DNA of 62,514 bases, filler included. It is 4 parts of 4 records of this genome, joined end to end, with 100 filler letters (N's around TTAATTAATTAA, not from the genome) between each part and the next. Parts side by side here need not be neighbours in the genome. Positions count along the whole stretch, not along the records: positions 39,233 to 49,015 come from SRR20825019_1207; 3 more parts are not named here. One strand, given 5' to 3'. Positions 1 to 62,514 of this stretch are shown here, piece by piece (the stretch's first letter is position 1; the number at the start of each line of letters is the position of its first letter). The notes beneath the pieces were generated by a model. That model was not told the DNA's origin and did not search any database. It saw nothing but the letters and a program-made list of their open reading frames with translations. The position numbers were made by a program, and so were the translations under genes.

Positions 1-368
1 CCGGCGGCGGCCCCTCGGCCGAGGCCTGAGGCGGGCGTCCGTCGGGCCGTCACCTTCGACTCATCGCCCGCCGCCCCCCGACCGTGCCCGACTGGGCGGC
101 CCGGCCCGTTCGGGGCCCGTCGTCGGGCCGGCCAGGCAGTGGCCAGCCCGGCAATAACTACCCAATGATGCTGACCCCCCCCCCCCAACTCCGCCGGCCG
201 CACCCGGCCGGCGTTCGCACAGTCCAGCGTCAATCGGGCGGACTGTGTCCTACAGCAGTCATACCCCCAAGAAGACCCCTGCGACCTTGCAATACCAACT
301 TGCGTTTTGCTACAAGCACTGTTGACACTTAGACACCTGTATATGTTAAGGCGATCATATAGAAAGAC

Positions 369-390
369 TGTGTGTGTGTGTGTGTGTGTG
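369..390. repeat. (TG)11 microsatellite upstream of gene 1
   Basis: Uninterrupted TG dinucleotide run 33 nt before ATG 423. Confidence 0.9.
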
Positions 391-422
391 GCGAACTCCC
401 TCCCCGAGACAGGAAAGGAACA

Positions 423-2530
423 ATGAGCCGGGGCAAAAAGTATCAGTCGGTGAAACGTCAAGATGAGGCAGTAATTGTTCTCGATATTGACGATGTTCTT
501 GAGCCATATGAAGGAGAGTTGAATGTGAAGCGGGACGAGCTGTTTAGCTATGTTGAGGGCCATCTTACGTACCTTAGGAATGTGCACAAGTTCCAGACAA
601 TATATGCTGCTGCTTGGACACGAGTTATGAACATGGGGCAGTTGATTGTGTTGTGCCGCCAGTGCAAGATAACTAGCGCTTCTGACGATGCCCAAGAGGT
701 GGTGGGTCCCCTTCTAATGGATGCGACAATACCAAAGGTGTGCTTGCCTCCTTTTTATAAGTGTCATCTGCTGAACCTTCCTATACCCAGATATTCTCTC
801 GTGCAGTTGCTTCGAACAACACAAAGGAAAAGGGCATGTACGTTTCCCACTTTATCAACGCCCTTATTCGGATTGGTGCGGAGAAATACTTCAACAGCAC
901 TTCTGTTGTGGAGGCTTTGGAGAAGCTATTGCAGAATCATATCTACCCCTTTGCGCCTGCAGAGGTTGATCAGAAGGATTTTTACTCACTACTCCTTTCC
1001 TCCGATGTGCAGAAGCACATCAAGAAGTACCGGAAGTCTCTCCTCATGGTTTTCAAGCGTGTTCGAGAAGACTCTGCTGGCGACAAGCAGCCGCTGGACT
1101 ATATTTCCTTCCCTGAATATAATGATCTTTTGGATCAAACTGACCTCCTGCAACCGGAGGACACCGATCGTAACCCTTTGACAACTGACATGGTGAGCCT
1201 TTGCTTATTGTCTTGATGCGTCCATTGACCCTGAATGGCAGATCCAATATGACTTCCGCATGAGTATGCTTGGGACATGGGTATTGGGGAAGGACGTTGA
1301 TTGTGAGTGCACTGGCCTTTGCAAGTGTGATATTGGAAAGGACCGTATTGTTCCCTATGACGAAGCCAACAATCCCAAGCCATTTGTTGAGCTCCCTCCA
1401 ACTGATAAGGCCTATTTTGAGCACTTTGAAGAGATGCTTTATCGGACAGCCCAACAGTTGAGCGAAGGGACGTTTGAGGAAAGAATTCGATCCATGTTGG
1501 ATCGGTTGATACCCAACATCCCTCCTGATGCTGAAGGTTAGTCAACGTGGTCTTGTGCTTTTTCCACTGTCCAACACTTGCTCCAGATTCGGACGAGGAA
1601 GGCGTCGACCAAGTGAAGAGGACTTACGAAATGTACTTGGAAGAGGACCCGGAGCTCTTGGATATGTTCCGTTCGCGTCGGCCAGTGACAGCACCAGCGA
1701 TTACAACCAAGTACAATGTTACCGCTGGTATCTTCCCCTTGATGATTCGGGATGTTCTGTTCGCCCCAACCGCACCCGAAGATGTGGCCAACTTGCTGGA
1801 AGTTGCTATGGTGTATCATAACGCGGCTCACTACAAACTGGCAGCCGAGATGTACGTCAAGGCACAGAAGGCTTGGATGGAGATGGAAGAGTATGATATG
1901 CTGTGATTGATTATACTATTGGCATGCCGGGACTGAAATAACTTTTACAGGGAACTGAGACCAGAAATACACATCTACTTCTTCAATATTCTTGGAAGTG
2001 TCTACGAGAGTGCCGGATGGGATGACTTGGCACTCCAGGCCTATATGGAGGCCAAGAAGGTGCAGGGGAACCTTGAGCCAGACCATCCGGACCGCTCGTA
2101 CTCTTATTCTGGGATAGCCTCGGTTTGCTTTCACTTGCGCCAGTATGATATTGCACTTCGATTTTTCACCAAGGCACTTGAGATCCGTATAGAGGGCCAA
2201 GGTGAAGGGCATCCTGAGACTGCCGCTACACAGAACAACTTGGGATGTTGTTATGAAGTGCTTGGAGAGTTTGGAACTGCCCTGAGGAATTATCAGAAGG
2301 CGCACGACACTTTCAGGGAGGAATTGGATAGCACGCACCCTCGAACATTTACCGCCCTGAGGAATTTGTCTAGAGTGAAGCGTAAATCCTTGGAAGTACG
2401 GCCTGTTCCACGGCAGATGCGTGGAATACTGATTGCAAATATGGATGCTGGGTCGAAGAAGAAGGGGAAGAAGGGGAAGAAGGGCAAGAAGGGTAAGGAT
2501 GAAGTGTTTCGTATGTTGGGCCTTCTCTGA
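423..2530 (+). CDS. Spliced eukaryotic gene: C-terminal TPR protein with Lys/Gly-rich tail (possibly ciliary)
   Basis: GT-AG introns 738-790, 1193-1241, 1537-1586 and 1891-1950 join ORFs 372/761/1260/1547/2027 in one frame. Kinesin-light-chain-type TPRs (HPDRSYSYSGIA, HPETAATQNNLG, HPRTFTALRNL); tail KKKGKKGKKGKKGK. Confidence 0.8.
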
Positions 2531-2769
2531 TAATGAATTGGTGTTTCAGGCAAAAAGAAAAAGTGAATGATCTGGGGAAGAAAGCAGCTCTTTTCCTACC
2601 AGATTCTCCCTTCAGGGGCTGTTCACCAGTCCCAATTAGTACACAGTAGTAAACCTCATGATATCCTATCAGCACACTAGAATTCACCGGGTTGGGTCAA
2701 AATTTTGGCGGGAATAAAATTCCTCCACCAGGTTTAGTACTGAAGCGGCAGTCACGGTACTCTAGCATA

Positions 2770-4376
2770 TCACTGCATGTACTTCATCACAGCGTGGAGT
2801 CCATAAACCATGGACGCTTGCCGCCTTGCCTCAAAGGACAGCATGGCTACATGGACCTTCTCATCAGGTCGAATCTCCAATCCCATATTGGAGAAATCCG
2901 TTCTCCCAAGTTGGTCAGGGCAGCATGTCACCTTCTTAACAAACATTTTCGTGGACCTATTCAAGAACACATTCACTTCCTGATAGTCGTAGTCATCATG
3001 CAACATTCCCAGCAATCTCTGTGCGTAATACCACACCCCACGCCTAAACGGCTGAGTATCAACATCCTGATTCTGACTGAAACTGTAATAAGTGAGGTCC
3101 CTCACCAAGTTGAACTCCGCATCAAGCACATTAGCAGCATCCGGGTAATAGCGATTGATCAGGGCAAACACGTGATCGTTCCAATTATAGCTTTGAACAC
3201 GGAAAATCTGATAGTCTTTCGATTTCACATCGAAGTCAACATAGTTATTGGGATAGCCTCCAGTAAAACGCTCATGTACCAAGGGGTTGCATCTTGATGT
3301 TGTCCGATTCACAGGGAAGTCTAGGCATACCAGTCATTAATCAGGAAATATAGTTGGGCACCACCACAACACTTACCGTCAGCTGCTGCCCTTTCAAACT
3401 GCTGAGCCCTCTCTTCATCTTCTGTGCACTGACTCTGATTGGGATTCTTTTGATTCTTCAGCAAGTCCAAAATATGGTCTGTTTCGTTTGTAGTTGATCC
3501 GTCGTCCTCGGTATCATACTGTTGGGGAGCGATCACTGTCGCAAAATCTACCTCGGGAGCCACCCCACACCCATTAACTACCCCGCAAAGAGCATGGAAC
3601 GTACTCATCAGCAATATGGCCTGAACAAGTTCCCCAACACTCCAAGCATCCCCCCCCTTGAGCAAGAGCTCGATATGACTCCGCCGCACAAGCCATGGCT
3701 GATGTGCAAGCATCGCATTCAGCTGCAGCAAGTCCTGCAATTTAGCTGGTGCCTTATCCACACCCTCGAGCCAGCTCGGATCGCCGTCGTTCATCAGGAA
3801 GTGTACGCCCTGATGTACAACAATGTAAGTGCAACCAAATCGACTTGCCGCCAGAATGGCAATGTAGTTCCTCCAGCTCGGAGGAAGTGGCCCGGCATCC
3901 CTCATCAAAAAGTCCATTGTCACATAAAATGAATCCAAAAACGTCTTGTGGCAACTGAACACATGCTCCAAGTTTGTGACAATACCATGGTTGCGACAGA
4001 ATATTTCTTCGTAGAGGTCTCTCAGTACTGTGTCCTCTGTCTGCACACTAGGCAGGAAGTTGTATCCTATGAAATAGCTAGGGTTTTCTGGAGCGGGCAA
4101 CGTCCACCCAAGGCCGCCAGCTTGCTGCACCAACTGCTCGCACGCGCTACGAATCTCTACAAGCGGGCTACCATAGGCCAGTCGCACCACCGTCGCCAGC
4201 CTCGTGTATAGCAATGAATCATGCGTTTCAGGCGTGCCTGGAGGAGCAGCGTCCCTCAATATTTGAACCAGTTCTTCGATTTCATCTTTTCTGTTGTCCA
4301 CACTAGTGGCAGTGACAGCAGGTTGGAAAAATAAAAGGTTGTCTCTGATCGCTGCAATTCCGTCGGCTATGTCCAT
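2770..4376 (-). CDS. SESN: Sestrin (PA26 family)
   Basis: Intron 3321-3376 (GTAAG...CTAG) joins the two ORFs in frame. Motifs GPLPPSWRNYIAILAASRFGC, LAHQPWL, WSVGELVQA, HDDYDYQEVN, EKVHV...EARRQASMVYGL. Confidence 0.93.
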
Positions 4377-4749
4377 GTCGCCAGCAGCTATTCACCACGA
4401 GCGGTTCCCAACCCGACGGGCCCCAGTATTCGTGACAAGGTTTGTACTCTTAACACCTTCCGATATTCCCGATCGGCGAAACCGCAACTAGGTGACTGGC
4501 TGTGCAACGACCCATCTTACCGTACTTCAAGGCGGGTATTTGTTGATACAAATCATTTGCACACGCAAGACGGCTTGTGCTGGAGGAAGGAAGTCGTGGT
4601 TCTGAAACTTTGGCTGAGGCAGCCATGGCCTTCAACTGAGTGTCACCCACACCAAGCCTTCCTCCTTCCTGTTGCCGTGACGGTCTCGGCCGACGATGGG
4701 ATGTCGCGCTCCCAGGAACACATGGCACCGTCACATCATAAGTCATTGG

Positions 4750-5520
4750 TGGCGTGATCGATCCGGCCATCCATCATAACCTTACCCCGGCCCGGACGGG
4801 ATGGCGCGACCAGCCGACCACCGGCATGACACACCAGCCGCGGCCAAGCTGCTGGCGGGCTCGGGAGGCTGCGTCACGGCACTCCCACCAGCCGGCGGCG
4901 GTGGTCGGGTTACGGGCGGGCGGCAAGGCAGTCGGGTACCGCCAGAGTGTGGCGCCCTGCGCTTGGGCCCGTCCTGGTCGCGGCCACAATGTTGTTGTTG
5001 GCGGCGGAGGCCGCGAGCCAAACATCCCAGTCCTCACTAGGGCTTGCTGTGGCTCCGGATCGTGTCTGCCCAGCTAGCCAGTCCTTGGCCATGCATGGCC
5101 AAGGGCAGTGGGCATGGGTCCCCGCAGTGTGCCGCGCGCTTTTATCGACCAGGCCGTCGAGGGAAAATCTCGCTTGACCGGACACAAGCATGAGGGTGGG
5201 CCCACTATTGTTTCGAGGCGGATCATGGCTTGTAGACGCCGGGGCCCGGCGGCGGCGCCAAAGTGCAACGGTGACATGATTACTCAGCAGAGGACCGCGG
5301 ACGGGCGGCCGCGCCGGCGCGGCCCCGCCGCCGCGCCCGGCCTGGCAGGCCTCCGCGCCCCGGGACGTGAGTGCGCCCCCCCCAAGCCGCCGCGCCCCCC
5401 AGTGATCAGGATGATCGGAACGGCGCCGCCGGCCAGGTGCCACCGGAGGGACGGACGCGGCCCGGGCTCTCCCAGTCCGCCCAGGACCTTCACTAGACCC
5501 ACGATCACCTGCTGAGGCCG
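4750..5520. promoter_or_regulatory. GC/CpG-rich island, likely bidirectional promoter of sestrin and F-box genes
   Basis: Visibly very GC-rich stretch between divergent starts at 4376 (-) and 5663 (+). Confidence 0.55.
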
Positions 5521-5662
5521 ACGACCCTTAGAGGTAGCCACCTACAACTAACGGCACTCCGCTTCAGTTCCCTTGGCCTAAAGACTCTGCCACCCCAAAA
5601 AAGGTATTTAGCTCAATTCCCTCTGCAGCAAAGAGTTTCGCTTGTGTTCTCAAAGTGTGCTT

Positions 5663-7015
5663 ATGGCGTCAAGTATAAGCTTCCACTGCACTCAGGACCC
5701 AGCATGTACAGCCTACATATTCTCAACTGCCCGTCCCAAAATCGGAACTTTCACCACCAGACCTGAACATCGTGTTTCGCTAAGAGATGCCTATTATTCT
5801 GTCTCAAGCGACGATGACTCAGAAAGGCGCCCCGAAGCGCAAGAAGAAGAGAAAGAGGCTGAAGTTCTGCCATCTGAGAGTGGAAGTCTAGAGCCTGAAG
5901 AGCAAGAAATATTGCCGTATGCTTCGCCTCAGCGGAACTGGGCGGAGTTGCCCGACGATATTCTCCTTCGAATACTGGTTTGCTACTGTACACCGCGAGA
6001 GCGGTCCACAGTATCACGCGTGTGCAAAGGGTGGCGTCATTCAATGTCTTTAGTGAGCGCATATGCGCGCGTCAACCGCTATTCAATATCAGATTCCTGC
6101 AACGCATTCAGCAAGGTGAAATCGCTCGTTATGGAAGGTGAGTGCTGGTGTCTTAATGTTTGCGGAAACACTTAACATGCAACAGCGGAAGCCTTAGATG
6201 ATTTGGGATGCAAAGAGCTGATCAAAGTCCTAAAGAAGAGCAAGCAGATACACGGGATAGATATGACAGGTAGAAGGCAGTGTTCAATCCGTGAAATGAG
6301 TTTGACGGATTTTGTTTATTATAGTTATACCTACTCAATGCAAGCCAATCACGACACAGCGGCTGTTTTCTAACATTGGAGGATGTCTCTCCTATATACG
6401 GTTTTCAATAGCTCCTGCCAAAAGTCCTACAAGCTTTCACCCTCCCTTGAGCTGTTTGCTCCCTCGTGGTTTTCCTATGGTGTATGTCAATTTATCTGGT
6501 GAGTCGAGCCTGAATGAGGGGTATGGGTGTTGTCAACTAACATGTTGGAATAGACTGTAGATTAGAAGATGACGACGTATTTCCTGTTGTCGATGCCATA
6601 GGCGAATCAAAAAGTCTCCAAGTTCTTATTTTGGACAACAACAGATTGACCAGCGCCTGTGTATCCGACTTGTGCAACACTCGTGGCAAAATGAAAACTC
6701 TGTCTTTTTCATGTGAGCGTGATGGTTGTACCTGACGGTGGTTTACTTAGTGTTGTTTAGATAACCCCATGGGAAACGACGTTGCTGATGCTGTTTGCGG
6801 AGGGGGCCTGGAAAAAGGAAACTTGCCTTGTCTTGAAAATCTATTTCTCACAGGCAAGCACGATAAACCGAATGCTCCAGCTCTACTCATGTTTTGATAA
6901 TGCAGGGTGCCATTTGGGCCGACGAGGTATCAAGCAACTTCGTGCGCTAGTGCAAAGCAGGAGAACGAAACTTCAGTACATTGCGGTTGGAGGTAACACC
7001 ATATGTCACCTTTGA
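5663..7015 (+). CDS. F-box / leucine-rich-repeat protein (spliced)
   Basis: F-box WAELPDDILLRIL...SRVCKGWR. Introns 6138-6185, 6270-6324, 6499-6553, 6713-6760 and 6854-6905 (GC-AG) give LRRs LQVLILDNNRLT and LENLFLTGCHLGRRG. Confidence 0.85.
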
Positions 7016-7205
7016 GGCGGTTTATTCATTGGCATCAGGGATAGCATCAGATACAATATCCGATCTAGTGGGAACCGTACAAGGAGATGCAGTGATATCA
7101 AACTCATTGGCACGCTCGCCACCCAACAGTGGAGACATTCACAACCCGTTACTATACACCACAGGGTTCCATCATATCATGTAGCGCACAACCTGCGCAA
7201 CGCAA

Positions 7206-10200
7206 TCATAAGAATCCACTCTGAGGCTGTCTATTGTTATCCTGCATATAATACATGGGTTGAGCCTGTGCAGGATTGAATGCGCCTGCAACAGCCAAAC
7301 CGTATTGGGTTGGTGGCACACCCCACATTGGTGTTGCTCCTGTCCCCATAGGATGCATCAATCCGTGCGTACCGACTTCTGTAGACGGCACGGGCTGGCC
7401 CTGGTGGGGCACATGCTGGCCGTCTACCTGTGGAGAGAACGCACCAGGGCTATTTGTATTGACAGGTACTTGCGAAGGCACGGGGAGATGATAAACCAAT
7501 AGGCCATTCATATTGTCTGGTCCCGACCCCTGCATCCATGCGTTTTGGTCCACAATGGGTTGGTGCCATTGCGGTGCGTTCGGGACATTATTCCACAGGG
7601 TCACGTTGTGCCAGCAGTCCATACCAGCAGATGGAATGTTCTGCCATTGGTTACCACTCACATTCCCACCAAGAACGGCGCCGGCCGCAACAGCAGATTC
7701 CATGTCCACCAGATGCATGGACATCATGGGCATATATCCTGGGGTCACAGGATTGGGCAAAACAGCCGGCATTACCACTTGAGGTTGTGGGGGATGCTGC
7801 TGCACATGCGGCTGTTGATAGTGCGCCACTTGAGGAGTTGGCATCGGTTGCTGCCTCATAAGCACCATATTCCTAGAGGCTTGCATCTCTTCATTAGACA
7901 AGTCAGTGGGCTCTACACGGGCATTGATCGTTTCTCCTACAATTGCACCCAGATTCAATACATGAACGTCAAAATGATCAAGTACAGTCTCACCTTGTAA
8001 CTTTTGAAGAGTCTCCTCCGCCCTGTCGGCAACAGCGATATGCTGTGGGGGCAGTCCACTTTCATGAACCTCCCACATCTTCGCATATCCAACCTCGATG
8101 TCTCTCACCCACCTCTTCGTGTCGAAAAGAGGGCACGTCATGCGGTTATTCATGATCTTCTTCCGAATATTTGCCAATTCCCCATTTGGGTTCAACGCGA
8201 AAGACCTTGCTTTCTTCTCGTACTCATCAAGCGACGAAACCACCAGTTCAGGTGCCCCGACAGCTTGCACCAAGGACGCAGCTACCCGGGATGACATTTT
8301 CTCTTGCGGGCATGTCAGGATTGGGAGGCCAGCCCACAGCACATCAGTGCCAGTGGTGTGGGCATTGCACAGTGGTGTGTCCAAAAAAAGGTTGGCCAAA
8401 GCAGAGCGACGGATGTGTTCTGCCTTGTGAGCAACATCAGTAAATATCAACTGATCCTGAGGTACTCCTCTCTTCGCAGCCTCACGCCTAATGTTTTCCT
8501 CTCCAACGGCTGGAAACCGCAAAAGCCACAAAACCGAGTTAGGAACCGACAAGAGAATGCGGCACCAAACATCGAACACGCCAGGGTCAATCTTATACAG
8601 TTGATTGAAGTTGGCAAAAATAAACTTCCCCTCAGGTAATCCACACGACATCCGGGTTAGTGATGCAGTGTTTGTAACTGAATCCATGTAACTTTGAACG
8701 TAATCATTCACAAAATAGCAGTTAGGCATCCACACTAGCTTCTCTGCATACTGATGCGCCCTATCTGGGGGAGAGACAGTTTCATCAGTGATAAGATAGT
8801 GTATATAGTCCGCGCCCATTGAGCCGGCAAAACCCATGTAACTAACTTGTACAGGGGATGGACTTGCAGCAAATATCTCCGTGCGAGCTCCTTTCGTGTA
8901 GCCGTTAAGGTTGACGAGAATGTGAATTCTTTCTTTCCGGATCATCCGCGCAGCATTTTCCTTGCTTTGCCCGCTAATATCAATGAAGTGCTCAGCCCCC
9001 GTCATGATCTTTTGACGCCACTGAGAATTATCACTTGGAGACAGAGAAAAACAAAATATTTCAAACAACTGACGGTTATGCATCCCGAATACACTCTGCA
9101 TAAGATGAGCTAGAGGATGATTACCAAAATCGGATGATACATATCCAACACGAATTCGTTCCCTAGATCCATCAGCAAATGTCTGCCTTATCACAGGAGC
9201 AGATTCGAACTCCCGTCGCAGAATGGGAAGCACCATCGCCATATTCTCGTGAGCTCTTTGAGCGTAGATGCGAGAGATCTTCAGTTGCATTACGGGGTCC
9301 ATAGGATACACCATCGCATGGAATGGCTGGACAGGAGGAAGAAGGTTCTTCGCGATGTGATCAAGCTGCGCCTCAAATAATTGCTTAAACATCTCATCAA
9401 GGCCATCCCATGCACAAATAAATTGCAGGCTGTGAACAAGATTCGCAAACGCCTCTGGAAAACCAGGACGCAGCTCTAAAGCCTTCTTGTAATTTTCTAT
9501 CGCATTCACAAGGTCACCACTGTCCTTTTGAGTGGCAGCCAAATTACCGTAGGAGTCGGCAAGGTTCGGGTTCAATTGGATTGCCTTCTTATAGCACGCA
9601 ATGGCTTCTTCTGTTCTCCCAAGTTCACGTAATGTATTTCCCAAGTTAGATTGCGCATCTGCTAATGTGGGATCAATGCGTAGAGATTCCTGGTAATACC
9701 ACGTGGCCTCATGTAGCCTCCCACAGTCTTTGAGTAGAGAAGCATAATTATTGTACAAGGGAGCAAACTTTGGGCCATAGGATACAGCCGTCTCGTAGCA
9801 TTGCAATGCATCCTTAATGTTACCTAGATCCTTGAATGTGTTTCCAAGATTGTTAAGTGCGTGGCAGTGCGTGGGTAATACGGACAGCGCCTTTCTATAA
9901 CACTCGATAGCTTCGTTGGTCATGCCCTTACCCTTATATATGTTGCCTATATTATTGTGAGCATCCGCGTGTGTTGGATCAAGCTCGATCGCACGTTTGT
10001 ACGACTCAATGGCCTGATCCACCTTATGCAAATCATAATACGCAGATGCGAGGTTGCTGTGGCATATGGCAAAGGACGGTTTCACCCGCAACGCTTGCTT
10101 ATACATTGAGATGGCATCATCTATCATGCCGATCTCCTTGTATATGTTTGCAACATTATTGTAGGCATCTGCATACTGAGGATTTACAGCAATAGCGCAC

Positions 10201-11024
10201 TTGTATGCATGTATAGCTTGGTTGTGATCTCGCTCGGAATTGTAAATCACACCAAGCAACGACCAAGCAAGCTCCATCCTCGGGTTAATGATGATGGCCT
10301 CGTTCAGGTGTACCTTCGCTTCAGCCAGCCTGTTCTCAGAAAAGTACATCATTCCCAACTGGTAGTATGCTGGTGCACTACGTGGGTTTGCCTCCAGGTA
10401 TGCCTGCAACAACATAACTGCAGCATCGGTCGCGCCGCGCTGCGAAAAATTCCGAACAATATTGAAGATGACATCAACTTCAAATGAAGGCTGCTTTCGA
10501 ACGCACATGAGGTAGAAAGACAAGCTGTTAGACAGGTCATTCAACTCCATATAAGAGTTTCCCACGTTGCACAGAGCATGAGTATTACCAGGCTCCAGCT
10601 CCAACACTAGTTTGTTGTAGTGCAAGGAACCATCATAGTCACCCAACTGAAAACATGCGCCGCCAAGTAGCAAAAGATTGATGGTATCTCGAGGGTGTGC
10701 TCGATAGAAAGCTTCTGCTGCACGACGACACGCATCAAAATGGCGACTGTTGTATAGTTCATGAATTTCCTCCTTTGTGATTGTCAGTGCCTCGACACCC
10801 TTCTGTGAAGACGGTGTGTATGGTGCAGCCAGAGCGTTCCCTTGATAAGAAGGGAAAGAAACACTAACAGCAGCGCAGCCAAAACCCGTCCCATCAACTC
10901 TCGGCTCGGTCTCCATGAGGGGGTGTTTCAAAGGCCCCATAGTATTGACCGAGTCAAATACATGCGCTTGGGGCGCAAAAGGGGTTCCGCGCACACTAGC
11001 AACACTGGATGGGCCTGGCGCCAT
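7206..11024 (-). CDS. OGT: O-GlcNAc transferase (GT41, OGT/SEC type) with TPR array and Q/P/M-rich C-terminal extension
   Basis: Single 1272-aa ORF with >10 TPRs. Catalytic motifs RVGYVSSDFGNHPLAHLMQSV, ILVNLNGYTKGAR, FANFNQLYKIDP, LDTPLCNAHTTGTDVLWAG. Confidence 0.95.
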   Translation of the reverse strand: MAPGPSSVASVRGTPFAPQAHVFDSVNTMGPLKHPLMETEPRVDGTGFGCAAVSVSFPSYQGNALAAPYTPSSQKGVEALTITKEEIHELYNSRHFDACRRAAEAFYRAHPRDTINLLLLGGACFQLGDYDGSLHYNKLVLELEPGNTHALCNVGNSYMELNDLSNSLSFYLMCVRKQPSFEVDVIFNIVRNFSQRGATDAAVMLLQAYLEANPRSAPAYYQLGMMYFSENRLAEAKVHLNEAIIINPRMELAWSLLGVIYNSERDHNQAIHAYKCAIAVNPQYADAYNNVANIYKEIGMIDDAISMYKQALRVKPSFAICHSNLASAYYDLHKVDQAIESYKRAIELDPTHADAHNNIGNIYKGKGMTNEAIECYRKALSVLPTHCHALNNLGNTFKDLGNIKDALQCYETAVSYGPKFAPLYNNYASLLKDCGRLHEATWYYQESLRIDPTLADAQSNLGNTLRELGRTEEAIACYKKAIQLNPNLADSYGNLAATQKDSGDLVNAIENYKKALELRPGFPEAFANLVHSLQFICAWDGLDEMFKQLFEAQLDHIAKNLLPPVQPFHAMVYPMDPVMQLKISRIYAQRAHENMAMVLPILRREFESAPVIRQTFADGSRERIRVGYVSSDFGNHPLAHLMQSVFGMHNRQLFEIFCFSLSPSDNSQWRQKIMTGAEHFIDISGQSKENAARMIRKERIHILVNLNGYTKGARTEIFAASPSPVQVSYMGFAGSMGADYIHYLITDETVSPPDRAHQYAEKLVWMPNCYFVNDYVQSYMDSVTNTASLTRMSCGLPEGKFIFANFNQLYKIDPGVFDVWCRILLSVPNSVLWLLRFPAVGEENIRREAAKRGVPQDQLIFTDVAHKAEHIRRSALANLFLDTPLCNAHTTGTDVLWAGLPILTCPQEKMSSRVAASLVQAVGAPELVVSSLDEYEKKARSFALNPNGELANIRKKIMNNRMTCPLFDTKRWVRDIEVGYAKMWEVHESGLPPQHIAVADRAEETLQKLQGETVLDHFDVHVLNLGAIVGETINARVEPTDLSNEEMQASRNMVLMRQQPMPTPQVAHYQQPHVQQHPPQPQVVMPAVLPNPVTPGYMPMMSMHLVDMESAVAAGAVLGGNVSGNQWQNIPSAGMDCWHNVTLWNNVPNAPQWHQPIVDQNAWMQGSGPDNMNGLLVYHLPVPSQVPVNTNSPGAFSPQVDGQHVPHQGQPVPSTEVGTHGLMHPMGTGATPMWGVPPTQYGLAVAGAFNPAQAQPMYYMQDNNRQPQSGFL

Positions 11025-11149
11025 ACTACCCCGTCATTTCAAACTTCTCGAGGTGACTGCACCATGACGACATTTTCACTTCTACATATCTCTAAATATC
11101 AAACACAACTTCCACACACCCCTAAGACTCTCACTCACCACGGCCGTCT

Positions 11150-12100
11150 GCGCATGATTGCCCACAGAAGTTGTGGAACGGACACGCCGCCTGGGCAGAC
11201 GCGGCTCGCAAGCCCCGCCCTACAACAGACGGCGCCCAGTGCCTCATGTGGGGAGCCGGTACAGCCTGAGGCACGCAGCCGAGGCCCGGGCGTGCTGCAG
11301 GGCGGAATCAGGCTCCGTCAGTTCGTACTCAGCGGTCCCCCACGGCGGGTATGAGCCGGCGGCGGCCCGCCGGCTACCCGAGTCAGTCGGCCTTCATGCC
11401 CGCCGTCCCCGGCTACGAGTCATCCTCGGGGCCACGGCGATCGGTCAAGCGTCGCCTGCTGCCAGATCCGGGCCCCGTGGTGACGGCGCACCACGGCCGC
11501 GGGCCGGCGGCCGGGCGGGGCGTACCTAGGCGGCGCCGGGCAGCCGGGTGGTCGTGCCTGGGGCATGGGGCGGGGGGGTTCTGATTGCGCGGGCCGTCCG
11601 GTCAGTGGTCGAAGATTGGCAGAGGACCGGACGCTCCTACACAACACCACATGTGTGTCTTCGAGAATCTATTCGAGAAACTTCGGTTTTATTGTTGTTC
11701 AGAAATAATTCGGAGCACAGTTGACCGGACATCCGAAGTGCCCAGAAGTTGTACCCGGACCGGCGGCACCCGTTCGGACCCGCCCGGGGCTGCCCGGGCC
11801 GCGCGGCGAGCGCCGCCCGGCCGCCGCGGACGGGGTAGTCCCAATGGGTGGGTGAGCCCTGCACTGATGACTCGGCTGACGATCTTGCGCACGGCCAACC
11901 CCGGCTGGGTCCTCGGCCCGGCGCCCGATGAGATTGTGCCCCGGAGGGGCTGGCGCCCGGGGCCACGGGCTCCGGACGTCCGGAGCCCGCGGCCCGCAGG
12001 GCGCCGGGCCGAGGACCTGGGTCCGCCGTGTGTGGGGCAATAACGCCACAATTAGCCCAAAACCTCCTGGGCTGGTGCTTGGGCCGCAAGGGCCAGTCGT
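11150..12100. promoter_or_regulatory. GC/CpG-rich island, likely bidirectional promoter of OGT and Ctr genes
   Basis: Two GC-rich blocks between divergent starts at 11024 (-) and 12190 (+). Confidence 0.55.
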
Positions 12101-12189
12101 TGGTACACGCGCACTCATCTCTGACAGACCTCCATAGTGGGCACTTGGTATAAGGCCATGAACAGTGCAACTTTTTTTCTGAGGCAGCC

Positions 12190-13283
12190 ATGGCGACTCA
12201 AGTTCGACCCCTGTTATTTACAATACTGTTGGTTGTTCTTGTCGGCTGTGTATCCTCGCACTCAAGTGATGTTCACAAGCACCATGCCAATAGCGCAGTG
12301 AGTAGTGTTGCGGACTCTTGAGCTTGGGTAACATGTGACTCACATGTTGCATAGAAACACATGTCTGCGGAGCCTAAACGGCTGTGCCCGTTGTGCTCAG
12401 GCATGGAGGGTGTAGAAGAGCACGCTGTAAAGTTTGCATATGGGCAGGAAGTGTGGGCTTGCTCCGACGCTCACAAGAAAGCACTCTTGAGTTCTGACGC
12501 CTCCAAATATGTTAAGAATTTCAAGGGAGCGGTACGTCCATGTGTTTTTGATCTTTGAGCTGTATTGAGACCTTGCAGAGGGAAGCTGCGCCATCGGATG
12601 CGAAGTGCCCACTATGTGGCATGGACGCGCCGAAGATGCTTCCAGTTGAATATAAGGAGGGGCAAAAAGTGTATACCTGTCAAGAAGAGCATCAGGAAGC
12701 ATTGGCCAAAGACCCATATCTGTACCTGGACAGGGGCAGCAACCCTCCCATGTCTATGGTGAGTGACGCCGTCACGACACGTTGTTGTGAAGTGAGCCAC
12801 TGACCGGTTGTTGCGTAGATGATGCAGATGTACTTTGAGAACACAATCAACGCCTATGTCCTTTTTAAGTCGTGGTACACTGATTCCTATTTCACTTATT
12901 TTGTGGCCTTGATAGGGACATTCTTGGGAGGGCTTTTTCACCAAGGATTGGTTCGATTCCGGTTTTTGATCAAGAATCCGCGCAGATCAAGCCCCAGCTA
13001 TCAACGGATGGAAGGTCGGGCACGGGGCCTTGATTTCTTTGCACACTCCCTTGGCATGCACTTTGTGCGTACAATTGTATATGGACTCACCACCACTCTG
13101 TCATACTTGCTCATGTTAATTGCAATGACATTTAATACTGGGTTGTTCATGGCCGTGATACTTGGTCTATCTCTTGGATTCTTCTTGTTTAGCACGGAAG
13201 GGACGCCTGGTGCAGAAGAGGATAAGTTTGGGTGCTGTGAAGGGTCTGGAGGCTTTTCCAAGGGCTCTGAAAATCATGTCTAA
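12190..13283 (+). CDS. Ctr-family copper transporter with signal peptide and two YHS/TRASH-like metal-binding repeats (spliced)
   Basis: Introns 12298-12354, 12532-12578 and 12759-12818 keep frame. Met-rich MSMMMQMYF, TM2 MLIAM (MxxxM), GLSLG in TM3; repeats CPLCSGM...ACSDAH and CPLCGM...TCQEEH. Confidence 0.88.
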
Positions 13284-13525
13284 TATCTCCCAAGAAACGG
13301 AAAGCACTATTTATATCGGATGAATAGTTGTGTTGCGATCTGAGCTCTAAGTGAGATTGTTGCCTTTGTATGGGAATAAACTCGCAGAGCATGCTCACAA
13401 CATACTGATATTCAGGTGTGTTCGGTCACTTTATTTTTTTTGAATAGAAGTACACGACTGGTCGATCAGGCGAAGCGAGCCAAGAGTGGCAGGCAAATGC
13501 AGGTTACATCCGTTCAATCCAATAT

Positions 13526-14836
13526 TCAGAAAAGAATGGCATCGTCAAAGCTGGGAAAACTGTTGTGAAATGAGAAGGCGAGAGACAAGGAGTTGTTCCT
13601 CTTGCCATCTCTGCAAGTCGCCAGCATGTGGGTTGGGAAGTCAATATCGAAGCCAGTAGCGCCACGTGCGAGGCTGCTCATCATCTGAACAAGACCAGCA
13701 TTAACTCCCGGATCGGCCAAGATGCTATCTTCTTTGACAATGTTGTTCCTCTCTGTCGAGATCTCATTCTCGGGATATGGGAGAGTAGAACGAGTGGAGG
13801 AAGATCCTTCACGATCAGGCTCAACAAACGCAGCGGGCTGCTCAAGCTCCGGACGGAAAAGATCAGCAGGAAGGCGGAGAACGTTGCTTTCGCTAGTCCA
13901 TTGGCGGGGAATCGGGGCATACCTTGCGACGTCCTCATTGACTGCACTCTCGTTTTCACTTCGGCATCTCTTTCCTAAGACGGATTCTGTCAACAATTCT
14001 TCATCACAAGGGGGCATTTCAAGAAGAGTATCGACAGGAGGAGATTCCAAAACGTTTTCGAAAGGAATCTGAACATCAGACTCGCATGATAGACTTTCAT
14101 CATTTTCATCCACATCTTCGACATCCAAATCTTCCACAATATCTTTGGACTCACGAAGCTCTTTCAAGTACTTGGTAGCGTGCTTCAAGGTTGGCTGGGA
14201 GATGGCACAGGCTTGTGCGACGTCCTTGGCACAGATTTGACCATTATACTTCTCCATAAATAAGGCAGCACAGAGACCTTCGCACTTCATTCCTTTCTTC
14301 ATAAAGTCGTCAAAGTAGTCCATGGAAGAAGAGAAGAGCTCATGGCCATCGCTGCAGTTATAGGTGGCAAATCTTGAAAGCGATTCTTTCATCTTTGTGT
14401 TCTTCACTGTCTTCTTAAGGCTGTTTTTGAGCCGAGCGTAGCAGTTTTCGAAGGTGTTTTGGATAACCCTGGACTTATACTGGGGCGCAAGAGAGGTGAT
14501 CAGCTTGACGTATACGACTAGTGAATTGGGGTTTAGCTGAAGACTCTCCCTGATCTTTGCATTAATAGAGTTCTTGAACTCTACAGAGAACATTTCGGAC
14601 TGGACAATTATCACAGCCGCAGCCACCTTGTTCTTGTAGCGCATATTCGGCCTCTTGCTGTCACGCTTCAATATTTCTTCATAAAAGTATCTTTCCACCA
14701 GCTTGCTGCAGCCTTCATTGAAGTTGTAGTACTCGGCAGTAGAAGAGAAGTCGGCAGGGGAATACACTTGCTTAAGAGCATATTCTAGTTCATCCTTAGC
14801 GGCGACAAGAACTGGGCTGTTGAATCGAGAGTTCAT
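13526..14836 (-). CDS. Intronless hypothetical protein with two TFIIB/cyclin-like helical repeats and acidic tail
   Basis: Long ORF, likely start ATG 14836 (MNSRF). Segments KVAAAVIIV and LCAALFM...AKDVAQACAISQPTLKHATKYL resemble TFIIB cyclin repeats. Confidence 0.5.
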   Translation of the reverse strand: MNSRFNSPVLVAAKDELEYALKQVYSPADFSSTAEYYNFNEGCSKLVERYFYEEILKRDSKRPNMRYKNKVAAAVIIVQSEMFSVEFKNSINAKIRESLQLNPNSLVVYVKLITSLAPQYKSRVIQNTFENCYARLKNSLKKTVKNTKMKESLSRFATYNCSDGHELFSSSMDYFDDFMKKGMKCEGLCAALFMEKYNGQICAKDVAQACAISQPTLKHATKYLKELRESKDIVEDLDVEDVDENDESLSCESDVQIPFENVLESPPVDTLLEMPPCDEELLTESVLGKRCRSENESAVNEDVARYAPIPRQWTSESNVLRLPADLFRPELEQPAAFVEPDREGSSSTRSTLPYPENEISTERNNIVKEDSILADPGVNAGLVQMMSSLARGATGFDIDFPTHMLATCRDGKRNNSLSLAFSFHNSFPSFDDAILF

Positions 14837-15796
14837 ACTTTCTTGGGTTGTTGATGCTTTAACTGTCACCACAAGAAAATATTTATAACGAGAAGGATTG
14901 GAGAAGGGGGAGGGAGGGGAGGGAGGGGAGGAAGAGAAAGAGAGGAGGAGGTGAGGATTGGCGTGGGGGCTGCGGTAGCTTGATTCACAGACCGGCACAG
15001 GTAGTGAAATCGCGCGGGTGCCAGTCATCCTTGCATTGAGGCTGTGAAATTGGGTTGAGTGCGCTCCGATGTCCATGGGAAAAATGATCACAAGTTAACT
15101 TTATGGAAAGACCATAAGGTTGTAACCATCTATACTATAAAATGTATTGCAATATGTGGTTATGGGGTAATTAGTAAATTTTCAATGAATTCGACTGAAG
15201 CCTAGTTTTGGGGATCCCCATCACTCCACAACTTTTGCTGGAAAAACTGTTCTTCTTTCTGGAATCAATGGCCATATAACTGGTAAATTATTATTAAATT
15301 TTGTTAATGTTAACCGGACATATTACTTTTCCCAAGGAGTAGTATCCAACAAATATCCGATATATAATAGTAATTGACATAGATGTTTATCGATTGGAAT
15401 GGCCACATCGCTTCGTAAAGAAATCCGGTCATAATGAGAACAAATAATTAAGCGGAATTGTACGGGTGACTCTCATGAGCAACTTCACAAAAATTTCGCC
15501 CACGCAACCCGGCGGCCGGGTCCGGGCGGGTGACGCCCGGGCCCTGACCTTGGCGGTCCCCGGCCGGCGCCGGCCTCGCCCGCGGGCGCCCCGGCGCCCG
15601 GCCGGGGCCAGGGCCGGCCCGACTCAGCCTGTCGTGAGCTGCCCGCCGCCGTCACGCTGTGAACGCCCCCCGATCTTGGAACGGGCGGCTGACGGAAAAA
15701 GGGTGGCTGGCCCGCTTAAAGGAGGCGAAAATCCCGGCTGGACCCCAGCTTTCTTATATAGTATGTGCAGTCGTTTTGAGCCACCTGCCGGCGAGG

Positions 15797-16714
15797 ATGC
15801 GGTTAGCAATTCTACTAGTTATAACCTACATATCTCTTGCATCATGTGGTTTCACTGCCGACAGTGAGCGTGAAGCTGCTAGGGAATATTTGTCTAAGTA
15901 TAAACCAGATATTGACAAAACTCTGTCCGAGGATTACATAGAAACGAATATTGATTTGGCTTTGAAAGCACGGTCTCTTTTCCCGTATGCCAAGACAGTT
16001 CCTTTTGATATATTTTTGAATGATGTGTTGCCGTATTCTGTCGTGGATGAAAGAAGAGATCCGTGGAGGCAGTTGTTTTTTGATAAGTTTTCTCCCATTG
16101 TCAAAGATGCCAAAACTACTGCTGAAGCGGCTTTGTTGTTGAATGAGAAGATATGGTCAAACTGGAATATTGTATTCAAGTCTGACCAGACGCCCCAGAT
16201 TATGTCTCCCTTTCAAGTGATTGATGCACATCATGCTAGTTGCACAGGGTTGTCAATTTTCTTAGTGAATGCGTGCCGTAGCGTTGGTATCCCCGCCCGT
16301 ATGGTGGGTACACCCTTGTGGAATACGAAAACGGGAGGTAATCACGACTGGGTGGAGGTCTTGACGGATCCTTCTACAAGCGAATGGTCGTTTACAGGTA
16401 TGCACTGATTGATGATAGGTTCATGCATGATTTAATGGTACCTGCTCTGAAAGGTCCAACTGAGTACAATGGCCATTATAACCAAACCTGGTTTTTCCCC
16501 AGTCCCGCCAAGTCCGCCATTCCGGGTTATGAGCATGGTATTTTTGCGACTTCCTACGGTCCGACGGAGGCCAAAACATATTTTCCAATGTCTTGGGCTA
16601 CATCAGGTATTGGATTTCCGATGAAAGACTAGGGCTTTGATATTTACTGTTAGTGCAGAAACCTGGGTCCCTGGTGAAGATGTCACTACGAGATATCTTT
16701 ACACATCTTCATAG
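15797..16714 (+). CDS. Secreted transglutaminase-like (papain-fold Cys-His) protein (spliced)
   Basis: Signal peptide MRLAILLVITYISLASC; motifs ASCTGLSIFLVNACRSVGIPAR and NHDWVEV. Introns 16398-16453 and 16607-16658 give the end VPGEDVTTRYLYTSS*. Confidence 0.82.
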
Positions 16715-17078
16715 GTTGACTTGTAAATCAATTGAAATATGAATTATCAATCAGTACTATACTCAATTCAAATGGTGGGGCCACGACTCATGAGTCGGGG
16801 CCACGGCACCTGCCACGGCGGCCCGCCGGCGTGCCGGTGCCGCTAGGCGATGTTTGGGTAAATCGCCCGAGTCTCGACCGGCCCCTCCTCGGTGTCTCTA
16901 GTTTAGCCTCTGGGCGGTACGCCGGACATGTCTCATGTCGTCCACTGCAAGGCCACCTCAGCATATTCCGTTTATAATCAGGTCGCGTGCAATACCCCCG
17001 ATGAAAGGTGTTCAGATACCCCGTCGGTTTCATGGCGTGTTAGTGTTGGACTACGTCTGTATGCCTGTTAAAACAGTT

Positions 17079-19520
17079 ATGGCTCCGTCTGCCGATGCTG
17101 GCCTAGAGGGGCCAATCAACGCCACTCCTAGTAAGTCTGTGCCTCCTGAGCCCTCGACTTCGGTGACAGAGCCAGAAATTTCACAAAATCAGGGTAGGGA
17201 AGACGATGAAGGTAAACCTCAGCGTCGACTCTCCGTACTGGATAAGCGTAGAGCCGAGAATAAGGCTAAACGGCAAGTGTCGGGACGCGGATACTCCTTT
17301 GACTCATATTCCGTTCTTGCTGGAGGAGTGCCCCCTGGTGAGCCTTTGCGCTCGAGAAATTATTTGCCTCCAGAGCCCCTTCCAGGCCACGCAGGAGGTC
17401 TCGCAAAGGTTGCTTCCCGGAAGGATTCAGATGCGTCGAGTCTGTTCAGGAGGGGTTTAGAGGCTGCCATGCCTGAAGACGAGAGTCTTGCGGAGCTCAG
17501 AGTGATGCAGCCGGAGTTATACGAGAACATAATGAAATTTCGAGGCTCTGGTGCAGTGGCGAGTGTGCAAACGGCGAGAAGGGGTGCTTCGGACAAGATG
17601 GAACAGGATGGCGACAGGCGTGCCTCGGGTGCGCGGGATCCACGAATATTCGAGTGGACGGATGACGACTCGGATTTCGAGGAGAAGCTCGAGAAAGACC
17701 TTGTAAAGAGTGTGGCGAAATCAGTGCGGGCACAGTCTCGCCATGGTGATGCGCCTCCTCAGTATGAACGAAGTTTGAGTCTTCAACTCTTGAAGAGTAA
17801 GATGGGCACAGGGCGGCCCAAGACTGCAGGTCCAACTTGCAGTGACAGAGTGACGAGGGCAGGCAACGAGAAGAAGGAGAATTACAGCGGGCAAGAGGCA
17901 AAGGTGGAAAGGAATGCGCATGGTTCTCGCGTCTCAAAGAATCCTGGAAGGCAAGTATCAGGAGTGATAGATCCCTCCAGGGAGTGCGCATCTTGTGGCC
18001 ACCGCCTTCCACGCTCGCAGCCCACTTACCGTGACAAGAGCCCTGAAGGTCACAGCGTCGCCAGGCAGTTGTGTAGGTATTGCCGACCCAAGCCTGTTAA
18101 GAATGACGCAGAGGGGCCGAGGCTTTTAGAAGGAATTACGCACGAAGGGGCGAAGCTCTTCGGTATTATTGATTCCGGAAAGAAATCAAACGCAAGCACC
18201 AGCCAGAGTCGTGGCCGGCCGAAAACTGCGGGGGCCCCGCACAAGGTGAAACCACCATTGGTACCGTCGCGAGTAGGAGATTTAATGCTGGAAGGCCAGC
18301 CACTCAGGGTCGACCACAGGGGTGGCGGAGAGGAGCATAATGCAGTGGAGTTGGGAGAAGCCATCGAGGCGGTGGACCCCCCGGTCGACGGGAAAGCAGA
18401 AGCGACTGATGAATCCTGCTTAAAGAAGCGGGAGCAATGTGAAAAAGAATTGAATGGTCTGGTCAGTCAGGATGGGTTGGTTAAGCCCCCATTGCTCAAC
18501 GAAAGGTTGGACACAGATGTTACTGATAAACTCAGTGTGAGAAGTGACGGAAAGGCATATTCCGACACTACTGATCCCGCGACGGGTTTCAGGGCAGCAA
18601 CGACACCGGCGGAGGTTCAGGCCAGCCGTCATCTGGGGTGGGCCACACAGTTACTTCGTCATGGGAATGCCAGTCATGCTCTGGAAGAGCTCACCAAGTG
18701 CATCATTACTGGTGGGTACCAATGGCAAGAACCATATTTGTTACGTGCGGGAATCTACAGGTCTCAGGGCAAACTGAAGGAGGCCATTAATGATTTGGAA
18801 AGAGCGACTATCATAGACCCATACCATTTTGATGCACATCAGCAGCTGGGGCTGTGCTTACGTGAGGCTGGGCGGCCTGCCGATGCTCTAGCTCAGTTCA
18901 GTGCTTGCCAACGGATCGCAGTACAGCGAAAAGCTTCAAACAACGGCCCTGCATCGTTGCCTGTAATAGTACATGTCGAGATGGGCCATGCGGCAGCGGA
19001 GACAGGGAACCATGAGCGTGCTATCTCTTGTTATACAGCTGCCATCTTGCGAGATAGGTCAAATGGGCAGGTTATCCTTTCCAGGGCAAAATCCAAGGAG
19101 ATTCTTGGCGATGAGCGCGGAGCTATCGAAGACTATCATATGGCATTTGAGGAGGATCCAGATCTACACAAGTCGTTTGTGGGTCGAGCACTGAAGGCTG
19201 AGGCTGATGGAAAGGAGGACGAAGCACTAGCCATATACCGGGAACTCCTTTTCATACTCAAAAAATCGGAACAAATTCATCAACTCTCCCACCCTAGAGC
19301 TCGTGATGAAGATGCAACAATGAAAGGCGTCTCTCAGGCCACTAGCGACGTATACGAGGGTGAAAGTGGCTTGCCAGGGTCGGGAGGTCCGCCAGATGTG
19401 CCTGCTCGCGACAATATGGCACAGATCAGTGTATCTTCCAAGCAGGAAGGGGATTTGTCTGGTCAAAAGCCGCCTCAGGACTCAGATGATCCAGATAGGT
19501 TGCCCCGTCTAACAACATAG
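17079..19520 (+). CDS. TPR-containing protein with long disordered N-terminus
   Basis: Long ORF, first ATG after the GC island judged most likely. TPRs YLLRAGIYRSQGKLKEAINDL, AHQQLGLCL, EMGHAAAETGNHERAISCY; CxxC...CxxC pair (CASC/CRYC). Confidence 0.75.
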   Translation: MAPSADAGLEGPINATPSKSVPPEPSTSVTEPEISQNQGREDDEGKPQRRLSVLDKRRAENKAKRQVSGRGYSFDSYSVLAGGVPPGEPLRSRNYLPPEPLPGHAGGLAKVASRKDSDASSLFRRGLEAAMPEDESLAELRVMQPELYENIMKFRGSGAVASVQTARRGASDKMEQDGDRRASGARDPRIFEWTDDDSDFEEKLEKDLVKSVAKSVRAQSRHGDAPPQYERSLSLQLLKSKMGTGRPKTAGPTCSDRVTRAGNEKKENYSGQEAKVERNAHGSRVSKNPGRQVSGVIDPSRECASCGHRLPRSQPTYRDKSPEGHSVARQLCRYCRPKPVKNDAEGPRLLEGITHEGAKLFGIIDSGKKSNASTSQSRGRPKTAGAPHKVKPPLVPSRVGDLMLEGQPLRVDHRGGGEEHNAVELGEAIEAVDPPVDGKAEATDESCLKKREQCEKELNGLVSQDGLVKPPLLNERLDTDVTDKLSVRSDGKAYSDTTDPATGFRAATTPAEVQASRHLGWATQLLRHGNASHALEELTKCIITGGYQWQEPYLLRAGIYRSQGKLKEAINDLERATIIDPYHFDAHQQLGLCLREAGRPADALAQFSACQRIAVQRKASNNGPASLPVIVHVEMGHAAAETGNHERAISCYTAAILRDRSNGQVILSRAKSKEILGDERGAIEDYHMAFEEDPDLHKSFVGRALKAEADGKEDEALAIYRELLFILKKSEQIHQLSHPRARDEDATMKGVSQATSDVYEGESGLPGSGGPPDVPARDNMAQISVSSKQEGDLSGQKPPQDSDDPDRLPRLTT

Positions 19521-19873
19521 AATCCACGTTCTCTATATTTAGATGCTATGATGCTGAAAGTCACTGACTGCCATCATTGGCGAGTTGAGGTGCCGCCGGT
19601 CGGAGCGGCCCGCCACGGGCGGCCCCGGGCCAGCGACCCCGTGTCACTGACGGCACTGCCAGTGCCAGCCGGCCTGACCCCGCGGTCAGCACCGGGCCCC
19701 GGGACTCCGAGTGACCGGACCGGCCGGCCCCGGCCCCGGCCCTGAACGGTCCTGCCGCCGCGGCGTGAGCTCCGGCCGTAGCCAGACCTTTCCGCGTGCC
19801 AACCCTTGGCGATATATGAGGAGTAAATGTGATCACCTGATACTGTCTTGCAGTGGTTGTTGGACTGGCTTGA

Positions 19874-20843
19874 ATGAGCTCAATAATAGGAGGAGCAGTG
19901 TCAGTGGTGTATGCCTTCGACACGGCGAGCTCTGCTCGCGGGGACAGCCAGATTCAGGTGGGTGTTTATCAACCCCAGGCCCGGTGACTCTTCGGGCAAC
20001 TGACTAAGTTCTGCTATTGCCAGTCTCTTGTTTTGATATACACTCTATGGGCCTGTTCTGGCGGCACACTATTGGCGACGTTCCTCTGTGGCGATTGGTT
20101 ATTGGAGGAAACCATCCTAGATCTTTTTTTTATGTTTGTCATGAATGTCCTGTACTTGCTGGTAGGGTTTGGACTCGCAATATTTGATAGCCCCATCAAG
20201 GCGGTGTACCAAGCGAACCGCAACGTTCAGGTTACCTGAATGCCCCTTCTCTCCCAACCTGCACGACTGACTCCTCGCCAGGCAGGAACTCTCATTGTGT
20301 CTCTATGGGCTTGGTCCAACTCGATTGCCAGCACATGCAGCCAGGGGAGAGAGTGTCCACGGTGCACAGGGTTCATCTCATTGTCAGTGGCGCGTGCCAT
20401 CGCAGGTAGGCGCATGCTTGGGTTGCTCCGGCTGGGTCTGACTGAACTTAGGCAGTGGCGTTATTGTTCCTTTTGTGTTGTTTCTGTTCGTGAACAAAGG
20501 AAAGACCTCCGTTCTCAAGGGCACAGCGCAGTGGCGAAGAGTCCTTGTATTATCTCTGGCAGCGGGTGTAGCCCATGAAGCAGCGGCGGCGTTACCCTGG
20601 ATAGGAGGGGAATGGGGACGGGTGATCATTGCCTTTCTTTCGTTGGTAGGACTACAGATGTATGTGAATATGCACGAAGGCCAAGTCAACTCTTGGTATA
20701 TGTCAAGAGTTAGGCCATGGGAGGAGAGAATAGTACGTTCAGCTCTAGGAAAAACAGTGGAGGAGGGCGTAGAGCGGGTGCGCACTCCGTCAGTGACGTC
20801 CACACTAAGTTTCTTGGAGGATGGGAGTCTCAAGGCCGTGTGA
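19874..20843 (+). CDS. Multi-pass membrane protein of unknown function (spliced)
   Basis: Introns 19958-20023, 20231-20281 and 20406-20451 join ORFs 20033/20240/20475 in frame; several hydrophobic segments. Start codon uncertain. Confidence 0.6.
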
Positions 20844-20900
20844 AACATGTCAGGTGCATCAATTTGGTTTAAGGCAGGGACTCTTGTGACAAGAGTATGA

Positions 20901-23900
20901 CTATGACTGGCTGAAGTAGGCCGATCCCAAGGCTGCACGAGCGGCAGCTGAAATATTAGGATCGTACCGATGCCCACCCTGGTGCTCCAAAACTACGGGT
21001 TTGTCTCCACCGAAGGCATACTTGGAAAGAAGGTAGTTGATTTGCGACAAGTCGTCCGTTCGGCCGGCGTCTCCGCCTAGAGGCGCCAGTGACGCCTCAT
21101 GGGCTTGAGTCTTGGATTGAATGAAGTCCCGCATCAGGTCAGCGGTGGTGCCAGCATTGGCACATTCGTCGACCTCTGCTTGTATCGAGCTGACCTCGCG
21201 GTGCTGCTCCTCCACAAATCTTTTGATAGTGGTTTCGACGTTGCTTGTGATATTGTTGGCCTGGCTCTGCAGAACACCGATCATGTGCTTAGAGTCCTCA
21301 TCAGCTGCCTTGATTTGGGCGTTCAGTCGGACGACATCCGCTTGCGCCTCGTCTAGCTGGCAGCGAGTGCTTTCCAGCTGCTCCAAACACACGAGTCTCT
21401 CTTGGTCAACCCGCGCGGTGCTCTCTTCGCACACTTGGACCTTCAGGTGGCACTGTCGCTACCGTCACAACCAGCCCGGGTCCAAATAAAGGAGGAACTT
21501 ACGTGATTTAAATCTCCTTTCAAGGCGTCGGCTTCCCTTATCAAAGTGTCCCTCTCCTGTTGCTGCAATTTCTCCTGTTCAGCGGCAACTTCATGCAGCC
21601 GTGACACCTCCTTCTCGAGGGCGCGAATCTCATCCTCACGCTGGTTCACATCCTCTCGTAGCCCAGACACAACTTCTCGTTGTTCATCCAAGTCCATCTT
21701 AGCTTTGGAGAGCTCTGTACTCAAGGCTACTTTTTCGTCTGTCCATGATGACACACGCTCGTCAGGCAAGCGTTGTTATAGCTGTGAGGAGTCGCTACTC
21801 ACCTTGGCTTTCATCTATGTCTTGTTTCAGAGAATTGATCTCTCCTTCCAGATCCCGGATCTCACTCAGTGCCCGCTCAGCATTCTGATACCTAGTTCGT
21901 GCCTTTGAAAGTTCATGACTGGCTTCTTCTAGAAGAGAGGAGGATGTCTTTGCCTCCTCGAGCTTCGCTTCAAGGTTGTCTGCCCGGGAACGCTCCCTTT
22001 CAAACTCATCCTTTAGTCGCTGAGCAATAGATGCCAATTCATCAGCTTTCTCCCTGGAGACCTCCAGCTTCTTCTTGTAATCCATGCACATCTCTGATAT
22101 GAATGTGAGTACATACCAAGCCTTAAATTGACGATTCTCTCACCTGAAAGCTCTTTTTCCATTCTTAACACAGTATCTTTTTCATGCTCTCGTGCCGACT
22201 TGACCGCCCGCTCAAGATCTCGAATTTTGTCGTTAAGTTCCTCCACATTCAATTTAGCAGCCCGTTTTAACTCGTCCGCCTTAATCTCCCATTCTCTATT
22301 CACCCGCAGCAGATCTCCTTCAGCACGCTCCCTATACTTGTTTTCATACTTCTCGCGCATCGACAAAATCTGATCCTCCATCTCCTTGTTAGAACTTCGT
22401 AGGCGTGTCATTTCACGCTCACGAGCCGCCTCCACTGCTTGCCACTCGTCTTCCATTTTCCTTATGGATTCTGCAAACTCTTTCTCTCTCTCTCCCAAAT
22501 CCATCTTACCGCGTTCGATCGTAGCCTCAACTTCATGTTTGAGGCGATCTGTTGCCCGAGCAAGTTCCTCTACAAGCCGGTCCTTCTCAGTTTCGAGCTC
22601 TTGGATTTTTTCTCTGGAGCTCGAGGCCATTTGCTTCCACTTTGCCATCGACACTTGCAACTCCAAAATTCTCCTTTCCGCCTCCTCCAATCGCACCTCA
22701 CCCATCTTCTGCGACTCCTGCAGCAGTGTTTCCCCTTGGGCGGAGCGCTCCCTCATTTCAGCAGCAAGTTTGTTGCACCGGTCCTTGACTATGGACACTC
22801 GGCCCTTTTCGGTGGCCAGTCGGCTCTCCAATGCATTCAGATTCTTCTCATGTGCAGCCCGAGCGCTCTCCATCTCCTTTTCGCACCGTTCCATTTCACG
22901 TTGGAAATGGTCAAAGGCACGGCCAATCTCCTCTCTCGATTCCGTGCGGAGTAATTCTATCTCAGAGACGGCCTTCCTCCGCTCTTTGGCAACTGCCTCG
23001 TCTACTTGTCGGGACATCTCAAGTTTCAGCTCACGGCGCTGCTTTCCGTATTCTTCTTCCAGCTCCATCACAGCTGCCTTGTGAGCTCTTTCCATATGAG
23101 CGACTCCTTCCTGGTGCTCGCGAGCAACATCTTCTGATTCCTTCATCGCATGCCGCTGCGCTTTATCAAAGCGGTCCTGCCAGTCTCTTGATCCTTCTTC
23201 ACGCATGGCCCTTTCATTTCTGAGCTGCTCCTGGAGCTTCTGACGATCTTGATCAAGGACACTAATTTCACGCTCCAACCTGGCCACCCGCTCCCGCTCC
23301 GACTGGGCGGATGATGTGATGGACTCCTGCTTGTTGTGCACTTTGGCGAGATCCGCTTTAAGGCGAGAAATCTCGTCACTTGTCGCCGTGATCACCCGCT
23401 CTTTCTCACCCTGAACGCTTTCTGCTTTTGCCCTCAAGGTTTGAATCGTCTTATCTGCCCTCTCCAGGGCATTCTGCGTATCCGACAATTTATCTTCGAG
23501 ACTAGAGCGTGACTGTGTCATTTTGGCAACCTCACTTTTCAAATTGTGGAGAGATGCTTGGGATTCAACTTCGGCTTTGTGGAACCGTAGCTTCTCTGTC
23601 TCCAGCTGTCCTTCGATGTCCGTCATTTTACGTCGCAAGGTGGTCACTTCTCCAGCGTGGCGCTCCTCCAAGGATTGAAGAGTCTTCACTGAAGCGCGGA
23701 GTTCCGCTCTCTCGGCGGTGAGCTTGACATTTTCCTTTTCCATGGCTTGAACTTTGGCCTCGAGGGAACTTATGCGCTTCTGGCTTTCCTCCTTCAGGTT
23801 CGACATCGCATCAAGGTGCGAAGATTTTTCCCCAGATAACGATGCTTCCACCTTTCTAATTTCCGACAGATTAGACATCCTCAGCGACTCGAGCTCCCGT

Positions 23901-25661
23901 GAATGTTCCTTCGCGCTTCGGCTCGCAGCCTCACGAAGCGCATCTACTTCTCTTTTGTGGCCGCGCGAAATTTCGCGTAGCTTTTCATCATATTCCTTTC
24001 GAAGATTTGCCAGCTCGCTGTCGCGGGCATCCCTCATTCGCGATAATTCTCGCTTGTGTGCATCCGCGGAGGAGTTCAGCCTGGCATCCACTTCCACCTT
24101 CTCTGTCCTAATTCGACCAAGTGTCACCTCAAAACTCTTCATTTGGGCCTTCTTATCGTTCTCCAGCTCCGACCGAAGTGTACTTAAATCATTCTTATGA
24201 GCAACTTTCAGTCGTGATATCTCTTGACTGTGTTTTTTTGCCACCTCGCTTCTCTCTGTCGCATGGTCCTTCTTTGCTCTTGTCATGGAGTCCTTATACT
24301 CGGCTTCCCGGCGTTCCAATTTACGTTCCATCTCTTCCATCACAGCGCGCCCTTCTCTACGAGCCCGCTCGACTTCTACCTTAAGGTCATCCTTCGCGGA
24401 TTTCTCGTAAGTTCTACGATTCTCCTCAACCTGTTGTAGAAGTGATTCCTTCTCTCGTTGAATCCGCCTCTCCACCCTTGACAACTCCTCTTGTTCTTTC
24501 TCTAGTGTTGCAACGGCTCTATTCTTCTCTGCTCGAAGCTTATCCCGTTCATTTTCATGCATTGACCGTAACGTTATCATCTCTTGCTTGAGCTTCGCAT
24601 TGGCTTCTTTCGAATCATCTAGTCGGCGCTGTAGTGTGGCCGCTCGCTCATCACTCTTTGATACATGCTTTAGAGTGTCCTCTGTCAGCTTCACACCCTT
24701 CTTTAACTTCTTTTCTAGGTCTGCACACTTTGCCTCCAGTTCCATTGTTTTTCGTGCCGACCCCTCAAGTTCGTCGGCCTGCCTACCAATGACAACCTTG
24801 AGTTCTTCAGCTTCCCTCTCTGCCTTCTTTCTTTCTTCTTTGAGAGACTCTATATCCGTTTGCAGGTCGTGCACCTGGCGCGTGGATGCCTCGCCTGCAC
24901 GATGCGTCGCCTTCCCCAGATCCTCCAACTGAGCCTGCATCTGCCGCTCCCGGCCAATCGCAAGATTTAGCCGCTCCTGAAGCTTGGCAAGGTGCTTAAC
25001 AACAGCCTCGTCAACTCTCACCCTGTACTTTTCAGTTCGTTTTACCTGATGAGGTCAGTCCACGCAAGGTACGGTAGTTTGGCCTGCTACTCACCCGCTC
25101 CACGAGGTTCTCGTGTCCTTTTCTCAACTTCCCCATGTCTCTACTCTGGTGAAGGTAGCTATTCTTCGCCATGATCTGTTTCAAGCCGTTTCCGTTCCCC
25201 ACTAATTCTGTGGACAGCTTGGATATGCAGCTTTCAAGGTCTGTGCCATATTAGATGGGGGATGAATATGGCTCAGACACAATCATACCTTTCATCCTCT
25301 TGGTCACGGCCACTGAGCTTACTCGTATGGGTGAACCTGATGAACGGATGGAAGATCCTTTGCTCGGGATTCGCCCACGCGGCGACGTCGGTATCTCATG
25401 AAGAGCACTTTCATAAGTCATGGATGACAAACGAGGCGAGGATGCTCCCATTGATAGCGTATCCTCATCACTGCTGAGTGCAAAGTTGTCTGCTGAAAGA
25501 ACCTCTCGTATAGGCGATGGAACATGTACATTCAGCTTGGGACTGCTGGAAGAACTACCTTTGGAGGACTTCCGCTTTGGGGATTTCCCTCCTGGAGAGA
25601 ATACACCCGTCGAGCTCGAGGATCGGTGTGATCTTGGACTAGATGGGCCCGACTTCGGCAT
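20901..25661 (-). CDS. Giant (~1500 aa) coiled-coil protein with Ser/Pro-rich N-terminus (spliced)
   Basis: Introns 25241-25288, 25046-25094, 22094-22143, 21739-21802 and 21453-21502 (all GT-AG on minus) join the ORFs in frame; E/K/R/L heptad-rich. Confidence 0.82.
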
Positions 25662-26558
25662 ATTGTCTCGCTGAAGCTTGGTGTGAGATAGGCGTCAGGT
25701 ATATACTATGTTTGCGTCGACGAGCGCGCGGACGTGAGAGTTGCGGCAGCACGCACGTCCCAAAAGCTCGTCAGTATCATCACTTTCGGTGAAGTTGGAC
25801 CGGCTCGCCGTCGCTTGGCCATTGGTCACCGATAATTCGAGGAGGGACAGTTGACTCCCGCGCCGCCGGCCCCACCTCACTGGGCCAACCCGCCTCGGGG
25901 CGCCGGGGCTTAGCAGTCGCTTCCCAAGTGGCACGTAGAGGGCTTTGTTGACGGGTGGCGCACAGCGCCGCCCGCAGGCGCCGGCCGGGCCGCGGGACAC
26001 CGGACGACAAGCGGCGGCAGCCCGGGCCCGCCGCTTGACGGATGAGGCCGGCCCTCAGGCGCCGCCCCCCGGTGGCGGTCGCAGGCGGGTGGCCGGGGGC
26101 CGCGGCCCGCCGGTCCCGGCGGCTCGGTTCACTTGATCAGCCCCCCGGCCTCGGGAATGGCCGCGTGGCGGGATCACTGATCCGGCTTCAGGCAGGTTGA
26201 AAATATTTGTTTCGAGGAGGATTGCGGAAGGTTCGGAGTGCTATGGTTTCCCTTCGATTCTTTTTTGAAAAGAGGCGCCGGGTTCAAATTTGATTTTGAG
26301 CCATGACTGCCCTACGCATAGCATCAGGGCAGCCCCTCTCCACTCGGCTCATGGCCTTTCACCTCTACTGTTTCCGTCAGGATTTTCCGATTGCGAGGCA
26401 AAAGCCACCACTGAGCCGAGTGGGCTTTTGACAGTGACAAGGAGTGAGCCACTGCTGTTCATCACTACCCTAGATGTTGTGGTGAAGCTCCACCGACCCT
26501 CCCAGCTCACTGCTCACCACAGTCTCTTCCCATCCCCCCCCCCCCCCCCCCCCCCCCC

Positions 26559-26658
26559 NNNNNNNNNNNNNNNNNNNNNNNNNNNNNNNNNNNNNNNNNN
26601 NNTTAATTAATTAANNNNNNNNNNNNNNNNNNNNNNNNNNNNNNNNNNNNNNNNNNNN
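26559..26658. other. Artificial contig linker
   Basis: N44-TTAATTAATTAA-N44 (stops in all six frames); eukaryotic DNA on the left, bacterial DNA on the right. Confidence 0.99.
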
Positions 26659-27255
26659 CTGTTCGACGAGCCACTGTCCAATCTCGATGCCGAATTGCGG
26701 GTGCAGATGCGCGTCGAACTGGCCGGTCTATACAATCGCCTAGGCACCACCATGATCTACGTGACGCACGACCAGACCGAAGCCATGACCATGGCCACGC
26801 GCATCGCCGTGCTCAACAAGGGCAATCTCGAACAGGTGGGCACGCCCTTCGAGCTTTATAACAATCCGCGCAATCTCTTCGTGGCCAGCTTTATCGGCTC
26901 ACCCAAGATGAACCTGCTCAAGGGCATGGCGACGGGGCAGGGGATCGATCTCGACGGACTTGGCGCGCTGGCTGTCCGTCTCGATAAATCCGGAGCGGTG
27001 ACTGTGGGCATTCGCCCCGAACATCTGGGGCTCAATGAGTCCGGAGATCTTAGTGTCGAGGGGACCATTACGCTGGTCGAATATCTGGGTAGCGAGCTGT
27101 TCGTCTATGTTGCCCTGCCGAGCGGTCAGACACTGATGGCCCAGGCGCCGGGCAGTGCCACGCATAAGCGCGGCGACACGGTCTTGCTCGGCTTCAAGGC
27201 AAGCGACGCGCATTTCTTCGATGCCGAAGGCCTGCGGATCGGGGCGTCCGCGTGA
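26659..27255 (+). CDS. Sugar ABC transporter ATP-binding protein (MalK/UgpC family), 5'-truncated by contig end
   Basis: [14 protein letters not shown] (Walker B/D-loop), [28 protein letters not shown] motif GIRPEH. Confidence 0.93.
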
Positions 27256-28898
27256 GCCATCCACTGCTTGGCCGCCTGCGCGCGCTGGACCTGGCTGAAA
27301 AAATCGGGCCGCTCGCCAAACCAGCCGACGCGGCGCTGCTCGAGGAGTGGCAGCGCTCCGGCGTTCGGTTCGTCTCCAGTGCAGATCGGCTGACCGAGCG
27401 CTATTATGATGCCGTGCGCGAGCTGTTCGACTGCATCGCGCCGGCGGCGGACGAAACACCGATACTGCATGAAGGCGGCATCTATCATGGCTGCTGGCTT
27501 GAAAGCACCGGCACCATCAATGCTGAACTCTTGAGCCGGTTCCTGCCCTCGGTGACGACGGCGACCTATTCGGCCTTTGCCCGCTACCAGCGCGACGATG
27601 GGCTGTTTCCCTATAAGGTCACCCCGCAGGGGCCTGCCTTCAACCAGATCCAGCTGGTGACGCCGCTGGCGCGGGCGGTCTGGAACCACTTTCGGCTCAA
27701 CCGGCTCGATACGGACTGGCTGGGTGGGATGTTTGAGGCCATGTCGCGCTATGACTCGTGGCTCGCCAAACATCGAAACACACTGGGCACCGGTGCGGTC
27801 GAGGCGTTCTCGACCTATGACACCGGGCACGATCTGTCCTCGCGCTTCTGGCACGTGCCGGACAGCCCCTTTGCCAATGACCCGACGCGCTACGACCCCG
27901 ACAACCCCATCCTGCCCTTCATCGCGCCGGACCTGACGGCCAATGTCGCCTGTCAGCGGGATTATCTGGGCCGGATGGCCGACCAACTCGGTGGTGACGG
28001 CGATGATTGGCGGCAGAAGGCCGAGGCCAGCCAACAGGCGCTGTTCACGCAATGCTTCGATCCTGATGACGCCTTTTTCTATGATCGCGACCGCCATGGG
28101 CGCATGGTGCGCATCCAGTCCGACAATCTGTTGCGGGTGCTGGCCTGTGAAATTGGCGACGCCGAGAGTTTTGCCCAAGCGCTGCGAGGTTATCTGCTCA
28201 ACACGCGGAAATTCTTTGCAAAATTCCCGCTGACCTCGATTGCGCTGGACGATCCGCGTTTTGACCCGAGTTTCGGGCACAATAGCTGGGATGGGCCGAG
28301 CAATTTCCTCACGCTGATCCGCACCCCGCATGCTTTCGAGCATCACGGCCATCATGTCGAGCTGAGCTGGATCATCCAGCCCACGCTTTCGGCCCTGTTT
28401 GGGGCGGATCGCTTTCCGCAGACGCTCAGCCCCTTTACCGGTGAGGCCGGGTTCACTGAGAAATACTCACCCTCGATCCTGTGCCTGCTCGATTTCGTCG
28501 AGCGCCTGTCGGGCATCCTGCCGCGACCGGAGGGCGAACTGTGGTTCACCGGCCTGCTGCCAAAACCGGCTACCCATCGCTACGAGCAGTGGGAAACTGC
28601 CTATGCGCGCAAGGTTGAGGAGGTCGAATTCGAACTGGTCAACGGGATCGAGACGAGCCAGGTCTGGCGCGCGGGGGAGGCGCTGGGCCGGTTCCCGGCG
28701 GGGGTGCGAATCGTGACCGACCGAGGCGGCACTTTGCGCGCAATCATCGGGCTGACCAGCCGAACCGTGTCCGGCACCGTCGAATGGGAAGGGAGGTCTT
28801 TTCCCTTCACCATTGGACCCAATGAGCACCAAAGTCTTGGGCCAGAGGGCCTTAAGCAGGTCGCCAATCCCGGCATGGTCTTGCCGAGCTACACTTAG
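27252..28898 (+). CDS. MGH1/GH63-like (alpha/alpha)6 glycoside hydrolase
   Basis: GTG start overlaps the ATPase stop. Motifs [20 protein letters not shown] and SWDGPS resemble GH63/trehalase-clan motifs; sugar ABC context. Confidence 0.7.
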
Positions 28899-28993
28899 CA
28901 GGCGTAGCCTCCCTGACAGGACGATGACAGGGAGCAGGCATAAGCTTGCTCTTACGAACGCAACGACGTTCGCAATTGTTCTAGGGAGGATCT

Positions 28994-29938
28994 ATGAACA
29001 AGCTGCTTCTCGCGGCGCTGGTAACCGGCGCCCTTTCCGCACCCGCTTTTGCTGCCGATTACACCATCATGGCACCGGCCGGCCCCGGCGGCGGCTGGGA
29101 CCAGACCGCTCGCACCATGCAGGAAGCCCTGCAGGGTGAAGGCATTTCGGGCAATGTGCAGGTCACCAACGTGCCCGGCGCTGGCGGCACCATTGGCCTG
29201 GCGCAGTTCGCGACCCAGGAAAATGGCAATCCCAATGCCCTGATCGTGGGCGGCTATGTGATGGTCGGCGCGATTCTGACCAATATGTCGCCTGTGACGC
29301 TCAGCGACGTCACCCCCATCGCGCGCCTGACCGGTGAAGCCGTGGCGCTGGTGGTGCCGGCCGCTTCCGACATCCAGTCGGTTGACGATCTGGTGGCCGC
29401 ACTCAAGGCCGATCCGGGCGCTGTGGCCTGGGCCGGTGGTTCGGCCGGTGGTGTCGATCACATCACCGCAGGCCTGATCGCGCAGGCGGTCGAAGTTGAT
29501 CCCACCCAGGTCAACTACATCGCCTATTCGGGCGGTGGCGAAGCCCTTGCCGCCATCCTGGGTGGTCAGGTGACCGTTGGCCTATCGGGCGTCAGCGAAT
29601 TCGCTTCGCAGATCGAGGCCGGTGAACTGCGCCTGCTGGCCGTATCGACCGACACCCGCGTGCCGGGCTTTGACGCCCCGACTCTGATGGAAGAAGGCGT
29701 CGACGTTGCCGTGCAGAACTGGCGCATGGTTGCCGCTGCTCCCGGCATCACCGACGAGCAGAAGGCGGCCATCACCGCCGATGTGAAGGCCATGGCCGAG
29801 TCCGCCACCTGGCAGTCCGCGCTCGAAACCCGCGGCTGGGTCGATACCTATCTCGACGGCGATGCCTTTGCCGCCCAGCTCGACGCCGACAAGTCGGCCA
29901 CCGAGGCCATCCTGAAAGACATTGGCCTGGTCCAATGA
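28994..29938 (+). CDS. tctC: Tripartite tricarboxylate transporter substrate-binding protein
   Basis: Signal peptide; [38 protein letters not shown]. Confidence 0.93.
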
Positions 29939-30435
29939 CAACAGGCTCCTCCAAGCCCGAGCGCCGCCCCGATGGGGCGGCGCTTGTCATCGCAGCCATT
30001 CTCGCCGGCCTGGCCGTGGTCATCTTCTGGCAGACCAGCCAGATGCGCCTGCCGCCCGTCCAGCAGCGGGTTGGTCCTCAGGTCTTTCCCTATGTGGTGG
30101 CCACGGGCCTGTCGCTTCTTGCCATCGGCACGGTTGTTTCCGCCATGCGCGGCAGCTTTCCCGAGCGCAGCAAGGATGACTACACGCCGATCTTCTGGAT
30201 TGTCGGCGGCCTGATCGGGCAGATCCTGCTGCTGTCGACGGCCGGATTTTCCATCGGCACGGGCGTTCTGTTTGCCTTTACCGCCAAGGCATTCGGGCGC
30301 GGGCCGCTATGGCAGACCTTTCCGATCGGGACGGTCTTTGCCTTCGCCGTCTGGTTCATCTTTGCCAAGGGACTGCAATTGTCGCTTCCGGCCGGTGCGC
30401 TGGAACGCCTGCTGACGACGGGGACTCCCTTCTGA
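29935..30435 (+). CDS. tctB: Tripartite tricarboxylate transporter small membrane subunit
   Basis: 4 TM segments, VGPQVFP and LSLPAG motifs; lies between tctC and tctA. Confidence 0.9.
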
Positions 30436-31982
30436 TGGAAACCTTCGACCTTCTTGCCCAGGGGCTGCTTTCGGCGCTCCAGGTGCACAATCTGATTTAT
30501 GCGCTGATCGGCGTGACCCTGGGCACCGCCGTGGGCGTGCTGCCCGGCATCGGCCCGGCGCTGACCGTGGCGCTGCTGCTGCCGGTGACCTACAAGCTCG
30601 ACCCGGCCGGTTCGCTCATCATGTTCGCCGGCATCTATTATGGCGGCATGTATGGCGGCTCGACGACCTCGATCCTGCTCAATACGCCAGGGGAAAGCGC
30701 CTCCATCGTCACCGCGCTCGAGGGCAACAAGATGGCTCGCAAGGGCAGGGGCGGCCCGGCCCTGGCCACCGCCGCCATCGGCTCCTTCGTAGCGGGCCTG
30801 CTCGCCACGCTGGGCCTCGCCTTCATTGCGCCCTTTGTCGTCAAGTTCGCCCTGGCCTTCGGCCCCTGGGACTATTTCGCGCTGATGGTGCTGGCCTTCG
30901 TGACTGTCTCGGCGGCCTTCGGCGACAGCGCTCTGCGCGGGCTGACGGCGCTGTTCATCGGGCTGGGCCTGGGCCTGATCGGCATCGATCTGCAGACCGG
31001 CCAGACGCGCCTCGCCTTCAATGTCATGGACCTGCTCGATGGCATCGAGGTGACGACGCTCGCCGTGGCGCTATTCGCCATTGGCGAGACGCTCAAGACC
31101 GCCTCGGACCGCGACCAGGTCAATTCCGAGGTCATCGCGGTCAAGGGCTCGGTCTGGATGACGCTGGACGACTGGAAGCGCAGTTGGGCCGCCTGGCTGC
31201 GCGGCACCTTTATCGGCTTCCCCATCGGCGCCATGCCGGCGGGTGGTGCCGACGTCGCCAGCTTCCTCTCCTATAGTGCCGAAAAGAGCTTCACCAAGAA
31301 GCCCGAGGAGTTCGGCAATGGCGCCATCGAAGGCGTGGCCGGGCCGGAAGCTGCCAATAATGCCTCGGCGGCCGGCACCCTGGTGCCCCTGCTGACGCTG
31401 GGTCTGCCGACTACGGCCACAGCCGCCATCATGCTCGCCGGCTTCCAGCAATTCGGGCTGCAACCCGGACCACTCTTGTTTGCCAACAATGCCCCGCTGG
31501 TCTGGGCATTGATCGCCAGCCTGCTGGTGGCCAACTTCATGCTGCTGGTGCTCAACCTGCCGCTGATCGGGCTTTGGGTGCGGCTTTTGACCATTCCCAA
31601 GCACTGGCTCTATGCCGGCATTCTGACCTTTGCCACGCTGGGCACGTTGGGAGCCAATGGCGCCATGTCCATGGGTTTTGGGCCGGTGCGAATTTCCTTC
31701 GAGCTGGTGCTGCTGCTGGTGTTCGGCATTCTGGGCTATCTGCTGCGCCGCTTCGGCTATCCCATCGCGCCTGTCGTCGTGGGCTTGATCCTGGGGCCGA
31801 TGGCCGAACAGCAATTGCGCCGGGCACTGGCCATCAGCCAGGGTGACATTGGCGTGCTGTTCTCCTCGCCGATCTCGATCGTGCTCTATGTCGTCGCCAT
31901 CATCGCCGTTGGTGTGCCGCTCATCCTGCGACTGCGCGGGCAGGGCGGCGTGCTGGGCCAATTGGCGACCGACGAGGACTGA
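30435..31982 (+). CDS. tctA: Tripartite tricarboxylate transporter large membrane subunit
   Basis: TGATG-coupled start; [31 protein letters not shown]. Confidence 0.94.
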
Positions 31983-32006
31983 CGAAATCCTGCGGACCCA
32001 GAGCAA

Positions 32007-32043
32007 GTCTCGCCCCTTGCCATAATCTGGCAGGGGGCGAGAC
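32007..32043. terminator. Stem-loop between convergent tctA and the 32056 gene
   Basis: 16-bp stem GTCTCGCCCCTTGCCA/TGGCAGGGGGCGAGAC (one G-U pair), 5-nt loop. Confidence 0.7.
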
Positions 32044-32055
32044 CAATTTACTCTT

Positions 32056-32397
32056 CTAGCGAATGGTAAGTTTCCTGGGGCCCGATGGCGGGGTCGGATC
32101 AGGCGAGCCGCCGCCGCCCGTGAGGGATTGCGGCGCCTCGTCCCTGCCTTCAAACTCCGAATTGATGTCCTGACAGAAATCGGTGGTGGTTTCCGGGTCG
32201 GTCAGGGCGCACTCGGCCTTGTAATTGCCGCGCGTGTCGCACTCGGTTTCGTCGGTGCCATTGGGCATCTGGTATTCGAAGCAGATGATTTCCTCATCAT
32301 CAGCTATGGCGACGCTCGGGGCCAACGGGGTCAGGGCAAGCAGGGCGCCCAGCGTCAGCAGTGTTGTACCCAGGGCGCGTGTCTTGGTGGTGGTCAT
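32056..32397 (-). CDS. Small secreted acidic protein with four cysteines
   Basis: RBS GAGGAGA before ATG 32397; signal peptide ending AIA; 4 Cys. Confidence 0.65.
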   Translation of the reverse strand: MTTTKTRALGTTLLTLGALLALTPLAPSVAIADDEEIICFEYQMPNGTDETECDTRGNYKAECALTDPETTTDFCQDINSEFEGRDEAPQSLTGGGGSPDPTPPSGPRKLTIR

Positions 32398-32516
32398 GTT
32401 TGGTCTCCTCATTGGGGCCGGGCTGTCCGGCTGGTTTGGATGACCGCTAAATGACCGCCCGTGGTTGAACCGGGACTGATGCGCGTTTTCAGATTTCGTT
32501 CAGCCAGTGGACGCGC

Positions 32517-32559
32517 AAAAAAAGCCCGGCTGCCAGGGAGGGATCTGGCAGCCGGGCTT
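32517..32559 (-). terminator. Rho-independent terminator
   Basis: Perfect 15-bp stem AAGCCCGGCTGCCAG/CTGGCAGCCGGGCTT followed by a T-run on the minus strand. Confidence 0.85.
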
Positions 32560-32640
32560 GTCATACCGGCAGGTTTGCGCGAAGGCCTCTGGAGGGAGGG
32601 GCCTGGGCCCCGCGCTTCAAAGCGTCGACGCTGGAATGCG
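32517..32640 (-). ncRNA. Candidate cuckoo/alpha-r14-like sRNA in the 3' region of a small ORF
   Basis: Two hairpins on the minus strand with anti-SD-like loops CCUCCCUCC and AUCCCUCC, ending at the terminator. Confidence 0.45.
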
Positions 32641-32644
32641 GAGC

Positions 32645-32818
32645 TTAGAGCTTGCCGATGTTGCGGAACGCGACCGGGTCGATGCCCAGATTGTCCAGGT
32701 GCTTGGACTTGGGCACCCGTCCAGCTTCGACCGCCGCCGACACAGCAGCAGCGCTGCCGAACACGGTGGCGAAAGTGTCGAGGGTCGCAAAGAACTTGTT
32801 CTTGCGCGGGGTGCTCAT
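32645..32818 (-). CDS. 57-aa small protein (weakly DUF1127-like C-terminus)
   Basis: AGGAAGGA RBS; MSTPRKNKFF...AVSAAVEAGRVPKSKHLDNLGIDP. Confidence 0.7.
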   Translation of the reverse strand: MSTPRKNKFFATLDTFATVFGSAAAVSAAVEAGRVPKSKHLDNLGIDPVAFRNIGKL

Positions 32819-32973
32819 TTTCCAATCCTTCCTGTTCAACCCGGAACAGCCCAGGTCGTTTCCATGACCCCTAGATGGACCTTGTCCACCCGGATCGGTA
32901 GGGGTCGATTGGTCACCCCAGCCATGCATTGTGCGAAGATCTTCTCACCCCGTCACCCGGTCTTGCCGGCAGG

Positions 32974-35448
32974 TCATGGCTTGGGCGAGACGATCTCCTG
33001 CCAGGTATCGAGGAATCGTTGCCGCCGCAGCGTATCGAGCGCCACCAACAGGCCTGGACCCAGCGGGATCGGCTGGATAACGCCCCGGCCACGCGCCGCG
33101 ATGGTCTCGCTGGTCCACTCGCCCGCACTGCCCGGCACGACGGCGCCCAGGGCTGTTGGACCGGCCGCCACGGCTTGGCCGGCAGGGGACAGGGCGAAGT
33201 CGACAAACCCCTTGGCGAGCTCTGCATTGGGTGCATCCCTCGGGATCAACATGGACCGCGTCAGCACCAGAACATAGTCATCGGGCACGACGATTTCGAT
33301 GGGCGCGCCTTCCGCCTGCCGGGCAAAGGCATAGGAGCCCAGCACATTGTAGCCCAGCGCCAGCGACCCGTCGGCCACGCCGTTGAGAATGGCCGGGCTC
33401 GACCCCGAAAAGCGGGCATTGACCCGGCCAAAGGCATTGGCCAGCCGCCAGAAGGTCGAGGAGATGGTCTGGTCCTGTGCCGCCAGCAGATAGCCCACGC
33501 CTGAAAGGGCAATGTCGTAGGTGGCGATCTTGCCGCGAAACCGCTCGGTCTGCGTCTCGATCAATTCGGCCAGCGTCAAATGGGTGCGCGGCACTTCATC
33601 GTCGTCGATCAGGTCGCGATTATAGATGATAACGGCCGGCTCGAAGGTGAAGCCGAAGACTTCATTGCGCCAATGGGCCCATTCGGGCAGGGCGCGGAGA
33701 TAGGGACTGTCATAGGCCAGGGCATAGCCGTCATTGGCCAGCTTGAGCTGCAGATCGGAGGCGGAGCTGATGAGCAGGTCCGGCGGGGTTTCCAGCGACC
33801 CATCCAGATAGCGCCGGAACAGCGGCAGGGAGTCGGTTTCCTCATAGACTACCGTGACGTCGCGGCGCTGGGCCTGATAGGCCTCGATGAAATGCGCAAA
33901 GAGCGGCGTATCGGTGACGCCCAGAATGTTGAGAGTCTGGGCCGGGCTGCCGTCCGGAGCGGGATAGATCGTGGTCGCTGCTTCGGTCGGGGTTGGGGAC
34001 AGCGAGAGGGCGGGCATTAGCAGCAGCGCGGCGACCAGGCCAAGGGCTTTGCTGCCACTGGCGCGCCGGGGCAAGGGCAGGGTGATGGCCACGCTCAACC
34101 CGCCGCCCGTCCGGTCCAGCAGGCGCAGACTGCCGCCATGCGCCTGGGCCACGCGGGTAACGATGGAGAGGCCGAGCCCCGAACCCACCTTGCCATTGCT
34201 GGCCTTGCCGCGCTTGAAGCGCTCCAGTACTTCCGTTTTTTCGGCTGCCTCGATGCCCGGTCCGCGATCATTGACCTCGACACTGAGTGCGCCATTGTCG
34301 ATGCGCCCGATAATGTCGATCGGGCCGTCGGAATAGACCAGCGCATTGTCCACCACATTGCGCATCATTTCGCGCAGGGCCACGCGGTCCCCGCGCAGCG
34401 GGGCTTCTGCGGCCTGGCCCAGTGCGATCTGCAACCGCTGGGACTGATCGGGGTCGAGGCGCTGGCGCACATCCCCGATCACTGAAGCGAGCGTGGTGGT
34501 TTCGATTTCGCTGTTTTCCATGCGGTGGGAAATCGTCGCCTCCATCAGAAGCTGGCTGACCAATTGGCTGGCCTGCACGGCCCCGGTGTGAATGCGCCCG
34601 ATGCGCCGGCGCAGGGCCTCGGGGTCCTGCTCATCCATGGCGACCTCTGCCTGGGCGCGCAGCGAAGCCAGGGGTGTGCGCACCTCATGGGCGGCCTCGG
34701 CGACCAGCCCGCTCACCCGCTCCATGGCCTTCTGCAACCGGGCCATGAAGCCATTGAGCGCGGAGACGAGATGCTCCACTTCGCTCGGCACCGGTACGGT
34801 GATGGGGGAGAGGTCGTCTGGCGAACGGGCACGCAATTCATGCTCCAGCTCGGTCAGGGGCGCAAACATGCGGGAAATACCGAACCAGACCAGGCCAATG
34901 GCCAACAGGGTCAGCGCCAGCACCGGCAGCACGGCATTGGAGAGGATTTCATTGGACAGCGCCTCGCGCTGATTCTGCGTTTCGGCGACATGGATGGTCA
35001 CCCAGCCCGTATCGCTCGGGGTGGAGATCAGGCGCCCGACGCTGGCCACGCGCGCGATCTCGCCGCGATAGAGGATGTCGGTGAAGCTGGGCTCGGACGA
35101 CACCGTCTCGCCCATCTGTGCCGCCAGGTCCTCATAGCCGGTCACCGTGCGGGCATCGGGATCTTCCACGGCGTAGAACACCCGGTCCTGCCCCGAAAAC
35201 ATGGCGAAGGCGGCGAAGGGGATTTCCACCACCACCGCCTCATTCTCAACCTGCACGGCGCCGGCAATGGTCAGCGCCGAGGCGGCCAGCAGCCGGTCGA
35301 AAGCGCGGTCGGAAGCGCGCTCGGCATAATCGCGAATAAAGACGATCAACACCACCGAGGCCGCCAGCAGCAAAGCAAGGGCCAGCGCGAAGATGCGGCG
35401 GCGGATCGAGAAGGGTCTCTGCCGTGTGGCAGTCGCCGTCCTATCCAT
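32974..35448 (-). CDS. TctE-like sensor histidine kinase fused to a C-terminal ABC-type solute-binding domain
   Basis: TM-periplasmic-TM-HAMP, H-box EAAHEVRTPL, N-box NVVDNAL, DRGPGI, GSGLGL; then a signal-like hydrophobic segment and SBP (DLLISSASDLQLKLANDG, GFTFEPAVIIYN, YNVLGSY). Confidence 0.85.
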   Translation of the reverse strand: MDRTATATRQRPFSIRRRIFALALALLLAASVVLIVFIRDYAERASDRAFDRLLAASALTIAGAVQVENEAVVVEIPFAAFAMFSGQDRVFYAVEDPDARTVTGYEDLAAQMGETVSSEPSFTDILYRGEIARVASVGRLISTPSDTGWVTIHVAETQNQREALSNEILSNAVLPVLALTLLAIGLVWFGISRMFAPLTELEHELRARSPDDLSPITVPVPSEVEHLVSALNGFMARLQKAMERVSGLVAEAAHEVRTPLASLRAQAEVAMDEQDPEALRRRIGRIHTGAVQASQLVSQLLMEATISHRMENSEIETTTLASVIGDVRQRLDPDQSQRLQIALGQAAEAPLRGDRVALREMMRNVVDNALVYSDGPIDIIGRIDNGALSVEVNDRGPGIEAAEKTEVLERFKRGKASNGKVGSGLGLSIVTRVAQAHGGSLRLLDRTGGGLSVAITLPLPRRASGSKALGLVAALLLMPALSLSPTPTEAATTIYPAPDGSPAQTLNILGVTDTPLFAHFIEAYQAQRRDVTVVYEETDSLPLFRRYLDGSLETPPDLLISSASDLQLKLANDGYALAYDSPYLRALPEWAHWRNEVFGFTFEPAVIIYNRDLIDDDEVPRTHLTLAELIETQTERFRGKIATYDIALSGVGYLLAAQDQTISSTFWRLANAFGRVNARFSGSSPAILNGVADGSLALGYNVLGSYAFARQAEGAPIEIVVPDDYVLVLTRSMLIPRDAPNAELAKGFVDFALSPAGQAVAAGPTALGAVVPGSAGEWTSETIAARGRGVIQPIPLGPGLLVALDTLRRQRFLDTWQEIVSPKP

Positions 35449-36112
35449 CGCTCACCCGCACCACATAGCCCACGCCGCGCACCGTGCCGATCTCGATATT
35501 GGCCGCCTCCAGCTTCTTGCGCAGGCGCGAGATATGCAGTTCGAGCGCATTGACCGAGACATTCTCGTCGAAATTGAAGAGCTGGTTCATCAACCGCTCC
35601 TTGGCGACCACCTTGCCGGCATGGGCGACCAGGATTTCCAGCAGCCGGAATTCGCGGCGCCCCAGTTCCAGGGCCTTGCCCGCCACCGAAGCATTGAGAC
35701 CAGCCAGGTCGAGTTCAAGATTGCCCACGGACACCGTGCTCGAGGCCTGCCCGCCGGTGCGCCGCAACAGGGCGCGCAACCGTGCTTCGAGCTCGCGCAG
35801 GTCGAAGGGTTTGACCAGATAATCATCGGCCCCCAGATCGAGCAGGCTGACCTTGTCGTCGATTTCGGAGCGGGCGGTAATGACCAGGATCGGCGCATTG
35901 AATTTGTGCCGGCGCAATTCGGCGATCAGGCTGATGCCATCGCGGTTGGGCAGCATGAGATCGAGCGCAACCGCATCGAATGGCTCTGCCTCCGCGGTGG
36001 GGAGCACATCGTCTCCATCCCGCACCCATTCGACCGAATGCCCGGCCGAGCGCAGGCGCTTTTCAATGGCCTCGCCCAGATCCTCATTGTCCTCCACCAG
36101 CAATATGCGCAT
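35441..36112 (-). CDS. tctD: OmpR-family response regulator (TctD-like)
   Basis: MRILLVED, LDLMLP, GADDYLVKPF, TVRGVGY; overlaps the kinase start; tct operon nearby. Confidence 0.85.
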   Translation of the reverse strand: MRILLVEDNEDLGEAIEKRLRSAGHSVEWVRDGDDVLPTAEAEPFDAVALDLMLPNRDGISLIAELRRHKFNAPILVITARSEIDDKVSLLDLGADDYLVKPFDLRELEARLRALLRRTGGQASSTVSVGNLELDLAGLNASVAGKALELGRREFRLLEILVAHAGKVVAKERLMNQLFNFDENVSVNALELHISRLRKKLEAANIEIGTVRGVGYVVRVSDG

Positions 36113-36186
36113 TGGTCCTCCTGATGCCGGACACTAGTGCATTGGCTGGGATGGTGGAAATTGGAATTGCGGCGGATAGCCGCTGG

Positions 36187-36378
36187 TCAGGAGCGGATCG
36201 GCTCGCCGCGCAAGAGAGCCGAGAAGCGCGCGCCCAGTGTGCGGAGCTGGCGCCACAACCCCGAGAGCTGAAGGCCGGACGGGTCGGCATAATCGGCCAG
36301 CATGGTCTCGGCGATCGCTTTGCCTTCGCGCACGATTCGGCGCTCGATCAGATCCTGTCCGGCGTTGGGAACGCGCAT
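36187..36378 (-). CDS. Small hypothetical protein (63 aa)
   Basis: AGGAGG RBS just upstream of the ATG; fills the intergenic gap. Confidence 0.5.
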   Translation of the reverse strand: MRVPNAGQDLIERRIVREGKAIAETMLADYADPSGLQLSGLWRQLRTLGARFSALLRGEPIRS

Positions 36379-36394
36379 GCCCGGCCTCCTATGG

Positions 36395-36410
36395 TTGATG
36401 AAACCTTAAC
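36395..36410. promoter_or_regulatory. Putative CtrA box
   Basis: TTGA-N7-TTAAC, one mismatch to TTAA-N7-TTAAC, between the divergent small ORF and PilZ gene. Confidence 0.4.
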
Positions 36411-36548
36411 AGGCGCCTGCCGGCCTGTCCGCAAACTTGCGGCCGCATGGTTTACGCCGGGGCAGGGCGCTGTGGACAAGCGGGCGATGCATCGACTTGC
36501 GCATGCCGCGTTAAGGGGCCGGCAACGGAGCACGGCTAGCGTTGGGCC

Positions 36549-36866
36549 ATGCATTTCGACAAGTCCCGCGGTTCTGCGGCTTCGCCCCTATTGCTCGAAC
36601 GCCGGATCGCCCCGCGCCGGAACACCTATATCCAGGCCAGCATCGCCATGGGCTTCACCAGTCTGCCCTGCATCGTGCGCAATGTGTCCGATACCGGCGC
36701 CAAGCTCGAAGTGGCACGCGTCGCCGGTATTCCCGATCGCTTCGATCTGATCGTGCCTGGTCACCGGCCGCAGCCCTGCCGCGTGGTCTGGCGCTCGCTC
36801 AAGGAAATCGGTGTTGAATATCAGGCCGCGCGACACGAGCCGGCGGATAATCTGAACCAGCCTTGA
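36549..36866 (+). CDS. Single-domain PilZ protein
   Basis: RxxxR (RIAPR) and NxSxxG (NVSDTG) c-di-GMP motifs; CRVVWR. Confidence 0.85.
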   Translation: MHFDKSRGSAASPLLLERRIAPRRNTYIQASIAMGFTSLPCIVRNVSDTGAKLEVARVAGIPDRFDLIVPGHRPQPCRVVWRSLKEIGVEYQAARHEPADNLNQP

Positions 36867-37210
36867 TCGACGCGTCGCGCGGCGGCGCCATGCACACACG
36901 ATATGGTGGCCATGCACGGGCGGTGCATCACCACCTGTGGATAGTCGGCGATTTCCTCTGCGCTGTCGTAAGGGCGCCAAAAATTCTGCGCTTGACAGTT
37001 TTGGCGCTGGGGAGAATCGGGACTTTCCCCTATGGTGAATGCGCGGTTAATCGCTGATCACACCTGCCGAACAGTGAGATTTTCCGTGGCTTTAGCGCCG
37101 GACTCTAGTGCGGCTGAGAGGCTGGATGAACTCGGTGAAGCACCGATCAAATCGGCGCCACAACAGCGCTGTTTTGCTTGATATTTGTCCCCATAATCCA
37201 CATATTACCC

Positions 37211-37256
37211 ATACCATCCCTTGTTTGAAACCAGGGGTGGGCCACTAGGTGTTGTG
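37211..37256. promoter_or_regulatory. Putative tandem NrdR boxes
   Basis: CCACTAGGTGTTGTG (37242-37256) resembles acaCwAtATaTwGtg; a weaker copy ATACCATCCCTTGTT lies 31 nt upstream; both precede nrdHIE. Confidence 0.5.
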
Positions 37257-37463
37257 ATTTTCTGACGTTGACGACAGCGATGAATCGCACGAACCTGATC
37301 CTCGGTCCGGCGCTTGGTTTCAAGCTACGGACAAGCCCTCGGAACAAGCATTGGCGATACGACTGATGCAGGGCCGGGGCACGGGGCAAGTTCTTGGGTC
37401 CGCCCTCCCGCGGGCCCGGGGTTGGTAACAGCGTCAACGACAGACCGGACGAAGCCGGATTAC

Positions 37464-37590
37464 GGCAGGCGGGCGTGTGCGCGCTCGTGACTTGGGAATG
37501 ACTGAAGCGATGGTTCGCGCGTTGAACTTTGAAGCGATGCCAGAGCGGTCCTGTGAGGGGCCAGGTCGTATCCATGCCAGAAGGCCTGCC
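37464..37590 (+). ncRNA. Divergent cobalamin-riboswitch-like element
   Basis: P1 GGCAGGC/GCCTGCC, GGGAA, GAACTTTGAA, GCCAGAG-hairpin-AGG, B12-box-like GCCAGAAGGCCTGCC; upstream of a B12-independent RNR operon. Confidence 0.5.
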
Positions 37591-37658
37591 TTGCACCCAA
37601 ACGTCCACCCGCGGATGGCTCGCGCCCTCCGTGCAATATCAGTCCTGTGAGGATTACG

Positions 37659-37880
37659 ATGAGCATCACCGTCTACAGCAAGCCCGCCTGCGTCCAGTGC
37701 ACCGCCACCACCCGTGCGCTCGACCGCAAGGGCCTCGACTATACCATTGTCGACATCTCCGCCGACGCCGACGCCTATGCGCGCGTTGAAGAGATGGGCT
37801 ATCGCCAGGTTCCCGTAGTCGTGGCTGGTGACATGCACTGGGCCGGTTTCCGTCCCGACATGATCGGCAATCTGGCCTGA
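37659..37880 (+). CDS. nrdH: Glutaredoxin-like NrdH
   Basis: [24 protein letters not shown]. Confidence 0.96.
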
Positions 37881-37902
37881 TTTCGTGGAGCAGGGCCCGG
37901 AC

Positions 37903-38307
37903 ATGAGCGGCCTCGTCTATTACTCCAGCACCTCGGAAAACACCCACCGCTTCATTGAAAAGCTGGGTGTGAGCGGGGTGCGATTACCGGTGGACGCTGC
38001 CAGCGAACCGCCGGTGATGGACGAGCCTTTCGTGCTGGTGCTGCCCACTTATGGGGGTGGGGATGGCAAGGGCGCTGTGCCCAAGCCGGTTATCCGCTTC
38101 CTCAATGTCGCGAATAATCGCGATCTCATCCGCGGCGTTATCGCCGCGGGAAACACAAATTTCGGCACCGGCTACTGCCTTGCGGGCAATATCGTCTCGC
38201 AAAAGTGCGCCGTGCCGCTCCTCTATCGCTTCGAATTGCTCGGAACCGATGAGGATGTCACCAACGTCAGACAGGGACTGGAACGGTTTTGGACACGCTC
38301 ACATTAG
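37903..38307 (+). CDS. nrdI: Flavodoxin-like NrdI
   Basis: [35 protein letters not shown]. Confidence 0.96.
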
Positions 38308-39132
38308 ACCGCACCGAAGAACGACCGGCCGGTAAGCCTTCTCAGGATAAGAACGAGCAGGCGCTGGATTATCATGCGCTCAATGCCATGCTCAATCTCT
38401 ATGATGAGCAGGGCAAGATCCAGTTCGACAAGGACCGGCAGGCCGCCCACCAGTACTTCTTGCAGCATGTGAACCAGAACACGGTGTTCTTTCACAATCT
38501 GCGCGAGAAGCTGACCTATCTGGTCGAGGAAGGCTATTACGAGCAGGACGTGCTCGATCATTATTCCTTCAACTTCGTGCGTGACCTCTACGATTACGCC
38601 TACGACAAGAAATTCCGCTTCCCCACCTTCCTGGGTGCGTTCAAGTATTACACCAGCTACACGCTCAAGACCTTTGACGGTAAGCGTTATCTCGAGCGCT
38701 ATGAGGACCGCGTCTGCATGGTCGCGCTGGCCCTGGCGCGCGGCGACGAAGTGCTGGCCAGGAACCTGGTCGACGAGATCATTTCCGGCCGCTTCCAGCC
38801 CGCGACCCCGACCTTCCTCAATGCCGGCAAGAAGCAGCGCGGCGAGCTCGTCTCGTGCTTCCTGCTGCGTGTCGAAGACAATATGGAATCCATCGGCCGG
38901 GCCATCAATTCGGCGCTGCAGCTGTCCAAGCGCGGCGGCGGCGTGGCGCTGAGCCTGACCAATATCCGCGAGATGGGTGCCCCCATCAAGCAGATCGAGA
39001 ACCAGTCCTCGGGCGTGCTGCCGGTGATGAAGCTGCTTGAAGACAGCTTCTCCTATGCCAACCAGCTCGGCGCGCGCCAGGGTGCGGGTGCGGTGTACCT
39101 CCACGCCCACCACCCCGACATCATGCGCTTCC
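38289..39132 (+). CDS. nrdE: Class Ib ribonucleotide reductase alpha subunit, 3'-truncated by contig end
   Basis: [44 protein letters not shown]. Confidence 0.96.
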
Positions 39133-39232
39133 NNNNNNNNNNNNNNNNNNNNNNNNNNNNNNNNNNNNNNNNNNNNTTAATTAATTAANNNNNNNNNNNN
39201 NNNNNNNNNNNNNNNNNNNNNNNNNNNNNNNN
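39133..39232. other. Artificial contig linker
   Basis: N44-TTAATTAATTAA-N44. Confidence 0.99.
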
Positions 39233-39351
39233 CATCCCGGTCATGAAGTTCGAGAAGGGGGCATGAGCCCCCTTTTCCTCTCGCGGGGAAATCGAGGTGG
39301 AAGAGCAGGCTTCCACCTGATATTTTGGAAGAAAGCCTGCTGGATCACGAT

Positions 39352-39609
39352 ATGTCTCACTCTGTCGCTCAACTTGAGGTGTTCCCGACCGACCTGCAGA
39401 TGCGGCGGATCGATCCAGCCTGCAACATGCGGCGGTTTTACCGCATGAGCATTCAGCCCGATCTCTTTGGGGGCGCCAGCTTGGTGCGCGAATGGGGCAG
39501 CATTGGCGCGCGCGGGCAGATGATGATTGAGCAGCATCCAGATGAAGGGCGCGCCGTAACCGCGCTGATGAAACTTGCGGCGATAAAGAAGCGGCGGGGT
39601 TATGCATGA
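39352..39609 (+). CDS. Stand-alone WGR-domain protein
   Basis: RRIDPACNMRRFY...DLFGGASLVREWGSIG...KKRRGY (WGR motif reads WGS here). Confidence 0.85.
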   Translation: MSHSVAQLEVFPTDLQMRRIDPACNMRRFYRMSIQPDLFGGASLVREWGSIGARGQMMIEQHPDEGRAVTALMKLAAIKKRRGYA

Positions 39610-39659
39610 TGCGCGGCCGCGGTTCGAAAAGCGGGCAGACACAGGAAAACGAGGGGGAG

Positions 39660-39890
39660 ATGGCACTCGACACTGACAAGATCGATGATGCGGCTCTCGC
39701 GATCCTTAGCCTGACGCTGCATTACGGCGATCAGGTCTGGAAGGGAATCGATTGGGCCATCACCAACCGGCTTTTCGAGAAAGGCCTGATTTTTGATCCC
39801 AAAAACAAGGCGAAATCGTTGAGCCTGACCCCAGAAGGGGTCGCGCATGCGCGGGAAATTCTCGCGCGGGAGTTCAGCAAGGCCGAGTGA
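39660..39890 (+). CDS. DUF6429-like small winged-helix protein
   Basis: DKIDDAALAIL...WKGIDW...RLFEKGLIFDPKNKAKSLSLTPEG; RBS GAGGGGGAG. Confidence 0.75.
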   Translation: MALDTDKIDDAALAILSLTLHYGDQVWKGIDWAITNRLFEKGLIFDPKNKAKSLSLTPEGVAHAREILAREFSKAE

Positions 39891-40277
39891 CGGGCGGCTT
39901 TGCGGGACCTTACAGTCGTTCGCTGCATCTGCGCGCAATTTGCTCGCATCCGCATTTGCAGCATCAGCAACGCGCAGGGCGGCAAGCGGGCGTTCGCTGC
40001 GCTCCCGTCGAAAATCACCTGTCCTTCTGAAAGCAGTCATTCATTTGGGCGTAGAAACCAGTCGGCCGATCGGATGATCCGCCGCACTACACCGAGGCGC
40101 CTCCAGCAGAATCAACCTTGAAGCTGTTGGAAAGCCAGAGGGAATAGCCGAAAATCCCCGTTCTCTCTAACCCTACATCTTGTATCATGTTGCCTCAACC
40201 GCAATATCCGTAGTATGCTTTTGGTGAGCTGTTGCGTCAGCGATGGTGCGTATTATTGACCAATACTGAGGCAAACA

Positions 40278-41411
40278 ATGTTTGATGAACCTAAGGTGAT
40301 GTTCTGGCCAGTCGGCACAGGGGATAGCACAACTGTTGTCGTCCAGAATGGCATTGTTTTGCAGGTTGACTTGCGAGATCTTCATAGCGCTGGCGATGCA
40401 GACGATGATCATGCTGCCTTGGTCGACAAACTCGTAGAAAACCTCCCCACAGTGAACGGCAAACCATATCTTTCAACCTTTGCTTTGACCCACCCTGATA
40501 AAGATCACATTCAGGGCTTCCACGATTTGCTTGATCGCGTCACGATTGGCGAAATCTGGTTTACCCCGCGCGTCTTCATCGAGAACGATCAGGATTTGTG
40601 CGATGATGCAGTAGCCTTCAAAGAAGAAGCCGAGCGCCGTGTTCAAGAAACGATCAACTCAGGTGGTGACGTTGGCGCAGGTGATCGGGTCAGACTCATC
40701 GGATACGATGCCCTTCTCAAAGAAGATCACTTCGTCGGCTTCCCGGAAGATCGCCTGACTGTTCCTGGCAACTCGATAACAGAAATTGACGGTGTCGATT
40801 ACGAGGGAGACTTCAACGCGTTCATCCATGCACCATTCGCGGAAGAAACTGATGGTGACCGCAACAACACAAGCCTTTGCATGCAGGTTGTTCTGGGTGA
40901 TAACCCTTCCAAAGGGGGCGTTCTCCTGTTCGGCGACATTGCCTACCCGCGTCTGCGCAAGATCATCGACAAGACCAAGGAGGCTGGCAACGAGGAGTAC
41001 CTCGCCTGGAAAGTGTTCCTTGCACCGCATCATTGCAGCAAGTCGGCCATGTACCAAAAGGAAGGCGACAAAGAAGTTCTCAAGCAGGATATTCTTGATG
41101 ATCTGGCGGAGTATCAGGTTGATGGCGGCGTGATTGTCGCCAGCAGCGAAAAAATTCCCTTGCAGAATGCATCTGGCGAAAATCCACCGCACGCAAAAGC
41201 GAAGAAACGCTACGAAGAAATCGCTGATGGAGGTTTCCTCTGCACTCACGAGGATGGAGAAGACGGAGAGCCCCTGGTCTTTGATGTTTCCGACGGCGCG
41301 CTAGACGCTCCAGAAGTTGCGCAAGCGGCCGCTGCAAGGAAACTTGCCGATGCGGTTGATGATGCGCGCGGATCAGACAGCCCGCCCTCGGAACAGGTCG
41401 GGTATGGCTGA
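40278..41411 (+). CDS. ComEC/Rec2-type metallo-beta-lactamase-fold hydrolase with C-terminal ...VGYG tail
   Basis: VGTGDS, THPDKDHIQG (HxDxDH), NNTSL, FGDI, APHHCS; low-complexity linker ending in Gly. Confidence 0.88.
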   Translation: MFDEPKVMFWPVGTGDSTTVVVQNGIVLQVDLRDLHSAGDADDDHAALVDKLVENLPTVNGKPYLSTFALTHPDKDHIQGFHDLLDRVTIGEIWFTPRVFIENDQDLCDDAVAFKEEAERRVQETINSGGDVGAGDRVRLIGYDALLKEDHFVGFPEDRLTVPGNSITEIDGVDYEGDFNAFIHAPFAEETDGDRNNTSLCMQVVLGDNPSKGGVLLFGDIAYPRLRKIIDKTKEAGNEEYLAWKVFLAPHHCSKSAMYQKEGDKEVLKQDILDDLAEYQVDGGVIVASSEKIPLQNASGENPPHAKAKKRYEEIADGGFLCTHEDGEDGEPLVFDVSDGALDAPEVAQAAAARKLADAVDDARGSDSPPSEQVGYG

Positions 41412-43686
41412 TTTCACGACGAGAGGGCAACAACTTGCACTCGACCAACTCCAAGATATCGCGGCAGCCAGCGATGATACGATTGATATCGTTGACGTAA
41501 AGCCACCTGCTGGCCAAGGCCTTTCTCTTGTTATTCGCGTGTCTATTGATACGAGCGGATACGCTTATGAAGATGGCGGCTTCGACTATAGAAGGCGCGA
41601 GCCGCTGAACATTTTCGTGTCGCCGCATTTTCCAGTGGAACCGCCAAGGGTCTACTTCGCACACAAGCGCTTTCTCGGGCGCGCCCATGTGCAGTGGGGT
41701 GACTACCTCTGTTTGTACCAGGCAACGGATGTCGAATGGGCATCGCAGGATGGAATGTTTGGCCTGATCAAACGTCTGGACGATTGGCTGCGTGATGCTG
41801 CCCGCAATCAGCTTGACCCGGAGGATGCACCTCTTCACCCGCCAGTTGAATACACTTCCTCCGACATCAAACTTGCGGTCGAGATCGATGCGCCAGAGAT
41901 TGAAGATGGGAAATCCTTCTGGCTTGGAACAGGAAAACTAACCAGACGGAATGACCATTGCTTTGATATTTCAGAATGGTCCGAGACGCCGAGCTCGCTG
42001 CCGAAGGATGAAAAGTTTGCCGCAGTCGTGCTGCTCAATCAGGCCATGCCGATGGAGTACCCTGACACGATCAGCAAACTCATCACGACGCTGGAAGCTC
42101 GCGGAGTTCCCTTCGATCTGCTGTTCTCAATCCTGAAAATATTTGCCCTGTGCCAACCTGATAACGAACCGCTCTACTTCATTCTTGGCGCGCCCATGAG
42201 GCGAAGAGCGGCGGATGAGCCATTACGACAGCACCTCAGCGCCTGGAAGATGGATGCGGAGTATGTCAAAGCTCTCCAGGGCATAATTCTGGAAGAGAAT
42301 ACCGAGGCAACGCTGGAAGCCTGGAAGGTCGTTCTTGAGTGGGCAACCGAAGCCAAGACCGAATGGTGCCGCGTCTACGATAACCGTCCCGAGGTTACCT
42401 TTCGTCGGGACCAAGGCACCAAAGCCAGCTGGTTTCTTGGCAAGAAGATTGCGCTGTTGGGTTGTGGCGCGCTCGGCTCTCATATCGGTGAATACCTCGC
42501 TCGCGCTGGAGCCGAAAAAATTCGCCTGGTCGATTATTCAGCCGTCAATGCTGGCATCCTTGTTCGGCAGCAATTCCGAAACTATCAAGTCGGTTACTCA
42601 AAACAAAGCGCCTTGTCTGTACAGCTGCGTGCGATCAACCCAAAGGCAGACATCGATCATGAATTCGCCAACCTAACAAAAGGTTGGCCAGAGGCACTTA
42701 ATATCAGTGATTTCGATCTTGTCATCGATGCGACGGCGTCAAGACGGGTTGCCACCGCCTTGCAGCTTGATCTGACAAAGCACAATGATGTGCCGCCGAT
42801 GCTACGATGCGCGATCAGCGCAAATGCATCAAAAGGTATCGCCACTTTGAACATGCCTGGTTCAGCTTTTGGCCCTGCCGACCTATTGCGTCGCACCAAA
42901 GTCGCCGCAATGTCTGATAGCGGTTTGACAGATTTCGCCGAAGCGTTTTGGCCATTCGATCAGCACGAGCGAGGGTTTCAACCCGAACCAGGTTGCTCCG
43001 AGCCTACCTTCGTGGGATCAGCTGCAGATATCGCCTTTTTCGCATCCTCATTCTTCAACTTTGCAGCTTCGGCCTTGAGGGAGGGCGGTGACTCAAAGGC
43101 AACAGCATGTTTCGTTCGTGTGTCACATGATGACGGCTCAATGTCCTCGCATCTTGTCCCGCTTTGCCAACCCAGTATCCACGTCGAGGCTCATCATGGA
43201 TACCGCGTCCATCTCTCTCATCGCGCGCAATCAGCGATAGACAGTGAGATCAAGTCAAACGCCCGTACGGGCAGCGCTAAGGACGAAACTGGGGGTATCC
43301 TCCTTGGCGAAATTGATGATGCGCTGGGAATAATTTCGATTGATGTGGCCACAGGACCGCCGCCAGACAGCAAAAAGTCTCCCGAGCTTTTTGAGTGCGG
43401 CATTGAAGGGACGCACGCGCTTTGTGAATTCCACGCAAAAGAAAGCGGCAACTCAACGAAGTTCGTTGGAGTCTGGCATACGCATCCTGTTTCCATACCA
43501 AAGCCAAGCATGGTAGATCTTGGCGCCATGGCGCAGATACTCCATCTACAGGAAAAGACGCCGCGTCATGTTGTGATGCTGATCGTTGGTCATGCAGCCA
43601 CGCGTCCGACCTGGCGCTTTCATCTGTTCAGGCGCAATGAATTTCAAGTCGTTACCCTTGCCGCTGGGGAGAGTGTCGATGAGTAG
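41404..43686 (+). CDS. E2 - E1(ThiF) - JAB triple-fusion ubiquitin-like conjugation/deconjugation enzyme (Cap2+Cap3-like)
   Basis: E2 FPVEPP...AHVQWGDYLCLY; E1 LLGCGALGS, VD, RQ, DATAS, PEPGCSEPTF; JAB ETGGILLG, WHTHP...PSMVD. ATG overlaps the upstream stop by 8 nt. Confidence 0.92.
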   Translation: MADFTTRGQQLALDQLQDIAAASDDTIDIVDVKPPAGQGLSLVIRVSIDTSGYAYEDGGFDYRRREPLNIFVSPHFPVEPPRVYFAHKRFLGRAHVQWGDYLCLYQATDVEWASQDGMFGLIKRLDDWLRDAARNQLDPEDAPLHPPVEYTSSDIKLAVEIDAPEIEDGKSFWLGTGKLTRRNDHCFDISEWSETPSSLPKDEKFAAVVLLNQAMPMEYPDTISKLITTLEARGVPFDLLFSILKIFALCQPDNEPLYFILGAPMRRRAADEPLRQHLSAWKMDAEYVKALQGIILEENTEATLEAWKVVLEWATEAKTEWCRVYDNRPEVTFRRDQGTKASWFLGKKIALLGCGALGSHIGEYLARAGAEKIRLVDYSAVNAGILVRQQFRNYQVGYSKQSALSVQLRAINPKADIDHEFANLTKGWPEALNISDFDLVIDATASRRVATALQLDLTKHNDVPPMLRCAISANASKGIATLNMPGSAFGPADLLRRTKVAAMSDSGLTDFAEAFWPFDQHERGFQPEPGCSEPTFVGSAADIAFFASSFFNFAASALREGGDSKATACFVRVSHDDGSMSSHLVPLCQPSIHVEAHHGYRVHLSHRAQSAIDSEIKSNARTGSAKDETGGILLGEIDDALGIISIDVATGPPPDSKKSPELFECGIEGTHALCEFHAKESGNSTKFVGVWHTHPVSIPKPSMVDLGAMAQILHLQEKTPRHVVMLIVGHAATRPTWRFHLFRRNEFQVVTLAAGESVDE

Positions 43687-44854
43687 CAAGTCTTTCAAAT
43701 TCGGACTTGCGCTATCAGGCGGTGGCTCGCGAGCGGCAGCGTTTCATCTTGGATGTATGAGGGCTTTGAATGATCGCGGCATTCTCGATCAGGTCCTAAC
43801 GCTTTCCACTGTATCCGGCGGAAGTGTGATTGGCGCGCTTTGGGCATACTCGGACGATAGTTTCGAAGAATTTGATCAACGCATGCAAATTATTCTGCGC
43901 AAAGGGCTGAAAAAGGGGATCATCCGATACACCCTCTTTTCTGGCGAAGCGCCGAAGATCGTTGGGACGATCTTCACATCAGGCGTTCTCGCGGCGCTAT
44001 GCTCGTCGGCAAGGCTTCTGATTTCTGCGCTTGGGCTTGTCGGCATCAAACATGCGAGCCTGGATTCATTGAAGCTACGTCTTCAAGCACCGCTTCCCAG
44101 ATTTGCGAGCAGAACAACAGCCTTTGCACGATTTCTTGACGATGAGTATTTCAAGGGAACCCTCCTCAAGGGGGTCAAACGCCAGAACCTGAAAATCATT
44201 ATCAACGCGTCAGAGCTCAGAACCCAATCGGCATTTCGCTATGGCTCAATGGAATCTGGATGTTGGAGATTTGGAACGCTAACCGAAGACACGTTAGTCG
44301 CAAAAGCTGTTGCGGCCAGTGCCTCGTTTCCAGCCATCCTTCCAGCTTTGGATGAACAGCAGCGCTACATAAAGCGCGGTGAAACGGCCACGCATCGAAC
44401 AATCGTCAGTGACGGCGGCGTCTATGATAACCTTGGGACGAGTTGCCTCATCCCTAAGCGCGATAGCAGTTTTAGCACGAATGTGAATGAGACTGATTTC
44501 ATTATTGCCTGCGTCGCAGGCCAGGGCATTCCCGATGGTTCCTCGCTACCATATTTTTGGCCGTCCCGAATGATCGAGACGATTAACACAATTCATCGTC
44601 GGACTCATTCAATAACATTCGATCTCTTGCACCGTCTCAAGGAAAGCGGTGAGATTAAGGGTTTTCTTTTGCCGTATCTTGGGCAGAACGATGCTGCCCT
44701 GCCGTGTCCGCCCCCTGACCTCGTAGCGCGTGACAAGACGTTTGATTACCCAACGAACTTCGATCCGATGTGTCAGGAAGACTTGGAGTTGATCGCAAAG
44801 CGTGGTGAACAGCTCACCAAAAACCTAATCGAGACATATCATCCTGATCTTTGA
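43679..44854 (+). CDS. Patatin-like phospholipase
   Basis: LALSGGGSRA oxyanion motif, TVSGGS nucleophile, ASASFP, DGG; 8-nt overlap with the upstream gene. Confidence 0.92.
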   Translation: MSSKSFKFGLALSGGGSRAAAFHLGCMRALNDRGILDQVLTLSTVSGGSVIGALWAYSDDSFEEFDQRMQIILRKGLKKGIIRYTLFSGEAPKIVGTIFTSGVLAALCSSARLLISALGLVGIKHASLDSLKLRLQAPLPRFASRTTAFARFLDDEYFKGTLLKGVKRQNLKIIINASELRTQSAFRYGSMESGCWRFGTLTEDTLVAKAVAASASFPAILPALDEQQRYIKRGETATHRTIVSDGGVYDNLGTSCLIPKRDSSFSTNVNETDFIIACVAGQGIPDGSSLPYFWPSRMIETINTIHRRTHSITFDLLHRLKESGEIKGFLLPYLGQNDAALPCPPPDLVARDKTFDYPTNFDPMCQEDLELIAKRGEQLTKNLIETYHPDL

Positions 44855-44884
44855 AAGATTGATTGGCGCATAGCCAGCGCCGTC

Positions 44885-46114
44885 CTAGTCTCGGTGAAGT
44901 TCAAAATGGGCCCAGTAGTGATTCACTTTATCGACTTGGACAGGTCGAAATGGCCAGAGATCACGCAAGACATCTGCATGCGGATGTCCAAAACTGCGAT
45001 GCCCAGGATCCGAGCTAAAGATACTGAGCCCGGGTTCGATCATGGATGCAAGGCCGGTAAACCAATTGTTCTTTGAGCCATGATGGGGCACTTGAAACAC
45101 TGTCGGCTGGAAAGATCGTTTGTGTCCCAAATATCCGACCAAAGACTGCCATTGATGGTCCGTACTTAGATTACCATCACCCGTATAGATAACTGAGCCG
45201 TCAAATTTTTCCTCGAACCACGGCCAGTTGGTCCGCCAATGGCCGATGGGACCTCCATATAAGAATAGGCTAAGATCGTTGAGCTGAGACTTCGGGAATG
45301 TCCGCACGTAATGATCCTTCAGTTCCCGTAGCGCATCCTTGCGATCATTGTCGGAGCTGTTTAGGAGGGCATCGCGCAAATCATTCACTCGCTCGACAAA
45401 CCTCGCTACGTTCTGTGGCCTAGTCGTTGGATCGTTGTAGGGCACGAATTCCCAGAGGCTAGGGATGAACGCCGTGCCACGCGGATGCATCATCAGCATT
45501 TGGTAATGATGCCTTGCGCCTGACAGATATGACATCCATTCGGCCATCCAGTCTTGGTCGCCTTTCTCCTGGCGGATCTCTGCTTCGGCTTCAATCTTCA
45601 ACGGCAGATCGCCATCAGGGTCAAAGTCAGGCTCGCCGCCCCCGTCCGGATCAGCTGGTCCGTCACCATCAGAAAACGGCACAAAGACGATTTGATTGAA
45701 CCCGTCACCGGCTTGATCGACTAAGTATTGCGCTGGGTCGGTATAGAACGCAAATTCGGGATCGTCAGGTTCGAGCCCCTGCGCATATCCGATGGCGAGC
45801 CGGTGCCAAAGCGGGGCCCAAGGCAGCATGAGGGTGCGCGTACCCACATCGTTGAGCAACTTCACCATCCCGCTGATATGGTCAGCGTCAAAATGAGAAA
45901 TCACAACAAGATCTAGCCTGCGTCCATCTACGCGGCTCTGGAACTTACCAAGAGCGTTCCTCACCAGCCGTTGTGACGAGGATGTGCCGCAATCATAAAC
46001 CCATTGAAAATCCGGTCTCGAATGATGGTTAAAAGATGAACCAAGGGTAAGCCGCCCTGCGGAAAATAAGCCTTGGCCTACTGGGTGGAAACGATACTGG
46101 ACATGTATTTTCAT
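44885..46114 (-). CDS. Second ComEC/Rec2-type MBL-fold hydrolase
   Basis: PVGQGLFS, YDCG, SHFDADHISG, YTGD, QVPHHGS, FGHPH. Confidence 0.88.
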   Translation of the reverse strand: MKIHVQYRFHPVGQGLFSAGRLTLGSSFNHHSRPDFQWVYDCGTSSSQRLVRNALGKFQSRVDGRRLDLVVISHFDADHISGMVKLLNDVGTRTLMLPWAPLWHRLAIGYAQGLEPDDPEFAFYTDPAQYLVDQAGDGFNQIVFVPFSDGDGPADPDGGGEPDFDPDGDLPLKIEAEAEIRQEKGDQDWMAEWMSYLSGARHHYQMLMMHPRGTAFIPSLWEFVPYNDPTTRPQNVARFVERVNDLRDALLNSSDNDRKDALRELKDHYVRTFPKSQLNDLSLFLYGGPIGHWRTNWPWFEEKFDGSVIYTGDGNLSTDHQWQSLVGYLGHKRSFQPTVFQVPHHGSKNNWFTGLASMIEPGLSIFSSDPGHRSFGHPHADVLRDLWPFRPVQVDKVNHYWAHFELHRD

Positions 46115-46679
46115 CAATAACCTTCAAAAACTTGCAACTATTTTCTGTGACTCCAGACTAGCAACTTTTCCAGCCAACCCAATAGGCCAATCGTGACCGA
46201 TTGCATGACTCTGCAAGTTGCTGTGAAGCTCACCAATGACCGGAAGTGGCGCGCTCCGGCGGAACGTGGTTGGATGGATGTTGAGCCTTGCACCGATGAC
46301 CGCTTTGGTTCGCTGCGTTTGCGAGATTGATGGCATGGTTGAAGGACAGGTTTGGGCCGAACACGATGCTGCACCTGCGAAATAGGCTTCCATGCTGCGA
46401 TGTGCGTGACTGTAATGGTGAAGGTTTCGACATGGGCAAGCCCCGTAAGCGGGGCCGGGCTGCTGAGGCTCCGCCCTGAATTCTGACCTTGCTGTATTCC
46501 TGTGCCAATACGTCTTGGCCTGTCTCATCCTGAGCCATCCCAAGACGTTTGCCACATGGTCGCCTTCACGATCCGCTTTCAGCCCTGACGGGTCTGCATC
46601 CCTCTTGCAAGGCGGACGCTGCCGCCGGGCGAAGCCGAGGGGCTTTAGTCTTCGCCACCTGGCATAAGATTCAGAAGGG

Positions 46680-46949
46680 CTATGCGTCTGGCTTCTGGTC
46701 GAACAGAATAACGTGCGCGCCTTCTTCACTGTCAGGGTTGCCTACCAGCACGAACGGCATATCCGACCCGTTCTTCTCGTAGAGACGGCGGTATTTCATC
46801 TGGCCGCTGAGCGGATCGCGCACTTGGTCATAGCGAAAGCTGTGCTGAACGCCGTCTTCGATCCAGGCCTTGACGCCATCGGGGGTCACCAGTGCAAGCG
46901 GCGCGCCGTCAAGCAAGATTGTCTCGCCAACGTTGAAAATCTCTTTCAT
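46680..46949 (-). CDS. Hypothetical protein (89 aa)
   Basis: AGGAGA upstream; protein-like composition. Confidence 0.65.
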   Translation of the reverse strand: MKEIFNVGETILLDGAPLALVTPDGVKAWIEDGVQHSFRYDQVRDPLSGQMKYRRLYEKNGSDMPFVLVGNPDSEEGAHVILFDQKPDA

Positions 46950-47108
46950 CTCATGGGTCTCCTATCGGTCTTCTTTGGTAGCGTTACAAACCGTCGTCGC
47001 CTTTGCAACGATCTCTGCCCCGCGTGTTCCCTCTCTCGGTGTCATTGCCCCGGATCACAATCGTGTCCTGCTCCGGTCGCTCGCGAGCATTTTAGGGCTG
47101 GAGGCGGT

Positions 47109-47288
47109 CTATCCCGCGTCCTCATAGGGCTCGTACCTCAGGTTCGCGCCGTCCGCCTGATCAAAGTCATCGGACCATCTGGTACGGCGCATGCCGCAGC
47201 TCCATTGGAATACGACGCCGACCTCGACGTCTTCACCGTTTACCGACGCCCAAATGACTTCGACGGGGTAACCCGCATAATTCTTCAT
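47109..47288 (-). CDS. Hypothetical protein (59 aa; not in the ORF track)
   Basis: AGGAGA RBS; MKNYAGYPVEVIWASVNGEDVEVGVVFQWSCGMRRTRWSDDFDQADGANLRYEPYEDAG*. Confidence 0.6.
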   Translation of the reverse strand: MKNYAGYPVEVIWASVNGEDVEVGVVFQWSCGMRRTRWSDDFDQADGANLRYEPYEDAG

Positions 47289-47331
47289 GCTCTTCTCCTG
47301 ACCTCCATTTGGTCGGAGCCGCAGTAATCAG

Positions 47332-47811
47332 GTGGCAGGTATCTGCCTGTACCTATATATGCTTGGCCACCACAAAACGGAGTTTAGTAACTTGCTTTAC
47401 AGGCCTCTACATATTGCGCTCTTTCTGGGCGCGGCTTCATCCTCCGTCGCGGCCGAGTGGGAGATCGGCTTGTCGCGAGGTCTGGACACCTATGCTGCGA
47501 CTGCAAACGACGGGACTTTGCTCTTAGTTTGCGACCCAGACCGTGTCTACAACCCAAACGTGAGCCATGCGTACTTTTTGTCGCGTCAAAGCGATGGCAA
47601 AGCGCCACAACGCATTGTCTTTCTCGCGGCGACCGGAGAGCAGGCTGCCTTTTCTGTGCAGGACGGGATCGCAACGCAACGGGATGCTGATCCTTCCGAA
47701 TGGGCACAGCTCATCGATATGATCGAGGCGGGCGGTCAGATCGCTGTCGTGACCGCACGCGATGCCTTTACGCTGGATCAGGACGCGCTGCCCGGGCTTC
47801 GATGCCGCTGA
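47332..47811 (+). CDS. Hypothetical exported protein (start uncertain)
   Basis: Signal-like IALFLGAASSSVAAEW; Cys near each end of the mature part. Confidence 0.55.
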   Translation: MAGICLYLYMLGHHKTEFSNLLYRPLHIALFLGAASSSVAAEWEIGLSRGLDTYAATANDGTLLLVCDPDRVYNPNVSHAYFLSRQSDGKAPQRIVFLAATGEQAAFSVQDGIATQRDADPSEWAQLIDMIEAGGQIAVVTARDAFTLDQDALPGLRCR

Positions 47812-48457
47812 TCTTTTGAGTGAGCTCTTCGATCTCGGAGTGCAGCAGCGCCTTACCGAAGGCGGATAACAGCTGCGTCACCCCATAGACGTTGAGAGGG
47901 TCATCAATGCTTGTCTGCAACGCCGCCACAAGGGTGGCGTCGAGCCTGATCATCGATTTCATAAAGGGGGCACCAGTGCCTTTGGGCTCGGCCAGGCGTG
48001 GTCGTGCAGCGGAGGCAATCTCATGCCAGGTTGCGGTGTCGCGCAGGTTTTGCATGCGGGCGCGAACCGCTTTGATCAAGGCACGCCGAACGTAGTCCGG
48101 GTCAAGGCCAGATCGTTCTGCCAGCGCATCAATCCGTGCCTGATCCTCAGCCCCGATGCGCACGTAATAGGTTCGAGACTGCGCTTCGGTGCTATTGCTG
48201 CAAGCATCGTCCGCCAACGGCTGGGTGGATACCCCTGGGTTGATGCGCGCCGTTTCAGCCGAGGCTGCCTTTTCCCCTTTCCGGGGTTCTTTCTTGTCCA
48301 CTGAATTTGCCGCTGGGCCTTCTGTCGCGACCGCTGCCGCCGTACTCTGATTGAATGCGGCATATTTCGTGGCGCTCGTGGCGAACTGCCGCGATCGCGC
48401 CAGCCTGTCTTCGTTCGAGACAGCGGTCCCGGACCGGTTTGGAATCTTCCTAACCAT
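47768..48457 (-). CDS. VirC2-like tandem ribbon-helix-helix protein
   Basis: Disordered N-terminus; RHH TYYVRI...IDALAERSG...VRRAL; second repeat with DPL...AFG; 8-nt overlap with the ParA-like gene. Confidence 0.5.
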   Translation of the reverse strand: MVRKIPNRSGTAVSNEDRLARSRQFATSATKYAAFNQSTAAAVATEGPAANSVDKKEPRKGEKAASAETARINPGVSTQPLADDACSNSTEAQSRTYYVRIGAEDQARIDALAERSGLDPDYVRRALIKAVRARMQNLRDTATWHEIASAARPRLAEPKGTGAPFMKSMIRLDATLVAALQTSIDDPLNVYGVTQLLSAFGKALLHSEIEELTQKISGIEARAARPDPA

Positions 48458-49013
48458 TGGCAGCGTCCACCATGGCCTCGATGTCGCAAAGGACATCGCT
48501 GCACAGTGTCAGGGCTGAGGAAAGATGCCCCGCTTGCAACCGATGACGACGATCTTGTTCATAAATGTCCCGCACATATCCCAGCGGTCCGGTCAGCGGC
48601 ATGCGCTGGATCGCAGTGAGATGGGGCACCGGCGTGGGCAGAAGTGGCAGGGTTGAAATCACCTCGAAAACCTCAAGGTCCTGCCGGTGAACCCTGCGTC
48701 TTGCCGCATCACGCTCAAAGTCATCTCCTGCGGTCACGAAATCGATCGCGCGTTTGTCCGCGTTCATCAATACCGCTGAAAACAGCGGGGCGGGGTCATC
48801 CGGCCCGAGGGTCTCGATCATGCGTATAACCCATGTAAGGGTTTTCAGGGCCGCGACGAAATCCGATTGTACCGGCACGGCCGGCACCAGGATCATGTCG
48901 CAGGCCAGCGCCAGTGTTTCGGTGTCGGGGTGCTCGCCGGGGCGGGTGTCGATCAGAACCAGATCAACACCTTCAGCCTCAAAGCTGTCCAGCGCGTGGT
49001 AAAGGCCTTCAAC
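48450..49013 (-). CDS. ParA/VirC1-like ATPase, 5'-truncated by contig end
   Basis: Walker B DLVLIDTRPG, then ACDMILVP...DF...LKTLTW. Confidence 0.75.
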   Translation of the reverse strand, partial: VEGLYHALDSFEAEGVDLVLIDTRPGEHPDTETLALACDMILVPAVPVQSDFVAALKTLTWVIRMIETLGPDDPAPLFSAVLMNADKRAIDFVTAGDDFERDAARRRVHRQDLEVFEVISTLPLLPTPVPHLTAIQRMPLTGPLGYVRDIYEQDRRHRLQAGHLSSALTLCSDVLCDIEAMVDAANG

Positions 49014-49015
49014 GG

Positions 49016-49115
49016 NNNNNNNNNNNNNNNNNNNNNNNNNNNNNNNNNNNNNNNNNNNNTTAATTAATTAANNNNNNNNNNNNNNNNNNNNNNNNNNNNN
49101 NNNNNNNNNNNNNNN
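49016..49115. other. Artificial contig linker
   Basis: N44-TTAATTAATTAA-N44. Confidence 0.99.
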
Positions 49116-49444
49116 ACGCAATTGCCTTCGCAGAGCCGGTCCTGCGGGCAGATGCGGCCACAGATCTCCGGGAAATTATTGGTTGCGCTGGCGATTTCGT
49201 ACGCTTCTTCCAGCCGGCCCTCGGCCGTCAGCATCAGCCAGTCGGGAATGTTGTTCGACAGCGGACAATGCACCTGACAATAGGGCACACCGCACTGGGA
49301 ACACCGGCCAGCCTGCTCGGCCGCATGATCCTCCACGAACTCATCGTAGATCTCACCAAAGTCCTGCCGGCGCGCATCGGCTTCGCGCTTGGACGGCATC
49401 CGCTTGGCGGTGTGAACGAATTTCAGCATACGGTCGGTGGTCAT
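49116..49444 (-). CDS. gltD: Glutamate synthase small subunit, 3'-truncated
   Basis: RCSQCGVPYCQVHCP..NNIPDWL, NNFPEICGRICPQDRLCEGNC. Confidence 0.93.
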
Positions 49445-49795
49445 TCCACTCTCTCCCATGGCCCTTCGGGCCTTATTCCTCTTCAGGCTTGCCGCCGCCC
49501 GAATTGTCATTCTGACGGCACTATACCTCATCGGGGAGCGCCTATCTACGGAAAGGAAACAAAAAGGTCAATAGTTAGGACTAATTTTCTTGGAAGACGC
49601 CTTCGCCCTTATGGCGCACAACCGCATGCGCAAGACGTGATCAACATTTAGTCCCGTTTCGAGACTTTATCCCATATTCTTTCTGTCGCAACGGGATGTT
49701 ATATTCAGATACGCTGGATATGCGGGAGATCGGGGGTCCCGCAACGGCGCTCCTATTCCTGTCCCCCGACAAAAAAACAAAACCGGAGCCTAACG

Positions 49796-50596
49796 GTGCC
49801 GATACTTCATCTGGCTATTCTTGCCCTTGTTCAGGGCATCACCGAATTTCTGCCTATCTCCTCCAGCGGTCATCTCGTTCTCGTCCCCCATGTCATGCAA
49901 TGGCAGGATCAGGGACTGATGATGGATATCGCCGTCCATGTCGGCACACTCGGCGCCGTGATGGTCTATGCCTGGCGCGAGATCGGCATGATGCTGACCG
50001 GACTCTGGAAGTTGCTGCGCGGGCGCATCGACCAGGGCACCCGGCTGATGCTGCAGGTCATCGTCGGCTCGATCCCCGTGGTCATCGCGGGCTTCATGAT
50101 CGCCAAATATGCCGGCGGCATGTTGCGCAGCGTGGAAATCATCGGCTGGACGACACTCGGCTTCGGCCTGCTGCTCGGCCTGGCGGACCGGGTCGGCATG
50201 ACGGTCCGGCGGCTTGAGCATATGAGTTACGGCAGCGCCCTTGCGATCGGCATGGCACAGGTCCTTGCCCTGATCCCGGGCACCAGCCGCTCCGGCATCA
50301 CCATGACCATGGCCCGTTTTCTCGGCTTCGAACGGGCCGACGCCGCGCGTTTCTCCCTGCTGCTCTCGATCCCGGCGATCGCGGGCGCAGGCACGCTGAC
50401 CGGCATCGATCTGTGGCAGAGCGGCGATGTCAGTCTGACCCGTGACGTCCTGATTGCGGCAGGCCTCTCCTTCGCGTCCGCCCTGGTTGCCATCACCCTG
50501 ATGATGACCTGGCTGAAGCATGCCGGGTTCATGCCCTTCGTGGTCTACCGGATCCTGCTCGGCGCCCTGCTTCTCTATCTGGTTTATGGCGCCTGA
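49796..50596 (+). CDS. uppP: Undecaprenyl-diphosphate phosphatase (BacA)
   Basis: QGITEFLPISSSGHL, PGTSRSGIT. Confidence 0.96.
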   Translation: MPILHLAILALVQGITEFLPISSSGHLVLVPHVMQWQDQGLMMDIAVHVGTLGAVMVYAWREIGMMLTGLWKLLRGRIDQGTRLMLQVIVGSIPVVIAGFMIAKYAGGMLRSVEIIGWTTLGFGLLLGLADRVGMTVRRLEHMSYGSALAIGMAQVLALIPGTSRSGITMTMARFLGFERADAARFSLLLSIPAIAGAGTLTGIDLWQSGDVSLTRDVLIAAGLSFASALVAITLMMTWLKHAGFMPFVVYRILLGALLLYLVYGA

Positions 50597-50688
50597 CAGA
50601 CCGCATTGATGACGGATCGGATATCGACCGCGCCCTGTCAGATTTCTAGACTTCCACCCAATTCATAAAAACGCCCGGGAGGCGATAC

Positions 50689-51540
50689 ATGCGGTTCGCG
50701 ACATTTGAAATTGACGGCAAGGCGGTCTGGGGGCTGGCATCGGACAAGGGGCTGCATGCGGTCGACGCCGCTACGCTCGCGCGCTATCCGAGCCTGAAGG
50801 CCGCCATCGCGGCGGACGCACTGGCCGAAGTCGCCGCCACCCTGAAAGACAGCGCGCCGTCGGCCACTCTGGCGACTGCTCAATTCCTGCCGGTTATCCC
50901 CGATCCGGAGAAGATCCTCTGCGTTGGACTGAATTACGAGGCACATCGCCTTGAGGGCGGGTGGCCGGAAGTCGAACATCCAACGATCTTCGGCCGCTTC
51001 GCCAACTCGCAGATCGGCCACGGCCAGCCCATGATCAAGCCGAAGGTTTCGGACAAGCTCGATTACGAAGCCGAGCTTGCCGTCATCATCGGCAAGCCCG
51101 GCCGGCATATTGCCGAGGCGGACGCCATGGATCATGTCGCGGGCTATGCCTGCTACAACGAGGGCAGCGTGCGCGACTGGCAGCGCCATACCGGTCAGTT
51201 CACCCCGGGCAAGAACTTCATCGGCACCGGCGCGTTCGGGCCCTGCCTGGTGACGAAGGACGAGATCGCCGACCTTGGCCCTCTGGTTATGGAAGCCCGC
51301 CTGAACGGCGAGGTGATGCAGCACACGAAACTCGACGATCTGATTTTCTCGGTCCCGCGCCTGATCAATTACATCAGCACCTTCACCGAGCTGGTGCCGG
51401 GCGATGTGATCGTCACCGGCACGCCGGGCGGGGTCGGCTCCCGCCGCGACCCGCAGGTCTGGATGAAGCCCGGCGACGAGATCGTGATCGAGATCGACAG
51501 GATCGGCCTGCTGTCCAACACCATCGTCGCGGAAGCCTGA
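50689..51540 (+). CDS. Fumarylacetoacetate hydrolase family protein
   Basis: KILCVGLNY, LDYEAELAVIIG, GKNF, GDVIVTGTPGGVG. Confidence 0.93.
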   Translation: MRFATFEIDGKAVWGLASDKGLHAVDAATLARYPSLKAAIAADALAEVAATLKDSAPSATLATAQFLPVIPDPEKILCVGLNYEAHRLEGGWPEVEHPTIFGRFANSQIGHGQPMIKPKVSDKLDYEAELAVIIGKPGRHIAEADAMDHVAGYACYNEGSVRDWQRHTGQFTPGKNFIGTGAFGPCLVTKDEIADLGPLVMEARLNGEVMQHTKLDDLIFSVPRLINYISTFTELVPGDVIVTGTPGGVGSRRDPQVWMKPGDEIVIEIDRIGLLSNTIVAEA

Positions 51541-51544
51541 TCCC

Positions 51545-52435
51545 GTGGCGACGGTCATTCCCTTCGACCGGAATTTCGAGCCGCCTTATGGCGTCATCGA
51601 GCGGCTCGCACCCGGCCTCCGGCGGATCGTCGCCCGCAACCCCGGCCCCTTCACCTTCCGGGGAACGGCGACTTTCATCGTCGGCGAAGGGAATGTCGCG
51701 GTGATCGATCCGGGGCCGGATCTGCCGGACCATATTACGGCGCTGCTGGCCGGGCTCGGGGATGAGAAAGTCAGCCATATTCTGGTGACCCATACCCATC
51801 TGGACCATTCCCCCGCCGCCGCCGCCCTCAAAGAGGCGACAAACGCCCCGACCTACGGCTTCGGTCCGCATGGCCGCGGCCCAGGCGGCATCGAGGCTGG
51901 CGGGGACGCGGACTTCATCCCGGACGTCGTGCTGAAGGATGGCGACGCGATAGAGGGCAGCAACTGGCGGCTTGAAGCCCTGCACACGCCGGGACATACC
52001 TCGAATCATCTGGCCTTCGCCTGGACAGAGCGGAAGATCCTGTTTCCAGGCGATCTTGTCATGGGCTGGTCGACCAGTGTGATCTCGCCACCAGACGGGA
52101 ATATGGGGGATTATCTCAGAAGTCTCGACCGGCTACTCGACCGGGACGACGAAATCTACTGGCCAACCCATGGCGGGCCAATCCGGAACCCGCGCGCTTT
52201 CGTCGAGGCCTTCATAGCCCACCGCCATGACCGGGAAGAAGAGATTCTTGCTTGCATCAAGGACGGCCGAGAATTCATTTCAGACATGCTTCCGGTGATC
52301 TATGCTGACGTGCCCCCGGCCGTGCATGGCGCCGCGGCGCGCTCCCTGCTCGCCGCGCTGATCCATCTTGTAGAGAGCGAACGACTACGCTGCGATGGTT
52401 CCCCCGATGAAGAGAGCCGGTTCACCTTATCTTAA
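51545..52435 (+). CDS. MBL-fold metallo-hydrolase (LACTB2-like)
   Basis: NPGPFTFRGT, THTHLDHS, TPGHTSNH, GDLVMG, PTHG. Confidence 0.9.
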   Translation: MATVIPFDRNFEPPYGVIERLAPGLRRIVARNPGPFTFRGTATFIVGEGNVAVIDPGPDLPDHITALLAGLGDEKVSHILVTHTHLDHSPAAAALKEATNAPTYGFGPHGRGPGGIEAGGDADFIPDVVLKDGDAIEGSNWRLEALHTPGHTSNHLAFAWTERKILFPGDLVMGWSTSVISPPDGNMGDYLRSLDRLLDRDDEIYWPTHGGPIRNPRAFVEAFIAHRHDREEEILACIKDGREFISDMLPVIYADVPPAVHGAAARSLLAALIHLVESERLRCDGSPDEESRFTLS

Positions 52436-52549
52436 ACAAATAGTTATTAACTTTACCGGCTAGTGTCGTTTTGCACATGACGCATATATTTAACAAACCG
52501 AGCGAGAGGCAGGCAGCGAGCCTTATCTCCGCCATCAGGGCGATATGGC

Positions 52550-53530
52550 TTGAGCCGGGAAAAACCACCCACTCCCAGTATAAACGACCAGATTCTGGCT
52601 TCGGTATATAGCGCCGAAAACTCAGATAATCTCGATACTGCGGAAGAAATCCTCTCTAAAGCGATCAAGCAGCAGATATCGCCAGAGCATACAGCACTTT
52701 ATCTTGGCGAACTCGTGCTTATCAATCTAGCGCGCAATCGATACGACAAGGTGCTGGATATCTGCAGAAGCCTGCTCAGTAGTGCTTCTGTAATTGAGGC
52801 TCAACACCCAAATCTATTCCTGAACCTCATCGCCAGTCAGGAACTCGCGAGCTTCTTGCAGGCAGGGAATGACGTCGCCGAAGTCCCCTTTCGCGGCCAA
52901 ACGTTAAAGTTTGCGATTTCCGGGCATAACAGCGAACTAGAGGTTCAGCATATCCGGCACAAACTTTATGAACCGGAAGAGATAGAGCTCATTCTGAAAC
53001 ATATGGGCGAAGAGGATATTCTCCTCGATCTCGGTGCGAATGTCGGCAATCATGCCATCGCGCTGGCGGCCGTCCGCCCAGGCGCGACAATCCATGTCTT
53101 CGAGCCCATCAAGAAAACCTGCGAACTTCTGCGCAGGAATATCGCCCTCAACGGGCTTACAAACATCGATGCGTCGAACCTCGATATCGCCGTCGATGCC
53201 GAAGACGGCGTGCTCAACATGGTGCAACGGATCAACCTGGCAAGCAGCCGTGAAGCCACGGCAGGTATCGGTCCGGCGATTCCGAAGCGCGCTTTGAGAG
53301 CGCTTTGGCCGGAGCGAGTCGATTTCATCAAGATGGACGTGGAAGGCGCGGAGCTGCGTATCATCAAGTCCGTGCTGGACCTCATACAGAGAGACCGCAC
53401 CAAGATTATCCTCGAATGCTACAAGAGCACCGCTGAGCAGGATTTTGCAGATCTGGCCGAACTCGGGTTGGAGCAGATCGACTGCATCGAGCAGTCCGCC
53501 GTTTTCAACGTCCTTGTCCAACCCAAATAA
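52550..53530 (+). CDS. FkbM-family methyltransferase with N-terminal helical extension
   Basis: LDLGANVGNH, FEP, FIKMDVEGAE. Confidence 0.88.
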   Translation: MSREKPPTPSINDQILASVYSAENSDNLDTAEEILSKAIKQQISPEHTALYLGELVLINLARNRYDKVLDICRSLLSSASVIEAQHPNLFLNLIASQELASFLQAGNDVAEVPFRGQTLKFAISGHNSELEVQHIRHKLYEPEEIELILKHMGEEDILLDLGANVGNHAIALAAVRPGATIHVFEPIKKTCELLRRNIALNGLTNIDASNLDIAVDAEDGVLNMVQRINLASSREATAGIGPAIPKRALRALWPERVDFIKMDVEGAELRIIKSVLDLIQRDRTKIILECYKSTAEQDFADLAELGLEQIDCIEQSAVFNVLVQPK

Positions 53531-53558
53531 CAGCGAAACTCAGCTTCCAGCCGGTTTC

Positions 53559-54257
53559 TTAGCTGTACCGGATATAAGGTGATTCCGTGCGATAGCTGAA
53601 AAACGGATACTTCTCCCGCGGCGCCAGATTCTCCACATGCCTGCGCTGAACTTCCAGCAGCATGAATTCGGTCACATCCACCAAAGGAAGTTTCAGAGCT
53701 TCTGACAGGGGGAAGAAATCGAGATCGCTCAGTTCTCCGCTGCCGCCCAACTCGCCAGACATTTCCTCGGCCCAGGCAAAGAAAAACCGGGCATTGAAGC
53801 GCGCCTTGCGTTTGGAGGGCGTGATCGCGTGGCCAACATAGCCGAGCTTGCCGAGATCCGGCGCAAGGCCCCGGGCGGCAAAATCCATCCATGTCTCGTG
53901 TTTGGTTGATCCGATATCGGCCGGCCCGGCGAGCAACAGGCCGGTTTCCTCGAACGTTTCCCGAACCGCCGCCACGGAAAATCCCCGGGCGCGCCGCTGG
54001 TCCTTGGAAATACGGGTGAGAACATCCGGTGCTAGATCGCTGGCAAAACCGACGGAGCGATCCGCCGCATCAACCTTGCCGCCCGGGAACACGAAAACAC
54101 CGCCGAAGACGGCTTTCCGGGCACGCCGTCCCATCAGAACCTCAAGCCCCTCGCCCTGACGCCGGAGCACGATCAGGGTCCCTGAATCCTTTGGGCGTAC
54201 GGGCTTTTGTCCAGGCTCGGAGAGGCTGGGGAGGGATTTCGGCGGAGCGCGTCTCAT
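53559..54257 (-). CDS. NUDIX hydrolase
   Basis: FVFPGGKVD, AAVRETFEETGL, ITP...RFNARFF. Confidence 0.9.
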   Translation of the reverse strand: MRRAPPKSLPSLSEPGQKPVRPKDSGTLIVLRRQGEGLEVLMGRRARKAVFGGVFVFPGGKVDAADRSVGFASDLAPDVLTRISKDQRRARGFSVAAVRETFEETGLLLAGPADIGSTKHETWMDFAARGLAPDLGKLGYVGHAITPSKRKARFNARFFFAWAEEMSGELGGSGELSDLDFFPLSEALKLPLVDVTEFMLLEVQRRHVENLAPREKYPFFSYRTESPYIRYS

Positions 54258-54354
54258 GGGAACTCATTGACCAAGCGTAATTGATGCCGCCCAGTCTAGG
54301 CCGGTTGAAGCAGACCTCCAACCTTGATCGCACTCTGTTCCGAAAGAACAGGCG

Positions 54355-54453
54355 TTAGATGTTGTTCATCGCGCCATAATAAGCGACGTAACCCAGCAGG
54401 GCGAGAATGCCTGCGCAGGTCAGGATGGTCTGGGTAATGCTGATCCGGGTCAT
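54355..54453 (-). CDS. Possible 32-aa membrane peptide
   Basis: AAGGGA RBS; single hydrophobic helix MTRISITQTILTCAGILALLGYVAYYGAMNNI. Confidence 0.45.
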   Translation of the reverse strand: MTRISITQTILTCAGILALLGYVAYYGAMNNI

Positions 54454-54625
54454 GTCCGTATCCCTTTCGCAGGTGGACGAGTGTTCATCCCGAATATAAT
54501 CCGCACACCGCCTTGCAACATCCGCATATACCGCATCGCACAATTGCACGCAGAGCATAGGTAGACACAAATACGGCGTATTATTGCCGAATATTAACGA
54601 ATAAGGATGCTGCTGTATCGCTTGG

Positions 54626-55069
54626 TCAGCTCTCCCGGGGAGGGTCCAGCAGCCCCGAAAGGCGCCGCGCGGCCGCTCTTGCCAGTGCCAGCGTAAGGGA
54701 TTTCCGGCGCGCGGGGTTGAGCTTCGCCGGCTCCGGCTCCCGAACGATCACCGCCTCATACTGATCCGCCAGAATAAGGCCGCATCGCGGATCATCCGGC
54801 AGAATATCCCGCGGGAAATCCGGCGAAACGGCGAAGTAAAACCGATCGCAGAAATCCAGATACTCGTGCCATTTCCCGTCCGCGCGATAGTCCGCGAGGT
54901 CTGACTTCACCTCGACAATTGCGATGCCTCCGGATGCATCGACGGCCATGACGTCAACCCGGCGCCCGGAACGCAGCGGCATCTCGGTCACATGGCACCA
55001 GTCGAGACTGGTAAGGAGACGAGTGACCCCGCGGGTGATGTGAAGGGTTATCTCCGGCCGGGCCGCCAC
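54626..55069 (-). CDS. mmcB: MmcB-family (DUF1052) PD-(D/E)xK DNA-repair endonuclease; start uncertain
   Basis: RGVTRL, GRRVDV, IVEVKS, DYRADGKWHEYLDFCDRFYFAV, GLILADQY. Confidence 0.88.
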   Translation of the reverse strand: MAARPEITLHITRGVTRLLTSLDWCHVTEMPLRSGRRVDVMAVDASGGIAIVEVKSDLADYRADGKWHEYLDFCDRFYFAVSPDFPRDILPDDPRCGLILADQYEAVIVREPEPAKLNPARRKSLTLALARAAARRLSGLLDPPRES

Positions 55070-55079
55070 GTCTGGCGCC

Positions 55080-56507
55080 TCAATCGAGACTGAGATTGGT
55101 CGCCCCGCGTGTATCCGCACCGGAGAGGTCCGCGCCACGCAGGTCCGCACCATCAAAATCCGCATCGCACAGCACCGCGCCCCGCAGATTGCAGTCACGC
55201 AGATCAGCGCCAGCGAACACCGCACCACTCATCTCCGCCTGATGGAAATCGCCTCCCCGCAGCACCGCATTGTCGAACCGGGCGCGGTCGAAATGCGCGG
55301 GCCAGCGTTGCGTCTTCGCCCCGACAATCTGCACCGGGCTGGCCTGCACCCCGACAAGCCGCGCCTCCATGAGATTTGCCCTGCGCATGGTGACCCCGCG
55401 CAAATCTCCACTGGAGAGGTCCGCCCCCCGCATATCCGCCAACGCCACGTCCGCCATCAACAGATTAACCCCGCTGAGATCGCACCCGGTCAGGACGCTG
55501 CACTCCATGTTCGCCGCCGCCAGATTGAGCCGGCTGAGGCTTTGCCGGCTCATGTCCCGGCGCGCCAGATTTGCCCGCTCGCCCTGCTTGCCGTTGCTTT
55601 TGATCCAGATGTCATGGCGCACCATGATGTTCGCCATTTCCGGGCCGAGGGCATCCAGCAGCTTCGGCATCCGCGCCAGACGAAATTGCGGATCCCCCGG
55701 ATTCATGTTCGAGAACACCGCCCCCGCAAGGTCCGCGTCCGTCAGGTCCGTGCCGCTGAAAATCGCGTTGTAGAGGATGGCTCCATTAAGGATCGCACCG
55801 GTCAGAACCGCCTCCGTCAGGTCGGCGCCCTCAAGGTCCGCCCCTGTCAGATTGGAATGACTGAGATCGGCACGGACGAAGCGCGTGTTTCGCAGCTTCG
55901 CGTCGGTCAGATCGGTCTGCACGATGAAGGCGTTGGACAGCCGGGCTCCGCTCATGTCCGCGCGGGTCGCGTTGGCGACAGCCAGGTCGGCATCGACAGT
56001 GTTGTAGGTCACCGCGACCAGGTTGCCCTTCTTGTCCGGCTTCAGCAGGACGCCGTCCCGCAGATCCGCTTCCATCAGCAAGACATCGCAGAGATCGGCC
56101 CCGCGCAGGCAGGCACCACGGAGATCCGCACGGGAAAGATCCGTGCCTTTCAGGATGGTCTCGCGCATGTCACAGGCGAAAAGATTCGCCGTCTGAAGGT
56201 TGGCCCCCTCGACATTCGCATTCCGCAGGGATGAGCCGGAGAACTCTGCCCCGCGCAGATCTTTCCCGGCAAGATCCATGTATTTCAGATCGTATCCCGG
56301 CAGGTTGGCCCGCGCGCCACCGGTCTGTCCCCGCAGGAACATGCCGTGACGCACGATAATATCCTCGAGCTCCGGAGCCGAAATTTTTCTCAGGGGAAGG
56401 TCGTCGGTCGCGGATGCGCCGAGGTCCAAACGTTTTTCCGATGCCGCCCAGGCGACTTCGGTCGGGATTCCCGTCACTGTATCGTTGTCAGGGTCTTTTC
56501 CTGGCAA
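55080..56507 (-). CDS. Pentapeptide repeat protein
   Basis: Extensive A(D/N)LxG repeats in two modules, each led by H...G.RANL. Confidence 0.92.
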   Translation of the reverse strand: MPGKDPDNDTVTGIPTEVAWAASEKRLDLGASATDDLPLRKISAPELEDIIVRHGMFLRGQTGGARANLPGYDLKYMDLAGKDLRGAEFSGSSLRNANVEGANLQTANLFACDMRETILKGTDLSRADLRGACLRGADLCDVLLMEADLRDGVLLKPDKKGNLVAVTYNTVDADLAVANATRADMSGARLSNAFIVQTDLTDAKLRNTRFVRADLSHSNLTGADLEGADLTEAVLTGAILNGAILYNAIFSGTDLTDADLAGAVFSNMNPGDPQFRLARMPKLLDALGPEMANIMVRHDIWIKSNGKQGERANLARRDMSRQSLSRLNLAAANMECSVLTGCDLSGVNLLMADVALADMRGADLSSGDLRGVTMRRANLMEARLVGVQASPVQIVGAKTQRWPAHFDRARFDNAVLRGGDFHQAEMSGAVFAGADLRDCNLRGAVLCDADFDGADLRGADLSGADTRGATNLSLD

Positions 56508-56617
56508 GAAGCGCGCCTACTCTCCGACTCTTTGCTCCGGCCCAAAGCCTGGATGCGGTTTCTTCAGTAAATTGTGTTTTGAGCAGGAATTGCAAAACAT
56601 TCGTCACGAAAGCGGCG

Positions 56618-57565
56618 TTACATCCAATCTTGAGCTTGTGGAAAATTATACGCCACGAACCGGTAAGTTGACTGGACCGCCTCGCGAATTCCCTTTGACC
56701 GGGTCGAGAGATCAATGTTCCAGGTCTCGATAACCTCGTCCCAGATCATGATTTTCTTGTGCAGCTCATCGCGCATCTCGCGAATGAAATTGATCTGCTT
56801 GTCATAGCTTCTCAGAACCGTGAGGATTTCCCCGGTCTGTGCGTCGACCTGATCGAAAATGAAGCTGAAATCACGGATCGGCGGCTCCATCAGCGTCCGC
56901 ACGCGCTGCACTTCACTGATGAATTGCCTGTCACCGCGATGCAGGGCAATCACCTGAATCAGCTTGCCCTGGATTGCGCTGGCATGGGTAAACCGGTCAC
57001 GCAGGGCTTCGATATAGGCGAGTTCGCGGGCAACGCGGTCCACCAGATCGAGCACTTCCTGCTTGCGCTCCTTGCCCATGCCGAGTTTCTCGGCAATGTC
57101 TGCGACACCGCTCTGGATACGTTCCTTGGTCTCCGGCTTTGCCAGTTCGGCCTGAATGTCTGATTCGGCCATGGAGATATTATCTCCGGTCACCCATTTG
57201 GCGATCTGCACCATCAGACGATTTTTGGCCCGCTCAAGATGCTTTTCCTCAATCGACCAGCTGGCGGAACCATCCAGCAACTCGCGCGGGATGGTATCGC
57301 CCGGCCGGATATCCTTGACGTAATTCAGGCCTTTGCGAACCGTGACGAGCAGTTTTCCATCCTGGGAATCCTCATCGATACCGAATTCCGTACACAGGGA
57401 TTCGAGCGGGACCGACGCTTCAAGATCCCCGACCTTCACACGCAGGGCCGGAATCCGGTCCTGCCCCGACAACATGAAATGCGCGCCGTTGACCTTGAAT
57501 ATTCTATGCTCGAAAGCGAAGTGCGTGGATGGATCCAGCGCGCCCTCTTCTTCAGCAGCCGTCAT
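56618..57565 (-). CDS. Hypothetical protein (315 aa)
   Basis: Long ORF with GGAG RBS, divergent from cheZ; no motif recognised. Confidence 0.8.
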   Translation of the reverse strand: MTAAEEEGALDPSTHFAFEHRIFKVNGAHFMLSGQDRIPALRVKVGDLEASVPLESLCTEFGIDEDSQDGKLLVTVRKGLNYVKDIRPGDTIPRELLDGSASWSIEEKHLERAKNRLMVQIAKWVTGDNISMAESDIQAELAKPETKERIQSGVADIAEKLGMGKERKQEVLDLVDRVARELAYIEALRDRFTHASAIQGKLIQVIALHRGDRQFISEVQRVRTLMEPPIRDFSFIFDQVDAQTGEILTVLRSYDKQINFIREMRDELHKKIMIWDEVIETWNIDLSTRSKGIREAVQSTYRFVAYNFPQAQDWM

Positions 57566-57733
57566 TTTTACTCCAGATCACAGGGCTCAGATCGCAAGAC
57601 CAGACCACAGGGCCAAAAGCCGGTGAGCCCGCCCATGATGCCGTCATACGCCAGAAGACTGAATGAATTGCTAACATCATTAACGTTCCGATCCAACGTA
57701 CGCCTTCAAAGAAGGATTGGTAGAGAAAATTGA

Positions 57734-57748
57734 TTAACGGAAAATTAG
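57734..57748. promoter_or_regulatory. Putative CtrA box
   Basis: TTAA-N7-TTAG between the divergent hypothetical gene and cheZ. Confidence 0.4.
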
Positions 57749-57841
57749 GAACGCCCAGGTTATAGTGTAAAGTGGTTGAGGTCGCGTCACGAAGCAAAAC
57801 ATGAGCGCGTCCCGGGGTTTAACAAGTGCTGAGGTCGCGCC

Positions 57842-58657
57842 GTGGGTGATGCTAAGGGAAAAGTCTTCTCGGTGGAGCGCCGCGCTCAAGAACGCGGGTA
57901 TCCGATCCAATCGCCAACGGCTGTTAAGGACGTTATGGCATCTTTCTCCTCCAACGCATTCGAAGAAGCACTTCTTGCCGAAATTTCGAGTTTGAGAACA
58001 GAGCTCTCCGAGATCCGCAAGGCTGTTGGACTTGGCATACCGGCCGCAGCGCAACCGACAGCACAGCCAGCCGAAGAAACCGACCCGTCTGATCCGGCCC
58101 TTGGCTCAACCGACATCGACCATGAACTGCGCGTGGAAATCGCGCAGATGGTCCGCTCCATCGGCCGGGCAAAAACCCAGATCGCGGCAATCAAGCACCC
58201 GATGTCCGCGGAAGACCAGATGCAGACCGCCTCCCTGCAGCTGGACACGATCGTGCAAACAACGGAAACCGCGACCAACGAGATCATGGAATCAGTCGAT
58301 GCCATCGAAGGCACCCTGAAACAGATCCATGGCTTCACTCTCGATGATCCGGAAGTTCAGCAACTGATCGATCAGGCATCCAATCAGCTGATCTCGATCA
58401 TCGAAGCCTGCAGTTTCCAGGACCTCACGGGCCAGCGAATCAATCAGGTGGTGAAGACACTGCGCTTCATCGAAAGCCGGATCCTGGCCATGATCGACAT
58501 CTGGGGCGGTCTTGAAGCCTTCAAGGACCTGCCGATCCCCGAGGACGAGAGCGCGGGCGGGGATGGAACAACAGAGGAAGAGGAAGGCCTTCTTAACGGC
58601 CCGGCACTGGGTAGCCAGGGCCTCAGCCAGGATGATATCGACGCCCTGTTCGACTAG
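57842..58657 (+). CDS. cheZ: Alphaproteobacterial CheZ-like phosphatase
   Basis: TETATNEIM, EACSFQDLTGQRI (DxxxQ), LLNGP, C-terminal SQDDIDALFD. Confidence 0.85.
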   Translation: MGDAKGKVFSVERRAQERGYPIQSPTAVKDVMASFSSNAFEEALLAEISSLRTELSEIRKAVGLGIPAAAQPTAQPAEETDPSDPALGSTDIDHELRVEIAQMVRSIGRAKTQIAAIKHPMSAEDQMQTASLQLDTIVQTTETATNEIMESVDAIEGTLKQIHGFTLDDPEVQQLIDQASNQLISIIEACSFQDLTGQRINQVVKTLRFIESRILAMIDIWGGLEAFKDLPIPEDESAGGDGTTEEEEGLLNGPALGSQGLSQDDIDALFD

Positions 58658-58715
58658 GTGACATCGGAAAAACTGCCGGCACCTTGCTCCGGCAGGACCT
58701 TAAGCGAGCCGGGAT

Positions 58716-58744
58716 CTTGATCCTGGCCCGCCGATCACCTACAT
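58716..58744 (+). promoter_or_regulatory. RpoH (sigma32)-type promoter
   Basis: CTTG-N18-CCTACAT upstream of hsp20. Confidence 0.6.
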
Positions 58745-58749
58745 GAGGT

Positions 58750-58839
58750 AAGCGCGTGATCAATGAGGATGCGCGCTCTGAGTGCCGCGATGCGGGCTCG
58801 AAGATCGTCTCGCTCATGCGATGAGGGGTTGGTCCCATG
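58750..58839 (+). promoter_or_regulatory. Candidate ROSE-like RNA thermometer
   Basis: UCGCU (58810-58814) just upstream of SD GAGGGG (58823-58828) in a small-HSP leader. Confidence 0.4.
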
Positions 58840-59301
58840 TCACGGATGTCTGTTTTCAATTCCCCGCTCCTGCTTGGTTTCGACCATTTCGAGCGGACGC
58901 TTGACCGAATATCCAAATCCACGGCCGACGGCTATCCGCCCTACAATATCGAGCAAACCTCGAGCGACGGCCTGCGTATCACGCTTGCAGTCGCCGGTTT
59001 CGGCTCCGACGAGCTGAGTGTGCAGATAGAAGATAGCCAGTTGGTCATCCGCGGCCGTCAGATCGAGGAAGACGACAGGATTTACCTGCATCGCGGCATT
59101 GCCGCACGGCAGTTCCTGCGGACTTTTGTTCTGGCGGAAGGTATAGAGGTGGTATCCGCGGATCTCGACAATGGCCTCCTTCATATCGACCTCCGCCGCC
59201 CGATGCCGGAAGTGAAGGTACAGACCATCGAGATCAATGCCGGAAAGAAACCGGCATCGCGGGTCTCGGCAAAGAAGCTTGATGTCGAGCGGGCCGACTG
59301 A
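58837..59301 (+). CDS. Hsp20 small heat-shock protein (IbpA-like)
   Basis: LLGFDHF, YPPYNIE, LAVAGF, YLHRGIAARQF, NGLLHIDL. Confidence 0.94.
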   Translation: MSRMSVFNSPLLLGFDHFERTLDRISKSTADGYPPYNIEQTSSDGLRITLAVAGFGSDELSVQIEDSQLVIRGRQIEEDDRIYLHRGIAARQFLRTFVLAEGIEVVSADLDNGLLHIDLRRPMPEVKVQTIEINAGKKPASRVSAKKLDVERAD

Positions 59302-59364
59302 GACCGTTAGCCAGACGGCTCCATTAAAGCCTCAACAGGCAGTGTCCGGAATGCGGAGAGAGTA

Positions 59365-59592
59365 ATGGGAATCGAAATGCCCCGACCGAACAGTGTACGC
59401 CATCTGAACTCACGCGACTTCGCCGCCCTCGGGCTGTTCGATGTCGCGTTCGTCAAGCCGGTGACAAGTGACGGCGAAGAGAGCTTCGAGATTCATACGG
59501 CGGATGGAAAGCTGGTCGCGGATGCCCCGAGCTGGGAGGCCGCCGTTTTCCTGATCGCCGAAAACGAGATGCAGGCCGCACGCGTCCACTAG
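59365..59592 (+). CDS. DUF1150-like protein
   Basis: FAALG...VAFVKPV...IHTADG...RVH, directly downstream of hsp20. Confidence 0.75.
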   Translation: MGIEMPRPNSVRHLNSRDFAALGLFDVAFVKPVTSDGEESFEIHTADGKLVADAPSWEAAVFLIAENEMQAARVH

Positions 59593-59663
59593 GACGCGCC
59601 CGCTGCCAGGCAGCCGCCAAAGATACCCAAAAAATTAAAAGATAGGCAGACAGCAGCGCCCTT

Positions 59664-60128
59664 TCAGGCCGCGTTGCTGGCTTTCGCCTCGGTCAGAAGC
59701 GCATAGATCGCGTCCACACTGTCCGCACCACGGATCTTCTCGCAGACAGCCTTGTCCCGCAGCAGACGGGAGACACGGGCCAGCGCCTTCAGGTGATCCG
59801 CGCCTGCGGATTCAGGTGCCAGCAGCAGAAAAATGATATCCACCGGGTTGTCGTCGATCGCATCGAACTCGACGGCACGATCCGCACGCGCAAAGACCGC
59901 ATAAAGCCGGTCCAGCGACGGCAGCTTGCCGTGCGGTATGGCGATGCCATTACCCATCCCGGTCGTGCCCAAGCGCTCGCGCTCAAGAAGCACGTCAAAG
60001 ATTTCTCTCTGCTCAAGTCCGGTCACATCTGCTGCACGGCGGGAAAGCTCCTGCAGTGCCTGCTTCTTGGATGTGACCTTCAAATGAGGGAGAACCCCCT
60101 CGGGAATAAGGATGTCCGCGATTTCCAT
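59664..60128 (-). CDS. ptsN: PTS IIA-Ntr
   Basis: RERLGTTGMGNGIAIPH, AGADHLKALA. Confidence 0.95.
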   Translation of the reverse strand: MEIADILIPEGVLPHLKVTSKKQALQELSRRAADVTGLEQREIFDVLLERERLGTTGMGNGIAIPHGKLPSLDRLYAVFARADRAVEFDAIDDNPVDIIFLLLAPESAGADHLKALARVSRLLRDKAVCEKIRGADSVDAIYALLTEAKASNAA

Positions 60129-60228
60129 CGTGTCTACCCTGCTCTCGTTTCCATATCTGGCGTCGCGCAGGCTTTCTCTGTCAAGTAGAGCTGCCTGCGC
60201 GAGCGCGCCGATTCACGTGGAGTCCGGC

Positions 60229-60807
60229 TCAAGCCTGAGCCAGCCCCTTCGGATCAATCCAACCGATGTTCCCGTCACTCCGACGGTAGATCACATTCAT
60301 CTCGCCATGAGCCCGGTTCCGGAACATCACGACCTGAAGTTCTCCAAGCTCGAGGCGCATCACCGCCTCTTCGACCGAGAGATCCTCGATCGAGGTGGTC
60401 ATCTCCGCGACGACCACCGGCTGCCATTCATCCTCTACCGAGGGTTCGGAAGCCGGAAACTCGCCAGCGAGGACGTATTGTTGCGCTGCAACTTTCGCGC
60501 CACCGTTTCCGCGATGATGGTCCCGCACCCGTCGCTTGAAGCGGCGCAGGCGCTTGTCGATATGCTCGCCCGCCTGATCCACGGAAGCGTAGGCGTCAGC
60601 CGCGATACCCTGACCGCGCACAAACATCTCGCGTCCCACATGGACGGCGATGTCGGTACGGAAATTGTTCCCCTCCTTGGAAACGGTCACGCTTCCGTCC
60701 AGGGGATCGCCAAAGTATTTTTCAGAGATCGCAGTAACCAAACGCTCGATATGCTCGTTGAGCGCCTCGCTGACCTGGACCTGCTTGCCGTTAATCGATA
60801 ATTGCAT
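60229..60807 (-). CDS. hpf: Ribosome hibernation promoting factor (long HPF)
   Basis: DAYASVD, KRLRRFKRR, SVEEAVM, VIYRRSDGNIGWIDP. Confidence 0.93.
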   Translation of the reverse strand: MQLSINGKQVQVSEALNEHIERLVTAISEKYFGDPLDGSVTVSKEGNNFRTDIAVHVGREMFVRGQGIAADAYASVDQAGEHIDKRLRRFKRRVRDHHRGNGGAKVAAQQYVLAGEFPASEPSVEDEWQPVVVAEMTTSIEDLSVEEAVMRLELGELQVVMFRNRAHGEMNVIYRRSDGNIGWIDPKGLAQA

Positions 60808-60978
60808 GCTTCTTTCGCGGTCGATGAAATCTGACCTGTCACTGTCCGGCCCTGGGGCAATAGCACCCTTAAAAATCGGCCCGAACGCCGTCCCTCGGCG
60901 AAGGCGCGGAACTTATTAGCGCCCAAGAAGAGAGTCAAGCATTGCGCTTACCAGATTCCTAAGCGCCGGACAATTAGA

Positions 60979-62514
60979 TCAAATTCGCATCGATTTTTCG
61001 CGTCTCCTCTGAACCGACGAGGGAATTTTCATCGCTTCGCGGTATTTGGCAATAGTTCGCCGTGCGATATCGACGCCGTCGCCCTTTAGTATCTCCACGA
61101 TGCGATCATCTGATAGCACTTTTGTCGGTGGTTCCTCGTCGATCAATTTCTTGATTTTGAACCGGACCGCTTCCGCGGAAAGAGCGTCGCCACCTGCCGA
61201 TGATGCGATGGCACTAGTGAAGAAGTATTTAAGTTCATAAATACCACGCGGTGTCGCCATGAACTTATTCGACGTGACCCGGCTGACCGTACTCTCGTGC
61301 ATTTCGATCGCCGTCGCGATATCCCGCAGCACAAGCGGGCGCAGATACTGGATGCCATTCTGGAAGAAAGCATCCTGCTGGCGGACGATCTCTCCGGCAA
61401 CTTTCAGGATCGTCGTCGCCCGCTGATGCAGCGAGCGCACCAGCCAGTTCGCCGACTGATGGCATTCGCTCAGATATTCCCGGTCGGATTTCTGTTTCGG
61501 CGCCTTGCTGATCTGCGAGAGATACGCATTGTTCACCAGCACGCGCGGCAGGGTGTCCGGATTAAGCTCGACGATCCAGGTACCGTCCGGCGCCGGGCGG
61601 ACCAGCACATCCGGCGTGACGGCCTCGCTGCTATCCCGCTCGAAGGCCAGACCCGGCTTCGGATTGAGGGAGCGGATCTCCTCGACCATCTCCGTCATGT
61701 CCTCGACATCCACGCCGCAGACCTTGAGCAGCCCCTGCATGTCGCGCTTGGCCAGCATGGGCAGATTGTCGAGCAAGGCCTGGATCGCCGGGTCGAGCCG
61801 GTTCCGGTCCTTCAGCTGCAGGGCGAGGCATTCCGAAAGATTGCGGGCAAAGATCCCCGGCGGGTCCAGGCTCTGAAGCTTCCCGAGGACGGCCTCGACC
61901 GTCTCGACCGGACAGACAAGGCGCTCGGCCACGTCGTCTAGCTCACCCGTGTAATATCCGGCATCGTCCAGAGAATCGAGCAGATCGGCGGCGATGATGC
62001 GCTCATCCGGCCGCACGATATCGAGGGTTATCTGTTCGAGAAGATGCTCGCGCAGGGTCTTGTCCTGGCCGACGGACTCCTCCAGCCCCGGCAGATCCTC
62101 GCCGCCGCGCCCGCCGCCACTCCCCGCACTCTCCCAGCTGCCGAGCGTCGGGGACAGGGACGGGTCGGCTTCCTCGACACTGGCGCTGCTCCAGTTGTTG
62201 TCGTAATCCGAGTCGCCCGGGTCGTCATTTCCCGCAGGCAGGGACTGCGCACTGGCCTGATCCATCGTATCGGGGCCGTCCGGCGCCTCGTCCCAGCCGC
62301 TTTCGGCCGCATCGCCCGACGAGCCCTCGCTCTCGACCACCTTGTCATAGGCCGCAAGATTGTCCGCTTCGAGCGCCTCAAGCGTCGCCGGCCCGTCGTC
62401 TTCTCCCCGCTCAAGCAAGGGGTTCTGCTCGATTTCCGCTTCGACGAATTCGTTCAGCTCAAGATTATTGAACTGCAGCAGCTTGATCGCCTGCTGCAGC
62501 TGCGGCGTCATGAC
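60979..62514 (-). CDS. rpoN: RNA polymerase sigma-54, 5'-truncated by window end
   Basis: MTPQLQQAIKLLQ, MHESTVSRVT, RpoN box ARRTIAKYRE. Confidence 0.97.
   Translation of the reverse strand, partial: VMTPQLQQAIKLLQFNNLELNEFVEAEIEQNPLLERGEDDGPATLEALEADNLAAYDKVVESEGSSGDAAESGWDEAPDGPDTMDQASAQSLPAGNDDPGDSDYDNNWSSASVEEADPSLSPTLGSWESAGSGGGRGGEDLPGLEESVGQDKTLREHLLEQITLDIVRPDERIIAADLLDSLDDAGYYTGELDDVAERLVCPVETVEAVLGKLQSLDPPGIFARNLSECLALQLKDRNRLDPAIQALLDNLPMLAKRDMQGLLKVCGVDVEDMTEMVEEIRSLNPKPGLAFERDSSEAVTPDVLVRPAPDGTWIVELNPDTLPRVLVNNAYLSQISKAPKQKSDREYLSECHQSANWLVRSLHQRATTILKVAGEIVRQQDAFFQNGIQYLRPLVLRDIATAIEMHESTVSRVTSNKFMATPRGIYELKYFFTSAIASSAGGDALSAEAVRFKIKKLIDEEPPTKVLSDDRIVEILKGDGVDIARRTIAKYREAMKIPSSVQRRREKSMRI

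Follow-up and report, generated by a model that had tools for sequence, protein, structure and literature searches.

The locus studied here raises the question of what kind of system is encoded by three co-oriented genes for an MBL-fold hydrolase (g1), an E2-E1-JAB fusion protein (g2) and a patatin (g3), and of how the patatin might be connected with the other two. The window, i.e. the whole 62,514-nt stretch of DNA that was analysed, consists of several contigs strung together, with N-TTAATTAATTAA-N linkers at positions 26559-26658, 39133-39232 and 49016-49115, and thus the contig carrying the operon comprises just positions 39233-49015 (9,783 bp). Two candidates were discarded on this basis: nrdE (38289-39188) and a gltD fragment (49064-49531) could have been read as gene pieces split by an insertion, an interpretation dropped because both sit beyond the linkers, on other contigs, and an ORF at 39185-39679 is invalid since it spans a linker.

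Direct reading of the sequence places the three genes in one orientation with successive 8-nt overlaps, in agreement with the preliminary description of this DNA. The genes g1 (40278-41411, + strand) and g2 (41404-43686, + strand) share positions 41404-41411 (ATGGCTGA), and g2 and g3 (43679-44854, + strand) share positions 43679-43686 (ATGAGTAG). Both g2 and g3 start with ATG. An SD-like GAGG lies 8-11 nt ahead of the g1 ATG, and the non-coding leader upstream of this gene (39970-40277, + strand; blastn and sequence reading) includes the left edge of a module shared across genomes: blastn identity to the homologous loci L004, L005 and L008 starts at 39970-39976, and in L002 an IS is located at 39980. 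A promoter scan gave three sites where 4.7 were expected, with no sigma-70-like site on the + strand upstream of g1.

The first two genes fall into a family that already has a name. In NCBIfam profile searches g1 scored 293.2 bits against NF058524 'MBL-fold protein' (cut-off 220) and g2 scored 388.6 bits against NF058523 'cap2_3' (cut-off 320), and these two models, covering two genes only, make up the NCBIfam 'anti-phage 6A-MBL system'. By sequence, g1 and g2 are intact members of this family, and the name 6A-MBL, given in the preliminary description, was therefore correct. The system corresponds to operon type 6a of Iyer, Burroughs and Aravind (2006), described as having 'usually two genes' (PMC1779556). 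According to the accessible portions of two more recent papers, 6A-MBL is anti-phage, the tested system came from P. aeruginosa, and the validation is credited to van den Berg et al. 2024, Cell Host Microbe (PMC13276650, 10.1101/2025.09.30.679545); those same portions offer no mechanism. Since both proteins pass the curated cut-offs of a named family, the core of the operon is already known, and the operon is no uncatalogued system, its core being named and cited by later papers as validated against phage. The patatin third gene lies outside the curated two-gene models.

The 760-aa product of g2 is a triple fusion resembling Cap2 plus Cap3, an assignment based on NF058523, PADLOC profiles and a PDB match. 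The PADLOC search, one of the checks proposed earlier, identified in g2 both E1-E2 (PDLC00857, 3.7e-92) and JAB (5.8e-23), and gave no match for g3. The best PDB sequence match of g2 is Cap2 (7to3, 6.4e-10), and the score of 37.1 bits against the Cap3 model NF050170 (cut-off 200) denotes homology to Cap3, not equivalence. The E2 domain (residues 13-166; 41440-41901, + strand; Pfam Prok-E2_A, 4.9e-32) carries the catalytic Cys103 within YLCLY (41710-41712). The E1 adenylation region (42445-42996, + strand) runs from the ThiF domain (residues 348-448; Pfam ThiF, 6.4e-16), with the motif G353-x-G355-x-x-G358, through the catalytic Cys531 within PGCS (42994-42996), and is followed by a JAB/JAMM metallopeptidase domain (residues 624-739; 43273-43620, + strand; Pfam Prok-JAB, 3.3e-09) in which E628, H692-x-H694, S702 and D705 are present. 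Residues C103, G353, G355, G358, R367, D377, R388, K400 and C531 are invariant in 30/30 E2-E1-JAB homologues, and 29 of these retain E628, H692, H694, S702 and D705.

The 377-aa g1, by NF058524 the MBL-fold hydrolase of a 6A-MBL system and by fold of ComEC type, was modelled by AF2 with a pLDDT of 87.5, and in Foldseek it came out closest to the beta-lactamase-like domain of ComEC (9ic4; E 7.6e-14, target TM 0.71, 20% identity). ComEC shares the HxDxDH-type metal motif, which in g1 is H72-P-D74-K-D76-H77 (codons from 40491); H72, D76, H77, D220, H251 and H252 are invariant in an alignment of 21 MBL homologues. The two differ in that g1 is a soluble, stand-alone protein outside any DNA-uptake channel, extended at the C-terminus by a helical region and a Gly tail. 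This tail (residues about 365-377, ...SDSPPSEQVGYG; 41370-41408, + strand; delimited by pLDDT and homologue alignment) ends in Gly377, the protein finishing with ...EQVGYG, and residues 367-377 have pLDDT below 50 in the AF2 model. In every row of the 21-row MBL alignment an x-G is terminal or lies 1-6 residues from the end, L074 being ambiguous. Among metagenome loci, such an x-G was found in 15 of the 16 intact 6A-type MBLs that adjoin a fused E2-E1-JAB (the other ends in PRVA). Of 12 MBLs that have no E1 nearby, one has Gly as its last residue.

As the tail is disordered and its terminal Gly conserved, a role of the MBL as E1 substrate fits, with Gly377 as the candidate end by analogy with type II CBASS. 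It had been proposed earlier that the MBL is the conjugated component, which would fit this tail and also the 'MBL pathways' of Corbett's group, whose paper, in its available part, has the MBL attached to 'unknown targets' and terms it a 'signaling enzyme' (PMC11601596). Following the same analogy, Gly377 would be adenylated by the E1 domain, and the MBL would then move as a thioester to Cys531 and on to Cys103 before being ligated onto its target. The JAB domain would take the conjugate off, and in relatives having 1-6 residues past the MBL Gly it would also trim the precursor.

The parallel with type II CBASS extends to the Cap2-like E2-E1, the Cap3-like JAB domain and a patatin-fold gene at the effector position, as well as to a partner enzyme with a disordered tail and a small terminal residue, as reported for cGAS in the part of that study available (10.1101/2022.03.31.486616). 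The differences are nevertheless considerable. Cap2 and Cap3 are fused here, the enzyme proposed to be conjugated would be a hydrolase-fold MBL, and no CD-NTase gene was found in the operon, among the scanned ORFs of the 9.8-kb piece. Moreover, g3 is probably outside the CapV family, lacks a PADLOC match and shows 13-14% identity in fold matches, and many of its relatives unite patatin and ligase in a single protein. We know of no CBASS equivalent of such a patatin-ligase fusion. The Bil and Bub systems likewise rely on chemistry of the E1, E2 and JAB type in defence against phage, as far as the available text of two papers goes (PMC11601596, PMC13276650), but there a separate ubiquitin-like protein is conjugated, and no such gene was found on the 9.8-kb piece.

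The preliminary description had reported neither a cyclase nor a ubiquitin-like gene on the contig, and our searches, limited to the scanned ORFs of 39233-49015, agree with it. There was no cyclase match among the ORFs of at least 120 aa scanned there, with libraries that varied by ORF, and no ubiquitin-like gene among 70 ORFs of 40-140 aa assessed by sequence, end and position. A C-terminal Gly occurs in six of these 70, without enrichment, and none of the six is conserved with the module or plausibly placed. The survey of homologous neighbourhoods that had been suggested was also in line: 31 homologous loci supplied 117 neighbour ORFs, and no cyclase was present in the 25 commonest of the 100 Pfam families that these matched.

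The third gene encodes a 391-aa patatin-like phospholipase, as judged by Pfam, an AF2 model (pLDDT 84.1) and Foldseek, with 64 bits against Pfam Patatin (PF01734; cut-off 27.7; E 2.8e-17). It contains G14-G15-G16, Ser46 in T-V-S-G-G (codon 43814-43816) and D245-G-G (Asp245 codon 44411-44413), and from these motifs, with Ser46 and Asp245 as the dyad, g3 is a patatin-fold lipase and a predicted acyl hydrolase. In an alignment of 25 patatins, S46, G47, G48, D245, G246 and G247 are invariant and G14-G16 invariant or nearly so, and position 1 of the nucleophile elbow, Thr in g3, is G, A, S or T in relatives. Thus the catalytic motifs earlier said to be intact are all present, and their conservation across 30 E2-E1-JAB, 21 MBL and 25 patatin homologues exceeds chance. 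Hydropathy indicates a hydrophobic helical insert at about residues 90-135, and no ligand-binding domain is evident from Pfam or the AF2 model. The Foldseek matches are PlpD, CapE, plant patatin and CapV, with E from 1e-10 to 1e-8; with identities of 10-18%, the cyclic-nucleotide-activated CapV and CapE resemble g3 no more than PlpD and plant patatin do, and for this reason the comparison does not tell the activation mode of g3. No PADLOC or NCBIfam profile matched g3, and NCBIfam holds no model for this patatin.

Curated definitions of 6A-MBL are two-gene, and Iyer et al. 2006 wrote of 'usually two genes' (PMC1779556), so that the patatin could in principle be a chance neighbour of a complete two-gene system. 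This has become very hard to sustain, given the 8-nt overlap and the linkage within the clade to which g2 belongs. When 30 E2-E1-JAB proteins are placed on a tree, g2 falls in a clade of 12 rows (SH-aLRT 100), and a patatin gene accompanies 12/12 of them. Of 17 metagenome loci that have a same-family patatin and at least 3 kb of upstream sequence, 10 contain a fused E2-E1-JAB and 4 an unfused E2/E1/JAB + MBL cassette. The trio also recurs on plasmids of Actinomycetota, and the minimal module common to several genomes, 39970-45097, comprises exactly g1, g2 and g3. Fusions are recurrent: the longer relatives of g3 that were listed, 120 out of 758 at E<=1e-10, all combine Patatin with Prok-JAB (120/120), 110 of them with ThiF and Prok-E2_A too, and inspection confirmed a fusion ORF in each of L050, L041, L116 and L123. 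Because of these patatin fusions, the chance-neighbour explanation is effectively refuted. The patatin, a partner that is conserved and frequently joined to E2-E1-JAB in one polypeptide, was included as an integral part in the preliminary description, and this is borne out by the overlap, the clade linkage and the fusions.

This locus shares with other 6A-MBL systems the E2-E1-JAB fusion with an adjoining co-oriented MBL, the domain order, the intact catalytic residues and the Gly-ended MBL tail, a feature observed family-wide in our own data. It differs from them in several respects. The clade of g2 is deeply separated, by a long branch of 2.17 (SH-aLRT 100), its NF058523 scores are 339-389 bits, just above the cut-off of 320, versus 435-673 bits in the other clade, and its MBL tail motif is VG[YF]G as opposed to PRAG or xHG. 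It also has the patatin gene, the third gene that the curated models omit.

The wider distribution of this third position was followed in 802 sampled genomes (two samples of 401), which yielded 16 6A-MBL loci. This patatin was found in five of these loci (downstream in three, upstream in one and fused in one), and eight have a multi-TM protein of 207-288 aa encoded after or near the E2-E1-JAB gene, in four cases overlapping its stop by 4 nt; the remaining 3/16 have neither. The patatin thus fills the slot taken by a small multi-TM protein in sister systems. Taken together, the patatin fusions and the multi-TM proteins in the same slot suggest that the two-gene definitions of 6A-MBL are incomplete. 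Our literature search did not find a patatin joined to this operon type, although supplements may list such operons, and the word 'patatin' does not occur in the texts of Iyer 2006, Chambers 2023 and Gong 2024.

According to these data, we consider that the operon is a three-gene, patatin form of an anti-phage system of the 6A-MBL type, in which a patatin effector would be switched by MBL/E2-E1-JAB conjugation, and we give this reading, drawn partly by analogy, a probability of about 60%. Upon infection, conjugation would turn the system on, and the patatin, held at the membrane through its hydrophobic helical insert, would be the killing or growth-arresting effector; abortive infection via membrane damage is plausible. 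The MBL may cut nucleic acid as well. Control of the patatin would be exerted by the MBL/E2-E1-JAB complex itself, without a diffusible nucleotide: the many E2-E1-JAB-patatin fusions point to direct protein-level coupling rather than to a signal. In this, our reading departs from the preliminary description, which had invoked a signal other than a cyclic oligonucleotide. With its Ser-Asp dyad lipase, the patatin clade provides 6A-MBL with a candidate effector amenable to assay, along with many natural fusions of it to the ligase, and simple tests of what MBL conjugation switches on thus become available.

A conjugation-primed MBL could alternatively stand in for the CD-NTase and make or process a diffusible, non-cyclase signal that activates the patatin or the TM protein. 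Part of our data would accommodate such a signal, namely the architecture parallel to CBASS and the occurrence of the ligase in both unfused and fused versions. Minimal MBL+patatin pairs without any E1, E2 or JAB also exist, and 6/8 of such MBLs tested passed Pfam Lactamase_B; these pairs indicate that the patatin can do without the ligase, so that MBL and patatin might be connected by a small molecule or in some other way. The term 'signaling enzyme', as it appears in the accessible part of the paper from Corbett's group (PMC11601596), points the same way, as do CapV and CapE, which by the titles of their structures are nucleotide-gated patatins without an extra sensor domain. However, the MBL fold is hydrolytic, its best structural match being a nuclease-type domain of ComEC and no synthase, a ligand-binding domain is not evident in the patatin or in the 207-288 aa TM proteins, and in at least 110 clusters the patatin is fused to E2-E1-JAB, an arrangement needless for a diffusible signal. 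We therefore regard a signalling MBL as unlikely.

In ComEC the MBL domain is attached to a membrane channel. In another explanation, the ComEC-like MBL is the true effector and degrades phage or host DNA, and the patatin or TM protein serves mainly for positioning or sensing at the membrane, for instance where DNA enters, without killing through lipid hydrolysis. The top fold match of g1 is in keeping with it, related small MBLs also match ComEC_Rec2, and the pairing of the MBL with 4-TM proteins echoes the channel attachment of ComEC. In addition, the 3/16 loci without a patatin or TM gene retain the MBL gene and an intact E2-E1-JAB gene; in L121 this MBL gene carries a frameshift, and in L035 the contig stops before reaching it. 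Against it, the patatin Ser-Asp dyad and oxyanion loop are invariant in 25 diverse homologues, which argues for selection for catalysis and not for mere anchoring. A system in which the nuclease comes first seems to us as improbable as one based on a diffusible signal.

More tentatively, 6A-MBL could be one face of a CBASS-like modular family in which a ComEC-type MBL stands in the place of the cyclase. Its minimal form would be an MBL plus a membrane effector, either a patatin or a multi-TM protein, to which E2, E1 and JAB would have been added unfused, fused to each other, or fused to the patatin. The effector rather than the MBL would execute the defence, and the conjugated MBL would be its direct protein switch, perhaps through ligation onto this effector or onto a phage protein at the membrane.

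The module is evidently mobile. It is 99-100% identical in DNA across Sulfitobacter, Rhodobacter, Chachezhania and an unclassified Paracoccaceae MAG, a copy of about 89% DNA identity is present on a Tateyamaria plasmid, and the same gene trio is found on Rhodococcus, Streptomyces and Ruegeria plasmids; a DNA-level plasmid search gave a single short match. The neighbours of homologous loci include integrases, transposases and conjugation genes, along with WYL, AbiE-like and IrrE-like/HTH genes. Such a location on plasmids and islands beside transposases, integrases and conjugation genes would also be expected if the module served the mobile element itself, through plasmid addiction or exclusion of rivals, or remodelled membrane lipids. 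A function outside defence is nonetheless quite improbable, as papers cite an anti-phage validation for the sister clade, the NCBI family name includes 'anti-phage', and AbiE, IrrE/HTH and WYL neighbours are typical of defence islands. As a probable phage defence system, a module moving among marine Roseobacter-group genera at this level of identity is relevant to their phage-host dynamics.

RNA-library contigs from three studies span the operon, both gene junctions included, with identities of at least 99%; as DNA carry-over is possible, this is a weak hint that the operon is expressed. In the contigs of X15 and X16, positions 40011-40247 are uncovered, and these contigs start at 40284-40294.

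Downstream of the operon, a convergent second MBL-fold gene (44885-46117, - strand; 410 aa; Pfam Lactamase_B, 9.9e-08) lies 30 nt past the g3 stop. Beyond it, an ORF at 46124-46729 (201 aa) is probably no gene, having no family match and an odd composition. The second MBL gene has weak matches to LmuA, Avs1a and ComEC; it accompanies the operon in L001 (partial), L002, L004, L006 and L008 and is absent from L005 and L007. It is possibly an optional accessory of the system, with putative membership, and another second MBL is found near the gene pair in L030, L031, L032, L035, L119 and L120.

The two-gene core of the operon is the known 6A-MBL system. The MBL hydrolase gene g1 (40278-41411, plus strand, 377 aa), the E2-E1-JAB fusion gene g2 (41404-43686, plus strand, 760 aa, ATG start) and the patatin gene g3 (43679-44854, plus strand, 391 aa) were read from the sequence in one shared orientation with an 8-nt overlap at each junction, ATGGCTGA between g1 and g2 and ATGAGTAG between g2 and g3, as the preliminary description had it. 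The g1 product has no Pfam match and scores 293.2 bits against NCBIfam model NF058524 (anti-phage 6A-MBL system MBL-fold protein, cut-off 220), and that of g2 scores 388.6 bits against NF058523 (6A-MBL system cap2_3 protein, cut-off 320), so the family name given in that description is borne out. Pfam places Prok-E2_A at residues 13-166 of g2, ThiF at 348-448 and Prok-JAB at 624-739. The PADLOC check it had proposed gave a CBASS-type E1-E2 as top model for g2 (3.7e-92), with JAB models matching too, and among solved structures Cap2 is nearest in sequence (7to3, 6.4e-10). Two sources list 6A-MBL with the validated defences of Pseudomonas aeruginosa (PMC13276650, 10.1101/2025.09.30.679545), the latter under jumbo-phage defences.

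All motifs first noticed in the three proteins are present and conserved among homologues. C103, the GxGxxG glycines, R367, D377, R388, K400 and C531 are invariant in 30 aligned E2-E1-JAB proteins, 29 of which retain the JAB residues E628, H692, H694, S702 and D705; H72, D76, H77, D220, H251 and H252 are invariant across 21 MBLs, and S46, G47, G48, D245, G246 and G247 across 25 patatins. The patatin domain covers residues 10-254 of g3 (Pfam), with no PADLOC or NCBIfam family matching this protein. Its model (pLDDT 84.1, pTM 0.84) matches PlpD, CapE, plant patatin, CapV, VipD and cPLA2 (E 1e-10 to 1e-6, 10-18% identity), and has a long-helix insert at about residues 90-158 with a hydrophobic stretch at 102-123. 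The family is large: of 7,998 proteins scored, 3,367 reach E<=1e-5.

Five lines of evidence make the patatin part of the system: genome samples, metagenome loci, fusions, phylogeny and plasmid records. The NF058523 cut-off was exceeded in 10 of 401 phylum-drawn and 6 of 401 class-drawn genomes, the centre genome G001 being common to both samples, and with one additional IS-split locus the total is 16 loci. A patatin of the g3 family occurs in five of these (downstream in G001 and the loci L037 and L038, upstream in L122, fused in L123). Eight have a multi-TM protein of 207-288 aa after the E2-E1-JAB gene or nearby (L029-L032, L034, L036, L119 and L120), its gene overlapping the E2-E1-JAB stop by 4 nt in L029, L031, L032 and L036, and three have neither. 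The TM proteins form at least two homology groups (L029-L032, 1e-27 to 1e-91; L036/L120, 8e-22) and match no Pfam or NCBIfam model. In L035 (genome G122) a DNA/RNA non-specific endonuclease (1979-2836, Endonuclease_NS 2.4e-38) lies two genes past E2-E1-JAB, where other loci hold the TM or patatin gene.

The converse, patatin-first search fetched 80 metagenome loci, 26 with a same-family patatin and 17 of those with at least 3 kb upstream. Of the 17, ten have the fused E2-E1-JAB gene and four an unfused cassette of UQ_con-like E2, ThiF E1, JAB protein and small ComEC-like MBL. In one more the sole find is a 6A-type MBL where the contig ends, and two have no associated genes. The unfused cassette was seen in soil-type contigs (L043-L049, e.g. 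L046 2431-7188), with an E2 of 126 aa, an E1 of 298 aa, a JAB protein of 305 aa and an MBL of 286 aa that ends in an Ala-rich tail; its patatin is about 44% identical to g3 and of the same family. In L039 (5076-6008), a metagenome locus with a patatin 93% identical to g3, the E2-E1-JAB ORF is reduced to roughly its last 310 residues and no MBL match lies within 5.9 kb upstream; it may be a decayed copy.

Moreover, single ORFs join E2-E1-JAB to patatin in L050 (1,162 aa), L041 (partial), L116 and L123 (1,166 aa). Relatives of g3 longer than 685 aa number 758 at E<=1e-10; among the 120 matches listed, all have Patatin and Prok-JAB, and 110 also ThiF and Prok-E2_A, mostly at 1,150-1,170 aa. In a quick IQ-TREE phylogeny of 30 E2-E1-JAB proteins (SH-aLRT only), g2 falls in a 12-row clade, patatin-linked in 12/12, split by a branch of 2.17 (support 100) from an 18-row clade of mixed TM, patatin and other third-gene states. 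At least five state changes are needed on the tree, whose label mix is biased because 14 of the 30 rows come from the patatin-first search, the swaps inside the 18-row clade being unbiased. Annotated plasmids of Ruegeria, Rhodococcus pyridinivorans and Streptomyces carry the trio as well, and a Rhizobium plasmid has two short ORFs at the patatin position. What is already known is the 6A-MBL core. The NCBIfam models do not cover the patatin-bearing clade, the fusions or the TM/patatin slot, and none of these turned up in the literature searched, a scope outside which supplements and the primary paper, van den Berg et al. 2024, fall.

The AlphaFold2 model of g1 (pLDDT 87.5, pTM 0.88, residues 367-377 below 50) has as top PDB match the ComEC beta-lactamase-like domain 9ic4 (E 7.6e-14, TM 0.71 on target, 20% identity), followed by Pce phosphorylcholine esterase, ELAC and RNase J-type enzymes. 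These matches make g1, by predicted fold, a hydrolase of the phosphodiesterase or nuclease type and no synthase. A rival reading to be kept is that the MBL nuclease is the true effector and the membrane partner merely localises it.

The g1 protein ends in an Ala-rich linker and ...VGYG. Homologues end in PRAG, xHG or VG[YF]G, exactly terminal or followed by 1-6 residues. Where an intact 6A-type MBL lies next to a fused E2-E1-JAB in metagenome loci, such a Gly is present in 15 of 16 cases, the remaining one ending PRVA, and 1 of 12 MBLs with no E1 nearby ends in Gly. The same pattern is described for cGAS of type II CBASS (10.1101/2022.03.31.486616); it makes the MBL a candidate E1 substrate and supports a JAB domain that would trim extended precursors. 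The active sites are intact, the MBL has its tail, and patatin and ligase are tightly and often physically linked. On the model of Cap2, Cap3 and cGAS, the E1 domain would adenylate Gly377 of the MBL, which would move via thioesters on C531 and C103 to ligation to some target, and the JAB domain could reverse conjugation or trim precursors. Judging from the architecture, the patatin, or elsewhere the TM protein, is probably the membrane effector, under direct control of the complex.

A second rival also stands, in which the MBL would generate or process a signal that diffuses. Ligase-free pairs favour it: MBL and distant patatin genes are adjacent and co-oriented in L076, L077, L078, L081, L082, L085, L095, L101 and L115, with no E1, E2 or JAB in the fetched flanks. 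Six of eight tested MBLs of these pairs pass Pfam Lactamase_B, and they have no Gly tail.

As to a source of cyclic nucleotides, no CD-NTase or other cyclase matched among scanned ORFs of >=120 aa on the operon's contig (39233-49015, 9,783 bp), nor was a ubiquitin-like ORF evident there, in agreement with the initial claim. Comparison with other genomes narrows the common segment to 39970-45097, the three genes alone. The neighbour scan covered 31 homologous loci, where 117 ORFs measuring 200-640 aa were chosen out of 174 candidates (>=130 aa), and no cyclase family is among the 25 commonest of 100 matched Pfam families. The commonest were Lactamase_B (5), WYL (4), Phage_integrase (3), AAA_21 (3) and Peptidase_M78 (3), together with IS66 transposase parts (families seen twice), Endonuclease_NS (2) and Patatin (2). 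N(44)-TTAATTAATTAA-N(44) linkers at 26559-26658, 39133-39232 and 49016-49115 make the window a chain of four separate contigs, not one molecule, and therefore neighbourhoods are not read across them; the "truncated" nrdE left of the operon and the gltD fragment to its right merely mark where contigs end and have no biological meaning.

The g2 protein recurs at 91-100% identity in eight loci (three Sulfitobacter records, Rhodobacter sp., a Paracoccaceae MAG, Chachezhania, a Pelagibaca MAG and a Tateyamaria plasmid), and in six of them the module DNA is 99.3-100% identical with differing flanks. Insertion sequences strike the module in two loci. In L038 (genome G011) an insertion of about 2.4 kb (6241-8651) carrying a 525-aa ORF splits the E2-E1-JAB gene, a second ORF of equal length lying at 2115-3692; in L002 a DDE transposase (DUF772/DDE_Tnp_1, 3038-4575) lies at the point matching window position 39980, shortly before g1. 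On the Ruegeria plasmid NZ_CP065363 (L009), an ImmA/IrrE-family peptidase, an HTH regulator and a DUF2188 gene (2253-3523) lie directly upstream of a diverged trio, adjoining an AbiE toxin-antitoxin pair; no such peptidase and regulator pair was seen on the window's operon contig.

The operon stretch is present in public runs of 11 studies, and three studies supply RNA-library contigs that cover it at >=99% identity. One spans g1/g2 (40554-41865) and two span g2/g3 (42922-46189 and 43082-43917), the longest continuing through the convergent downstream gene. This is a weak hint of expression, DNA carry-over being possible. That downstream gene (44885-46117, minus strand, 410 aa), 30 nt past the g3 stop, encodes a second MBL-fold protein with a Lactamase_B N-terminus and weak LmuA/Avs1a/ComEC matches. 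It is absent beside the operon in L005 and L007 and accompanies it in L002, L004, L006 and L008; a second MBL close to the 6A-MBL pair was also seen in L030, L031, L032, L035, L119 and L120.

Follow-up and report, generated by a model that had tools for sequence, protein, structure and literature searches.

A glycine-ended MBL-fold enzyme as candidate modifier in a divergent 6A-MBL operon with a patatin-like third gene

In the stretch of DNA analyzed here (the window; 62,514 nucleotides, filler included), an MBL-fold protein, MBL1, ends in Gly directly before the gene for an E2-E1-JAB protein. This arrangement raises the question whether the Gly is the point at which the whole enzyme is joined to other molecules in the manner of ubiquitin, as an earlier note made from the sequence had proposed, or whether the tail is conserved for another reason.

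A divergent 6A-MBL locus

Three genes on the + strand, encoding MBL1, E2-E1-JAB and a patatin-like protein, form a tight operon in which both junctions overlap by 8 nt, and a second MBL gene converges on it from the other strand. The features to which we refer below are the following.

40278..41411, + strand: MBL1 (6A-MBL enzyme), 377 aa; NF058524 match, AF2 model, Foldseek match to ComEC
41367..41408, + strand: flexible C-terminal tail of MBL1, residues 364-377 (RGSDSPPSEQVGYG); AF2, conservation, motif counts
41397-41408, + strand: V-G-Y-G motif of MBL1, its last residue being Gly377, the proposed site of adenylation and attachment
41404..43686, + strand: E2-E1-JAB (cap2_3 fusion), 760 aa; Pfam, PADLOC, NCBIfam NF058523
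41710-41712, + strand: codon of E2 Cys103, within E2-E1-JAB
42994-42996, + strand: codon of E1 Cys531, within E2-E1-JAB
about 43273-43620, + strand: JAB domain of E2-E1-JAB; Pfam Prok-JAB
43679..44854, + strand: patatin-like phospholipase, 391 aa; Pfam Patatin 2.8e-17
44885..46117, - strand: MBL2 (second MBL), 410 aa, convergent; Pfam Lactamase_B 9.9e-08

MBL1 and E2-E1-JAB are thus same-strand neighbors in the window, and the earlier statement that the E2-E1-JAB gene directly follows the MBL tail is confirmed by the 8-nt overlap (ATGGCTGA) of the MBL1 stop with the E2-E1-JAB gene, the ATG of which lies at 41404, a start position consistent with the N-termini of 18 homologues. In a promoter and terminator scan of 39800-46400 the signal was indistinguishable from that of shuffles.

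MBL1 matches the NCBIfam profile NF058524.1 (6A-MBL_enzyme) over residues 9-338 with 293.2 bits (cut-off 220; the profile does not include the tail) and E2-E1-JAB matches NF058523.1 (6A-MBL_cap2_3) with 388.6 bits (cut-off 320). By its sequences, the locus belongs to the known anti-phage 6A-MBL system, of which it is a divergent member: as in that system, an MBL-fold protein is encoded directly upstream of a single E2-E1-JAB chain, both proteins score above the equivalog cut-offs, and the distribution is sporadic and mobile. Because the plasmid versions from E. coli (pSE11-2), Acinetobacter, Ruegeria and C. perfringens score 344-443 bits as against 293 for MBL1, we place the window on a divergent 6A-MBL branch characterized by a V-G-[FY]-G tail. 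Unlike catalogued 6A-MBL, this branch has a patatin as third gene, often fused; the versions from E. coli and Acinetobacter have a divergent upstream gene for a WYL-domain regulator, whereas none was seen at the window. For annotation, both core genes can be named as 6A-MBL components.

It was reportedly van den Berg et al. (2024) who gave 6A-MBL its name and tested it. The operon corresponds to type 6a in the work of Iyer, Burroughs and Aravind (2006), who described it as 'usually with two genes' (PMC1779556). In the available parts of a review (PMC13276650) and of a preprint (10.1101/2025.09.30.679545), 6A-MBL counts as a validated defense, with reference to van den Berg et al. 2024, and is listed among P. 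aeruginosa jumbo-phage defenses. A statement in the Discussion of a 2024 preprint, available in part, has it that MBL pathways conjugate their enzyme via the fused E2-E1 (PMC11601596). These four sources (PMC1779556, PMC11601596, PMC13276650, 10.1101/2025.09.30.679545) are the only literature that we found on the link between MBL and Cap2. The reading of the earlier note, in which the whole enzyme serves as the ubiquitin-like moiety, is therefore supported by analogy as right in kind, but it was already in print as a statement (PMC11601596).

Fold of MBL1 and conservation of its aromatic-glycine end

The AF2 model of MBL1 (28-sequence alignment) has a pLDDT of 84.9 and a pTM of 0.87. Its best Foldseek match is the MBL domain of ComEC (9ic4, E 6.7e-12), followed by the phosphorylcholine esterase Pce and tRNase Z-like proteins; a beta-grasp fold is absent from the model. 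The metal site H72-x-D74-x-D76-H77, H184, D220 and H251/H252 is invariant in the 28-sequence alignment. Pfam matched no domain in MBL1, and PADLOC returned weak MBL models only. According to its model, MBL1 is a ComEC-like binuclear metallo-hydrolase fold and, because this fold is combined with invariant metal-site residues, it looks like an active phosphodiesterase, the likeliest predicted activity of which is probably that of a nuclease.

The final two strands of the modeled fold span residues 333-343 and are followed by a helix at 346-363; residues 364-377 are without secondary structure, with a block pLDDT of 59 and then 46. Because strands and helix extend to residue 363, only the last 14 residues constitute a flexible tail. 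The earlier note had taken the longer stretch encoded at 41280-41411, i.e. residues 335-377, for a flexible Ala/Ser/Pro-rich linker; the flexibility holds for residues 364-377, whereas the 'Ala-rich linker' is mostly helix in the AF2 model. The terminal Gly itself is as described, given that the open reading frame at 40278..41411 reads ...ARGSDSPPSEQVGYG (…SPPSEQVGYG*) followed by TGA.

R364, G365, P370 and G377 are invariant in the 28 aligned MBL1 sequences, and the pattern persists in a larger sample of 79 genome loci from many phyla, in 78 of which (L012 included) the C-terminus is readable. Every one of them ends in, or close to, [F/Y/H/Q/L]-Gly, the residue before the final Gly being F in 62, Y in 13, and H, Q and L in one each. 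G-x-G is found in 74 of the 78, the Gly at -2 being missing in the other four, and Val stands at -3 in 71. Among the best 120 database protein homologues the sequence ARGSDxPPxxKVG[FY]G is almost constant. The earlier note had made its proposal depend on conservation of the Gly in homologues; the residue is present in 78 of 78 loci and also in subfamilies with only about 28-30% identity, the plasmid members of which end in APRAG-VSNQ, PMPHG-AS, PKTYG, PKTYG-K, APRAG, SPRAG, PLSHG-SD and PVGFG-R. In viral contigs a single related locus was found (L088), which has the same three genes and the tail QVGFG-D.

A search of 1.84 billion cluster representatives yielded 579 related clusters, and 67 of the 150 best were represented by full-length proteins, stemming from 50%-identity clusters. 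A small-residue tail pattern was found in 58 of these 67 representatives (from the 150 best of 579 clusters) compared to 6 of the 120 control proteins, which were taken from the MBL2 family. Within the same 67 (150 best of 579), 47 end in aromatic/His-Gly plus 0-4 residues, six in aromatic-Ala and five in Ala/Leu-Gly plus 0-4 residues, and nine fall outside these patterns, three of the nine having the motif with a longer extension. Based on these sequence counts, the glycine of MBL1 is conserved far beyond chance. The aromatic-Ala representatives (P0260, P0272, P0276, P0331, P0353 and P0375) mirror the Gly/Ala alternation reported for CD-NTases.

The Gly is not always the last residue. In the 78 loci it is followed by no residue in 16, one in 11, two in 12, three in 19, four in 19 and six in one; of the 16 without an extension, eight are near-copies of the window, with 93-100% protein identity. 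Across relatives the extension is not conserved, and the MBL1 of the window has none. Because up to six residues come after the Gly, most relatives are putative pro-forms in need of trimming; by its sequence, the MBL1 of the window needs no trimming and already ends at the Gly.

The E2-E1-JAB partner and the function of the tail

Pfam finds in E2-E1-JAB the domains Prok-E2_A (13-166), ThiF (348-448) and Prok-JAB (624-739), in that order, and PADLOC assigns it to E1-E2 (PDLC00857, 3.7e-92) as well as to JAB models. In 19 aligned sequences His95 and Cys103 of the E2 are invariant, as are the Gly-loop G353/G355/G358, R388, Q389, K400 and Cys531 (in PEPGCS) of the E1 and the JAMM residues E628, H692, H694, S702 and D705; D442 of the E1 is kept in at least 90% of them. 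Among solved structures, Cap2 is the nearest to it in sequence (7to3, E 6.4e-10). Judging from these residues, the protein has every catalytic element required for a Cap2/Cap3-type cycle, and it is encoded by the next gene after MBL1 in all 73 loci that extend 2500 nt or more downstream.

The closest comparison is with type II CBASS, in which ligase and peptidase are homologous to those of the window (PADLOC E1-E2 and JAB models; Cap2 7to3) and in which the substrate is likewise an enzyme that lacks a ubiquitin fold and has a disordered tail with a small last residue. Similarly, type II CBASS often includes the patatin effector CapV, and the window operon contains a patatin-fold hydrolase with Foldseek matches to CapV and CapE. 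Unlike in type II CBASS, the counterparts of Cap2 and Cap3 are fused in one chain and there is no evident generator of a nucleotide signal; searches of MBL1, E2-E1-JAB, the patatin and MBL2 against Pfam, PADLOC and NCBIfam gave no match to a CD-NTase, and an MBL hydrolase stands in its place. According to the available part of PMC10097602, the terminal residue in CBASS is Gly/Ala and the penultimate residue is variable; thioester formation, conjugation and defense all depend on the terminal Gly/Ala, and Cap3 cleaves exactly after it. In contrast, the Gly of 6A-MBL type usually has residues after it and a conserved aromatic residue before it. In the Cap2-cGAS structures, as described in the accessible part of 10.1101/2022.03.31.486616, the final residues of cGAS occupy the adenylation site of the E1 and are linked to AMP.

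Combining the tail with the ligase, we suggest, with a probability of roughly 0.75, that MBL1 is the substrate enzyme of the 6A-MBL operon and that it would undergo Cap2-type conjugation through Gly377, reversed by the JAB domain. The direct basis of this proposal consists of sequence features, conservation, gene order, gene fusions and family membership, and from the analogy with the systems above we infer adenylation, thioester formation, conjugation, trimming and a role in defense in the window organism. In this model, the E1 domain of E2-E1-JAB would bind the MBL1 tail and adenylate the carboxylate of Gly377, MBL1 would move as a thioester to Cys531 of the E1 and then to Cys103 of the E2, and it would be joined to a target nucleophile, most likely a lysine. 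The JAB domain would undo the bond between MBL1 and target and, in relatives with 1-6 extra residues, would first trim the pro-form. Because the Gly is not the last residue in most relatives, JAB would have to trim besides deconjugating; with the Gly as last residue in no more than 16 of 78 loci, the proposal, unlike the cycle of CBASS, depends for most relatives on this predicted trimming. The translationally coupled patatin phospholipase would be a second hydrolase of the same module.

Several predictions follow from this scheme. On a target modified by MBL1, the tryptic remnant on the modified residue would be the 13-residue GSDSPPSEQVGYG. The existence of pro-forms predicts that a JAB-dead variant would abolish conjugation in some members and raise it in others, the window copy being among those in which it would be raised. 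The window locus would be a further case in which a whole enzyme is the 'ubiquitin' of a bacterial E1-E2 cascade, and 6A-MBL would be useful for asking what conjugation is for, since cyclic-nucleotide signaling does not interfere.

Ubiquitin and Atg8 precursors need a maturing protease, and the end of Atg8 consists of an aromatic residue and Gly followed by a short extension that is removed by a peptidase. The relatives of MBL1 that carry a short extension after aromatic-Gly resemble Atg8/LC3 of eukaryotic autophagy, with Atg7, Atg3 and Atg4, in this respect, and the accessible part of 10.1101/2022.03.31.486616 states that, among eukaryotic E1s, ATG7 is the one closest to the E1 of families 6a/6b. 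Unlike Atg8, the putative modifier is a 377-aa enzyme with no beta-grasp, and the peptidase is a JAMM metalloprotease rather than a cysteine protease. The bacterial ubiquitin-like pathways Bil and Bub also comprise E1, E2 and JAB components, and there JAB is able to cut pre-proteins and in that way to expose a reactive C-terminus, according to the available part of PMC11601596. However, in Bil and Bub the modifier is a dedicated Ubl with a beta-grasp fold, and E1 and E2 are two separate proteins, whereas the window operon has no Ubl gene.

The conservation of the tail could in principle be a by-product of nucleotide constraint, the last codons of MBL1 overlapping the ribosome-binding site or start of the next gene. 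As this explanation would have it, E2-E1-JAB has its closest in-frame start codon between -4 and +10 nt from the last Gly codon in 73 of 75 loci, and because the start codon is so near, the residues that follow the Gly are an out-of-frame reading of the first codons of the next gene. In 64 distinct DNA tails, however, all codons for Val (GTC 23, GTT 15, GTA 11, GTG 10), Gly (all four at each position, 21/17/16/10 and 21/18/14/11) and Phe (TTT 33, TTC 23) occur, and the motif is kept where the next gene begins past the stop (L050 at +22, L047 at +2 and a Deinococcus plasmid at +2). Because synonymous codons vary freely, selection acts on the amino acids of the tail; nucleotide constraint is almost certainly the wrong explanation, and on codon usage we rejected an overlap or ribosome-binding-site artefact as the origin of the motif. 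Alternatively, the tail may be a docking or regulatory peptide that tethers MBL1 to E2-E1-JAB or masks the MBL active site non-covalently and is never adenylated or ligated. The motif of about 14 residues (R364, G365, P370, V374, G375, G377) is indeed more conserved than a single attachment residue needs, and most relatives continue past the Gly. Yet docking would not call for an invariant Gly-loop in the E1, invariant Arg/Gln/Lys residues for adenylation and an invariant cysteine in both E1 and E2; moreover, AF2 leaves the tail unfolded against MBL1, and a C-terminus with a small residue (Gly, or Ala after an aromatic residue in six of the 67 representatives from the 150 best of 579 clusters) is the signature of E1 substrates in the accessible part of PMC10097602. 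We consider a docking peptide improbable.

In a third alternative the motif is a JAB cleavage site only, so that trimming would activate or mature the MBL while the substrate of E1 and E2 is something else. Such motifs are where JAB peptidases cut, and 62 of 78 loci have extensions of 1-6 residues after the Gly; but the window and 15 other loci without extension still have both the motif and the JAB domain, and the operon offers no other candidate modifier. There is no small beta-grasp ORF between the genes, which share 8-nt overlaps, and the patatin ends ...YHPDL. It is highly improbable that the motif serves cleavage alone. The patatin as modifier was rejected on its own account, given that the family consensus ends P-x-L without Gly.

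Patatin gene, second MBL and mobile surroundings

Of the 69 loci in which 3700 nt or more are available downstream, 62 have a patatin gene after E2-E1-JAB; leaving out near-copies of the window, the count is 55 of 62. Of the 66 loci with both, 27 (within L036-L079) have E2-E1-JAB and patatin as a single open frame of about 1160 aa with four domains. In the ligase tree, which was made by a quick method and is midpoint-rooted for drawing only, the window lies in the half with separate genes and the fused forms lie in the other half; well-supported branches force at least two changes of fusion state, and parsimony gives five. In the distant subfamilies, the Ruegeria plasmid also has a patatin as third gene, whereas those of E. 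coli and Clostridium have two genes only.

The patatin residues G14-G15-G16-x-R18, S46 and D245-G246-G247 are invariant in the alignment, the AF2 model has a pLDDT of 89.8, and its Foldseek matches are PlpD, patatin, CapE and CapV. No PADLOC model at E 0.01 or better and no NCBIfam model matched the protein, and a look-up in the Protein Atlas returned generic patatin clusters only. The patatin is the conserved third gene of the clade to which the window belongs and probably an effector. Residues 90-120 (window 43946-44038; IVGTIFTSGVLAALCSSARLLISALGLVGI) form one long modeled helix that is strongly hydrophobic on reading. This modeled helix hints at membrane association.

These data can also be read as a distinct patatin-coupled branch of 6A-MBL in which the Atg8-like MBL end would be matured by JAB and an Atg7/Atg3-like E1-E2 would then attach the nuclease to the patatin or to a membrane lipid and not to a soluble protein. 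If so, nuclease and phospholipase would meet at the membrane upon infection. We regard this reading as rather doubtful.

What the comparison adds to 6A-MBL is the family-wide aromatic-Gly/Ala end, the frequent pro-forms and a patatin that was repeatedly fused to the ligase. In the papers that we consulted, we found no description of a patatin component, of the fusion or of a pro-form. The interest of the locus rests mainly on the pro-form tails and on the coupling and fusion to patatin, and the novelty of both depends on the content of van den Berg et al. 2024.

The second MBL of the window ends ...FELHRD, and thus, as the earlier note had it, has no Gly tail. MBL2 and MBL1 have only the HxDxDH motif in common (BLASTP E 0.091), and MBL2, which belongs to a separate family of 660 proteins, is found in only six of the 79 loci, all near-identical. 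On these grounds we rejected the idea that MBL2 is another substrate or belongs to the core of the system. An Acinetobacter baumannii plasmid has a second MBL of its own, a different one, after cap2_3 (L082 7980-9050); the two second MBLs are only weakly alike, over the metal motif (BLASTP best E 3e-04).

The surroundings of the operon are those of a mobile block. Window positions 39233-47408 (about 8.2 kb) are 100% identical in nucleotide sequence to contigs of Chachezhania antarctica (L004), two Sulfitobacter strains (L001, L002) are 100% identical to the block over shorter spans, and a Tateyamaria plasmid (L007) carries a copy with 90% identity; on nucleotide identity, the block has moved between genera recently. 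Within the block and just upstream of the operon lie genes for a WGR-domain protein and a DUF6429 protein (window 39325-39890), overlapping by 4 nt. Runs of X (masked or unknown bases) occur in ORF translations at about 39140-39230 and about 49010-49065 of the window, and one of them interrupts nrdE, downstream of nrdH and nrdI.

In a Stappiaceae MAG (L017 1124-5789), a TIR-domain protein (Pfam TIR_2, 1.1e-12), a second E2-E1-JAB and a patatin are encoded directly upstream of MBL and E2-E1-JAB. This second E2-E1-JAB is more distant, and on reading its E1 region is without the PEPGCS cysteine motif. The upstream trio may be a sister system in which a TIR protein occupies the position of the substrate.
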